Origin: Proteromonas lacertae
Taxonomy: Eukaryota
Assembly: GCA_002245135.1 (NCBI GenBank)
Contig: NGBS01000308.1
Location: 62,001 to 126,000 of the forward strand
Reading direction: 5' to 3'
DNA: 64,000 bases
The position numbers and the translations under genes were made by a program. Below are positions 1 to 64,000 of this stretch, piece after piece (within the stretch, counting starts at the first letter, position 1; each line of letters starts with the position of its first letter). The notes beneath the pieces were generated by a model. The model saw only the letters and a program-made list of their open reading frames with translations. It searched no databases and was not told the origin of the DNA.

Positions 1-330
1 AGATCTTATTATGCAGCTGGTGTACTATCAAATGTTGAAAATATTAAAGATGAAGATATAAAACTTGTTGATAAACATCTATTAAATTATTGTGAGTATA
101 AAGATGCACAATTTAGACTAGATGAGCATGTTGATGTTGAATTTAAGTATTTTACTTTAGCTATTTTCAATTTCAAAGAAGAATTAGTTGCAAGAAAAAC
201 CATAGCATTGTCTGGATTCGTTGCTGCTGACATGGGAGTAGTTGTTTTAGGTGTATTTACATTGATTATGGTTGTTGTATTATTGATATGGACATGTTGT
301 TATTGTGCTTATAAGAAAAATAAGAAGTAA
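1..330 (+). CDS. 5'-truncated single-pass membrane protein, first of three tandem related genes
   Basis: Frame 1 open from base 1 to TAA at 328-330 (RSYYAAGV...MGVVVLGVFTLIMVVVLLIWTCCYCAYKKNKK*): hydrophobic TM followed by a Cys/basic tail like the next two ORFs. Confidence 0.75.
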   Translation, partial: RSYYAAGVLSNVENIKDEDIKLVDKHLLNYCEYKDAQFRLDEHVDVEFKYFTLAIFNFKEELVARKTIALSGFVAADMGVVVLGVFTLIMVVVLLIWTCCYCAYKKNKK

Positions 331-439
331 TTACAGTTGTATATAAATTAAAATCCGATATAATCATATTAATTAACTTTATATTTTTATATGTAATTTT
401 GACAGTCATTTTGACATATTGTTTTTTTTTCTTCTATTC

Positions 440-1117
440 ATGAATAAAAGATTATCTATATTTTTATTCATATTTTTTATGTGTATAGACTCTGCGCATG
501 ATTTAAAAAGTAATCTACTATCGATAAATGCTTTGAATACTAATAATCTTAAATCAAAAGAGATGATAGATAAGAACAAGTTAACAAACGGTACTGTGTC
601 TTTATCATTGAAATATATATCAAGTGAATTAATTGGTGATAATCTAGAAGTAAAAGTAGAAATAGATGTCAAGAATCTCGATAATTGTTCTAATATACCA
701 ATTGTATGTTTTACCTACAATCTACCAGACATTCCACAAAAAGACATTGATGATTCAATTTTAAAAAGCAATAAACATATCAACACATGTTCAGGCAGTT
801 TATCATTGAAATTTTTAGTTAGTGACACATTACCAAATGTTTATTACATCTATTTCGGTATTCTTAACTCAGAGAAGAAAGTAGAAGCTAATCAAATAAT
901 CCAATTAAATAAACCATCGAGTAATAGTGTTAAATTAGATGGATGGTCATACTGTGTTATTGCTTTAGCAATATTTGCATTTCTAATGGTTGTAGGACTA
1001 ATAGGATGGACTGTATTTTTCTGTAGAAAAAGAAAAGAAAATACAACTCAAGAATCTAAAGGTCACATAGCAGAATCTTTGTTGAAGAGTAATAGTGCAG
1101 ATAGTGATGATGATTAA
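440..1117 (+). CDS. Type I membrane protein: signal peptide, beta-rich ectodomain with Cys pair, TM, short tail
   Basis: ORF 419-1117, likely start ATG 440 (MNKRLSIFLFIFFMCIDS); TM WSYCVIALAIFAFLMVVGLIGWTVFFC then RKRKENT. Confidence 0.8.
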   Translation: MNKRLSIFLFIFFMCIDSAHDLKSNLLSINALNTNNLKSKEMIDKNKLTNGTVSLSLKYISSELIGDNLEVKVEIDVKNLDNCSNIPIVCFTYNLPDIPQKDIDDSILKSNKHINTCSGSLSLKFLVSDTLPNVYYIYFGILNSEKKVEANQIIQLNKPSSNSVKLDGWSYCVIALAIFAFLMVVGLIGWTVFFCRKRKENTTQESKGHIAESLLKSNSADSDDD

Positions 1118-1260
1118 CTAATTAATATATGTTATAATTCTATTGATTGATAGTTTTTCGATTGTTGGATAAATTATGCGATTGTTATATTATCAATCGA
1201 TGGTTATTTCGATTGTTTTTCTCACTTTGTGTTTGTGTTTTAATTGATTTTTATCGCTCT

Positions 1261-1854
1261 ATGCAACTTTATTTACTCCAATTTATAATTTTATTTACTT
1301 TTAGTTTATGTATTGATCCAATTGATAAATTAAATAACAGAAATATCAAGGGGAATGTGATTTCTTCTTTTTCAGTTGCAGATATATCAGTAAATATAAG
1401 TGAAATTGTTGTGGATTTAACATCAAAGCCAAAAACTGTATCATTTAATCTAAATATAACAAATTGGCCATCTTGTGAAAGTAGTTATAACAGTAGTGTA
1501 TTAGTTGGTACATCTAATGAATTTTCCGATTCTGATATAATGATGAGAAAAGCAGAACTAAAGGGATGTGAACACAAAATAGTTAGACCATTTGAGTTAT
1601 ATACAAAGGATGAACCTCATGTATTATATATGGTAGTGGCAATTATGAAGAATCAAAATATATTTTCAAAGAATATTATCAAAATATTAGATAATCCAGA
1701 AAATAAACCAGCAAATGTATGGTTGTTGTATGTTATACTATTTCCTGTACTTATTGTTGTTATAGCGCTTGTTGTGGGTTTATGGTGTTATTGTTCTTAT
1801 TATCACAAGAAGAAAGAAAATACAAATTCAAATCAGATAAACCTTTTGATGTGA
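1261..1854 (+). CDS. Type I membrane protein, paralog of the upstream genes
   Basis: ATG 1261 MQLYLLQFIILFTFSLC signal peptide; TM VWLLYVILFPVLIVVIALVVGLWCYC then HKKKENT, matching the RKRKENT tail of the neighbour. Confidence 0.8.
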   Translation: MQLYLLQFIILFTFSLCIDPIDKLNNRNIKGNVISSFSVADISVNISEIVVDLTSKPKTVSFNLNITNWPSCESSYNSSVLVGTSNEFSDSDIMMRKAELKGCEHKIVRPFELYTKDEPHVLYMVVAIMKNQNIFSKNIIKILDNPENKPANVWLLYVILFPVLIVVIALVVGLWCYCSYYHKKKENTNSNQINLLM

Positions 1855-2041
1855 TGATAATAATAATTTATAATTTTATTAATTTTGTATGAATATAAAT
1901 AATGTTGATTTGTTTGGTAGAAAATAATCAATTATTCATCACTTTTTTTCTTTTCTATTTGTAACGAATATATTTTTAATAATTTTTATTCTCTTTATTC
2001 GTTTGTTTTATAGTTGATCAAAATATATCAAATCGTAATTC

Positions 2042-2786
2042 ATGTTTGATGAAAATGAAATATTAACTATTATTGGATATAGACCAGATTTTTGGTAGTT
2101 TTTATTGTTATGTTGTTAGGATTGGAAAGCCTTCCATATTTAGTAATCTACAATACTATTATAATGGCGATTTTTACTCAATCCCGCTGAATAATAAATC
2201 CGCCTTTTTAATTGGTTCAGATAACCGATGTGATATAAAACTACCAGTTATAGATTTATCACCATTTCATGCAGTTCTATTTTATGGAATAAACAGCTTA
2301 TTATATTTACTTCCGCTTCAAAATTCAAATTCTACTTATTATTCAAAGAATGTTCTAAATAATGGTCAAATGTTTAATTTAAATGATATAATATAATTTT
2401 ATATATTTAGGGCTGAAATACAACCAAACACGCCAATTCACTTTGGATCTTCAAATGTTGCATTTTATGCATATTTATATCAAAATCCAATTAATTACAA
2501 TTGTGTCAATTGCTTTAAAATAGATGTATGTTAATGATTGATATTTTTCTAACTTAATTAGATGAATAATAAAAAAAGAAGGAAGAAGAATAAAAATAAA
2601 ATTCAATGGTCTGATAAATTAATTAGAGAATATGAAATAGAACCACAATGTGTAGAACCAAAATCTAGTCATTTTTCTTTGAAAGAATCAAGAGATAAAT
2701 GGCCACATGACCAACAGAATGAAAATATTCATATATTGGATAGTAAATGTATAACTTCATATTCTAGTAGATTTAATCTCTTTTAA
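2042..2786 (+). CDS. FHA-domain protein, possibly NIPP1-like PP1 regulator; 3 introns
   Basis: Spliced via GT-AG introns (2095-2119, ~2372-2410, ~2526-2561); FHA-like motifs IGSDNRCDI, SPFHAVL, SNSTY, IHFGSS; basic stretch KKRRKKNKNKIQW resembles an RVxF/W PP1-docking motif. Confidence 0.65.
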
Positions 2787-2961
2787 AACCTGTTAAATTT
2801 ATATGGTGATATTTGATATGTTTTAGTAGCATGTGTATTGCATAAATACAATTAATTCTTCATAAGTAAGCTTGATCTAATGTTAAAACAAAAAAACAAA
2901 AATAATAGAAATATAGTCGTTTCTTCATCCTTTTTTTAATCTTTTCTTTCTATTTTTGGTG

Positions 2962-4532
2962 ATGGAGACTGTGAGCCAGGACATAACCAACAGATTATTT
3001 AAAAAATTAAGAGCTAGAACAGAAAATCAAGTATAAGGATTTTTAACCTTCTTTTTTGTAGTCATGTTTTGATTGTGGTGAAAAACATCCAGTTTGGGCA
3101 TCTGTTACATATGGCATTTTTATTTGTTTAGAATGTTCTGCAGCTCATCGTAATTTAGGAGTTCATATTAGTTTTGTAAGGTATTAACGTTGTTCTAATA
3201 TTCATAGATCAAGCGTATTAGATAAATGGAATGAGAATGATTTATTAAGAATGAAAGCTGGTGGTAATGGTGAAGCTAAGAAATTTTTTGAACAATATGG
3301 TTGGACAGATTTCACTAGTAAAAAAGTATCTATATAGAAATGTAAAATACTATGCCTATAGACAAGTGAAAAATATAATTCTCGTGCAGCTACAATGTAC
3401 AAAGCATATCTTGACAAAAAGATAGAAACTGAGAGAAATAATCTATTACCACTAATTACAGAAGAAGTAGAAGTGTCTACACCATTAGAAGGAAGTATTT
3501 TTATATCTATAATATATATATATATATATATCTTTAGATTTGGATGAATTAGAAAATGAAATAAAGTTAAGTCCTCCAACTCAACAATTTGATGATGATA
3601 TAAGTAATGCTAATGAAGGAGATAGTAATAAAATTATATCATCTGATGGAAAATTGGCAGTTAAACCAGTATCAACATTATCTAAACCAAAACCAGCCAA
3701 AGTAGCTGTATATTTATATATAATAATAATTATTATTATTATATTGAACAGAGTCGTAAAGGAAAACTTGGTGCAAAAAAAATTGGTGCAAAAAAGATCG
3801 ATGTTGATATCAGTAGTTTAACTTTAGATGATACAGCTCCACCAGCACCATCGACTTCCTCCAATAACAGCAATAATAAAGATGGCGTAATTCATTTAGG
3901 ATTACCAAGTAGTCGAGAACAGCAAATTGAAGATGATGTGTTAATCAGTGAAGCTTTAAAAGTATATATATTAATAATAATAATAATAATAATATTTATA
4001 GAGTAGTGGAACAACTGATATCAGTGGAGGAAGTTCCTCTTCTTCCAGTAAAGTATACGAAGCAACGAATTATAAACCAGCCACTGAAAGATTTAGTGGT
4101 GCTAAAGGAATTAGTTCTGATATGTACTTTAATCGAACTGGTCCTTCTCCTGAGGAACAACGAAGAATCACTGAGAATCTAAGTAGATTCAGTGGAAGTA
4201 AAGGTATTAGTTCCGATATGTTTTTCAATACTTCATCTAATTCTACTTCATCAACAACAGCTTCTTCTTCATCATCAAGTAGCAATAATTATAGTTATTC
4301 AACTAGTAATTATAGTGGTAGTGGATCTAATGCAGCTGCTTTACCTATTAATAGTGGTGAATTTAAAGTGATTAGTGATAATACATTTGGTTCAAGTGGA
4401 AGTAGTAATAATAATGTGAATATAAATAATAACGGTTCTTATGCACCAGCTGATAATTTAGAAGATTTTATGCAACAATTGGGAGATGGTGCAAGTGCTG
4501 CTTTATCTAAGATGAAGACTTATTTTGGTTAG
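2962..4532 (+). CDS. ARFGAP2: ADP-ribosylation factor GTPase-activating protein 2/3 (Glo3 type); 6 introns
   Basis: Spliced product has [40 protein letters not shown] zinc finger, [11 protein letters not shown] basic region and two Glo3 motifs ([26 protein letters not shown]). Confidence 0.92.
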
Positions 4533-4910
4533 ATATTATTAAGAAAAGAAATTTTTATTATAAATAATCTATTGATCTATTTTGATGTTTTCTTGGTTGT
4601 TTGAATGAATATATAAGAATGTTTGAATATATTATAAGTGAAAATATTGAACTTTTATGTAGATGATGTGATATCTTCGATACTATCAAAATGGGAGTAT
4701 GTTTGTTGTTAATAAAGCAAAAAGTGAAAGTAATATTTATGAATATCATAATTCTACATCCAAATTTACTTCATTAACACTAAAAATAGTTAAATAATCA
4801 CAAAATCAACCTCTGAATATGTATATCTCTAAAGATTGAATGTATAACTGATAAAAAATCCAAACAGCTATCAAGCTTTTTAATCTTTCATTTCATTTTT
4901 ATCACTATTC

Positions 4911-7900
4911 ATGGAAGATGAGAAAGTAAGTTACGCTCTTCCTGATGCAGATGAAATAACTAATCCTGTAGATGAAGGAGCGTATGGTAAAGTATTTTTA
5001 GTTAAACATAAAGGTGAAGTGCTTGCTAGAAAAGAAGTAGAATTTGATGGAAAGAGTGATGTTATTGTTGATAACACAATTCATGAAATAGAAATATTAA
5101 AAAAGTTGGATAACATAAATGTAGTTAAACTGGTTGATTCCTTTATTGATACTGAAAAAAATAAAGTTTACATTTACACAAAATACTATGAGAAAGGTGA
5201 TTTATGGAAAGTGATAAAAGAAAAGAGAAAGAAAAAAGAAGATTTCTCAATTGAAGTATATGTTGATTTATATATTATATGAATAGGAGTTAATCCATTT
5301 TATGAAAGATTTAATAAATGGATTGAAATATGTTCATAATAAAGGAATTCTTCATAGAGATTTAAAACCTGGAAATATATTGATTGGAGATGAAAATGAG
5401 TTAATAATAACTGATTTTGGATTAGCAATAGAAAGTGATATAAATGGTGTTAAAATAATAGGAACTCGTAATTATATAGCTCCTGAAATATGGCCAGGAA
5501 CAGATAAATATTCTGCATCATGTGATATATTTTCATTGGGTTGTATTTTATATGAATTATACACATTAAGAATGGCATTCAATGGATCTAAAACTGAAGA
5601 AATTACAGAAAAGATAATCCATAGAAGAGAGTTGAACTTTGAAAGAATAAATGATGAAAGAAATGATTTGATAGAAGAATTAATAAAAGGAATGTTAGAA
5701 AAGAACCCGAAAGAAAGAATGACAATGAATGAAATAGAATATAGAATATTCAATCTATCAGAGAATTTATCTTTACAATTAAATTCATCAGCTTATAATA
5801 TATATCAGAATCATTCCCATCCAGATAAAGATGAAATAATGGGATTAAATTATACTGGAATAGATGGGATAATATATGAAGTGAAACATGGAAATATACT
5901 TTGTAGTAGAAAAGATATATTATATGATAAAAGAAATGAAAATCAAATCAGAAATACAATACATGAAATGGAATTATTGAAAGAGTTAAATCATGAAAAT
6001 GTAGCTCAACTGTTTGATTCATTTATTGATGTAGATAAAAACAGAATTTACACTTACACAAATTATTTTGAGAAACGTAATTTAAGGAAAATGATAGAAG
6101 AAAAGAAAGATAAGAATAATTATTTTTCTCTTCCTGTATATTTCATAATATATATTGTATGAATAGGAGATATTCAATTATATGAAAGATTTAATAAATG
6201 GATTAAAATATATTCACAATGAAGGAATAATTCATCGAAATTTAAAACCGAGTAGTATATTAATAGGATATAGAAACGAATTAATGATCAGTGAATTTGG
6301 ATTAGATTTAGACAGTAGAATACTTGATGTTAATTTAACTGGAACACCAAATTATATAGCTCCTGAATTATGGCAAAACAAATCTCCTCCTCTTCCATAT
6401 TCTGAATCAAGTGATATATTTTCATTGGGTTGTATTTTATATGAAATATACACATTAAGAATGGCATTTAATGAAATCGATACTAAATCAACAATAGAAT
6501 CCATAATCAATAAAACAGAGATTAACTTTGAAAGAATGAATGATGAAAGAAATGCTTTGATAGAAGAATTAATAAAAGGAATGTTAGAAAAGAACCCGAA
6601 AGAAAGAATGAAATTGAATGAAATAGAAGAAAAGATAGATCAAATATCAAAATCATTACAACCATTATCTATAGCACTAAAAACATCAGCTTATAATATA
6701 TATAATAATCATTCCCATCCAGATAAAGATGACGTATTTAAGTGTATAGGAAAATGCAAATATGATAAAGTAGTAGTAGCTATACATAAAGGTGAAGCTT
6801 TATCTAGAAAAGATTTAATTTATGATAGAAAAAATGAAAATCAAATCAGAAATACAATACATGAAATGGAATTATTGAAAGAGTTAAATCATGAAAATGT
6901 AGCTCAACTGTTTGATTCATTTATTGATGTAGATAAAAACAGAATTTACACTTACACAAATTATTTTGAGAAACGTAATTTAAGGAAAATGATAGAAGAA
7001 AAGAAAGATAAGAATAATTATTTTTCTCTTCCTGTATATTTCATAATATATATTGTATGAATAGGAGATATTCAATTATATGAAAGATTTAATAAATGGA
7101 TTAAAATATATTCACAATGAAGGAATAATTCATCGAAATTTAAAACCGAGTAGTATATTAATAGGATATAGAAACGAATTAATGATCAGTGAATTTGGAT
7201 TAGATTTAGACAGTAGAATACTTGATGTTAATTTAACTGGAACACCAAATTATATAGCTCCTGAATTATGGCAAAACAAATCTCCTCCTCTTCCATATTC
7301 TGAATCAAGTGATATATTTTCATTGGGTTGTATTTTATATGAAATATACACATTAAGAATGGCATTTAATGAAATCGATACTAAATCAACAATAGAATCC
7401 ATAATCAATAAAACAGAGATTAACTTTGAAAGAATGAATGATGAAAGAAATGCTTTGATAGAAGAATTAATAAAAGGAATGTTAGAAAAGAACCCGAAAG
7501 AAAGAATGAAATTGAATGAAATAGAAGAAATAGCAAACAAAATATCTCAGCAATTGGAACATAAATCAGATAATGTCAGTGCAAATCAGAGAATCTCATC
7601 ATATACATATTCTTCTATAACATCATGTGAATCAGACAGTCTAGCAAGTTTTTGCGATTATAATTTTTTGATAATAAATATATATTTAGAAAATGCTTCT
7701 TTTATAGGTAATACTTTAAAAGAGATGAGTGAAATGAATGAAGAAGAGTTTAAATCATTTTGGAAAGATGATTATATACCTGTATATATGAAATATCTAA
7801 TTTATTATAGGTTTTATTTCCTTCAATTAATCAAGACAATCCTCCATTATCATTAGAAGATTCAAGAAAATTGAAGCTTAATAAATCCAAATTTTCACCT

Positions 7901-10900
7901 TATTTAAGAAAAATAATCAATTTACTTTTGAAAAGAGACGAAGGAAAGAAAATAGAGAAATCATTCATATTTGAATTATACAAATCATTTTCTTTCGTTG
8001 ATGATATTTTATATTCAATAATACCATTAAAAGCTGAAGTATTTCAATATAGTTTAATTTCATTTTAATAGATAAAAGAGAAAATAGAAAAGAGTAATAA
8101 CGAGATAGAATGTGTAGTTCAACATCAAAATGATTATAAAATGGTGAAAATTCTAGATATTAGTGGAATTAAAGAAAAGAAAATATCAAAATTCTATGAG
8201 AATAACTCCTTCTTGTTAGAATGTTGTTTATCCTTCGTCCATCCTTCTAAAATATTTCAATTGAATAGTTACAATGAATATATGATACTATCAAGAGATT
8301 ATTACTCTAGAGATTTAGAAGAGATGATTGAAAGTAACTCCTTGTTAAGAAGTGACATTTGTGAAATGATATATTCAATATGTGATATATTGTTAATATT
8401 GAGCGAATATTATGTAAAGATAAGCAATTTGAAGAGTTCAAACATAATAGTCAATAATAATAATGTTATATTCATATGTGATATGTTTCTAGATACATTT
8501 AGAAAAGAAGAAGATATGAGATTGTATGATATATGCTTTAAACCTCCAGAACAGTTGAATGGATTAGAATGTAATGATAGAAGTGTGATTTGGTCAATTG
8601 GATGTATATTATATGAAATAATTTATAAGAAATTACCATTTAATGAAGATAATCATATCAACAAAACAAAAGAGAATATTATGAGATGTAAATACAGTAT
8701 TGATGTAGAATGTGATGATGTGATGAAAGAAATGATAGAGAGAATGTTAAAAGTTAAAAGTGAAGATAGATTGAGTTTCAAAGAGTTGAAAAAAGAAATA
8801 ATGAAAATGAGTGAAATACCAAAAGATGGATATAATAATTTGATGGTATGCAATGAAAAGAAAGAAATAACCTACAATTATGATAAGTCAGCTATAGTTT
8901 TTTTTCACCCACCAGAATATTTTCTAAAAAGTGATAAATGGAAAAGTATAATTATATAAATGATTATTATTATGATATTTAAATAGAAAACCGAGATGAT
9001 TTAATAGAATTATACAACGAAAGATATAATGTAAGAATTCTTCTAATATTATGGTTGATGAAAAAATATAAAGGATATAAGCCAATAAAAGATCAGTTAA
9101 AATATCACATTCACCACAAATGTAGAGATGGAAAAGAATGTTATTTAGATAAAATTATTTATAATATTTCGGCTGAATATGATAGATATGAAGTTTCAAT
9201 AAATTCAGACTGTATATGTCAATGTGAAGAAGGAATAAATTACTTATTCAAAATATTGAAACTAATTAATCCAACGAAACTCAAATTTGGTATATTCTTC
9301 ATTTTATAGTTTGCTTAGATAATATTCATATGTCAGTTCAATATCAATCATTGTTCGGATTATGTTTTGCTGAATTATCAAATCTACAGGAATTAGATTT
9401 ATACAGATGTAAACTTACTTCTGGTTTTATAGAAGGTTTAATAAAATCACTTCCATCAATGATGAAAATGAAATATATTAATCTACAGTGTATTTATTAT
9501 CTTTCTTATTTTTTTATGAAATAGCAAATCGAATAGGTTCAAAAGGCTTTAAATTATTACTTCCATATTTACATTTATTAATAAACAATAATAATGAATT
9601 ACTTCTTGATAAAATGAATTTAAATGATGAATCAATGATATTATTATCAGAAGAATTATACAAATATCCAAATATTGAAGTAATAGATATTAGAGATAAC
9701 GATAGAATTGATTCAAAAGGATTAAAAGCCTTATTATTGAAATTCTCCATCAATAAAATAAGATTTGAGCCATATGGAAGTAAAGAGTTATTGATAGATA
9801 AAGACATTCCAGAGATAATAAACCATTTCCTGTTAGTAGTAAATTATACAGATTTACAATTATTTATGAGTAATTCTGGAATTAATGATGATTTTTTCAA
9901 ATCATTCATTTCGTTAAGATCAAATGAATTGAGAGAAGTAGAAGAATTTAATTTGAGTAGTATAATTTCACATTTTTCTGTTATTTAGATAATAAACTAA
10001 CATATAAAAGTATCAAAACATTAATTGACAGTTTATCATCATTTCTTAGTATTAAATATCTTCATTTAGAAGGAAATGAAATAGGAGATATAGGAATGGA
10101 ATTGTTATCTCCATACCTATATTTATTAATAGATAAATATGGTAATATTAATTGCTCTAGTATTATTGTTATTTATTTTTATTTAATAGAAATGGGATTA
10201 TCTTCAGATGGATTTATCTATTTAATTGATGGTTTAGTGAATATAAGAAGAAATGAAATTAGACTGGATATAAGTGGAAATAACATTAATTCAGATGGAA
10301 TAGAATATATTATGAATTATACGAAAGAAAATGATAGAATTAAAGAATTAATTATTTACAGTAAATATATATTATTTTTTATATTCATATTAGATAATCC
10401 AATTGGTAATAAAGGATTTAAATTGTTATTAAATAATTTAAACATGTTAGATCATATATCAGAATTAAATTTGAGTAATATATCAATAGATGATGAAAGT
10501 GTGATAATATTGACAAGTAAAATTGATTCACTTAATAAATGTTATACTATTAATCTAAAAGGAAATGAAATGCATATGAATGGCTTAAAATCAATATGTT
10601 CAAAATCATTAGAAAATGAAGAATATCCATTTATAAAAATGAAATGTTCATCATGGACAAACGAAGAATTGGAATATTATTTGAATTATTTCATTAAAAA
10701 GAAAAGAAAAAATAAATATAACAAAGACTATGATTTATCTAGTATAGTATTTAAATGTATAATGAAATAGACATGAATATCAATGATTCTCATATTTCCA
10801 TTATTCAGCAAATTGCTTTTGAAAAGCTTGATTTATCCAACAACAAAATCAGTTCAAAAGGGTTGAAACAACTAATTTGTAATACAGTTGATTTATCTCA

Positions 10901-11416
10901 TAGAATAATTAGTTATACAGTGATTGGATTAATGTATTCTTTACCAGAAAAATCAGAATGTATATCAATAAATAATAATCCAATTGGAGATGAAGGAATT
11001 GAGATAATATGCAATCATTTAAAGGAATTTGTTGAAATAGGTGATTTTCTTTTCCCAAATCTATTAAATTTTTCAAGTATTAAAAAATATAATGTATATT
11101 TCTAATTTGAATAGACATTGGAATGAGTGAAAAAGGATTGAAAATGTTAATAGAAAAATTAAAAGATTATAAACAATTAGATGAGATAAATCTATCAGGA
11201 AATGAAATGAATGAAGAAGAATTGATATTAATGAAAGACAATCAAGAGGTATTTGAGGATTTAAATGCTTTATCAATAACAGTAAAAGAGAATATAAACA
11301 AATCAAAATTAAAATCATTTCTACAAACATTTTCAACAATTAGTTTTATACAGTTGATTGGAATATCAGAAGAAGAAAAGAGAGAATTATCGAAGGAATT
11401 CTTCAATATTATTTAA
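4911..11416 (+). CDS. Large (~2,000 aa) protein: one intact Ser/Thr kinase (NEK-like), three pseudokinase domains, then RNI/NLRC3-like leucine-rich repeats; 14 introns
   Basis: All ORF pieces from 4911 to 11416 join in frame through ~30 nt GT-AG introns (e.g. 5257-5286). Domain 1 has EGAYG/HRDLKPGN/DFG/APE; domains 2-3 have HRNLKPSS/EFG; domain 4 has SNLKSSN/CDMF; LRRs follow the LxxLxLxxNxIGxxG pattern. Confidence 0.85.
5934..7530 (+). repeat. Direct duplication with 898 bp period (~5934-6632 and ~6832-7530) covering a pseudokinase domain and its intron
   Basis: Sequences starting at 6182 and 7080 read identically; the intron GTATATTTCATAATATATATTGTATGAATAG is present in both copies. Confidence 0.93.
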
Positions 11417-11510
11417 TTGAATAACCGTATTATAGTTAATATTATTTCTTATTTTTCTTAATCATTTAAAATTCAACAAAATATACAAAAATAACATCTA
11501 TTAATTAACT

Positions 11511-12534
11511 TCATCTATGCAGATAAGCACTAAATAGAATTATTACTATCATCAATAGAAATAATTTCAGTATTAAACTTCGATTGCCTTTCATTATATC
11601 AAGAAACTTATACAATTGCATTTTACCTTCTTCTACATGATATTCTGTCTCATCGATATTGCTTTCAATATCTTCTATCTGCTTACTTTGAATTGATACT
11701 AAGTTACTCATTCGATTTAATAAATTACCTATCAGAGACATTTGTTTTTCGATTTCTCGTTGTTCTTTTAACTGTTGTTCATCCAAAATATCACTGGATA
11801 TTGTAGTATCTACCATCAGTGTATTGGTTACATTATAAACTTGTCTTTGTCTTAAACCGTTTGATTTGGTGATATTATTACTATTAGCTTGTTCTTCATC
11901 CAATTGTTGTTGTGATAATTGTTGTTGTGGCTGTTTCTGTATTGGTTTTACTACTTTTATGTAATTTGGTTGATATTTAATAAATCTTTTAGTTTGAGCT
12001 AATTTAGATTCTTGAATATCTTTTAAGAAGTTCTATTGATATTAATGCATGCACTATAGTGTATTATACTTGCAGTCTTCTACAGCAATTCTCTGATTCT
12101 ATTTGATAAACATCTGCTACTGTTTTCCAATGATCAATTCCTTGACGACTCAACTAATCAATACAAACACATATAAATGATTAATCATACATTACTAGAA
12201 TTCAACTCTTTGTGCATTGTTTCTAAATCTTTTGAATATTCTTCTAATTTGTTATAAATAAATGTTTGTAGTTCGTTTAATTCTTTTGAAGAATTAGTAA
12301 ACAAGTCTCGTTTCTTAGATTTCTGTTTCAATTCGTTTAAATATGATTTGATGGTATTTAAGTTTTCAGTTAGTTTTACACATAACGAATACAAGGGATC
12401 ATCTAATCTAATAATTCAAATATATAATAATAACCTTACCTAGAATCTAAATGTCTTTGAGGTTTATTTATTTCTTTATTCGATAAAACAAATACTGTAC
12501 TCCAAAATTCAGAGCTTCTATCAACACTAACCAT
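11511..12534 (-). CDS. STX5: Syntaxin-5/Sed5-like Golgi Qa-SNARE; 3 introns
   Basis: N-terminus MVSVDRSSEF (DRTxEF-type motif), SNARE helix IEKQMSLIGNLLNRMSNLVSIQSKQIEDIESNI, C-terminal TM after NRSLILKLF. Confidence 0.8.
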
Positions 12535-12696
12535 GCTATTTAATGAGAAAAAAGAAAAAAAGAGAAATAGAAAAGTTTGAGGTTCGTGAATATATATTCG
12601 TTTCAAATTTCTTTTTCACTTCATATCTCTTTATACTCAATATCTACACAAAGAATTATATAAGGGAAAAAATAAATTCATAAAAATTGTAGTTAT

Positions 12697-15042
12697 TTAC
12701 TTATTTTGAAATCTTTTAGAGTATTCTTCAGATAATTTCTTCACAGCATTCTGTGGAGCTTTTTGGATGTGACTATACTCCATAGTAAACTCACCTCTAC
12801 CTTGAGTACACTGTCTCAACTCAATCGAATAACCAAACATATTAGATAAAGGAACATTTGCTGTAATAGTCATTTCACTATTACCTTTCATTTCAGTATC
12901 TCTAATTTCTCCTTTTCTTCTATTTAATCCACCAATCACAACACCTTGGAATTCTTCAGGAATAACAACTTCAACCTTCATTACTGGTTCTAATACTGTT
13001 GGATTAGCATTTTTAAATGCTTCAGAGAATGCATACTTTGCTGCAGTTCTGAATGCTAATTCACTTGAATCTACTGGATGGTATTGACCATCATTAAATC
13101 AATTAAAGAAAAACAGTAATTTGAATGGAAATAATCAACAACAAAAAAGATATGTTATAACAAATCTAACTCCTTGTACTTTATGTCCAGATATTTTACC
13201 TTCTTCCATTGCTTCCATAAAACCTTTCTCTATTGCAGGTACATATTCTGGCAATATATTCAATCCAACCAATTTATTCACAAACTCTGCTCTAACTTCA
13301 CCATTGTAAGGTAATGGTTCAATGTAACCAATGACTTTAGCATATAAACCTTGACCACCACTTTGTTTCTTATATAAATAATTGAAATCAGCTCTTTGTT
13401 GAATGCATTCACGATAATTCACACGTGGAGGTGATACTTCTACTTCACAATGATATTCCCTTCTTATTCTTTCTAAATATATCTGTAAATGTAGTTCACC
13501 CATTCCATTGATTAATGTTTCATTCTTTTCATGATTATAAGTAACTTTAAATGTAGGATCTTCTCTTTGAAAACGTTTCAATGCTTTTGTGAAATTCTCC
13601 AAGTCTTTTGAATTTTTATTTTTTACTGCAAATGATATAACTGTTTCTGGAATATACATATTACTTAAAGAATATCGAATTTTATCACTTGTGAATGTAT
13701 CTCCACTATTACATTCTACTCCAAACATAGCGACAATTTCTCCAGGACCAACGCCATTTACATCTTCCATATCATTTGAATGCATTCGTACTAATCTTGG
13801 AACTTTAATTGATTTCTTTTCTCTTGTATTAACTATGATTTCTCCTCTTTTAAATAAACCTTGATATATTCGAAGATATGTCAATTGACCGAATTTTCCT
13901 TCGTCTAATTTGAAGGCAAATGCGACTAATGGTAAGTTAATATCTGGATAAAGTTCAACCAATTTATTCTTTAGTTTTCCAGTTTCATCATCTTTTTCTG
14001 TTTTGTTTAAATCAAAAGCATTTTGTTTAGTTTCTTTGGGAGATGGTAAATATTTCACAACTCCATCTAATAATGGTTGAATCTATTAATAAATAAAATA
14101 AAATAAAATAAAATATACTCCTGCATTTTTATAAGCTGAACCAACAAAAACTGGTGCAAATTTCAATCCAATTGTTGTTCTTCTTATTGCTTCATATAAT
14201 TCATCATTTGTTGGATCTTCTTCCATTATAAACTTCTCAGATATTGCATCATCCACTTCCGCTAATTTTTCCACTAACTCTTTTCTTTTCTCTTCCACTA
14301 ATTCTTTCATATCATTGGGTACTTCCTTCTCAACCAAATCGTCACCATTTTTACCTTCATAATAAATAGCTTTTCTTTTAATAATATCAATTGTTCCTTT
14401 GAAATTTGATTCTGAACCTATTGGTAACATCACCATTGCACAATTTAAATGAATTTTATTCCTCAAATCTTCTACTACACGATAAGCATCTGCACTTTGT
14501 CTATCTAATTTATTAACAAAACATAACCTTGGAATATTATATCTTCTCATTTGTCTATCTACAGTGATTGATTGACTTTGAACTCCTGCTACACCACAAA
14601 GGATTAAAATTGCTCCATCTAACACTCTTAAAGCTCTTTCTACTTCAACAGTGAAGTCAACATGTCCTGGTGTATCGATAATATTTATTCTATAATCTCC
14701 CCAATGAGTATATGTTGCTGCAGATTGAATTGTAATACCTTTTTCTCTTTCTAATTCCATTGAATCCATCTTTGCACCAACTCCATCTTTCCCTCTCACT
14801 TCGTGAATTGCTTTTATTCTTCCTGTGTAATAAAGGATTCTTTCAGTTACTGTAGTTTTTCCAGAATCTATGTGTGCAGATATACCAATGTTACGAAGTT
14901 TTTCTATTGGGACAATATCCATATTGCTAGATGCAAAACATCGATATAGATATAAACTAGTGAAGCAAGGCTTGAATGGATTCTGTTTAAGTGATTGAAA
15001 CAATGGCTTAATTGTATTTGGTTTAAAAAAACGACCTATCAT
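12697..15042 (-). CDS. GFM1: Mitochondrial elongation factor G1; 2 introns (one GT-AG, one AT-AA)
   Basis: [56 protein letters not shown]-terminal basic targeting-like leader. Confidence 0.96.
13094..13153 (-). other. Putative minor (U12-type) intron with AT-AA termini, 60 nt
   Basis: Minus strand GTT ATA AC|ATATCTTTT...TTTTCTTTAATTGATTTAA|T GAT GGT; removal gives [19 protein letters not shown]; retention gives two in-frame TGA; no AG exists inside. Confidence 0.85.
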
Positions 15043-15120
15043 CTTCTAGTTAGTGAGATACAGATTGAATGATGAAAGGTCAAATGATTCTGTAAGTGAC
15101 ATTTGACATGTAATTTCAAA

Positions 15121-15565
15121 ATGAAAAATAAAAAATCGAAAAAAAGCAAACAGACAGATATATCCTCGTTCTTTTCAGCAGAAAAGGCAGAAGCAGTGAT
15201 AGAAGTTATAGATAATGATAAAAGTAAGACGAAAAAATTGAAAATTGAGAAAACTAAGAAAGAAAAGGTAGATCATATCGAAAAAGAGTATAATATTGAT
15301 TAATCAATTACATAGAGAGTTGGATAAATCTATATCTAAGCAGAAAGAAGATGCCCGCCAAATTCACAATAGATTAGTGGGAATGCAAAGAAAGCATATT
15401 CATAAAATTGACGATACAACAGGTGGTTTGCCAATATATCCTCATGCAGATATATCTTTAGAAGACATTGATATTCTAAAAGCTGTTTCTGAAACAACAA
15501 AACCTCCTAAAAAGAAACGAAAAACAAAGAAAACAAAAGAAGATGAAAATGAATTTGAAGAATGA
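15121..15565 (+). CDS. Small lysine-rich, probably nuclear protein of unknown function; 1 intron
   Basis: ORFs 15103-15303 and 15296-15565 join through intron GTATAATATTGATTAATCAATTACATAG; NLS-like PPKKKRKTKK. Confidence 0.65.
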
Positions 15566-15715
15566 AGAGAATTTTTTTTTTATAATTTAATTGTTGTGAT
15601 ATGCATGTGTTTTTGTTAAATATATTAGTATATACCTACCCACAAAAAAAAACATTAAAAACATATAATAATAAAGAAATAATTTAAAATGAATAATATA
15701 TAATTGTTAGAAATG

Positions 15716-18108
15716 TCATATATTGCTATATATATATTCACAATTAGTAGTATTACTATCTGCATTAACATAACTAACTTCAATTTCATTACCTGACTCA
15801 ATAATTGTTTTAGGACATTCACATACACCTTTATTTCTATTACATTTTCCAATGCCACTACATTCCATCACAATATTATAAGTATTATTAAAATGATAAT
15901 TGCCATAACTACATTTCCTTAAATCACAATTCTTACCAGTCCAATTATTAATACAAATGCATTCATTTCTTCTACATATTCCATGATTATTGCAGTTATT
16001 TTCGCATCTACTATTTCTGTTATTATCCTTTAAGATTGGATATAATCCTGTGATAGGTATTTCAAATACTCTTCTTTCTGGTTCTCGTGAGATTATTAAT
16101 TCTCCTTTCTCACTAACTGTCCATACATTAGAATCCCAACAATCTCCATCTACTTCATATTTAGAAGCAGCAATTTTGGTGAAATAAATTTCTTCTTTGA
16201 ATGGATCAGTATTTGGCAAACGACTTAATCCAACAAACAAATTATCTTCTGATTCATCTTGTAATATTCTATTTTTTAATTCATTATTATTATTATTATA
16301 TATGATATTTCCATCTTTTCCAAATATTTTAAAATATCCATTACTAGTGAAATCTAAACCAGGAAATGTGGAAGATGAAATATTTCTAGAACTAATAGAT
16401 TTAATCCCCTTAATGTTTATTTTTTCACATTCGTATATATATACATCACTATATTTATTATTAATTGATATTTTACTTTCAGTACATTCCTCTGGATTTT
16501 TTAAATCAATTAATAATTTCATTATATTCATTTTTTTATTATTTCCATTTATATAATTACTACTTATCATATTATTACTACCCTTAATAAAACCTCTACA
16601 ATTACTCATTTCTATAGTGTCATCTGTATTATTTGCAATAAAACCATAAACATTATGAACATTTGTATTTAATCGAATATCAATATATGAAAGAGTGATT
16701 TTACTCAATCGTGATGCTTTTCCTATTATTCCACCAAATAATACATCTTTCTCAAGCAATTTCAATCCTGTTATTATAGTAAAACTATTATGAATTAATG
16801 TATCTACAGAATCAGCAATAATTCCAGAATATATATGTTGTCCTGATTTAGTTTTAGAAATCTCAAACCCTTCGGCTTGAGTATATGATTTTTCTATATT
16901 ACAATCATCACATTGACCAACCATTAAACCAAAATTCTTTCTTTCAGTAATTTTGAATTGTTTAACTCGAACATATGAATTTATTATATTAATTTTCTTT
17001 CCATTTCCTATTAATAAACTAGTAAAAATATCTTCTTCTAATTCATTCATATTTCTTCTAATATTTCCATCTTTATTTGTTATTTCTAATGGTGAAATAA
17101 AGTCAATTGTAACTCTATTAAACTCAGTAGAAATTGCACTTCCACTAACAATGCCAAAATTAATATCGTTATTAATAGAAAATTCAGTTGTTGTTGTTTG
17201 ATTGAATATTATTTCTACATTACTTAATCTTGAATTAATTACTTGGTTGAATAACATTCCTGAATATTTATTATCATATTCATCAGTAATTTCATTCTCA
17301 CTAAATTCATATTTTCCTTCACTTATAAATACGAATGTAATATCTTTAATTTCTGTATAATTTAATTTATTAATAAAACCAGACTTTGATAATTTATCTT
17401 TAAATATTACTCTATTATTTCTACCATTGATTGATCCTTCAAATATTGGATTCACTATCCATTGAGAATTATCATTGTTAATAATCTCAATATCGTTTAA
17501 TAATACACACTGAGTAGCATTCTCTTGATTTAAACAGTTTCTTAAAGTATCTTCGTTAATTACATAGAATATATTAGGTCTTAGTGGGATTAATGGAATA
17601 TCTGGAATAGGTGTTGGAGTTTCTTCATCTGTAACTTCTTCTTCAGTCTTTTCTTTATCAGTAAAATCATCTCCTTCACCATCTTCTTCTGTTGGTTTGC
17701 TTTCATCTCCCTGGTTTGTACCACTCGCTGTAGTTGTAGTTACTGAGTCTGGATTGGTTAAATCTTCATCTGTTTCTGTTGATTCTTGTTCATTTACAAC
17801 ACTACGAATATTTGACTTTTTATCTATTAATATCATATGAATCGAATTTTTATACACTCATAAACTGGTATTTCATCTCTCTGTAACTCAGGATTCTTTA
17901 ATTTGCTGTCATCTACTTTAACACTGATCTTTTCATGCAGATCATTCTTTGGTTTACTTTTTGAAAACAAATATTCTTCATCAGAACCCTTTTTATTAAT
18001 ATAATTTTCATTAAACTGTTTTTTGAAATTCTTGGTGGCTCTACTAGCAGATATAGCATTAATATAAATTATTAGAATAACTAGAATATAAACATTGTTC
18101 TTCATCAT
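15716..18108 (-). CDS. Secreted/surface protein: signal peptide, acidic linker, beta-solenoid (GLUG-like) region, C-terminal tenascin-type EGF repeats; 1 intron
   Basis: MMKNNVYILVILIIYINAISA; FEGSINGRNNRV and repeated GxxxG...I.N strands; CENNCNNHGICRRNECICINNWTGKNC and ECSGIGKCNRNKGVCEC. Confidence 0.75.
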
Positions 18109-18341
18109 GAAAAAACAAAGCCAACGTAATGGTATCAAACCAGAATCGAACCTCTTTTATATTTCGTTGATTATGTAATGATATAGTTGTTATTATGTCA
18201 AATATTATTGTATAAAGCAATCTTGCTGTTTATATTTATATTATACTCTCGATATATAGAAGTAATTGTTGTGGATTTGATGTTTTTTAGATTAACAATA
18301 CAAAAATAATTTTAAATACACTTTTATTTCAAATATAATAA

Positions 18342-18959
18342 CTACAAATCAGCTAAACCACCTATTGATTAAAATAAATAAAAACGATCTATACCTTGTT
18401 TTGCTTGAACTGGCTTTACAAGTACAGCTTCAGGTTCTGGAGCAAAGAATGCAACAGGTATTTGAGATTCTTTTAAAACTCTTGAACCTGGAGGAATTAA
18501 TAACTGAAGTAAAGAAAATCTTCCACCTTTAATGAAGTAAACAATTGCAGATAGAATAAGAACAAGAAACTAATAATAATAAGTATAATATTATTAATAC
18601 TTTTAAACCAACTAAACCTAATGATGCAAATAAACCAATAGTCCATGTCTGAGGTGGATACATTCTATCCATTGCACTGTCTATATATGGAATACATAAT
18701 TGTTATTTAAAAATACGAACTGCATAAACGCAATAACCTGATACACAAATGCTAATAGTATAGAATATCATTAATCTAATATAAACAATTATAAAAACGA
18801 ATACAATAACATCCATCTCTCGCTATATCTACCTAAAACGTACATACAGAAAAGAGCAAGAACAAGATCATATTGAGGCAGTTGTCCATTTAATGGTTCA
18901 AATAGTGATGCTAATAATACCAAAATGTTAATATTGTAAAGTATTGACAAAGAATCCAT
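18342..18959 (-). CDS. Small multi-pass (about 4 TM) membrane protein; 4 introns; missed by the ORF track
   Basis: ATG 18959 MDSLSILYNINILVLLASLF... joins across four GT-AG introns to ...KGGRFSLL...QGGLADL TAG; weak resemblance to AGTRAP-like proteins. Confidence 0.75.
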
Positions 18960-19001
18960 ATTTTTAAAAATCTAAAGTGAACAAGCCAAGTTTATTGAAA
19001 A

Positions 19002-20077
19002 ATGTCAGAAGAAGAAAAAGGATCATCTGTATATTTTTTTATAATATTATCGATGTATTTAGTCTGAGAATGAGGGTGGAAGTAGTGGAGAGGAAGTAGA
19101 GCTTTCAGATGATGAAATTGCACGAGTTCCTTTATTAGGAGATGATAGTGCTGTATTATAATATATATAATATGTATAGCCAAATGAATTGCCATCTGAG
19201 AAGTTAAAAGAGTTGATTGATAAACAAAAAGCAAAAAATGAACCACCGCCAGTTGAATCTGCAAATGATCCTTCAAAACCAACAGAAGTTGATCCAAATG
19301 CAGTAATAAATACCAATAATACAGAAAATATACCTACAAATCCAAATACAGGTTTAAATCCTGATAATAAAAACAATGAAGAAGGAGAAGGAGAAGTTGA
19401 CGAAGATGAATGTTTCCCAGTGGATGCACCTATCAGACATCACCTACAAGATGATATTCTAAATCAAATTTCAGAAAATGACTTATTAAAAATAGCTGAT
19501 AGGCAATTATCACTCTTAGATATAGATTATCAACAATGTATTAACTGTCAAAGAAGAAATGATAATCTTGAAGAAAGAGAGTTAGAAAATCAAGATGAAT
19601 CTGTCATTGAGAGAAATCCATATTCTGAGAACTATACTCCCATTACTCAAATTAATTCCGATGATGATGATGATGATGATACTGAAGAAGAAGAAATAGA
19701 AGGTGATAATTTATTTAAACATGATCCAAATTATATTCGAAAACCTCATCAACCGCTTGAAAATGAAAAAAATAGTAAAATTAAAGATATTATTAATAAG
19801 TTACCACCTCCAAAATATCCTAAATGGGTAGAAAGTATTAATTATGTGATTTATTTTCTAAATAGATTTGAATATGGAAAAGATGAAGAAAATGGCAGAA
19901 CAGAAACAGCAACAACAACAACCTCCGCCTGATTCAGCATCTATTCCTCCACCTCCTTCCACAAATCAATCAAATTTAAAAGATTATGATATATTACCCA
20001 CCAATCCAGGTACTAAATCAAATAAAAATGGAAAGAAGAAGAGAAATAATAAAAAGAAATCTCATAATAAAAAATAA
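19002..20077 (+). CDS. Acidic low-complexity protein with a MEA1-like motif; 3 introns
   Basis: ATG 19002 MSEEEKGSS; introns join to ORFs 19189-19932 and 19868-20077; KIKDIINKLPPPKYPKW resembles the MEA1 core (inference). Confidence 0.6.
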
Positions 20078-20113
20078 AACTCAATTTATTATTATCTTGT
20101 CATAAAAACTATT

Positions 20114-20776
20114 TTATATCTTTTTAGTACCATAATATTTACATATATCAATTATACATGACTTTATATCTTCATATACTTTCACATTGTGTCTTTCAGC
20201 AACTTCTTTTAAATATGCTCTTGCTCTGTTGATATCCTTCAATTGTTTATCATCTATTTCTTGACCATCAATTGTGCATCCTTGTTTCAACATTTTTAAA
20301 ACTAAATATACCTTCCTACCACTTCCTATTGCTTCATTAGCTTCACCAAGACTTACTAATGCTCTTTTAAACTAGTAATTAAGAAATAAATTAAAAAAAA
20401 TATAATTATGATTAAAATGATATGTTTCATCATCAATGCAAAATAACAACGAATCTGATTCTTCTTTTGCTTTTCTTTCGAGTTCAATGAGTTCTTCTGA
20501 CCATTCTTCAACCTATAGACATTTTATATTGCTTATTAAATACTTGTGGATTATAATATGACACTCCATGCAAATCAAGCATTGGCATGGCTATATCTTT
20601 ACGCCATGTGGTTGGATTGCAAGATCCTCCTAAAAATACATTTGGATGTCCTCGTTTGTACTTTTTGTAAATATATCTACCTGCCAACATAGTACCTACT
20701 AAAGCAACACCACAAGTCTATATCGTTAAGACATAATAAATACAATTAAAGTACTTTTATTGGAATTTGAAGACAT
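20114..20776 (-). CDS. Nucleoside 2-deoxyribosyltransferase-like (Raw-type) protein with N-terminal hydrophobic anchor; 3 introns (one AT-AA)
   Basis: VFLGGSCNPTTWRKDIAMPML...YYNPQVEEW...LFCIDDETRALVSLGEA...GRKVYLV...DINRARAYL, characteristic of the Raw/NDT-like family. Confidence 0.85.
20367..20423 (-). other. Putative minor (U12-type) intron with AT-AA termini, 57 nt
   Basis: Minus strand GAT GAA AC|ATATCATTTT...ATTTCTTAATTACTAGTTTAA|A AGA GCA; removal restores IDDETRA; retention gives an in-frame TAG; using the internal AC or AG as acceptor gives a frameshift and stop. Confidence 0.82.
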
Positions 20777-20911
20777 AGCAAATCTAACTGACAATTATTA
20801 AATTTGGGTAATTTGTCAGAACATGTTTTTAAACACCCAAAAATTAAAAATAAAAAAAATTCAACATATATTCCATAATTAACATACAAAAAGTATAATC
20901 TTAAATTATTT

Positions 20912-21693
20912 TTAATCCAAATTACACATTTCAATTGCTTCTTTCAATATACTCACTTGACTATCACTAAATATCACCTTTGGCCTTATATCTTTAATCA
21001 TTTTATAACCTTCATCGATGCTTTTAACTATATTCCTCTTCATCATATATAATATTCCTGTTAAAACAGATCTTCCATGTCCATAGGCACAATGTATATA
21101 TATTTTTGTATCCTGTGGGTATTTATCTAATTTTTCTATTAAATTGCACAGATCTTTAGCACTCGGCATTGTCATATCCAATGTAGGTATACAATAATAA
21201 CTAAATTTAGAATATTTATTTCGATTATACTCACAGTTGTTGAATAGTTTGGGAGGTAGTGGAAATTCTGTTGTAATATCAACTACTACATCTATAGATG
21301 ATGGGAATTTCTTAGGATAATAAAAAGGATACCTACCAATGAAGATATTCGGATAAACTTCTGAGTAAGCAGGCTCATTTGATAGTTTTTGACGAATGTA
21401 CCATATGATATAATAAACTATCAAATATGGAAAACACACAACCAAACTCAAATATGATAATTGACCAGTTTTTGGATTTTTGTGTATCATCATTAATGCA
21501 ATAGATCTTCAAATTATAGTAATAATTTTATAACATACCTATTGTATAAATAACTTAGTGCAATTACGAATTGAACAATACCAGCCCACAATGAATAAAA
21601 AAACAAGTATGGGCAGTTTATCGAGTATTTACATATATAAAACCACACAAAAGAAATCACTAGATAGCTTGCTCCTACATGAAAAAAAGCCAT
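20912..21693 (-). CDS. Membrane-bound dual-specificity phosphatase (YnbD/PTPMT1-like); 1 intron
   Basis: HCAYGHGRS catalytic loop, VVDITTEF, CIPTLD; three N-terminal hydrophobic segments; ATG 21693. Confidence 0.85.
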
Positions 21694-21792
21694 AAACGAA
21701 TCTTTTTTGAATATTCACATGTCAAAATAGAATTGAACTTCTCTCAAAATAAACACAATAATCTTAATAAATAACATAATATTCATTTCTAT

Positions 21793-22394
21793 TTATTTTT
21801 GCTTCAACACTTTCAAAGGTCTAAGTTGTTCTAACAACCACTCAATCCCTCTTTTTATATTCACTCCTGTTAAAGCACTTGTAGATTCCAAATGCAATGG
21901 ATGACCTAAATTTCCGTATAGATTAAACGCATCTCTTACATCTTTCTCACTAATAGCTGATAAAAGGTCTTGTTTATTGGCATAAATCAAAATTGGAACT
22001 TTATTCAATCTTGATTCGTTAATAAGCAAAGTAAAATACACTCCAACTTCATTTAATCTTCTTCGATCAGAACAATCCATAACAAATATTACAGCACTTG
22101 TATTATCATAATAAGTACTCCATAACCCTCTAGTTTCTCTTGAACCACCAATATCATACAATTTTAATACAGAACGATGTTCTTCATTAGAAAAAGAGAC
22201 TATATTGTATCCTTCAGAAGGTGTGGCATCTGATAATACAGGACATTCATCAGTAGAAAAATGTTTTAAAATTGATGTTTTACCAGAACCATCCAATCCT
22301 ATACAACAAAAATATGTAATTCTCATATAATACCCAAAACTAACACTTTAAATACCTGTATTTTGTCAAAATTACAACAATTTATATTACCCAT
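21793..22394 (-). CDS. ARL3-like small GTPase; 1 intron
   Basis: Spliced MGNINCC...VLVLGLDGSGKT, TPSEGYN, YDIGGS, VPILIYANKQDLL, SALTG. Confidence 0.85.
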
Positions 22395-22529
22395 ACTTCG
22401 TCTATCTACTCTTCAATAAACATTTTTTGAAAATAAATAAATTGTAACGAATAAATATTTTGAATTACTTTTAGTTTTGATTTTGTGTATTTATTATAAG
22501 GTATTTAATTATTTAATCGCAATCACTAA

Positions 22530-23635
22530 ATGGGAAATCTGTATTCACATAGTATACAATTATTGAATAATTGTTTTATGGTTAGAATCAAAAGAAGATG
22601 TAGACGAGTTTGAAATAGCTTTGAATCCACAATCAGAAGAAGGTATTTTGATTAATGTATTACAAATAATAGACCTTGATAATAATACAAGTCTAATTAG
22701 TGAAGAATTACCTGACAATCTTCAATATAGGCCTGTTGATCAACGTGTATATCCAGCAATGGATGCACCAGAGATTACAATAGAGAATCCCAACACTGAT
22801 GATTTATTAAGAAGAGTTAGTATAATAATTCAACAACATATAAATAATGGGTCTACAAGATATGCCAAACAACAACTACTACAGAAACAACTACAGCTAC
22901 AACAACAACAACAACAAAGTTCAGAATCATTGTCAAATAGCACAACACCTCGAACTCCTCGAACTCCTCTTTCTCCAAGCGAATTTCCTGATCCAAGTGA
23001 TATATTTGATGAAAGCAATTTCATATCAACTCAATATGAATATAGAATCATCAATATTCCTCGAATGCAAGCATTTACTTGTTATGAAATGAGGAAAGTG
23101 AAAAGAGAATATAAAATACCAACTGTTGATAATATTTATTCATTTATGAAATGGTTATATGATAAAGCATATGTATATTATTATTATTTATTTATTTATT
23201 TAGATGTGTACCGAATGTATAGTAGTATCGTTAATATACATTGAAAGATTATTAGAATTTGAATCAAGGATGATGTTATTGCCTAATAATTGGCGACCAG
23301 TCTTACTTTCATCGATATTATTAGCACATAAAGTATGGCCTGATAATATATCCAAGAATATTGATTATACATTGATATTTCCACAATTTACTGTAAAATC
23401 GGTAAATGAGTTGGAAAGATTGTTTATAAAATATATCCGTTGGGAATTATATATAAGCAGTACAGTTTATGCAAAATATTTCTTTGCTTTGCAGTCATTA
23501 AATGTGAATAAAAATTTTCGTCAAAAGTATATGAATACTATTCGTAGTGTGAATAAAAATAGTGTTTATGATAATAAAAAATTAGAGGAAAGAAGTAAAG
23601 ATATTGAAGATATTCTTTTAAGTCGTAGTATTTAA
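22530..23635 (+). CDS. CCNY: Cyclin Y-like protein; 3 introns
   Basis: MGN start; PTVDNIYSF, ECIVVSLIYIERLL, NNWRPVLLSSILLAHKVW, VNELERLF, ISSTVYAKYFFAL; poly-Q insert. Confidence 0.88.
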
Positions 23636-23807
23636 ATATATGTTTTACATAATGATAATATTTTTATTTATTTTGAAGTATTTAATAAAATAATAATATT
23701 CATATAACACTACAGAATTCTTTTGATAATTCTTATTTTTCACTTTTAGCAAAAAACAAAAAATCAATAAATTTCGATTTCAAATATAACTAAAATATTT
23801 AAAACAA

Positions 23808-25394
23808 TTAATTTTCAACTTCTACTCTTCTTCTTTCTTCTCTTGATACTGGATTTTGAACTTTACAATCCAATAATAAATGATTATCAGGCTTCAAGCC
23901 AATACAAGCACGTAATAAATTAATAATACACTCTCTTTGTTTGAATAAAGCATTTACAACTGGACTATTCTTTGGAACTTCTGGTTGTTTAGTTAAATAA
24001 CTCAAAATTGATAAAATAGAATCGAATTTCTCAAATCCATTACTTCCTGGGTATTGAACGTGAATTCTTTCCATTAATTCTGTTAATAATACTAAATCCA
24101 ATATGATTGGAGCAGCTAATAATGAATCTTCACATGTATTATGCATAGAGATTGTATTCAATCCACCGCAGAATATTTCACTTGTATATTCATCAATAGC
24201 TCTTTTACTATCAGCAACATAGGGAATATATTTAATTACAACTAAATGATCTGGTTTTTCACCTTCTTTATATAATATTCTATTGCTATTAACCATATCA
24301 TCAATCACTGTTGATTTACTAATCTCTTTAGATCTGAATTGTTGTGGAGCTGATAAATTCTTACCATCGTTATTACCAAGATGGTTATAACTACATACAC
24401 TTACTGGTTTTATACCAGCAGATATTAAGAAATCGACTAATACAGATTTCATCTTAGTTTGACCACTCTTCAAATCATTTCCACCAATGAATACTTTCTT
24501 TTGTTCAGCTAATTCTTTTACACCTGGTACAAATGTATTTTGAGGACTTGCGTTAATATAACTGCAACCTTCTAATATGGAAGCTACTGCAAAGATTGTA
24601 CTAGCAGAAATTTCACTTTCACTTCTATCTATTGCTTTTAATAAATTTTCAGCTGTATCATTAATTCCTTCTTCTAATGCAGCATATCTTTCAGTATTAG
24701 CTGTCCATAATAATATCACTTTATCTAATTCATTATCTCTTTTGAAATTTCTAATATCTTCACGAATCTTTTCTAAGTGCTGTTTCTTATCATCACCTGG
24801 TAATATATTATCTGCTCTATCAGCTTGATTTGCAGCAATGAAATCTGGGTAATAGATTGATGGTAATGGACGAATATCTTTTAGATAAGGATATAATTTA
24901 TCTTGCAATGTTACATCAAATACTCTGGCTCTTCTCATACCATCACCTAAATTCATAGAGTTAATATCCCAACCACCAACTACTAAATCATTTGGATTGA
25001 CCATTGGTAAGATATTGTAGAAAGGAACATACACTTCTTCTTTACCACAATCACCTATTTTTACTGTAGAGGCTTGAGTTAAAGAACCAACATAATCAGC
25101 ATGTCTTGTACCATTCTTTGTTTCCCATGTTAATCCTTCTCTATTGGCAATAATACCACCAGTTAATGTTGTACCATTGTTACCACCCCAACCAATGAAC
25201 ATTACACCAGTTTTTGGAGCTCTTCTTTCTGTTTTGAAAGTGTATTTGGTTGAAACTGGGACGACCTTCAACTTTCCACGTTCATGTACTACTTGGGATT
25301 GATCGTAGTAATAATCAGCAACAATTTCGCTTTCGGTGTATTTAACATTTGGAGCATCTACTATGACAGGTTCACTGGAGAATTGAGTTGACAT
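23808..25394 (-). CDS. INO1: Myo-inositol-1-phosphate synthase (intronless)
   Basis: [38 protein letters not shown] conserved blocks. Confidence 0.97.
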
Positions 25395-26227
25395 AATGTT
25401 TGAAAATTAGTAATGAACGTAGAGAAAATGAAGAATATCATTTTTCTTCGATTTTTTGATAGTGATTTAAATGATGAATATTGAGGGATCTCATCACATT
25501 TTAGTGAAGTTAAAGAATGTATGAAGAATAATAAATGATGAACGTATTATTAATGATTTAAAAAGGATAGGAAATGATATAGAAGGCAGAAATATTGAGA
25601 GATTATTATGATGACTGTTTAAATTACTGATAAATTACATATATAGATTTAATAAGCTATAATAAAGATAAATATTCTGTTTATTTATTGATAGAACATA
25701 ATTTGTCATATAATAGTCATCAAATGTATTTATCAGGCAAAACTGTTTCTAATGATATTAATAGAGCATGATTGATCCATTTATTATATTAATTTGGCAT
25801 GCCAGTTAGTATTCAGTGATTTCATACAGAAGGATGATTTTATCAAATATTTACACAGCATAATTAAAGCATTGACAATATTGTGAATTATGTAAAATAT
25901 AAGTTAGAACGTAATAAAATGAGATTTATTTTTTCTACCTAATAGAGTATTCTCCATATATTTATAAACATATTATTGCATTTTTCTAATTTTTGTTATT
26001 CTGAGGTAGTATAACATCACTGAAACAATCAAGAAAATTGTAAATAAGTTGGGTCACTTTTGTTTTTACCCTATACTGCTCTTTAAAAATACATTCTGTC
26101 TTCTCATGTGTTAATAAGCCGCATTTAATAGTTTTCACAATCAAAAATGAAGAAATTTATAATAATTTCAGTTAAAAAACATTTTTTAATTATTTTATTA
26201 GGCTGTTTATAATCTGTTAATGAAGTG

Positions 26228-28145
26228 ATGTATAGGCACAATAGCTCAAGTGATTACGTAAGTCAACATCTGTACGATTTAAACTCGTCTTCTACACAAT
26301 TTGCTAAATTTTACTACCGTATGCTTAGTCTGTTTATATGATAGTAAACAATCAAGAAATTGAAGCGATTAGAAATATATTTGAGGTTATGAAGGAGTAT
26401 GTCACAGATATTTTATAATATGTAGTTCTGAAAATAATATCAGTTGTTACGATTTTCATCTTTATTTCAATAACGAGGCTGTACAGTTATTTGAGAGTTT
26501 TTTCAAGTTAAGCAGTATATAACTTTTAATTATGATCCTTTAGATGATTATACATTTACATGGAATCAATTCTTTCAGTTCATGGTAATTGTATTATTCG
26601 CCCCACAAATTGTCATATTTTACATGCTACTTGTTTTTAATAGCAGTTATAATGGTTCAATATCAATCGTATATATCATAATTATATTTATTAGAATGAT
26701 ATTATTGTTTTAATAAGAAGTATAAACGATGAAGCAGTAAATCGAAGTGATATTCGAAAAATATTTGATTACTTAGATTTGTATAATATAAATAACATTA
26801 TATATTTATTTATTATAGAAATAAGGATGGTTATTTAACATTAAACCAATTCTGTAATTTCATTTCCAAAAGTATTCATTACTTTGAAAATATAATGATA
26901 TTACGAGAAGCAATAATTGATACAGTATTTCCTCACAACCATATATTCGCAATACTCAAAAGAAAGTTATATATCGAAAAAATCAGAAGATATAAAGCTG
27001 AACATGGTAATGAATTACCTCCTATAAATTGTGTGAGTAGATTGAAAATGTTTTTTTATAATACACCACATCCTTACGAATATAACTATGATTATAATGA
27101 AATTACTGATAATATGATTAATCTACACAGTTTATTATGTTTATTCATGAGAAATTTCATTCCGAATTATTCATTCCAAAAAGAAATTCAAACATTACCA
27201 CCCAAATATTTGAAAATATTTAAAGTGTTTTTTATTATATCAAAAATAGATAATTATTATATTAAGTTCAAAGAACAATCGAGTGTAAATACGATAACAT
27301 CAATGTCAGTATTGAGTCCAATGAGTTTTCCAAGGAAGAAATCGTCTAGTAATATGCAAAACTCAAGATATAATAATGATAATGATAGCACACCAATTGT
27401 TATTGCAACATCAACTAATACAGGAAATACAGGAAATACAAGCAGTACAGGTAATACAAGCAATACATGTAATACAACAAATACAAATAATCAAAAGAGA
27501 GATGGAAAAGGATCGTTAATAAGTTCTAGTGTTAGTATCAGTCAAACACGTCATTGTTCGATATTAAGAAAACCTTCCTTTGTGAAGAAAATGAAACATC
27601 GATCAGATGTAACAAATTATAACACTGATCGAAGTAGATCTATAGTTAAACCAACAGTAGATACTTCTATCAATAAAATGGATAATAGCAACAACAACAA
27701 TAATAAGATTGGAAAACGAAATTCAGTCGATTCTAATTCTCCTTTTATATTAAACGTTGAAAGTAGAGATGATTCTCCCATTTACAGTTTTTCTCCAAAT
27801 CTTCCACCTCCTTCTCTAAGTAATATAACAAAAAGTACATCTGCAAAACCAAATCTAAGGCCTACTTCTACTTCATTGAATATGATTCAAGTTTCTCATT
27901 CTAATACATACTTACCTCCAACATATCCTACACTACGTCCTTTAGCTAATAGTTGTGATGACGCTGGTTTTAATACTACTAGCACCAATGATCATAATAA
28001 TAGAAAGAATCTTAAAATAAATAGTAATTTTGAGAGAAGCAATAGCAGTAATTCTGTTAATTTGCCTGGATTTATATCTCCCTGTGAGACTGAAGAAAAT
28101 CACAATTACTATGATGATGATGATGATTTAGATATGAAAGTGTAG
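26228..28145 (+). CDS. EF-hand protein with long Ser/Asn-rich disordered tail; 5 introns
   Basis: ATG 26228 joins in frame through five GT-AG introns into ORF 26895-28145; EF-hand IFDYLDLNKDGYLTLNQF. Confidence 0.72.
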
Positions 28146-28332
28146 TAATAAGAAGATATATATATATTTATATATTTATATTTCGTTCAATGTACATTTA
28201 CTTATATATATGATTATATATGAGCTTATTTTATTTATTAATTATTATTTATCACCATTATATAGTTTATATATTATTTATATTATTAAATTATTGTGTG
28301 TGTGTTTTTTTAAAATTAATTTATATAATATT

Positions 28333-28734
28333 TTAATAATATTTTCTTTGCCAATAATTGTCATATTTGAAGCAATGAAGATATTGAGTATTTACATATC
28401 TTATATTGCTGATTATGATTAATTGAGATGAAATCTTTTTTAAATAATTTATATCATTCTGATTATTAATGATATTGATTTTCTTAACACTTGCTAAAAG
28501 ATTTGATGGTATTTGATTTGAATATAAAAATAAATTCTCTCTATAATTCATACCACAATTTCTTTCAAAGAATTCAAGATTATTCATTCTTACTAATGTG
28601 CATTTAACTTTACCTACATTACAAGGAAAACGAGGAAAGATGAATATCCTATTTAATAACTTACTTATGTATATCAGCGTTGATAATAATCTTGTTAAAT
28701 TAATATAATCAATATGAAATTCTTCATTGTTGCA
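28333..28734 (-). pseudogene. Orphan fragment resembling the C-terminal region of nucleotide-diphospho-sugar transferases
   Basis: Open frame ...SKLLNRIFIFPRFPC...CTL...YRENLFL...P with a TGA just upstream and no clear start or acceptor; only ~140 bp from the neighbouring gene's stop. Confidence 0.35.
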
Positions 28735-28875
28735 TCATATATATTTATATAACCAATCAAATTAAGACAGTTTGTTATTCTGCTGTAATATGAAGTAAGA
28801 TATATGCTATTACGATAAACTAAAACACAAAAAAAAACATATTATAGAAAATTTAAAGATAAATCTTTACACATT

Positions 28876-30411
28876 TCAATTGTATTCATGATAGTATTTC
28901 CCAATAACTTCTAATCCCTTCTTTACAAGTTCCATATCCCTATTTTCCCATACTAAAAATTCACCTTGATCAGAATAGCCAACAGCATGCAAAAATTGAA
29001 CACCACCTACCACATTCTTCACTCTAGTCAAAAATGCTTGATTCTGCATACCAATCTTCAAGAACTTCTCATAATTTGGATCTTCTGTTTTAGTCAAATT
29101 ATTCAAATACGCTCTCAATGTTCTTAAACAGGTTCTTCCTTCATTATTGTAAGTATTCAAAGATATAGCTTTCCCATACTTATCTAACATCTCTTCTGGT
29201 GATAATTCTTTACTCTTTATAGTAGGAACAGAGATATTTGAATTAGGATGTTGTTTCTTCCATTCTTCTAATAATCGAAGCTTTTGTTGTTCTTCCTCTA
29301 TTTTCTCTCTTTTCTTCTTTTCTGCTTCCATTTTACGTTGTTGTGCTTCAATTTCTTCTTTAGTTAATAACATCTTTTTACCTTCTTCAATCCTTTTCTT
29401 TTCTAATTCAATTTGTCTTTTCTTTTCTTCAGCTTCTTTTTGTCTTCTTCTTTCATCAATTTTTTGTTGGATTAACTGTTTCTTCTCTTCTTCTGTAAGT
29501 TCTTTGGGTGGTTCTGTTGGTGTTCCTTCTGTTGTAGATGTTGAAGTTGATTTCTTCTTTTTCATCATTTGCGCTATTAATTCTGCATCTGCATCTGCAT
29601 CATCATCATCATCATCTACCATACGACATGTGTTACCATCACATTCAACATGTTGTCTTTTCTATTTTTAATAAAAATAAATATAGGTTTGATACTGGCT
29701 TGGTTTGAGTTTCACTTTCTTTCGTTTCTGAAGAATTTGATACAATATAATCAACAGCATCATTAAGTGATTGATTCATAGTCGCAAGTAAAGCTTGAGA
29801 GGCTTGTTCTTTTTCAAAACCCATGCTTATTAATTCTGTTAATAAAACAGGATTAACTTCACCAGCTGGTGTATTAGTTGCTGGTGCTGGTGCTGAAGAT
29901 TTTGAATCATTACCAGCTAATCTTTCCAACCTTTTTCTTCTAATTTCATCAGCAGAAAGACTTTCTGATGTTGTACCACTAGATAGTGTCATTCCTTTAC
30001 CGCCAAAGGTTGTTGGGCCGGCTTTAGCTGACCATTGTTTGACTTTGGCTTCTAGACCTGAAGCATCAGCTCCAACTAGTTCATCTACACAACTGCCGTT
30101 TATATAAAACTTAAAAGTGGGGAAACCAGTTATGCCTATCAATAATACATACAAATGAATAATTTGCCATACCTTCACTTGAAGAAATTTCTCTATTCTT
30201 GTCACCATCGCAACGAAGGAACATTACACCCGTATAACGATTGGACAATGATTCATAGATGGGATGCATCATTTTACATGGTCCACACCTATACCGATGT
30301 ATAAAGGATTTATTCTACATACCAAGTTGCATAAAAGTCTACCACAACTAGAGATCCACCGGCTTTACGAAAATAAGAACTAAGAGAGCCTGTAACTTCT
30401 TCGACAACCAT
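28876..30411 (-). CDS. Thioredoxin-UBA-coiled coil-PUB domain protein (p97/Cdc48 cofactor-like); 3 introns
   Basis: VVDFYATWCGPC after splicing; UBA LISMGFEKEQASQALLATMNQSLNDAVDYI; PUB TLRAYLNNL...EKFLKIGMQNQAF...GGVQFLHAVGY. Confidence 0.88.
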
Positions 30412-30732
30412 ATGAAAACTTGAAGAATAAAAAAGTATGAAAGTTAAAGCTTGAGGTAATCAAACTCTCTATTTTACAAAAACGTTGATTATACATTTTC
30501 AATAAACATTACTCTCACTTGAACCTTCTAAATTAATATTTGTGGCATAATGTAGCAAATTAAGACAATAAAGAACACATTTTGTGAGAGGTTGAATTAA
30601 ATCAACCTTACCTTTTTATATAATAAAGATGAAGAGAGTAAAATTATTACAAAATATGAGTAAAATATGGTAAAATATTAAAAATGATAAAACTGATTTG
30701 TCAAGCCGAATTTTTAAAAAATTGATTAAAAC

Positions 30733-33700
30733 ATGTTTTTATCACAACTAAGGCTGTGCGTATTAGTTTATTTGTTTCATAGCAGTTATTTGTAATTATA
30801 TTAACACATATTGTGAAGAATTTAGATACAGGGATCACTATATACAGAAAATGGTTAATTCTGATTATATCGATATATCACCGTTAGTTAATGTTTCTCC
30901 AAAATCCATAGTTAGTAAATCTGAATTACCAGATGGTTTACATTTCTGTACAGGAAGGTTTTATGGTGTTATGAAAGGGATAGTCAGAAATTATACAGTT
31001 ACTGTAGAAGCAACATATGAAGATAAGATCTGTAGAGAAGTTTTGGCTTTTAGTTGTATATTTATTTACTTTTATTAATCTTATAGCATATCCCAATATT
31101 AGTGATTGTGATTATAATTTAAATGATTCTATGTTTTATGTAAATCAAATAATCCAGCCAATTACACTGAATTGTTCATATGAATTATCATCTGTAACAG
31201 TAACTCCCTCATTGCCAGAAGGATTATCTATCAGTAATAAGAATGGTGCAATATCTGGAAAACCTGTTTCTATATCACCAAGTCATTTATATTCAATAAC
31301 AATTAAGTCATTTAAAATCTCGAAAACGTTAAACGTAACAATCAAAGTATTATCACTGGAAAAAAGCAGTAGAAATAGAAAATTAGATAATTATAAAGAT
31401 ATAATAGAAATGGTTGGTATAGAAATGGATATAATAGAATATTCAATTCAATCAGTTCCAACACTTAAAGAATTTGAAAAATATAAAATAATCACCAGTA
31501 GAGTGATCAATACGATGGAAATATACAATAATAATAGTGAAATAAATCCATTATTTAATCTACCTCCATCTATCTTTAATTTAAATCAATATCATGCCAT
31601 TAAATTTCACGGTTATATATTACCTCAGTTTTATGGAAATTATGAATTTAGAATAATCGCAAATGATGGTTACAATCTCAATTTTCCAGATAAGAAATCA
31701 GGTACAATATCTCAACGTGTAAAAAGTGGTTTAACTGAAAGGAAGGTGATGTTTAGAACAGATGATAATCCACTGGAATTTAATTTAATAACGACTAGAT
31801 TTTTGAATTTCAATTTATTTCGATTTGATTATAGATTTTCAACTTCTAAAGAGTATGAATTAATATCTTCTAGAAATTGTATTATTCGAATGTCTAATAA
31901 CATTACAAATGCGTTTTATACCAAAAGTAATAATATAATAATAGAATCAAATAACAATAATGCAAATGTTATATTATATCCGTTTTATAAAGGAACAGTA
32001 ACTAATTATTATGTGATGGATAGTTTACCCGCTAATATTATATTAAATATAACTACTGGAATATTAACAATATCAAATCCATCTACTGGAAAAAGTATGA
32101 CACAAAATATTGAAGTGTTTTTTGGCAATGATTTTACATTTGTTAAAGTGACTTTAAGGATAATATTTTTATCAAATAATCATCACATTATTACGAATAA
32201 CAGTGGAATCTTAACAAAATTTTATTCAATTGAAAGTCAAAGTGAATTTCGTTCAGATGATATCACTCTATCACTTAGCAATATGTATTCATTGAAGAAG
32301 AGTTATATTTCAACCATAAATGAAATGAATAATGAATGTAATGAATTATCTAATATTTGGATTAATCTTCCTTATGATCTATCACTTCCATTTATTGCAG
32401 ATTGGAAATCGTTATTTTATTTCCCATTAAGTTGGGATTATTGTTTCTATATGGAAATCTCTTCAACATCTTTATCATCACAAATGAATGATATTTCATT
32501 TATATTTATTGATGGAGTAAATATAACAACTCGAAATATCAATCACAATATGGCATGTAGTTATATATTGAAAGGATATCATTTAATTGATTTTCATGCA
32601 GTGCTATATACATATAATAGAAATATTCATTTTTATATTAATTCTACTTCAGTTAGTTTGTTGAATTATGGTAATAAAGATAAGGGAATTGTTAATGTGG
32701 AAGACTATATTATTCCTTATTATGAATATAATAATTATATGAATGGATTTATTATCAAAGAAAAAGAAGAGATCATTTATCCTAATAATAATAATGAAGA
32801 AATATTCTATTATAAATATAGAAAGTATGTTGGATATAAGTATATAGTTCTTCCAGTTAATGTGCCAATATTTAACTATGATAATATCAATCCAATTGAA
32901 TATACTGTAGTTTCACCTAATATTAATATCTTAAATTCTATTGGCTTATATTTAGATAGACAAAATGGTAGAATCAGTGGAATTCCAACTGTAGATTATT
33001 ATCCTGAAACGGATATAATTATAACAATAATTAGTAATGAACATATTAATTATAATACAACCATAACACTATCAATTGAACAGTATGAATTAAGTGATGA
33101 TGATGTTGAATATAATAGTTATGAAGTCAGTGTTACCTTATGGAAATTAATAGAATTAATACCTACAATCAATGAAACAGTTGTGGTAGATAATTTTACA
33201 ATAATTTCTGGAAATTTACCGAATTTTCTAGAAATTAATCCATTAACTGGTGTAATAAGTGGAATAGCTAATGAAATGGTGAATAATAGAGATGTAACTA
33301 TATTAATCTCAAATCATGGTAGTTCAATCCAAAAAACTATTCGTTTCTATATTAATAAAGATTGTAAAGGAGATATTGATCCAATATTTTTCTATTTCAA
33401 TTTCACTCGTTTTAGAAATCAAGTTTTAACTATTGAAGGTAGTGTTAGTGGAAATATATTTTCCGCTTCTGGTACGAATAAAGAGGAGGATAGAATAATC
33501 TGTCAATCCACCAATGAAACTATCAGAATATTTATCTCTAGAGATGATGTAAGAGATAATCCATTTTTATCATTACACTATTATCCAGATGTTCATTTAT
33601 TCAATGGAAATGTATTTAATGAATCAACAAAGGAACAACATCAATTTGAAATAACATTTCCAACTTTTTATGACAAGCCAAACTTTATTGATATAAATAG

Positions 33701-36186
33701 TACCGTTACATTTACAGTTTTTGATGAAATAAAGTTCATTCCATCTATTGGACCACCTTATTCATTATGTAGAATTGATCCAAATTATTTAGCCCAATGG
33801 TTTAACGTTTAATAACAAATCTTGTGAAATTAGTGGAAATTCGTTATATTCAACGGAAACTAATCACCACAATATTGACTATTTAATGACACTATCCAAT
33901 CCTCATTCATCCATCAATAAACAATTTCAATTAAAAATAGAAAATTGCAATAACAACGATAGTGAATTGATTGAGTTATATATTATAATAATTACAACAA
34001 TTACTATAAGAATGGATATAAATTGATGAATATTAGAATATTGGATTATAGAAGAGAAATAATTATGGAAATAAATGATTTTAAAGTTTATAATAATCAG
34101 AATTTCATTACTCAATATTATTGTATAAAAAGAGATGTTTATATCGTTGATCTTACTTTTGTTAATGATAGAAGGAATATGAATGGAATTGATTTAAAAG
34201 AAAGTAATTCAAATATAGAAATATATATTACAACATTCAATGGGTTTTTATTGTTTTATTTCAATTCAAAATATTCATTTGATATTCGTCCAAGGAGTTA
34301 TGATAATTTAAATGAAATGATAATAATTGAAGATGAAATGAATATGAATAGATTAATAATAAATTATAATTCAAGTATTTGGTATTCAGATAGATTCTAC
34401 GATGAGTGGTTAGAAACAAAATACAATTTTAAAAAGACATTTGTTGAGAAAAAAATATTCTCAATTCCATTTTATAAGTATAATAATGTTCAAAGATATT
34501 ATAAAACTGAGTTTAATATTGATGAGAATATGTTTTATATATCTTCAATAGTCCAATTATCTGTTTATTACAGAGAAGGAGTTATTATTTATTTAAATAA
34601 TAATAAAATATATATTGACAGCATTAACCAAAATCAATTTGGAGTAAATCATGAAGAATTATATAACATGTTTTATATCACATTTTCTATTTTGGAATTG
34701 AACTTATTAATGAATTATATTAATGTAGAAATTCACCAGAGTCAAGAGAATTATGTGAAAGATAATAATGAAGATTATTTCTCCTTATCTTTAGATATTA
34801 TCGATCAAAAATGTTTTGAATATAATAGTAAAATTCCTTTTATTCTTTCTAGTAATGTTGAAAGATATGATAATATTAATTTATATAAATTACTACAACC
34901 TTTGAAATCTGAAGATTTTGTTATTATTTTTAATCCAAAAATTAATTTCACTTTGGATATATTTTTACCTAATTATTATTACATCATTATTAATCGTTAT
35001 ACTGTGATAAGTAGTAATTTTAATGATATGTTAATAAATATACCAATATCATGGAGATTATATGGTAATAAATAACAGCAATAATGAAAATGATAATATC
35101 AATGAAGTTGTTTTAGATGAGCAGAATGATGTGGTTTTTGAAGGTAATTATGAATCAAAAATCTTCTATTTACCTCCACGAAGTTTATCATTTAATCACT
35201 TTAGAATAATTTTCACAAAAGTCGGTATAAATGATAATAAAGATGATGATGTTATACAACAATCAGTATTATCATTAAATTCAATTGTATTTGAAGGATG
35301 TAATATACAATATTGTATATATGAAGGACATGATCCTGTAGAAATTGGAGATACAATTCGATTGAATTGTCCATCAGATGAAACTGGTTATATTGAAAGA
35401 AAATGTTTGTTAAATTTTGAAACTAAAAAACCATATTGGAGCAATCCTTACAATCACTGTAAAGTAAATCCTCCAAAAATATTTGAAATAATTCCGTTAG
35501 AAAGTAACGGATATACTGGATATCCAATAGAAACACTGAATTTATTATGTTCTGGTAGAAATGTTGGATATAATGTAACGCCTAGTTTACCAGATGGAAT
35601 AAAGTTAATTGCCTCTCAAATCAACGGAATTAGTCAATATGAAATGAATATATTTTATAACGTAAGTTGTTGTAATGATGGTGGATGTTTAACAAAATCA
35701 TTTAGAATAAATGTGAAATTAGCTGCTTGTGCAAATGATAATATAACAAAATTACATGATAATAATAATAGAAATAATATTAGAATAAAGCTAAGAAAGT
35801 CATATAAAGATGATGGTGATGATAATGATGAGGACTACTGGCCAACTACAATGGTTGGTAATACGAGTGTAATAAACTGCAAATCTCCATTAATTGGTGT
35901 GAAAGAAAGATCGTGTTATTTTGATAGTTATCCAGTCTGGGGTAAAGTGATAGATAAGTGTAGAGAACCTGGTGATAAAGATTCTGATGTTGGAACTATT
36001 GTTGGTGTTATTATTGGTGTATTGGCTGTATTGGTGTTGATTGTTGGAGTGATCTGTTGTTTGAAGTCTAAACGGATTAAACGCCAATCATTAATGATAA
36101 ATAATAGTAAATCAAGAACATATTCTAATACAAGGCGGAATAACAACGGTGGTATTAATTTAAGTGAATTCGGTTTCATACAATAA
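30733..36186 (+). CDS. Large type I surface protein with putative-Ig (He_PIG) repeats, PA14-like regions, Cys-rich modules and C-terminal TM; interrupted by ~4 frameshifts
   Basis: Repeated LPxGL...GxISG motifs; FHGYILP...YEFRIIANDG; CPSDETGYIERKC; TM VGTIVGVIIGVLAVLVLIVGVICC; frame breaks near 30776, 33809, 33975-34020 and 35071 not explained by introns. Confidence 0.75.
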
Positions 36187-36338
36187 ATTCATGCTAATTT
36201 TATCTTTACATATTTATTTTGATTTTCTAATTTGTTGTTTACTTGTTGTAAATAATAATAATTGAGAAATAGAATTATATAGGTTTGATTCTCTCAAATA
36301 TTTCTATTTTTCATTTATCGATTTTCTCACTATCTACA

Positions 36339-37313
36339 ATGGAAATTACTATAAATCCAGCTCAGAAACAAGAACAATCATCTGTGCCAAGTAAATATGC
36401 TATTACTACTCCTGGAGAGATGATTCCTGCTAATAATGACTTTATGTGTGGACATGGAACATATCAAGAGGATGATAAGGTCTATTCGAGTGTATATGGT
36501 GTTGTGACAAGAATTAATAAATTATTATCAGTAAGACCAGCAAAAAGTAGATATAAGGGTGAAATTGGTGATGTTGTTGTTGGTCGTATATCGATGGTAG
36601 ATAATAAAAGATGGAGAGTTGATATTCATAGCAGTCAAGATGCTGTGTTGCATTTATCTTCAATTATTCTTCCTGGAGGTGAACAGAGAAGACGTACACA
36701 ATCAGATGAATTACAAATGAGAAAATTCTTCGTTGAAAATGATTTAATTAGTGTATAATTCCATAATTTTATTAATTATAATAATTAGGCTGAAGTACAA
36801 TCAATCAATCGAGATGGAACTATTTTATTACACACTCGAAATACAAAATATGGAAAATTAGAAAATGGCATATTCTTAAGTGTTCAGTCAATATTAATTA
36901 CTCATTTATCTCAACACTTCATCACTTTAGATTGTGGAGTAGATATTATATTAGGAAAAAATGGTTATATCTGGATAACAGAGAAAATAGACTATGGCTA
37001 CAACAAGAACAGTGATTTAGAATTACAAAGGCCATTAGTGACTATAATGGAAGAGAAAAAACTCCAACATAAAGTAAAAGACATAGCTTCTGATATGAGA
37101 ACAAAAATAAGCAGAGTAGTCAATAGTATTAGAATATTAGAGTATATTTATTGATATATTGATTATTATTTGTATAGTGAGATGAGTTATCCAATAAATC
37201 CAAAGACTATAATGATTTTATATAATAATAACGTTGAAAATGAGATTCCTGTGTATTTGATGTGTAATCCAAACCTATTTCAACAATATAAAACATTGCT
37301 AGGTAGTGAATAA
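36339..37313 (+). CDS. RRP4: Exosome complex component RRP4; 2 introns
   Basis: TPGE...FMCGHGTY, SRYKGEIGDVVVGRI, LPGGEQRRR, DLISAEVQ, KYGKLENG, IILGKNGYIWI. Confidence 0.95.
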
Positions 37314-37408
37314 ACTTATTATTATTGTTTTGTTGATTTTTGTTGTTAAATATTTAAAATCTCACAAATATCTTTTATATATATATATAATAATAAAATA
37401 TATATTAA

Positions 37409-38652
37409 TTAAACCAAGTATGATCTTAGATTTTCACAAGCTGTACCATAATAACCAGTATAACATTCACATAATCCTGTTTCACCATTACATACACCTC
37501 TATTACTACAAGTTGATGGTTTTACAGCTGGATTTGTATTATCATTACCTTCTTCAATTCTTTTAACAACATCTGTACATTTATCACTAGGTTTTTCAAG
37601 AAGACTACTACCATATCTAACAGTAAATGTCTTATCTTCTGTTTTATCTCCATTTTTATATACTACAAACATATCATCAGAAACATCTTTTTCTTTATCT
37701 TCTTTACATTGATCAATATATTTCTGTACATCAGCATATTCTGTAGTTATTATCACAGTAAGAGTATTTTCAGATTTACATTTTACTAATACACTTGATT
37801 GTGTTAAAGGAGGTACAACCATTAATGATCTTCGAATATCTTCTTGAATATTAGCAGCTTTGGATAATTCTAATGTGGGATTAGCATCTTTACAAACACC
37901 ATCACTAAATGTTGCTTTTACTATTGGAGTAGTATATTTAACACCATCAAAATTAACAACATAATATGTTTCAAATGATTTAGCATCATTCTCAAATTTA
38001 ATATCATATGAGAATGTAAAATCATGTCTTTTATCAACAACAGGATCAATTCCAGTTGGACATATTCTAGAATCACACATAATACCGTCCCAACCTTTAT
38101 CACATTTACATTTATAAAACTTATTAAATTCCCAATTAGCTGCTTTAGCAGTTTCTTTATAATCATCACCTGCTGCTATACAAACACCATGACCACTACA
38201 ATAAGTGCCTTCTACAGCTGTTGGACAACTATGACGTTGACAAGCACTACCTTCATAACCTGGGAAACATTTACAATCACCTGTTGTTCGATCACATAAA
38301 CCTACATTGGAACATTCTGCATATCTATGTGCTCTTGTGGATGTTACTTCACCATCCATGTTTTCTGCTAATCCTGATTTTGGATACCATTCAGATTTTA
38401 CTTCAGATCCTGTAATTTGTCCATCATGATTCAAATCACCTCTAATTAGATCAATAAATGCTTCATCATATGGACAAGCTCCTATTCAAATTTATAAATT
38501 TATTATATACTCAATGAGCAATCTGCACCACCCCAACCTGGATAACATTCACATTTATCTAAAGTTCCACAACTACCATGTCCATTACAGAAGTTATTAC
38601 AAGCTAGACTAATCCCGAATATAAATAATAGTACCAAAACTTTAGTCTTCAT
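37409..38652 (-). CDS. Secreted EGF-repeat protein of the stramenopile mastigoneme (Ocm1/Sig1/Mas) type; 1 intron
   Basis: Signal peptide [24 protein letters not shown]...ADCSLRACP...D..RGDLNHDG...[33 protein letters not shown]; terminal [25 protein letters not shown]. Confidence 0.8.
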
Positions 38653-38799
38653 TAAAACCAATAATTTAGATTGAATACGTTGGTGTGACTTTATATGGAC
38701 AAGGTCTATGTCATATTTACATCCCCCAATTTTTACGAAAATTAATTTTCAATAACCGATTTAATATCAGTTTTTTTAAATTCTTTGAAAATACAAACG

Positions 38800-41700
38800 A
38801 TGGATCATCGATTTGATAAGCCACAAGTCTGTATGATTATTCCTATTATTTATATCTACATTTTTATAGTAACTCCATACAGATCCCTTCGAAAGTTTAA
38901 AACCTTCTCACCATCTAACAAATTAAATAATCAAAATGTAATGAACAATAATGCTTCTATTGGTCCAGAGATAAATATTCCTTCGTATATTGAAGATGAA
39001 AAAACTACTAGAACGCCAAATGCTTCACCTAATCTATTCCCATCTCCACCTTTTACACCACCTCCTGATAATATTAGACCTAACAAAAATACATCAACAT
39101 TAGAAGAAAGCAAAAAATCATCTCCTGAACCAAATGAAAACTCTCACAAAGTATCAAAAGAAGTAGAAATTAGAAATGAAGAAAGTGTTATTATTAAACC
39201 TCCTCCACGTCCTGTAGTTAATACAATATCATTTATCTCAACACCCAAAATAGAGAATAAGAATAAGAAGTTATTAAGTGCATCTACAAATAACCAAATA
39301 TTAGAATTTTACACTCCTCCACCAAAAGAACAAATAAAACAAGAGAAAATCACATATACATCTGTAGAACCAATATTAATAAAAGAAGAATCATTACATA
39401 CAAATAGAGAATCAAGAGTAATAAAAAGAACAATTAATGAAAGTTATATCAATGAAGATAATGAAGAAATTAACCAAGAAAATATCAAGCCTAGTCAAGC
39501 CTCAAAATATCCATCTTATATTCCATTCAATTGGAAAACTTTTGTAATATTTGCAATTATTCAAATCATATCATTTCTTATTTATACTTTAATAATGTGG
39601 TTATTCGTTTGGTCATATATTAAGAATCATTATAGTATTAGAACAACAGAAAATGGTGAATTATCTGTTAATTCATTATCTATATATAAAGGTGATTTTG
39701 AAGTGAATGATATTTATACAAATGCAGTGGTGAATGAAATGAATAACGTAGAAAAATCCTCTAAGAATCATACATTTACATTGACAAAACAATTGATTGA
39801 GAATAATAAAATCAGCAACAAAAATACCACAATCTCAACAAAACAGGTAGAAAACAGAGAAATGAAGAAATCTTCAAAATCACTTCGTCATAATCCAAAA
39901 ATAGAAAGAAATCTAGCCGTTACATACGATACAACTCATCACTTATCTATAGATCCATCCACAGACGAATTATACATCTCTTCACACAGATTAACCAGTG
40001 ATGAGTTATTAATTGATGGAAATAGTTATTTTAAAGGAAATATTATAATGGGAGATCCATTGAAGAATACAACGATATTAGTGAATGGAAATATTGTTTT
40101 TAATACACATAATATAACTGTAAAAAATATAAATATTGAAAATGGATTAATTTCTAATTCAATGATAAAAGGAAATTCAATTATTTTTGATAGAAATACG
40201 AAATATAAAGTGCCATTTATCAATGATGAAGGAAAATTCGATTTTTTAAATGATTTTATCTATTCGAATGGTATTTTAACAACGAAATCCATTCAAAGTA
40301 AAGAAATAAATAATATTGAGAATATAAACAAATTAGAACCTTCTGTATTACATATCTATGATTCTATTAAAACTACAAATTATTTATTTGAAGAAGGGAA
40401 TAATAAATTTACACTGAATGATGGATTAATATCAGATAAGATTCAAACTTTATTCCTTAAAAGTAAAACTTCAGATCCAATCACATTTGAAAGTGATATA
40501 AGTGGAAATAATGTTAATAAAATATCCAAAATCAATAGAATAGAAGTAAATGAAATAAAAGGGAATGATGAAATAATTAAAGTAAAAAGTGATTTAGATT
40601 TTGGAACTAAAAGTATTAAAATGATTGAAAGAATTGATAATATGAAAGAAATGACAATTGGAACAATTAATATAATAGATTCGTTACATGTCAAATCAAT
40701 TGATAATGGTATTAGTTCTATTGATATGAATAGTGATGTAAATATGAAGAATAAAGATATTAATAATATAAAATCATTATATTCGAATACAATCAATGTA
40801 GAAACACTTCAAAGAGGTAATAGTGATAATACTATTAAAGTGTCAAGCAAATTGAATTTACAGAATACATATGATATTGTAAATGTAAGGGAAATACAAT
40901 CAAATAATATAAAAGTAAATAAAATAGAGAGTAAAGACGGTTCTACTCCATTACAAATAAGTAGTGATGTTAATATAAACAGAATAACAGCCGGAATAAT
41001 CAATACAAATACACTTAAAGCAGAATATAAAATAGATGTTAATACTGTATTTGATATGAATAATAATGATATAAATAATGTAAAATTGTTAAACTCTAAA
41101 GAAACAAATATTAATGAATTACATGTTAAATCTATTGATAATAATGCTAATGCTATTGATATAAACAGTGAAATGAATGTAAAAAAAATAATGAAAGTGA
41201 ATACTATTGAAAGTCTTAATCCCTCTGATTCTATTGAAATAAAGAGTAATATAAAAACAGATCATATATTTTCAGCAAGTAGTATTAAGGTTGAAAGTAT
41301 TGAAGGAGGTGCAAGTGGAAATATTAAAATATCTTCTAATGTTGATATTGGCACTTATAAACTGTCAGTTAGTAATTTGAATATGGGTTCAATTGCTTTA
41401 AGTAATTCAGTTTCTACACCTTTAATTACAGGACCATATTCTGATATTAAAATTAATAAAGATTTGAATTTACAGTCAAAATCTATGAGTAATATAAAGC
41501 AAATAACATCTTCAACACTTAATATAGCAAATCTTCAAAGTAGTAGTGGTTCTGGAGGTAATATTAAAGTGAATAGTGATTTAGATATGTTAAATAATGA
41601 TATTAGTGGGATAAAAGAAATGAGTAGTGGAATAATTAATGTTGGCATAATTCAAAGTAGTGGAATAATTACAGTGAAAGGTAATTTGGATTTATTAAGT

Positions 41701-42114
41701 ATTAATGATATTACGAATGTGAATAATATGAAATCAAATGAGTTGTTTGGTAGTACATTGAGTATTGACAATTTAAAAACATTTACAGGAAGTTCAATCA
41801 ACATATTGAGTGGTATAAATATGAATTCAATGGATATAAGTGGAATAAGCACAATTAGTAGTGGAACAATCAATGTTGGAACTATAATGAGTAGTAGTGG
41901 AAGTACAGGAACAATAATGATATATAGTAATTTAGATATGTTAGGAAATAGTGTTTTACATGTTAATAAACTACAAATTCCAACAGTAATATCTCCAGTT
42001 TCATCTACTTGTGATAAAATAGGAGAAATATATTTTGATTTAACCAATGATAAGATTTATATTTGTAATGGAAGTAAATTTTTGGAATATTCTATTACAC
42101 CTTCATCTCCTTAG
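38800..42114 (+). CDS. Type II membrane fibre-like protein: Pro-rich cytoplasmic N-terminus, TM, degenerate beta repeats, C-terminal Cys domain; 1 in-frame intron
   Basis: TM FVIFAIIQIISFLIYTLIMWLFVW; repeats of the SDLDM.NNDI..I type; C-terminus CDKIGEIYFD...KIYICNGSKF. Confidence 0.8.
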   Translation: MDHRFDKPQVCMIIPIIYIYIFIVTPYRSLRKFKTFSPSNKLNNQNVMNNNASIGPEINIPSYIEDEKTTRTPNASPNLFPSPPFTPPPDNIRPNKNTSTLEESKKSSPEPNENSHKVSKEVEIRNEESVIIKPPPRPVVNTISFISTPKIENKNKKLLSASTNNQILEFYTPPPKEQIKQEKITYTSVEPILIKEESLHTNRESRVIKRTINESYINEDNEEINQENIKPSQASKYPSYIPFNWKTFVIFAIIQIISFLIYTLIMWLFVWSYIKNHYSIRTTENGELSVNSLSIYKGDFEVNDIYTNAVVNEMNNVEKSSKNHTFTLTKQLIENNKISNKNTTISTKQVENREMKKSSKSLRHNPKIERNLAVTYDTTHHLSIDPSTDELYISSHRLTSDELLIDGNSYFKGNIIMGDPLKNTTILVNGNIVFNTHNITVKNINIENGLISNSMIKGNSIIFDRNTKYKVPFINDEGKFDFLNDFIYSNGILTTKSIQSKEINNIENINKLEPSVLHIYDSIKTTNYLFEEGNNKFTLNDGLISDKIQTLFLKSKTSDPITFESDISGNNVNKISKINRIEVNEIKGNDEIIKVKSDLDFGTKSIKMIERIDNMKEMTIGTINIIDSLHVKSIDNGISSIDMNSDVNMKNKDINNIKSLYSNTINVETLQRGNSDNTIKVSSKLNLQNTYDIVNVREIQSNNIKVNKIESKDGSTPLQISSDVNINRITAGIINTNTLKAEYKIDVNTVFDMNNNDINNVKLLNSKETNINELHVKSIDNNANAIDINSEMNVKKIMKVNTIESLNPSDSIEIKSNIKTDHIFSASSIKVESIEGGASGNIKISSNVDIGTYKLSVSNLNMGSIALSNSVSTPLITGPYSDIKINKDLNLQSKSMSNIKQITSSTLNIANLQSSSGSGGNIKVNSDLDMLNNDISGIKEMSSGIINVGIIQSSGIITVKGNLDLLSINDITNVNNMKSNELFGSTLSIDNLKTFTGSSINILSGINMNSMDISGISTISSGTINVGTIMSSSGSTGTIMIYSNLDMLGNSVLHVNKLQIPTVISPVSSTCDKIGEIYFDLTNDKIYICNGSKFLEYSITPSSP

Positions 42115-42173
42115 ATTAAGTATTAATTTATTCTGTTTATGTATTTTTGTTTATAATTGTGTATAAATAAAAA

Positions 42174-42181
42174 AACAAACA
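42174..42181 (-). promoter_or_regulatory. TGTTTGTT 3'-end processing element (also 4700-4707 on + and 60881-60888 on -)
   Basis: Exact octamer downstream of stop codons on the sense strand; matches the GU-rich element known just downstream of Blastocystis poly(A) sites. Confidence 0.55.
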
Positions 42182-42236
42182 ATATAGAAAATAATAAAAA
42201 TTTATAATAAATAGTAATTAAAAGATATAAAAATAA

Positions 42237-45200
42237 TTATGGTGAAGATGATAATTTTTGTAATTGTACTTTCATCCATTGATTGTTTAAACAAATAACA
42301 ATTCCATTATTACCATCTAAATAAATAGCACCTTCATTATCTATATTACAATCTGATGGTTTATTTGGTAATTTAAGCATTGTACCAATAGTGACTGTTC
42401 CTGATGATACAGTTCCAGCTTTAATCTTTCCATCACTTCCTATATTTATTTCTTTTTCTTTAAGTGTTGAACTTCCTAATGTTAATGTTCCTGCTGATAT
42501 TTTACCATCATTTCCTAAGTTCAGATTCTTGTCACTTAATGTTGTTCCACCTAATGTTAATGTTCCTGCTGATATCTTTCCATCATTTCCTATATTTATT
42601 TCTTTTTCTTTAAGTGTTGAACTTCCTAATGTTAATGTTCCTGCTGTTATTTTACCATCACTTTTTAAATCTAATGATTTATCACTTAGTATAGTGTTTG
42701 CCAGAGTTAATTTTCCAGCTTTAATCTCTCCATCATTTCCTATATTTATTTCTTTTTCTTTAAGTGTTGAACTTCCTAATGTTAATGTTCCTGCTGATAT
42801 CTTTCCATCATTTCCTATATTTATTTCTTTTTCTTTAAGTGTTGAACTTCCTAATGTTAATGTTCCTGCTGTTATTTTACCATCACTTTTTAAATCTAAT
42901 GATTTATCACTTAGTATAGTGTTTGCCAGAGTTAATTTTCCAGCTTTAATCTCTCCATCATTTCCTATATTTATTTCTTTTTCTTTAAGTGTTGAACTTC
43001 CTAATGTTAATGTTCCTGCTGTTATTTTACCATCACTTTTTAAATCTAATGATTTATCACTTAGTATAGTGTTTGCCAGAGTTAATTTTCCAGCTTTAAT
43101 CTCTCCATCATTTCCTATATTTATTTCTTTTTCTTTTAGTGTTGAACTTCCTAATGTTAATGTTCCTGCTGTTATTTTACCATCACTTTTTAAATCTAAT
43201 GATTTATCACTTAGTATAGTGTTTGCCAGAGTTAATTTTCCAGCTTTAATCTCTCCATCACTTCCTATATTTATTTCTTTTTCTTTTAGTGTTGAACTTC
43301 CTAATGTTAATGTTCCTGCTGATATCTTTCCATCATTTCCTATATTTATTTCTTTTTTCTTTAAGTGTTGAACTTCCTAATGTTAATGTTCCTGCTGTTA
43401 TTTTACCATCACTTTTTAAATCTAATGATTTATCACTTAGTATAGTGTTTGCCAGAGTTAATTTTCCAGCTTTAATCTCTCCATCACTTCCTATATTTAT
43501 TTCTTTTTCTTTTAGTGTTGAACTTCCTAATGTTAATGTTCCTATATTTATAATACTGTTTGAATTCATATTAAAATCATTATGAACATTAATTGGACTA
43601 TTTGCAACATTAGGATATTTACTATTTATATCACCTACATATAAAAATTTACTCAATTTCATATCTCTATCAACAATAACATCTGATATAGCACTTATTG
43701 TATTACATATAATTTTGTTAGCAGTTACACTATTTGTTGAAGCATCAACATTTGAATAAAATTGTATAGCAGTAGTATCTTTTCCTTCTAATGATTTAAT
43801 CTTGATTATTTTATTACCATTCATATCAAGATCTCCCATTCTAATTATTTTTTTACCATTCATATCAAGATCTTCCATTCCAATTATTTTATGATTATTC
43901 ATATTAATATCACTACTTACAACAATTTCTTTATTATCAGAGGATTGTATTTCTTTCAATGCTAAAGGACTATGAATATAAATTGGACTAGCAGCTACAC
44001 TTTCTATAGTTCCTACATTTAACTTATTGTTTATAGTAACTGTTGATGCTGTAATTATATTTATATGCATATTATCAATATTCTTTATACCTTTTATATT
44101 TAGAAAATCTAAATCATTGTGAATTTGTATATCTGCTGCAACATGATTACTTTTTAAATGATCAACAGTGATTGTGCCAGTTATTATAATACCATTATTA
44201 CTCATACTCAATGTTCCAGCACTTATTATTCCACCTTTCAAATCTAATAATTTATCACTTAATGTTGTTCCACTATTTCCCAATTTTATTGTTCCAGATG
44301 TTATTATTCCATCAGATTTTAAATCTAATAATTTGTTACTTAATTTCGTTCCATCATTTCCTATTTCGATTGTACCTGTACTGATCTTTCCATCATTACC
44401 CATATTCAATGTTCCAGCACTGATTGTGCCAGTGAATATTTGACCACCACCACCCATTTTCAATGTACCAGCACTTAACTCTTTTATATTATAGATATTA
44501 CCATTAGACATATCTATATTATTCAGTATCTTCATATCACTACCACTTAATACTTTTATGTTATTCACACTTAATGTATTTCCAGATAATTCATTAGCTT
44601 CAAACTGTTTTATTTTTATCAGACTGTATTTATCTTGAAAATTCATATCACTGTTGATCATTATTGAACCACTAGCACCACCACCATTATTTTCGATTGT
44701 ACCTATATTCAATGTTCCAGAACTCATTCTTCCATTTGCACCTAAATTCAATGTTCCAGCACTTATTATTCCACCTTTCAAATCTAATAATTTATCATTT
44801 AGAGTTGTCTTTCCTGATCCTAATTCGATTGAACCTGTATTTATATACCCTGCATTACCCATATTCACAGTTCCGGCACTGATTGTTCCACTCGCTCCTA
44901 GATTCAATGTTCCAGCTGTTATTATTCCATCAGATTTTAAATCTAATAATTTGTTACTTAATTTCGTTCCATCATTTCCTATTTCGATTGTACCTGTACT
45001 GATCTTTCCATCATTACCCATATTCAATGTTCCAGCACTGATTGTGCCAGTGAATATTTGACCACCACCACCCATTTTCAATGTACCAGCACTTAACTCT
45101 TTTATATTATAGATATTACCATTAGACATATCTATATTATTCAGAATCTTCATATCACTACCACTTAATACTTTTATGTTATTCACACTTAATGTATTTC

Positions 45201-48200
45201 CACTTAAATTTTCACCTCCTAGTGTTAAAGCATTCAATACACTATATGTTCCTTGTAAATTTAAATCACTATTGATCTTTATATCATTTCCAGCACCATT
45301 ACTACTTTGAATTGTACCAATATTTATTGTTCCACTACTAAGCTCTTTTATTCCACTTATATCTTTGCTTGTTAGCTTCATATTACCATCTATTGTTATT
45401 GTTCCACTACTACCTTTCATTTTATCGATGTTTAATATACCACCACTTATCTCATTCACATTTAATAAATTATATGTTCCTTGTAAATTTAAATCACTAT
45501 TGATCTTTATATCATTTCCAGCACCATTACTACTTTGAATTGTACCAATATTTATTGTTCCACTACTAAGCTCTTTTATTCCACTTATATCTTTGCTTGT
45601 TAACTTCATATTACCATCTATTGTTATTGTTCCACTACTACCTTTCATTTTATCGATGTTTAATATACCACCACTTATCTCATTCACATTTAATAAATTA
45701 TATGTTCCTTGTAAATTTAAATCACTATTGATCTTTATATCATTTCCAGCACCATTACTACTTTGAATTGTACCAATATTTATTGTTCCACTACTAAGCT
45801 CTTTTATTCCACTTATATCTTTATTATCTACTTTTATATTATTCAATATATTGATTGTACTACCACTTAATACTTTTATGTTATTCACACTTAATGTATT
45901 TCCACTTAAATTTTCACCTCCTAGTGTTAAAGCATTCAATACACTATATGTTCCTTGTAAATTTAAATCACTATTGATCTTTATATCATTTCCAGCACCA
46001 TTACTACTTTGAATTGTACCAATATTTATTGTTCCACTACTAAGCTCTTTTATTCCACTTATATCTTTGCTTGTTAACTTCATATTACCATCTATTGTTA
46101 TTGTTCCACTACTACCTTTCATTTTATCGATGTTTAATATACCACCACTTATCTCATTCACATTTAATAAATTATATGTTCCTTGTAAATTTAAATCACT
46201 ATTGATCTTTATATCATTTCCAGCACCATTACTACTTTGAATTGTACCAATATTTATTGTTCCACTACTAAGCTCTTTTATTCCACTTATATCTTTGCTT
46301 GTTAGCTTCATATTACCATCTATTGTTATTGTTCCACTACTACCTTTCATTTTATCGATGTTTAATATACCACCACTTATCTCATTCACATTTAATAAAT
46401 TATATGTTCCTTGTAAATTTAAATCACTATTGATCTTTATATCATTTCCAGCACCATTACTACTTTGAATTGTACCAATATTTATTGTTCCACTACTAAG
46501 CTCTTTTATTCCACTTATATCTTTGCTTGTTAGCTTCATATTACCATCTATTGTTATTGTTCCACTACTACCTTTCATTTTATCGATGTTTAATATACCA
46601 CCACTTATCTCATTCACATTTAATAAATTATATGTTCCTTGTAAATTTAAATCACTATTGATCTTTATATCATTTCCAGCACCATTACTACTTTGAATTG
46701 TACCAATATTTATTGTTCCACTACTAAGCTCTTTTATTCCACTTATATCTTTGCTTGTTAACTTCATATTACCATCTATTGTTATTGTTCCACTACTACC
46801 TTTCATTTTATCGATGTTTAATATACCACCACTTATCTCATTCACATTTAATAAATTATATGTTCCTTGTAAATTTAAATCACTATTGATCTTTATATCA
46901 TTTCCAGCACCATTACTACTTTGAATTGTACCAATATTTATTGTTCCACTACTAAGCTCTTTTATTCCACTTATATCTTTATTATCTACTTTTATATTAT
47001 TCAATATATTGATTGTACTACCACTTAATACTTTTATGTTATTCACACTTAATGTATTTCCACTTAAATTTTCACCTCCTAGTGTTAAAGCATTCAATAC
47101 ACTATATGTTCCTTGTAAATTTAAATCACTATTGATCTTTATATCATTTCCAGCACCATTACTACTTTGAATTGTACCAATATTTATTGTTCCACTACTA
47201 AGCTCTTTTATTCCACTTATATCTTTGCTTGTTAACTTCATATTACCATCTATTGTTATTGTTCCACTACTACCTTTCATTTTATCGATGTTTAATATAC
47301 CACCACTTATCTCATTCACATTTAATAAATTATATGTTCCTTGTAAATTTAAATCACTATTGATCTTTATATCATTTCCAGCACCATTACTACTTTGAAT
47401 TGTACCAATATTTATTGTTCCACTACTAAGCTCTTTTATTCCACTTATATCTTTGCTTGTTAACTTCATATTACCATCTATTGTTATTGTTCCACTACTA
47501 CCTTTCATTTTATCGATGTTTAATATACCACCACTTATCTCATTCACATTTAATAAATTATATGTTCCTTGTAAATTTAAATCACTATTGATCTTTATAT
47601 CATTTCCAGCACCATTACTACTTTGAATTGTACCAATATTTATTGTTCCACTACTAAGCTCTTTTATTCCACTTATATCTTTGCTTGTTAGCTTCATATT
47701 ACCATCTATTGTTATTGTTCCACTACTACCTTTCATTTTATCGATGTTTAATATACCACCACTTATCTCATTCACATTTAATAAATTATATGTTCCTTGT
47801 AAATTTAAATCACTATTGATCTTTATATCATTTCCAGCACCATTACTACTTTGAATTGTACCAATATTTATTGTTCCACTACTAAGCTCTTTTATTCCAC
47901 TTATATCTTTGCTTGTTAACTTCATATTACCATCTATTGTTATTGTTCCACTACTACCTTTCATTTTATCGATGTTTAATATACCACCACTTATCTCATT
48001 CACATTTAATAAATTATATGTTCCTTGTAAATTTAAATCACTATTGATCTTTATATCATTTCCAGCACCATTACTACTTTGAATTGTACCAATATTTATT
48101 GTTCCACTACTAAGCTCTTTTATTCCACTTATATCTTTATTATCTACTTTTATATTATTCAATATATTGATTGTACTACCACTTAATACTTTTATGTTAT

Positions 48201-51200
48201 TCACACTTAATGTATTTCCACTTAAATTTTCACCTCCTAGTGTTAAAGCATTCAATACACTATATGTTCCTTGTAAATTTAAATCACTATTGATCTTTAT
48301 ATCATTTCCAGCACCATTACTACTTTGAATTGTACCAATATTTATTGTTCCACTACTAAGCTCTTTTATTCCACTTATATCTTTGCTTGTTAACTTCATA
48401 TTACCATCTATTGTTATTGTTCCACTACTACCTTTCATTTTATCGATGTTTAATATACCACCACTTATCTCATTCACATTTAATAAATTATATGTTCCTT
48501 GTAAATTTAAATCACTATTGATCTTTATATCATTTCCAGCACCATTACTACTTTGAATTGTACCAATATTTATTGTTCCACTACTAAGCTCTTTTATTCC
48601 ACTTATATCTTTGCTTGTTAACTTCATATTACCATCTATTGTTATTGTTCCACTACTACCTTTCATTTTATCGATGTTTAATATACCACCACTTATCTCA
48701 TTCACATTTAATAAATTATATGTTCCTTGTAAATTTAAATCACTATTGATCTTTATATCATTTCCAGCACCATTACTACTTTGAATTGTACCAATATTTA
48801 TTGTTCCACTACTAAGCTCTTTTATTCCACTTATATCTTTGCTTGTTAACTTCATATTACCATCTATTGTTATTGTTCCACTACTACCTTTCATTTTATC
48901 GATGTTTAATATACCACCACTTATCTCATTCACATTTAATAAATTATATGTTCCTTGTAAATTTAAATCACTATTGATCTTTATATCATTTCCAGCACCA
49001 TTACTACTTTGAATTGTACCAATATTTATTGTTCCACTACTAAGCTCTTTTATTCCACTTATATCTTTATTATCTACTTTTATATTATTCAATATATTGA
49101 TTGTACTACCACTTAATACTTTTATGTTATTCACACTCAATGTATTTCCACTTAAATTTTCACCTCCTAGTGTTAAAGCATTCAATACACTATATGTTCC
49201 TTGCAAATTTAAATCACTATTGATCTTTATATCATTTCCAGCACCATTACTACTTTGAATTGTACCAATATTTATTGTTCCACTACTAAGCTCTTTTATT
49301 CCACTTATATCTTTATTATCTACTTTTATATTATTCAATATATTGATTGTACTACCACTTAATACTTTTATGTTATTCACACTCAATGTATTTCCACTTA
49401 AATTTTCACCTCCTAGTGTTAAAGCATTCAATACACTATATGTTCCTTGTAAATTTAAATCACTATTGATCTTTATATCATTTCCAGCACCATTACTACT
49501 TTGAATTGTACCAATATTTATTGTTCCACTACTAAGCTCTTTTATTCCACTTATATCTTTATTATCTACTTTTATATTATTCAATATATTGATTGTACTA
49601 CCACTTAATACTTTTATGTTATTCACACTCAATGTATTTCCACTTAAATTTTCACCTCCTAGTGTTAAAGCATTCAATACACTATATGTTCCTTGTAAAT
49701 TTAAATCACTATTGATCTTTATATCATTTCCAGCACCATTACTACTTTGAATTGTACCAATATTTATTGTTCCACTACTAAGCTCTTTTATTCCACTTAT
49801 ATCTTTGCTTGTTAACTTCATATTACCATCTATTGTTATTGTTCCACTACTACCTTTCATTTTATCGATGTTTAATATACCACCACTTATCTCATTCACA
49901 TTTAATAAATTATATGTTCCTTGTAAATTTAAATCACTATTGATCTTTATATCATTTCCAGCACCATTACTACTTTGAATTGTACCAATATTTATTGTTC
50001 CACTACTAAGCTCTTTTATTCCACTTATATCTTTATTATCTACTTTTATATTATTCAATATATTGATTGTACTACCACTTAATACTTTTATGTTATTCAC
50101 ACTCAATGTATTTCCACTTAAATTTTCACCTCCTAGTGTTAAAGCATTCAATACACTATATGTTCCTTGCAAATTTAAATCACTATTGATCTTTATATCA
50201 TTTCCAGCACCATTACTACTTTGAATTGTACCAATATTTATTGTTCCACTACTAAGCTCTTTTATTCCACTTATATCTTTATTATCTACTTTTATATTAT
50301 TCAATATATTGATTGTACTACCACTTAATACTTTTATGTTATTCACACTCAATGTATTTCCACTTAAATTTTCACCTCCTAGTGTTAAAGCATTCAATAC
50401 ACTATATGTTCCTTGTAAATTTAAATCACTATTGATCTTTATATCATTTCCAGCACCATTACTACTTTGAATTGTACCAATATTTATTGTTCCACTACTA
50501 AGCTCTTTTATTCCACTTATATCTTTGCTTGTTAACTTCATATTACCATCTATTGTTATTGTTCCACTACTACCTTTCATTTTATCGATGTTTAATATAC
50601 CACCACTTATCTCATTCACATTTAATAAATTATATGTTCCTTGTAAATTTAAATCACTATTGATCTTTATATCATTTCCAGCACCATTACTACTTTGAAT
50701 TGTACCAATATTTATTGTTCCACTACTAAGCTCTTTTATTCCACTTATATCTTTGCTTGTTAACTTCATATTACCATCTATTGTTATTGTTCCACTACTA
50801 CCTTTCATTTTATCGATGTTTAATATACCACCACTTATCTCATTCACATTTAATAAATTATATGTTCCTTGTAAATTTAAATCACTATTGATCTTTATAT
50901 CATTTCCAGCACCATTACTACTTTGAATTGTACCAATATTTATTGTTCCACTACTAAGCTCTTTTATTCCACTTATATCTTTGCTTGTTAGCTTCATATT
51001 ACCATCTATTGTTATTGTTCCACTACTACCTTTCATTTTATCGATGTTTAATATACCACCACTTATCTCATTCACATTTAATAAATTATATGTTCCTTGT
51101 AAATTTAAATCACTATTGATCTTTATATCATTTCCAGCACCATTACTACTTTGAATTGTACCAATATTTATTGTTCCACTACTAAGCTCTTTTATTCCAC

Positions 51201-54200
51201 TTATATCTTTGCTTGTTAGCTTCATATTACCATCTATTGTTATTGTTCCACTACTACCTTTCATTTTATCGATGTTTAATATACCACCACTTATCTCATT
51301 CACATTTAATAAATTATATGTTCCTTGTAAATTTAAATCACTATTGATCTTTATATCATTTCCAGCACCATTACTACTTTGAATTGTACCAATATTTATT
51401 GTTCCACTACTAAGCTCTTTTATTCCACTTATATCTTTGCTTGTTAACTTCATATTACCATCTATTGTTATTGTTCCACTACTACCTTTCATTTTATCGA
51501 TGTTTAATATACCACCACTTATCTCATTCACATTTAATAAATTATATGTTCCTTGTAAATTTAAATCACTATTGATCTTTATATCATTTCCAGCACCATT
51601 ACTACTTTGAATTGTACCAATATTTATTGTTCCACTACTAAGCTCTTTTATTCCACTTATATCTTTATTATCTACTTTTATATTATTCAATATATTGATT
51701 GTACTACCACTTAATACTTTTATGTTATTCACACTCAATGTATTTCCACTTAAATTTTCACCTCCTAGTGTTAAAGCATTCAATACACTATATGTTCCTT
51801 GCAAATTTAAATCACTATTGATCTTTATATCATTTCCAGCACCATTACTACTTTGAATTGTACCAATATTTATTGTTCCACTACTAAGCTCTTTTATTCC
51901 ACTTATATCTTTATTATCTACTTTTATATTATTCAATATATTGATTGTACTACCACTTAATACCTGTATGTTATTTATTTTCAATGTTGATCCTTCTAAT
52001 ATATTAGCAGCAAATGATTTCAAATTCAGAATACTGTAAGTTCCTTGAAAATCCAAATCACTTGATATATTTATTGTACCACTATTACCATCCATTTCGT
52101 TAATAACAATTTTACCACTACTTAGTATATCGTTACCATTCATATTGATATTATTCTTTATAGATATTACACTATCTGCTGCATTACTTTCAATTTGTGG
52201 TAATTTTACTGAATGTATTATATTGATTGTTCCTGCTGTTGCTTCTTTTACTTTATCAATATTATGACTATCTTGTAGATCTAAATTGCTATTTATCATT
52301 ATTGTTGAAGTTGGACTATTTAATGTACCAACATTGATTTTTCCTGAGCTTAATTCTTTTACATCTTTTATATCATTTTGTTTCATATCTAAATCACTTT
52401 TAATAGTAATTGGTTGATTGGCTGTTGGATTATCAACTGATGTAACATGTAACCAATTACCAATGTTAATTGTACCTGAACTTAATTCATTAACATTTGA
52501 AACATCTTTACTATTCATATTTATATCACTTTCAATTGAAATTTCATCATTTCCATTACTTATGGTTTTAATATTTAGAGTTAAACCACTTATTTCACTT
52601 ACATCAGATATTTTATTACCTTTCATACTTATATCACTGTGTATATTTATTGAATTACCACTTAATACCTTCAAATTGTTAATATTCAATGTAGTTCCAG
52701 ATAAATCTTTAGCTTTAAAGTTCTTTATATTAACAATATCATGATCCAACATATCTAAATTACTGTTTATCATAATAGTTCCAATTGAACCAATATTACT
52801 TTGAATTGTACCAACATTCATTGTAGAACCATTCATTTCATTTATTCCAACTATATTTTTACTTTTCATATCAACATCACTAATTATTGAAATTGTTCCA
52901 CTTATTCCACTACTACTCTCAATTGTTCCAATATTAATTGTTCCACTACTCATTTTATTTATTCCTTTTATATCTTTACCATTTAAATTCATATTATCAC
53001 TTATAACTATATCAGTTCCACCATTACTCACTTCAGGAACGTGTAATACTTTGCCAATATTAATCGTACTTGCATCTAATACATTCACACCAATTATATC
53101 ATTATTATTATTCATATTAATATCAACATTTATAGTGACTGTTCCACCATTTTTGTCATTTATTGATTGTAAATTATAGATGGATGTTCCATCTATTTCT
53201 AAGTTATTATCTACAGATATTTTCTTTACTTTTAATTCATTGTTTTCATATTTGAATGTATTATCAAATGAGACTTTTCCATCTTCATTTAAATAAGCAA
53301 CATTGTTCTTATTTTCTATTGGATAATGTAATCCGTTGGTTGTGTCTTTATCATAAGTGATATTGGGATTAATTACAGTTGGCTTGACAATGCTTGAGTT
53401 TAAGATGGATGTACCATTTGCAAATGTCATATTACCATATATATAACTTTTATCTATATTAACTGTATTTTGAACATTTCCACTAGTTAAGGTTAAATTT
53501 CCTATTCCATCTGTAGTTTTTATTGTTGTATTTTCTAATGTAATATTACTGATTCTGGTACTATTAGATATTGTCACATTACAAATTTTTGTTTCATAAA
53601 AAATATCCGTTACATTTAATTGACCAACCGTTATATTAGAAATTAAGTGTTTGTTTATATCAGGATTGTATTTATATTGAAATGTTGCATTAGTTAAATC
53701 GATAGTATTGTTTACTACTAAATTTGGTGTTTTTATCTCTCCATTACCTATTTTTATCTCATCATCTGTTGTATTTCCTACTGTAACATCATGAGCATTG
53801 ATATTACCATTATTTATAGTTACTACTTTATCTGAAGCTGCTCCAATGGATAAATTACCACCAATATTAGTATTTTCATTTACAACCATGTTATCAGATG
53901 TCATCTTCTTTGTATGCAAATAAACATTATTGTTATTATCAATTCCAATATGATAATTAGGCGATTTTTTTGTTTCCTTACTATTTGATAAATGACGGAT
54001 ATTGGATGATTTTGAAGATGATTTATGTTGTTTAGATGACAATGATGATGATAATGACGATGTATTCTTTACCTCATAATCTCTAAGATTATAAGCTTCG
54101 TTTTTACTAGATGATTTAATAGATTCACTGAATATTGGAATTGTACCACTATCATTGGAATCATTTTCATAAAATTGAGTTTCAGAACCTTTATAGACTC

Positions 54201-54656
54201 TTAAACTGTTTAAACTAAGCATTGAAGCAGATATGGTAATGTTGTAATAGTATCTCATATAACTGTAAACAAATGCCCACACGATGAATGTGTATAAAAG
54301 ACAAATAAATAGGACGATAGCAGCTACTGATTGTAAAAAACAAGAATTATACTAAATTTTAAGCACTCTTTACAATGATGTTTCTTATAAGATAAATCTA
54401 CAGGTTTTAAAAACTGTCTATCCATCTTTTCTACAGCTTCTGAATATGGAACTACAGGAGTATAGTCTTTATCTATAAACTCAGGAGCAACACTATGAAC
54501 AACATTGGGTCTTACTGATAAATATCTGCCATGAGAATTATGTTCTTTGACAGTTTTGATAGAATTAGGAACTAGTCATAATTAAAAAATTAATATACCT
54601 CTAGCTATTGGAGGGGGAGCTTTTGGAGAAGGATAAGCCCATTTTTCTGAAGACAT
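42237..54656 (-). CDS. Giant (~4,100 aa) type II membrane fibre-like repeat protein; 2 introns near the 5' end and 1 frameshift at ~43355
   Basis: ATG 54656 MSSEKWAYPSP, two GT-AG introns, TM AIVLFICLLYTFIVWAFVY, 3649-codon ORF; repeats continue after the 1-nt shift to CNIDNEGAIYLDG...IVICLNNQW...SSP TAA at 42237. Confidence 0.85.
42420..43545 (-). repeat. Second coding tandem array made of 75 bp subunits (150 bp pairs)
   Basis: Alternating GTLTLGSSTLKEKEINIG(S/N)DG and AGKLTLANTILSDKSLDLKSDGKIT units. Confidence 0.9.
45160..51960 (-). repeat. Coding tandem array of 29 modules: 19 x 228 bp (type A) and 10 x 246 bp (type B) sharing a constant 41-aa block
   Basis: Constant KDISGIKELSSGTINIGTIQSSNGAGNDIKINSDLNLQGTY followed by A (NLLNVNEISGG...KLTS) or B (SVLNALTLGG...KVDN); periods measured e.g. 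45361-45589 (228 bp) and 51661-51907 (246 bp). Confidence 0.93.
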
Positions 54657-55112
54657 GATGAAAGAAAAAAAAATTCAAAAACTCAACTGATAGTTAATGA
54701 AAAATATAATTTCATACCCCTAAAAATGAAAATGTGTAGAATTTGTCTATAACACTTTTAATTCTTTCAGAAATGCTCATATGAGAGTAATTCATGATTC
54801 TATATAGACAAATGAATTTAATTTTATTGTTATGTGTTTATGTTTTCTATTTATACTTGAGAATGACAAAACAATCTTTAAATTGCTTCTTTTCTTTTTG
54901 TGATAATCGAAATAACAAAGTGGAGTAGCTATATTGGTGTAATTGACATTTTTGTCACATTGAAATTAGCATAATATAAAGCACTGCAATAGGTTACATA
55001 TCAATCAAACATCATATTAATTAGAAATAAGTTGTACATAAATAAATGAAAAAAACTGTTTGATTATTGTTTGAGATTTCATTTTGATTTTTTTAATTTT
55101 AATCAGCTTATA

Positions 55113-57261
55113 ATGATCATATCAAAATATTTCCCCCAAAATGGGTATGAAATACCATTCTATTTCCTTTTTAGACTATTAATGGATATAGTTTCGAAAG
55201 GTTATCATGATATGAAAATAGAACTAAATAATGGAGATGTAATTTACTCTGTTAAGTTAATTCTATGTTATTCTAATGAAAATTTCAAGGATATCATAGA
55301 AGGTAATGAATGTAGTGATGATATATATATAAAGGAGGATATTAATAGAGAATCTGTGATGTTATTACTTCAATATTATGGTGGTGGTAAAATTGAAATA
55401 AATGATGACAATGTGAAGAATTTAATGTTGTTATGTTTGATTTATAAAGAAAATACCTTGTTAACTGAATTGAAAAACTATTGTATTAATCATTTAAATG
55501 AAGATATAATAAAATACTTATTAAATCATATCGAAATAATGGATGTAGAAATACTGAAAGATTTAAAATCTAGTTGTGATGTATATGTCAAAGATATAGG
55601 GTTTTTACTATTAGAAGATGCAAATCAACTAGCTATTGGTGGATTAAAATATATTCTATCAACAGAAAATCTATCAATCAAAAATGAAAATCAAATATTG
55701 AATGGTTTATTGAGTTATTATAAAACAAATAAAAATGAAATTGAAAGTATACAATCTTTATTTTCTAATTAAATAGATGATGAAGAGAAGAAAGAGTCTT
55801 TTTATAGTCTTATGAAGTATATTAATTGGGATAAAATAAATGTAAAGACAATCAATCCAGAAGATCTTTCGTTAGTTGATAAATTTGAAGATTCAATTAC
55901 AGAAAGTTTAACAGAAGCAATTCAGAGAAATTATATATTAATTCCAGATATTAAAAACCGCAAATTAGATAGAATAGTAAATAATGTTTATAAATCAATA
56001 ATACTTCATGAAGAATACTCATCTAATTGTTTAAATGATATTGAGAATGAAAATTTGAATGAAGATTTGAGAATGTTATTTTCCTCAAATGATATAAGAA
56101 TAATCAAAGTGACAATATATGTAATTATTGACTATAATATAAATTATGAAATTGAAAAGGATTTGAAAAATAAATTGCTCAAAGATTTGATTAGAGATTA
56201 TAAAGAATTAAAGTCAAAAGAAGATGAAAGAGCAATAACTGTAAAATGTATCTCCTATTTCATAAACTGTATTAATTCATCATTTAATGTTCTATCATAG
56301 ATGAATCTTTGAAAAAGATGTATGATAAGTGTGGATATAATATACTATTGAAGTTATTAAATGTAAATACAATATCAAATGATAAATCTGAAACAATAAC
56401 ACAATTCATAAAAGATGCTGGTTTATTAAACAATGAAAAAGTACTTCACAAGTTTAAATCAAATGTAAAGAAAGGTGAAATTAAGAAAAAGATGGTTAAA
56501 AGAATGACTTATTTTAGATATGATAAGAACAAATACATATTTCATGTTAATGAAGAGGTTTATATTCCATGTGAAACTGATGGTGAATCATGTTGTTTTT
56601 CAATCTATCCAAGTATGTAAATATATTCTATTATTTAATGATTTAGTATTACCTTCTGGATTGTATATTGATGAAAAAACAGGAGAAATTAGTGGTAAAG
56701 CATTGAAAACAAGTGAAAGAAAAACATATGAAATAACATGTAAAGCTGCAGATGTTGAAATGATGTTTTCAGTTGTTTTATCAATTACAACTTATCAATT
56801 TTTAACCAATAAGAATAGCACAGTTGGAGGATTATCTATAATCAATGAAGGGAAAAAGCTGTTGTGTGTTGGTAATAAAGGATATAATTTCATTAATCTG
56901 AAACTCGTAAATAGAATATATCGAATTAAATTCAAAGTATCATTCAAATTTACTGCTTATTTCAAGTATTGGTGTTTCAACAAAGATGGATTTATCCTCC
57001 AAAAATGATCAAACATATTCTATTGATTTATATAACTCTGAATCTAGATTATTTGGTAAGAATAAAGTGAAGAACCCACATTACATCACTAATAAAGGAG
57101 ATGAATATGAATTTATATATAAGATGGATAAAATGACAATATCAGTAAGACAAAATGGAGGAGAAGAGATTGAAATATTTAAAGATTTACCATCTCCACT
57201 ATATCCTTATGTTAGTTTAAATGAAAAAGGAAGTGGAATTGAAATAGGTAAACACTTGTAA
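55113..57261 (+). CDS. BTB/BACK - helical region - He_PIG - SPRY-like multidomain protein; 4 introns, 1 frameshift at ~56961
   Basis: BTB YHDMKIEL...LLQYYGGGKIEINDDNV; BACK-like LSIKNENQIL; LPSGLYIDEKTGEISG; SPRY-like end IFKDLPSPLYPYVSL. Confidence 0.72.
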
Positions 57262-57348
57262 TTGAATAATTTTACTGTTTTTGTTATTTTTGGTTGAAAA
57301 ATTAAAAAGAGAAACAATAAAAACAACATATCTATATATAGAATTATA

Positions 57349-60300
57349 TTAATAAAAGTTAATTTCACAATTATTCAATATTGTCTTAACTTCATCAACT
57401 GTAGTATTAATTGGATTATTTACTAAACTCAGTTTCTTCAGTTTAGGCAATAAAGGCAATGATATTTTCAATACATCAACACTTTCATCAGTCAAACCAT
57501 TATCTAATAAAAAAGAAATAAAAACTATAAAATATACTATTCAAATATAATTCCTCCAAATTATTGGTATAACGGAAAGAATCTACAAAGAATTGTACTC
57601 CTATTGGTCCCATTGCCGTTGAACCAATCGCTAATATCTTCAAGCCTGCCAAGCCTTTCAAACCATCACACAATAATCTCACTCCTTTTTCACATATTTT
57701 ATTCCCCCAAATCGATAATCTCGTCAATTCTGTAGTGACTTTCAATCCTTCATTCAACCACTTTATAGATTCCAGCATTTAATTGTGTTCTACTTATTCC
57801 TAAATCTTTTAGTTTTGGTAAATACTTCAATCCATTACTTAACCACATCATCCCTGTATCTCCTATATTATTACCATCTAAAGATAGCTTTTGCATATCA
57901 GGACAATATCTTAAGCTATTACCTAAAAATTTAATACCTTCTTCATTGATTTGATTATTTCCAATCTCAAAATCTTGCAATTTATTTAACATTTGTAGCC
58001 TATCGCATAATCTTTCAAATCCAATATCACTTATCTTGTTTCCATATAAATATAACACTTCTAATTCCTTTGTAAATTGTAAACCTTCACTTAAGAACTT
58101 TAAACCTGCATTTCCTATGAGATTTTCATATAATGTCAATTTCTTTAATTTCTTCATGGATCTTAGTGATTTAACGAAGAATTTCATTCCATTATCTGCG
58201 ATGTGATTTGTACCTAATTCTAAGTCCTCTAAATCATGTAACGCACTTAATCCTAAACATAAATAATTCATTCCTATATCACCAATTTCGTTACCCCATA
58301 AATGTAACGTATTTAATTTTGGTAATGTAATCAGTGCATCACTTAGCCATTTTGCTCCATCATCTCCAATATGATTTCCATCTAAAGTTAACACTCTTAA
58401 ATTACTCATTACACTCATAAATATACTTATATACTGAATTCCAACATCACCAATATTGTTCCCTATATATAAAAACATAAATAAAATAGTAAAACGGATA
58501 GAAAAGTGAATATAAAAGTGAATATATATACTTGATATTTGAAGATCAATCAAATTCGGCAAACACTTCAAACCTGTACATAGTAACTTTAATCCATTAT
58601 CACCTATCTTATTACCATATAAATACAATATTTCCAATTCATTTGTATATTGTAAACCATCACTTAAAAATCTCATTCCCTCTTCTTTAATCTGATTTCC
58701 ATCTAATGATAGTTTATTCAAATGAATTAAATGTTTCATGGCGTTAGATAAATACTGAACTCCTGCATCTGTTATATCATTATCGCCAATTTCTAAGTCT
58801 TTTAAATTCTGCAAATTGATTAATCCTTCTGACAATAACTTTACACCAGAATCTCCTAAATTATTCTCAAATAACCACAAAGTGTCAATGGATTTAGTAT
58901 ACATAAAACCATCGCATATTACTTTCATTCCTGTTGCTTGTAATTGATTTCCTCCAATTGTTAGACGTAATAATTTGCTTGAATTTTTCATACACTTATC
59001 AAATGAGATTATATCATTATCTCCAATATTGTTATTTCCTAATTCCAATTCTTTTAATTGATTTAATATACTGATTTTGTCTAATAATGTGTTTAAACCA
59101 TATTCATTTATTGATACATCAAATACTCGTAGAATTTCTAATCGATTAACTAAATTGTATGTTATTACATAAAAAACTAATTCCTTCATTTCCTATAGGA
59201 TTTGAACCAATTCCAAGCTCAATTAGATTCGGTATAAATTGTAAAGAATTAGATAGATAAGTCATTCCAATAGATGTTATATGATTTACACCAACATTTA
59301 AAACACTTTAAATGTCTCATATATGACATATTATCACATAAATACTTCATTCCTTCATTACCTATATTGTTATTATATAAATATAATGTCTCTAAATCAC
59401 CTAAGAATTTCATTGATGATGAAAATATCTTCATTCCTTTATAAGTCAAATTATTCTGTGCTAAATTCAAATCTCTTAATCGATATAATCTTATAATTAT
59501 ATTACTCAAATATTCTATTCCTTCATCACCAATAGCGTTATTATTTAAATATAAAACCACTACATTTGGGATATACTTTAATAATGAACTTATTTCCTTG
59601 CAATTCTTGATTGGATATCACCATATTTTGACAGTCTATTGTACCTAATGAAGTTCCTTTCATTACTTTGTAATGAATCATATCCACAGGATTATTCAAT
59701 TGATTTTTTCAATATATCCGCTAAACTAATTTCCATATTCAAACATACATTAATTAATAACTTATATAATTTTGGTGAATAAGTATTGTTAAATCCATGT
59801 ATTATTTGATACAATAATACTACATCAGTTAATACATTTTGTACAACTTTGTCAGTTACAATTTCTTCGTTACTCATTGCATTGATTTCTTCGTATGTGT
59901 AACGGACGACTGGTAAAGGATCTATTTGTGCATTGTCTCTAATTCGCTGTAATTCGCTGATAATTTCATCAATATTTAATCTTTCTTTTTGATCTATTAC
60001 TAGTAATTTCTTGAGTAATTGATTGAGTTGATCACTGAACACACTTTCTAAGTCTGGATAATTAGCTGATGTGATTGATAACTGAACATCTAATAAAGAT
60101 TTACCATTGAATGTGTTTTTTCCACTTAGAATGTAGTACATTACACAACCATAACTCCAAATATCAGTTTTTATATCAATTTCTTCATTCTTTAACATTT
60201 CGGGTGACATGTACTGATATGTTGAAATTGCGATTGAAGGAAGTGAACTTGGTGCCAATAAATCATTCTTACAGTAATCACTTACTATTGCATTACCTTC

Positions 60301-60780
60301 TGAATCTAATAATACATTGGATGGCTTTAAATCACCGTGATAAATGTTTAATTTATGTATTGATTGAATTCCATCCGCTATGCTGCTTAATAAACTATAT
60401 GTTCTAAATTCTGCAACTGTATCTTTTGTGTCAATAGCTATGATATTAGAAGGATATTCTGACATTGTCACTACTATAGTGTTTTTCACAGCAGCTGTTG
60501 CATGGTAATGGATTATATGTGCGTTGTCTTGAGAACTGACCTTTGTTACTTTCTCTAAAAACTTTTGAATCACTCCTTCTTCTATTTTATCAGCTTTCAT
60601 CATTTTTACTATTTCTTGTTCCTTAGTACTCTTATTTTTAACTAAATACAAATTACCATCTGCACTACCACTTAACTCTCTGATAATCTAAACGAATTAT
60701 AATTCATATAACAATACTTGATAGTTCAATGATGGATCTAACCCGCTTAGCAAAGAAGCATTTGAAGCACCTGCACCCAT
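57349..60780 (-). CDS. Putatively N-myristoylated kinase-like domain plus long RNI/NLRC3-type LRR array; 3 introns, ~5 frameshifts
   Basis: MGAGAS start; HGDLKPSN, SDYC in place of DFG, YMSPE, DIWSYG; more than 20 28-aa LRRs LxxLxLxxNxIGDxG. Confidence 0.8.
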
Positions 60781-60935
60781 TGTATTTAGCTAGATATTTC
60801 AAGAAACGTTATAACGAATAAATCAAATTAATACAAGTATTATATTGTATTCTTATGTATTTTGCTGAAAAGTTTATAAAAACAAACAGTATTATATACA
60901 AAACCAAAACAATCATTTAATAAAGTGAAATATCA

Positions 60936-62529
60936 CTACTCTTTATTCATTTCAAATTGAACTAAACAATCATTATACAATCCATTCATAGGAATATCTT
61001 TGAACGATTCAATATACTTGTATATATCTCCTTTCTATATATAAATATAAATATATTATAAATATAAATATACATCCAGATTATGTAAAATACACAATTC
61101 AACGTATTTCTTCAAGAATCTATTCAATATTTTGGAGAAATATGATTTATTATAACTTAGAATTGTATGAACATTATTATGAACACTGTAAAACTCTTTA
61201 ATTTTATTACATAACATTTCTATCACTTTCTATTTAGAAGATAAATAATATAATTAATAAATATACTAATATATTTATCATTTTACTAATAATTACTTCT
61301 TTTTTGTTAATATTTTCTATCTTCATAAGACTATTCTTATGTGATTGAAATAGATCTATATATTGATCAGATTGGTTTAATAAAAATGAGGTTATATCAT
61401 TTGGATTAACATTTTGAAGTGTTGGATACCTTTGATATAAATTATTTATGAAAATATATAGCATATTCTGGTTTTGATTTATTTCACCATTTATTTTATT
61501 AATATCATTTTGTAATGGAGCAATTTGATTCTCTATATCTAATCGATAAGCTAAATATAATAACTCTTAAATATACTTTGAAATAAAGATTCATATAATT
61601 TCATATTATTCATAAAATTCTGTAAATCATATAATACAATATCCGTTTTATCATTAAATATTTCTTCATTATCATCATCCTCAACAGTATATAGTTTCAA
61701 AATTCCATTTAAAAATTCTTGTGATAAAGACACTGTTGTAAAGTCATAATTATTTGGATGTAACATTAATGATGGTAAAGAATAAATCATTTGAATAAAA
61801 GTACTATATAAATATAAATATATAAATATTATTATTAATTAAAAATATTATAATATACTATAGATATTTACCAGTATATTCATTATTCCAATTCTCTAAT
61901 AATTCCTTTAAAATACTTATTATCAATTCATTTAATGGTTCTGGAATAAACTCAAATCTGGTTAACATTTCATGAATAACATCTTCTATATTTATTTTTG
62001 ATGGATTGTTCATTTTTGACTTTATTTCTTTATAAATGTGATGAATTTCTCTTTCTTTTTCCACTTGATTTAGTTTGAGTTTTCTGAAACTTCTGTATGT
62101 TGATGGTTCTGAATCTGTTTTAGGAGTTTTGGGAGTGGTAGGAGAAGAATAAGAAGAATAATCAAAACTATGAATAATGTATGTTAATATACAGTTGAGT
62201 GGAGGAAATATCATCAACACTAAATAAAATATAATAACTTATAGATATACATAAAATATTCATTTGATGGATTTTCTGGATTTCTAAAATGATTGTATAA
62301 ATGACTATACAGTGGTTTAAAAGATGACGATTCTCGATGAGATCTTAAACTTCTATACAAAAATATAACTATACACTATACTTTGAATTTGTTTTGATTA
62401 TTTTAGTATTTCTTCTAGAAATATAATTCATGAACATACGAGATAGAACTGCTATTTCCACCAGGACTATATTAATTAACATAATATTATGAAATACGAT
62501 TGGGGGTCGTAAGATAATGATCTCTTCAT
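60936..62529 (-). CDS. Hypothetical protein; about 9 short introns
   Basis: ATG 62529 MKRSLSYDPQSPGGNSSSIS joins in frame across GT-AG introns to TAG at 60936; exact TGTTTGTT 48 nt downstream. Confidence 0.62.
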
Positions 62530-62909
62530 GAGTAAAATCAAAAAATAATTTCAAGCTTCTATCAAGCCTAATCAAAATCTAACTAAAAGGGTTAAAATAT
62601 GTTTAGTATAATGTATTATGTTGATAGATACAATACTAAATAGTTTAAACAGAAAATCAAAAAATCTTAAGGAAAAGTGTTTTTAATATAAGCAAGATAG
62701 AAGAATAGCGAAAAATTTATATTTATTGATAACATTTTGCTTAAACTATAGATATTCTATAAGAAATGAAAATGAATGAAACTACTATTCAAAATAGATT
62801 TGCACTTTATTATAAGATTATCTATTTAAACATAAATTCTATTTTGAATAGTAGATTTGAAATATATTTTTGTTTACTCTTTTGTTAATCGTGTTTTGAG
62901 TAATATAAT

Positions 62910-64000
62910 ATGAGTGATTCATCTTTCGACGATGGATATGATGATGTAAACCTTCCAGGTATTCCTATTCACCAATTTTCGCAAAGTCCACATAAAAATA
63001 AAGTCAGTCCATCAAAATATATCAGACCACCAGAAGCTCCTTCTAATATATATAAATCTACTCAAAGAGGTATAATAACATGTATATAATTAAATAGTAC
63101 CTGCAACTATGAAGAACTTAAATGAACATAGAATTGGACCTAATAAGGTGTACGTAACAGCTCCACCTCCAATAAGGAAAAGAACTCCAATACAGGAAAT
63201 AATAGATCCAATGAATCCCGCTGGAGGTGGAGTGTCTGTTGATAAATCATCTTTAGACTTAATGAAAGATTATCTAAAACCAAGAGATTTGTCATACAAA
63301 AGACATTACTGTAAATACTATTCTTTGATGAGTATAATTTATTAACCTATATTTATAGCTCTCTTTTGTTTAATTGTATTTGCTATTTATTCTCTTATCA
63401 TTTTCTTTGTATATAAATCGTATATGAAATCTCATTACAAAATCTCCATTGATTCAAACACGCTTAATCTTAATGCATTTAAAATTGAAAAGTTCAATGG
63501 AATATATACTCAGTTCTATAATGAGTCAAACACTCCAATTGCTAAAGAGAAGACTAAAGTGAAAACTAAAATCGTTAATCATAACATTAGAAGTGATAGA
63601 AAATTAGCAGCTTCTACAATAGCTCCTACAACTTCAATACCTTCAACAGCTGCACCACCACCACCAACAACTACTACTACAGCTGCACCAACCACTTCTT
63701 CACCAACCACTTCTTCACCATCCACTGCTAATCCAACTGCAACTTCTAATCCAACAACAGCATCTCCTACATCAACTACAATTCCAACATCTTCAGATCC
63801 AACAACATCTGTACCAGCAACAACAACAACGACAATTCCAACTAACGTAATAGATGATGAACCATTTCCAAATATTCCAGAAGATGAATATAATTACAAA
63901 AACAGCAAAACAGTCTCAGATTCTAAAGCAATAATTGACTCACAGAATCATTTATTCCTTACTACAAGTGGATTGAAGAGTAATAATTTAGAAATTAATC
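62910..64000 (+). CDS. 3'-truncated third paralog of the type II fibre-like family with a Thr/Pro/Ser mucin-like stalk; 2 introns
   Basis: LKPRDLSYKRHYCK matches LKPVDLSYKKHHCK of the giant gene; both introns fall at equivalent positions; TM followed by SYMKSHYKISI...LNLN. Confidence 0.8.

What the first reader, a model, noticed from the sequence alone, without database searches (positions are those of the whole stretch)
13094..13153. AT-AA minor-type intron in mitochondrial EF-G1
Seen: the EF-G frame stops at TGA 13135 and resumes 60 nt after the donor; the gap has no AG. The only splice that restores the conserved domain IV motif ([19 protein letters not shown]) is AC|ATATCTTTT...TTTTCTTTAATTGATTTAA|T. 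Known: U12 introns have RTATCCTT donors and a TCCTTAAC branch point 10-20 nt from the 3' end, and normally end in AC or AG; AT-AA ends are rare. Inference: an essential gene here depends on a minor spliceosome using C-depleted signals and an AA acceptor.
Basis: partly seen in the sequence, partly recalled or inferred. Interest (0 to 1): 0.85.

Follow-up and report, generated by a model that had tools for sequence, protein, structure and literature searches.

The report
AT-AA minor introns in Blastocystis relative
A 60-base interruption in the mitochondrial EF-G gene of an AT-rich protist related to Blastocystis begins with AT and ends with AA, as does a second one 7 kb away, and both are likely removed by the rare 'minor' splicing machinery, which in this lineage may use AA ends routinely instead of the usual AC.

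Summary
The 60-nt gap (13153..13094, minus strand) has no AG, and AT-AA is the only recognised intron end pair that keeps EF-G's conserved D-G motif. Its donor and branch site are U12-like and occur in 0 of 45 GT-AG introns of the window. An assembly slip is unlikely. Gene calls from relatives 90-96% identical break at the same codon (12 of 12), 9 with the read-through expected of the canonical U12 donor, and all 4 that read across the acceptor require a final A. I found a second AT-AA intron (20423..20367) and no AT-AC intron. A gene tree puts the organism next to Blastocystis, whose minor spliceosome is published and mostly AT-AC. AT-AA is a known rare subtype, so the single intron is not new. 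What may be new is AA as a lineage's usual end (n = 2), and a likely U2-type intron at the same site in sister sequences. No RNA, reads or snRNA genes were available. The scan earlier noted AT-AC, not AT-AA, minor introns in two other protists.

The parts
14119..15042 (-). Mitochondrial EF-G1 exon 1 (basic, acid-poor N-terminal extension, likely a targeting peptide, then the GTPase domain)
   Evidence: ORF; Pfam GTP_EFTU E 6e-56; the three exons give one 749-aa frame
14083..14118 (-). EF-G1 intron 1, ordinary GT-AG, 36 nt
   Evidence: sequence; gene model
13154..14082 (-). EF-G1 exon 2 (domains II, III and most of IV), ends inside a Thr codon (phase 2)
   Evidence: Pfam; eukaryote-named top hits are mitochondrial EF-G
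13094..13153 (-). The finding: 60-nt AT-AA intron, U12-type signals, two in-frame stops, no AG
   Evidence: same break in 12 of 12 close relatives
13146..13153 (-). U12-type 5' splice site ATATCTTT (+6 C to T)
   Evidence: 0 of 45 GT-AG introns have TATC[CT]T; 9 relatives read Y-P-F, as expected of the canonical CC donor
13102..13110 (-). Predicted branch site TTCTTTAAT, candidate branch A at 13104 or 13103 (-11, -10)
   Evidence: 7 of 9 match to consensus plus two G-U wobbles; TTCTYTRAT decoded in a relative from two reading frames
13094..13095 (-). AA acceptor
   Evidence: only in-frame A-N end after the branch site that avoids a stop; final A required by M-M-V-N read-through in 4 relatives
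12697..13093 (-). EF-G1 exon 3 (end of domain IV, domain V, stop)
   Evidence: Pfam EFG_IV 91-121 and EFG_C
20367..20423 (-). Second AT-AA intron (57 nt, phase 2, donor ATATCATTTT), found in this study
   Evidence: T-R-[AGS] at the junction in 13 of 14 homologues, and the AT-AG alternative would delete the R
20378..20386 (-). Predicted branch site of the second intron, TTTCTTAAT, As at -14 and -13
20114..20776 (-). Host gene of the second intron: nucleoside 2-deoxyribosyltransferase-like protein (PF15891), with two GT-AG introns and the AT-AA intron
   Evidence: Pfam E 9e-8; one open frame after splicing

Best explanation
The 60-nt AT-AA gap in mitochondrial EF-G1 is likely a U12-type (minor) intron removed by the minor spliceosome, and its final A is conserved in relatives rather than an error. 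Shown: the gap, its signals, the same break in relatives, and a second AT-AA intron in the window. Inferred steps: U11 and then U6atac read the ATATCTTT donor; U12 pairs with the branch site through five Watson-Crick pairs and two G-U wobbles, bulging an A at -10 or -11; the 3' end is set mainly by distance from the branch, with no need for AG, so AA is used. Retention would stop EF-G1 inside domain IV, so mitochondrial translation would depend on minor splicing if the gene is single-copy. Each of the two introns keeps a different one of the two branch-site Cs, which suggests that U12 keeps its GG and that AT drift is absorbed by wobble rather than by a compensated snRNA.
For: Junction fixed by D-G conservation and the absence of AG. 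Signals absent from 45 of 45 kept GT-AG introns, and the gap is longer than 44 of them (median 34 nt), as minor introns are longer than major ones in Blastocystis ST1 (mean 42 vs mostly 30). 12 of 12 Logan gene calls at 90-96% identity break at the same codon while the intron interior differs completely (inferred lengths 41, 67-70). 9 read Y-P-F, the product of N-TAY-CCN-TTY (canonical U12 donor), and 3 read Y-L-F like the window. 4 of 12 read across the acceptor as M-M-V-N, which needs a last intron base A; in 3 of these the preceding Ile-Ile-Ile codons exclude AC and AG from the last 10 bases. Branch A distance fits the 11-13 nt optimum roughly (PMC3584512). Second AT-AA intron. Named Blastocystis, the sister group in the MIPS tree (98/97), has all four minor snRNAs and 346 U12 introns (PMC5608401).
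Against: No RNA, reads or genome: splicing and the snRNA genes are untested, and Rfam finds nothing in the window. In relatives only protein is held, so the first intron base (A or G) and the penultimate base are not fixed. The acceptor evidence rests on 4 proteins from 10 contigs, and the two-frame branch-site decoding on one single-contig variant. The branch sites are weak (duplex -3.0 and -2.8 vs -5.7 kcal/mol for the consensus) and also fit the looser U2 branch pattern. A 26-nt GT-AG intron outside my set of 45 (20743..20718) has TCTTAAC near its end. The second intron's +6 A breaks the published 5' rule. Ordinary donors here are GTAT in 43 of 45 (partly built into my gene finder) and 3 of 45 have +5 C, so U2 and U12 donors lie unusually close in this genome.
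Confidence: 0.85

Rival explanations
1. The intron is real and AT-AA but is removed by the major (U2) spliceosome. The genome's usual GTAT donor has taken G+1 to A, paired with a change at the last base, as in the rare U2-type AT-AC introns.
For: Major donors here start GTAT in 43 of 45 and 3 of 45 have +5 C. U2-type AT-AC introns exist (PMC1557818). The branch motifs fit a U2-type pattern too. The second intron's donor departs from the U12 rule at +6. Sister gut sequences appear to carry a GT intron at the same codon.
Against: TATC[CT]T occurs in 0 of 45 major introns but is kept at this site in 12 of 12 relatives by read-through, 9 in the canonical CC form, while the rest of the intron has diverged. 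Both AT introns carry +5 C and a U12-like branch site. I saw no U2-type AT-AA example in the passages read.
Confidence: 0.08
2. The AA end is an assembly or base-calling error hiding an ordinary AT-AC or AT-AG minor intron (a dropped or miscalled C would not disturb the frame).
For: No reads could be checked. Intron length is free, so a lost base would be invisible. AT-AC is 196 of 253 minor introns in Blastocystis ST1.
Against: Four independent gene calls from two diverged groups of relatives need a final A, and three exclude AC and AG. A second intron in the window ends the same way.
Confidence: 0.03
3. The 60 nt are removed at a shifted junction or by a non-spliceosomal route (TA-AT cut, self-splicing, ribosomal bypass), or the gene is a broken copy.
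For: A TA-AT cut gives the same peptide, and 7 other shifts keep D-G.
Against: The gap barely folds (-1.7 kcal/mol) and matches no Rfam family. U12 signals sit exactly at the AT boundary. The exons are intact and 90-96% conserved while the gap diverges, which argues against a dead copy.
Confidence: 0.04

Closest known systems
U12-type AT-AA introns of animals and plants (human RASGRP4, FLJ21106, MSH3; PMC1557818 Table 3; PMC10639083 section 30 and Suppl. Table S1)
   Same: AT-AA ends with RTATC donor and a branch site near the 3' end; can be conserved between species (2 of 3 human cases are AT-AA in mouse too).
   Different: There AT-AA is 1.1% (animals) and 3.0% (plants) of conserved minor introns, or 4.5% and 10.4% of AT-AN ones. 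Here it is 2 of 2 in real genes of a 64-kb window, with no AT-AC.
Minor introns of Blastocystis ST1 (PMC5608401; PMC10639083)
   Same: Nearest characterised lineage; very short introns, minor ones longer than major; mostly A-type; about 1% of introns; four minor snRNAs present.
   Different: ST1 is 55% GC and 77% AT-AC (196 of 253). This genome is 27% GC and both A-type introns found end in AA. Unnamed sister sequences, probably human-type Blastocystis, seem to have a GT (U2-type) intron at the EF-G site.
Transformed minor system of Physarum polycephalum (bioRxiv 10.1101/2020.10.12.336362)
   Same: +6 T donors, T-shifted branch sites and many non-canonical ends (AT-AA is 27% of its non-canonical U12 introns).
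   Different: Physarum uses a TTTGA branch motif with compensating U12 changes and has a vast minor-intron expansion. Here the branch sites still fit the human U12 motif by wobble, and minor introns are about 2 in 50.
U12-to-U2 intron conversion (PMC3584512 section 19; PMC10639083)
   Same: One codon position appears to carry a minor intron in one lineage and a major one in its sister.
   Different: The minor state here is AT-AA, so a switch needs changes at both ends. The direction is not established.

Membership tests
U12-type (minor) intron | 5' splice site RTATCCTT, one C at +5/+6 may be T (PMC2846911) | tested here: met
   EF-G intron ATATCTTT; 9 relatives read Y-P-F as for the CC form. 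The second intron has +6 A and fails this strict rule.
U12-type (minor) intron | Branch site able to pair with U12 nt 18-24 | tested here: met
   5 Watson-Crick and 2 G-U pairs in both introns against the human motif of PMC3201867. Weak, and tested against human, not the organism's own U12.
U12-type (minor) intron | Branch A close to the 3' end (optimum 11-13 nt) | tested here: met
   As at -11/-10 and -14/-13; about -16 in one relative
U12-type (minor) intron | Ends in the AT-AN or GT-AN classes | tested here: met
   AT-AA; class described in PMC8280824
U12-type (minor) intron | Position and signals conserved in relatives | tested here: met
   12 of 12 close relatives break at the same codon with Y-P-F or Y-L-F read-through; protein-level evidence only
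U12-type (minor) intron | Removed from the mRNA at this junction | not testable with these tools
   no run was listed, so no reads could be laid
U12-type (minor) intron | U11, U12, U4atac, U6atac and U11/U12 proteins in the genome | not testable with these tools
   no genome held; none in the 64-kb window; published for Blastocystis ST1 and ST7
U2-type (major) intron | GT/GC-AG ends (rarely AT-AC) with this genome's T-AG acceptor | tested here: not met
   no AG in the gap; 43 of 45 major introns end TAG
Mitochondrial EF-G1 | Five EF-G domains, closest to mitochondrial EF-G1, N-terminal extension | tested here: met
   Pfam; eukaryote-named hits are mitochondrial EF-G or MEF1; 749-aa frame with a basic extension of about 40 residues; import not tested
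Blastocystis (genus) | Placement inside the genus rather than beside it | tested here: inconclusive
   MIPS is sister to a clade holding named Blastocystis (98/97); no Proteromonas or low-GC Blastocystis row was in the tree

The most novel reading that the evidence does not exclude
In this AT-rich lineage beside human-type Blastocystis, AT drift has turned AA into the usual 3' end of A-type minor introns, so its minor spliceosome works mainly on AT-AA introns with wobble-paired branch sites; and the EF-G intron has switched class between this lineage (U12, AT-AA) and its sister (U2, GT donor).
Probability: 0.45. Interest if true: 0.7.

Novelty: new variant of a known kind. Interest (0 to 1): 0.5.

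Why it matters
One AT-AA minor intron is ordinary. A genome in which AT-AA is the rule would be a natural test of how the minor spliceosome picks its 3' end. It would show that the terminal A-C pairing can be dropped lineage-wide and the site set by distance from the branch. It would also mean that pipelines which accept only GT-AG, GC-AG and AT-AC miss or truncate these genes, here a core mitochondrial translation factor. An intron that is minor in one lineage and major in its sister bears on the open question, raised in PMC10639083, of whether Blastocystis minor introns are old or recently gained.

Tried and rejected
No genome is held, so snRNA and genome-wide intron searches were impossible. 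No sequencing run was listed; this is no evidence either way, and no reads were laid. Rfam gave 0 matches in the window at gathering and at E up to 1. The metagenome scan gave 2 loci at 30-36% identity, not relatives. The first EF-G search (longer proteins) showed no named Blastocystis in the best 120. The 50%-cluster search added no other lineage breaking at this codon: of 59 breaking proteins, 41 are the relatives and the other 18 end, shift frame or misalign elsewhere. Most of those proteins are bacterial or come from spliced models, so this says little about how old the intron is. A quick EF-G tree of 29 rows left the gut clusters unplaced; the careful tree of 22 rows and a shorter region joined them to the window at 95/93. 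The rows left out were Lentinula, Bryopsis, Cardamine, Cystoisospora and three unnamed ones. GT-AG and AT-AC splices at the EF-G site were rejected because they delete D-G. A perfect-looking GTATCCTTT at 21332 (minus) was rejected as coding: the frame is open through it. The AT-AA call at 43322 lies in a spurious gene antisense to the 3984-aa frame and was not counted. Of 64 introns predicted, I dropped 18 as doubtful or antisense by my own judgement before the counts. For the second gene, the PDB and Atlas searches and a viral protein scan gave nothing useful, and 2 of 16 fetched loci did not show the motif in frame. Not found in print: a lineage with mainly AT-AA minor introns, or any account of minor introns in low-GC Blastocystis or Proteromonas (searches; 'minor' and 'U12' occur 0 times in PMC12129017). 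The library lacks most subscription papers, and supplements other than those named were not read.

Full report
Observation. The minus strand carries a three-exon mitochondrial EF-G1 gene (15042..12697, 749 aa). Between exons 2 and 3 lies a 60-nt gap, 13153..13094, with no AG and an in-frame TGA at 13137-13135. Pfam EFG_IV covers positions 1-91 before the gap and 91-121 after it. Of 424 EF-G-like proteins fetched, 345 reach this column and 286 continue past it, 269 of them with D-G. Of 16 possible 60-nt removals, 9 keep D-G and 2 give I-T-D-G. Only the AT-AA cut has ends of a known class, and all frame-keeping GT-AG and AT-AC options delete D-G or more.

Comparison with the genome's own introns. 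A small gene finder trained on the window predicted 64 introns. I dropped 18 as doubtful or antisense, leaving 45 GT-AG introns and the candidate. The 45 have a median length of 34 nt, 43 start GTAT (partly built into the model) and 43 end TAG. None has TATC[CT]T, and none reaches 7 of 9 on the U12 branch consensus; the candidate does both, with As at -11 and -10. Both signals arose together in 1 of 200,000 shuffles of the gap. Against human U12 nt 18-24 (PMC3201867, passages) the branch site forms 5 Watson-Crick and 2 G-U pairs, though more weakly than the consensus (-3.0 vs -5.7 kcal/mol). A +6 T donor is within a published U12 rule (PMC2846911, passages).

Organism. No genome is held. The window is 26.6% GC. 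Its intronless MIPS gene is sister, at 98/97 in a 33-row tree, to a clade holding a named Blastocystis protein and a cluster that includes ST1 NandII. Low-GC Blastocystis (21-23%) and Proteromonas (27%) are both described (PMC12129017, passages and section 5). Neither was in the tree, so I say only 'beside human-type Blastocystis'. Blastocystis ST1 has 346 U12 introns, typically AT-AC, and all four minor snRNAs (PMC5608401, section 8 and S1 Table); another count gives 253, of which 196 are AT-AC (PMC10639083, passages).

Relatives make an assembly error unlikely. A search with the end of exon 2 found intron-blind gene calls from Logan contigs: 9 proteins on 24 contigs at 95-96% identity and 3 proteins on 9 contigs at 90%. 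All 12 leave EF-G at the same Thr. The 9 continue Y-P-F, which is what a phase-2 RTATCCTTT donor reads as; the 3 continue Y-L-F like the window. The tails are otherwise unrelated. Four of the 12 (10 contigs) run across the acceptor in a shifted frame as M-M-V-N. The first M requires A as the last intron base (C or T would give L, G would give V), and the read-through is compatible with exon 3's D-G-Q-Y-H-P. In three of them the preceding Ile-Ile-Ile codons leave no room for AC or AG in the last 10 bases. The other 8 stop inside the intron and say nothing on the acceptor. Two variants that differ by a 2-nt slip can be decoded in two frames; only 1 of 4 shifts is consistent, and it gives the branch site TTCTYTRAT, as in the window. 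Limits: this is protein evidence, the first and penultimate intron bases are not fixed, and the decoding rests on one single-contig variant.

A likely class switch. Two large unnamed clusters (32 and 88 members; 30 of 120 examined, about 58-61% identity) break at the same codon in 29 of 30 cases: 26 with an immediate stop, 2 with W-A-W, 1 with Y-V-F. These fit phase-2 GT donors (GTAA, GTAG, GTGA, GTGG, GTATGT) and none fits TATC. A careful EF-G tree joins them to the window's group at 95/93 (22 rows); a quick tree of 29 rows did not resolve this. They are probably human-type Blastocystis, which is an inference: no member is named. U12-to-U2 is the expected direction (PMC3584512, section 19), but nothing here orients it.

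A second AT-AA intron. Reading the remaining genes by eye showed another AT-start gap in a PF15891 gene: 20423..20367, 57 nt, phase 2, donor ATATCATTTT, branch site TTTCTTAAT with As at -14 and -13. Homologues from viral and prokaryotic contigs have T-R-[AGS] at the junction in 13 of 14 cases (16 loci fetched, 2 without the motif in frame, 3 identical over this stretch). The AA end keeps the R; the AT-AG end three bases on deletes it, and the GT-AG options delete more. A rerun of the gene finder that treated AA, AC, AG and AT alike chose AA at both sites and called no AT-AC among 71 introns; a third AT call lies in a spurious antisense gene. The second donor breaks the strict rule at +6, so its U12 status is weaker. 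The looser pattern used for both introns was set after seeing them (9 and 8 of 200,000 shuffles; 0 of 45 major introns).

Mechanism. Shown: gaps, signals, conservation. Inferred: the minor spliceosome pairs U11 and U6atac with the donor and U12 with the branch site, and picks the 3' end by distance (optimum 11-13 nt, no pyrimidine tract; PMC3584512, passages). After the EF-G branch site, only the AA at 13094 keeps an open frame; the AT one base on would shift it, so some mis-splicing is predicted. A-type minor introns are reported to be spliced less efficiently in human cells (PMC8280824, passages). One branch site keeps the first of the two consensus Cs and the other the second, so an unchanged U12 with wobble explains both better than a compensated U12 as in Physarum (bioRxiv 10.1101/2020.10.12.336362, passages). 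That EF-G1 is needed for translation in the genome-bearing mitochondrion-related organelle is my own knowledge; copy number was not testable.

Novelty. AT-AA is the commonest non-canonical minor end in animals and plants (PMC10639083, section 30): 823 and 690 conserved introns, or 4.5% and 10.4% of AT-AN ones (supplement rows). Human cases are listed in PMC1557818 (passages). The single intron is therefore a new member of a known subtype in a group known to have the machinery (PMC11347168, passages, also reports minor introns in B. hominis but found no minor components outside gyristan stramenopiles). The first intron was selected for being odd; the second was not, and would be AA with a chance of about 0.05-0.10 at those rates. 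That is suggestive of a lineage-wide AC-to-AA shift, not proof. I found no such lineage in searches of a library that lacks most subscription papers. Earlier scan notes describe AT-AC minor introns in two other protists and nothing on this genome.

Verdict. A real, conserved AT-AA intron, U12-type with probability about 0.85. Interest 0.5: ordinary as a single case, notable if AA is the lineage's rule (probability about 0.45).

Noticed in passing
window 20367-20423 (-): Second AT-AA, U12-like intron in a PF15891 gene, with a +6 A donor.
   Followed up: yes
proteins P0273, P0274, P0397-P0423: Unnamed, widespread EF-G gene calls break at the same codon with read-through that fits GT donors: a likely U12/U2 class switch.
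   Followed up: partly
window 20718-20743 (-): A 26-nt GT-AG intron, shorter than any in my kept set, with TCTTAAC near its 3' end.
   Followed up: no
window 20114-20776 (-): The PF15891 protein closely resembles proteins on viral contigs and in prokaryote genome bins over its first 100 residues; origin by transfer not examined.
   Followed up: no
window 4911-11416 (+): One predicted 2040-aa gene with several tandem kinase domains (near-identical repeats with identical 31-nt introns at 6136 and 7034) followed by leucine-rich repeats; a kinase gene and an LRR gene also lie side by side at 57750-60780 (-).
   Followed up: no
window 42237-54222 (-) and 38941-42114 (+): A 3984-aa and a 1058-aa repetitive, nearly intronless frame with no convincing Pfam family and strong GC skew; a similar gene starts at 63424 (+).
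   Followed up: no
window 21332 (-): A perfect GTATCCTTT with an AG 41 nt on lies inside the open frame of a dual-specificity phosphatase gene; treated as coding.
   Followed up: partly
whole window: TGTTTGTT occurs only 3 times per strand and predicted genes end in encoded stops, unlike human Blastocystis subtypes and like the tortoise isolates and Proteromonas described in PMC12129017.
   Followed up: partly
window 30851-34026 (+) and 55182-57261 (+): Two genes with He_PIG Ig-like domains, one behind a BTB domain.
   Followed up: no

Follow-up and report, generated by a model that had tools for sequence, protein, structure and literature searches.

The NDT-like and EF-G genes and their probable AT-AA introns

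On the minus strand of the window, by which we mean the whole 64-kb stretch of DNA analysed here, a gene for a nucleoside 2-deoxyribosyltransferase-like (NDT-like) protein of 182 aa extends over positions 20114..20776. It was modelled with exons at 20776-20744, 20717-20544, 20512-20424 and 20366-20114, and its second exon matches PF15891 (E 2.3e-07). Its first two introns, 26 and 31 nt long, are of the ordinary GT-AG kind. Intron 3 (20367..20423, minus strand) is 57 nt long, lies in phase 2 in a Thr codon, starts with the U12-like donor ATATCATTT (20415..20423, minus strand) and has TTTAA as its terminal letters; its coordinates, strand and sequence had been given correctly in the original prediction, from which this analysis started. 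The U12-like branch motif TTCTTAAT (20378..20385, minus strand) stands 11 nt before the intron end, and the A that presumably serves as the branch point (20379) is 12 nt from the AA end.

The intron contains an in-frame stop, so that simple read-through is impossible. Every A-N dinucleotide was listed as a candidate 3′ end. Excision to the AA at 57 nt yields the stretch DDETRAL and the 182-aa protein, in keeping with the predicted restoration of IDDETRA. It had also been claimed that the nearby AC and AG acceptors give frameshifts. This is true of the AC at 49 nt and the AG at 52 nt (20372..20376, minus strand; 4 and 7 nt past the presumed branch A), but not of an overlooked AG at 60 nt (20364..20366, minus strand), which keeps the frame and gives DDETAL, a product that has lost the conserved Arg.

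The two in-frame ends were compared with the help of homologues. A HMMER scan found 423 relatives of the NDT-like protein at E<=0.001, whereas a word-indexed homologue search with the read-through stretch gave no match. Among the best 150 of the 423 relatives, 145 sequences span the junction. All 145 scored higher with the AA form than with the AG form, and 143 of them have Arg in the junction column. Judged by these counts, it is the AA at 57 nt that gives a normal NDT-like protein. A metagenome scan for the NDT-like gene returned a single locus, 28% identical and without an intron at the site (L001), which is uninformative.

A second AT-AA intron had been predicted, and it was found in the gene of mitochondrial elongation factor G (EF-G; 12697..14922, minus strand; about 709 aa), which has one further intron, of GT-AG type, at 14118-14083. 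The AT-AA intron (13094..13153, minus strand) is 60 nt long, starts with the donor ATATCTTTT and ends with TTTAA. Its branch-like motif TTCTTTAAT (13102..13110, minus strand) places the presumed branch A at 13103, 9 nt from the AA end. In both gene models the AT-AA intron is in phase 2 in a Thr codon, as claimed. Both upstream exons end in AAC (20424-20426 and 13154-13156, minus strand), a mirror of an AC intron end comparable to what AG|GT is for major introns, though seen in just two cases.

Reading through the EF-G intron produces an insert of exactly 20 residues relative to a solved mitochondrial EF-G, and position 91 of Pfam PF03764 flanks the intron on both sides. We listed the 57-, 60- and 63-nt excisions around the insert: a U12-like donor combined with an AN end occurs only in 13153..13094 (ATATC-AA), and no GT-AG excision is among them. 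On this alignment the exact 20-residue insert forces the EF-G intron to AT-AA.

The AG that lies 3 nt past the AA in the NDT-like gene deserves attention as the possible main acceptor, in which case the intron would be a 60-nt AT-AG intron and the protein would be Arg-less. The frame is kept, AT-AG accounts for 50 of the 150 Blastocystis ST1 rows described below, and a relative known from peptide P0002 would have the same AG option, at 43 nt. Apart from the near-invariant Arg, however, the 60-nt AG sits 15 nt from the branch A, past the optimum of 11-13 nt given for branch-to-3′ distance (PMC3584512), it is there only by virtue of the AGA codon used for this Arg, and the EF-G site has no counterpart of it. 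We therefore regard predominant use of this AG as improbable, although it may take some of the splicing.

Comparison with the ordinary introns of the window

The reference set consisted of 53 GT-AG introns curated from the gene-finder output; antisense, long and dubious calls were left out. Their median length is 32 nt (range 25-49), and both AT introns, with 57 and 60 nt, exceed all of them, as expected from the claim that they are about twice as long as ordinary introns. Fifty-one of the 53 end in TAG. The major donors are unusually uniform (GTA in 53/53, GTAT in 51/53, G at +5 in 5/53). The donor pattern xTATC[ACT]TT is found in 2/2 AT introns and in 0/53 GT-AG introns, C at +5 in both AT introns versus 2/53, and the branch motif TCTT(T)AA[CT] in both versus 1/53.

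What defines a minor intron is its donor and branch point, not its terminal bases; where position +1 is A, any last base is accepted (AT-AN). The U12-type donor consensus is ATATCCTTT. Each AT intron agrees with it (core RTATCCTT) at eight of nine positions, the mismatch being at +6 (A in the NDT-like gene, T in EF-G). As counterparts of the CCTTAAC-type branch element near the 3′ end we found TCTTAAT in the NDT-like gene (12 nt) and TCTTTAAT in EF-G (9 nt), matches that the AT-rich sequence makes weak. A at +1 and an AA end, the features of A-type AT-AA introns, are present at both sites, with the in-frame AG alternative at one of them.

The pair could also belong to the major spliceosome, as U2-type introns with A at +1 amid GT-AG introns, like the U2-dependent AT-AC introns that are known (PMC1557818). 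The major donors of the window are close to this, since GTAT, the start of 51/53, is one base off ATAT. U2-dependent AT-AC introns, however, keep a U2-type donor (PMC1557818), whereas the window pair has C at +5 and a U12-like branch motif; these two features and length are all unlike those of the 53 major introns. The same ATATC class exists in ST1, where it is likewise longer than the 30-nt major introns. A U2-type identity is about as improbable as predominant use of the downstream AG. We think it likely that both introns are U12-type introns with AT-AA ends, the AA being assigned from protein homology.

The gene finder permitted any AT-AN intron and gave a bonus for an ATATC-type donor with a branch motif; it chose AA at both sites. 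It returned no other credible AT-starting intron in the window, and no AT-AC intron. The original prediction had counted about 78 introns, of which the two starting with AT both end in AA and none in AC: the AA ends in 2/2 and the absence of another credible case were reproduced, the total was not (53 curated). Three further AT-intron calls of the gene finder were discarded as antisense readings of repeat genes.

Taken by itself, the number of donor and branch pairs in the window (7) does not stand out clearly from shuffled sequence (2.3 +/- 1.8 with a maximum of 8 in 100 shuffles). The case for both introns rests on colinearity with homologous proteins, not on motif count. The five other pairs were rejected as antisense to, or within, reading frames. 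One of these five, at 25580-25501 (minus strand), combines the donor ATATCATTT with TTCTTTAAC and has AC 6 nt and AA 9 nt past the branch-like A. It lies about 100 nt upstream of the INO1 start and could be a minor intron of the 5′ UTR. It is also antisense to a coding-like, frame-broken stretch (25420-26650, plus strand), which has many frame changes and no Pfam match in any frame.

The same intron positions in relatives, and the minor introns of Blastocystis ST1

Open reading frame fragments that start inside a phase-2 intron carry information on its 3′ end: an AA end makes the last codon ahead of the following exon K or N, whereas an AC end makes it T. We used this property with Logan peptides, the only form in which the relatives are known; their junctions are deduced from the peptide letters. 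Over the last exon P0002 and P0151 are 62% identical to the NDT-like gene of the window. Both start with MIKHIFF, the counterpart of MMKHI in the window, which is the +1-frame reading across the donor, and both read YK ahead of RAL (the Arg). Back-translation of P0002 permits D-D-Q/K-T followed by ATATC with T at +6. These peptides would imply an AT-AA intron of 40 nt, or one of 43 nt to the AG. They differ from each other in two residues, both within the intron part.

In the EF-G cluster closest to the window, four of eight members (P0166, P0286, P0287 and P0292) reach into the intron, and all four read VFN before DGQ. From the FFN motif to its 3′ end their intron has two extra codons, and it would be a diverged EF-G intron with an AA end. 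Checking orthologous introns had been proposed, and by the peptides the relatives seem to keep AA at both positions. P0080 and P0320 (43% identical), with N before the Arg, were left uncounted, because the TAG end of a GT-AG intron fits them equally. P0152 has no intron at the NDT-like site and may be a transcript or come from an intron-less relative. For P0153 and P0287 the longest contig is 13,048 nt in each case, a hint that both host genes adjoin in a relative too. In a one-gene tree, the INO1 of the window is the deepest branch of a supported clade (99/95) with a tortoise Blastocystis protein and a cluster including ST1, so that the DNA would come either from a deep Blastocystis or from a sister lineage such as Proteromonas.

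The peptides also bear on the possibility that AC was misassembled as AA at these sites, or that the host genes are dead copies. The assembly is not clean, since elsewhere in the window the reading frames of an LRR gene and of a long surface-type gene slip by one base with no intron to account for it. These shifts are at 57770, 59290 and 59600 (minus strand) and at 33800, 33975 and 35040 (plus strand); they are likely to be assembly insertions or signs of decayed genes. They resemble insertions, however, not substitutions. In independent peptides the corresponding codon is K or N at each of the two sites, where AC would give T, which argues against an assembly error and for conserved AA ends, and both host genes are otherwise open and conserved. 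Errors or dead copies are consequently a very remote explanation, the least probable of those discussed here.

Minor introns had been said to be reported in Blastocystis, and 346 are described in ST1 (PMC5608401). The same source gives all four minor snRNAs and seven minor proteins for ST1, and U11, U12, U4atac and U6atac with minor proteins for both ST1 and ST7. In the ST1 intron list (PMC5608401, S11 Data) 339 rows start with ATATC and none with ATATT, ATATA or ATACC. C stands at +6 in 336/339 of these donors versus 0/2 in the window. We read the intron ends by eye for 150 of the 339 rows (1-90, 151-180 and 310-339): 90 were AC, 50 AG, 6 AA and 4 AT. The AA end is thus present in 2/2 introns of the window versus 6/150 rows of ST1 (Fisher p 0.002, uncorrected and for a window that was itself chosen). 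In the rows read, the branch A is about 5-9 nt from the intron end. AG ends are this frequent in ST1 although a review calls AT-AG disfavoured (PMC3584512). Most of 30 GTATCCT rows seen in S11 Data have the length of major introns.

The window pair shares with the ST1 introns the ATATC donor, the CTT-type branch motif, a variable last base with AA present, and a length above that of the approximately 30-nt major introns. It differs in A or T at +6, AA in 2/2, branch spacings of 12 and 9 nt and lengths of 57 and 60 nt. The predicted consensus shift is borne out by the differences from ST1 at +6 and at the AA end. A clean switch from AT-AC to AT-AA is not: of the ST1 introns read, a third already have AG as their end and some have AA or AT, so that ST1 itself shows a loose last base and the starting point was no strict AT-AC.

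ST1 orthologues of the NDT-like and EF-G genes were not found in the part of the PMC5608401 supplements that was searched. The ST4 and ST7 sheets have no ATATC start among the rows listed; these annotations were made without RNA-seq and say nothing on ATATC introns. The term 'U12' is absent from the main text of a preprint on newer Blastocystis genomes (PMC10690189; PMC12129017), whose supplements may bear on it.

Possible place of AT-AA among the minor introns of the lineage

The minor class is defined by donor and branch point (PMC3584512), and AT-AN introns are classed as A-type minor introns (PMC8280824). They splice productively, and eight AT-AA introns across four species are described in PMC1557818, some of them shared by orthologous genes, as in human and mouse RASGRP4. 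In animals and plants no other non-canonical minor terminus is as common as AT-AA, but all such termini together make up about 4% of the conserved minor introns there (PMC10639083), whereas AA is found in 2/2 cases in the window and may be the norm. Novelty had been placed in the terminus and the consensus. The terminus is already in print (PMC10639083), and what remains is a consensus unlike that of ST1. By its terminal pair and motifs, each intron is likely to be a member of the known rare subtype AT-AA, with the shifted consensus as a variant.

A shifted consensus is also known in Physarum polycephalum, which has donors with T at +6, as in the EF-G intron (10.1101/2020.10.12.336362). There AT-AA makes up 27% of the non-canonical minor introns and AT-AC, with 1,830 introns, is far above AT-AA. 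Physarum has, in addition, massive intron gain and a documented change of U12 snRNA.

The mechanism that we propose is removal of both introns by the minor (U12) spliceosome, with the 3′ end picked mainly by its distance from the branch point. U11 and U12 would bind ATATC(A/T)TTT and TCTT(T)AAT, and the acceptor would be an A-N dinucleotide 9-12 nt past the branch A, so that the nearer AC (4 nt) and AG (7 nt) would be skipped. Under the spacing of about 5-9 nt seen in ST1, the 57-nt intron could be spliced to its AG at 7 nt, and the lineage of the window would therefore need a longer branch-to-end spacing. A/T mutation pressure (window GC 26.6%) may have removed C from four places of the consensus: position +6 of the donor, the base that follows the branch A, position -3 and the final base of the intron; the end is TAA here, parallel to the TAG of the major introns. 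On the letters available, the most likely reading is a drift of the entire minor consensus toward A/T. Apparently AA was favoured over AT, and selection at the protein level would hold the site in place. That AA recurs at both sites and in the relatives points to something beyond drift, although orthologues are not independent cases.

The last intron base is not known to form a Watson-Crick pair with an snRNA; it makes a non-Watson-Crick contact with the first intron base. A change of snRNA for the sake of the terminus is therefore unlikely. The original prediction had suggested compensatory changes, and altered U11, U12 or U6atac might enforce the AA end: C is no longer at +6 in both introns and, by back-translation, in P0002, and in Physarum changes of U12 snRNA match an altered branch motif (10.1101/2020.10.12.336362). 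Yet some of the ST1 introns read end in AA already, and T at +6 can wobble-pair with G. We judge enforcement of the AA end by such changes to be unlikely. By donor sequence, a snRNA change is plausible for +6 and unneeded for the terminus. An Rfam search of the window at both thresholds returned nothing, and thus no minor snRNA there.

How the two introns relate to the rest of the genome can be read in two ways. Both may be real and AT-AA a raised minority, with AT-AC or AT-AG leading genome-wide and the window noticed because it holds two of them, which has about an even chance of being correct. When the ST1 preferences were reweighted to the intron composition of the window, a rough model gave C 39%, G 23%, A 20% and T 18% for the last base, under which 2/2 AA has a p of about 0.04. 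At the 95% level, 2/2 is compatible with an AA share as low as 22%, and windows were selected for oddities. Against a raised minority, both positions appear from the peptides to be AA also in relatives with diverged introns, for which 4/4 AA would give p of about 0.001 under the same model if the cases were independent, which orthologues are not, and no AT-AC intron was found in the window.

The other reading is that AA is the main ending of the lineage's minor introns, which, from the sequences compared, falls slightly short of an even chance. We would say the same, tentatively, of the wider proposal that an AT-rich lineage which adjoins Blastocystis or stands at its base re-tuned its minor spliceosome, AT-AA having replaced AT-AC as the main class and the otherwise near-invariant C at +6 having gone. 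That most of its minor introns would then have the form ATATC(T/A)TTT...TCTT(T)AAT...TAA is a possibility of just the same order. We found no lineage in which AT-AA leads in the literature searched, which was short on subscription papers.

If AA were the main end, the lineage would be a natural test of 3′ choice by the minor spliceosome, made by branch distance rather than by the last base, and a measure of how far base-composition drift moves a supposedly rigid consensus, donor position +6 included. Annotation pipelines restricted to GT-AG, GC-AG and AT-AC would build wrong models of such genes and could score the lineage as a minor-intron loser; on the re-tuned reading, a whole AT-AA class would be invisible to standard annotation. 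If AA is a raised minority, the pair adds two cases to a known rare subtype.

Some long repeat genes of the window are worth recording. An open frame of 3,672 codons (43336-54351, minus strand) contains some 29 tandem units, each 228 or 246 nt long, with only a weak Pfam match below the cut-off, and faces a similar frame of 1,100 aa (38800-42111). At 4911-11416 (plus strand) a gene of 2,039 aa was predicted, with several tandem kinase-like units followed by LRR-like repeats, as labelled by sequence reading; two of the kinase-like units are nearly identical, and their introns are identical.
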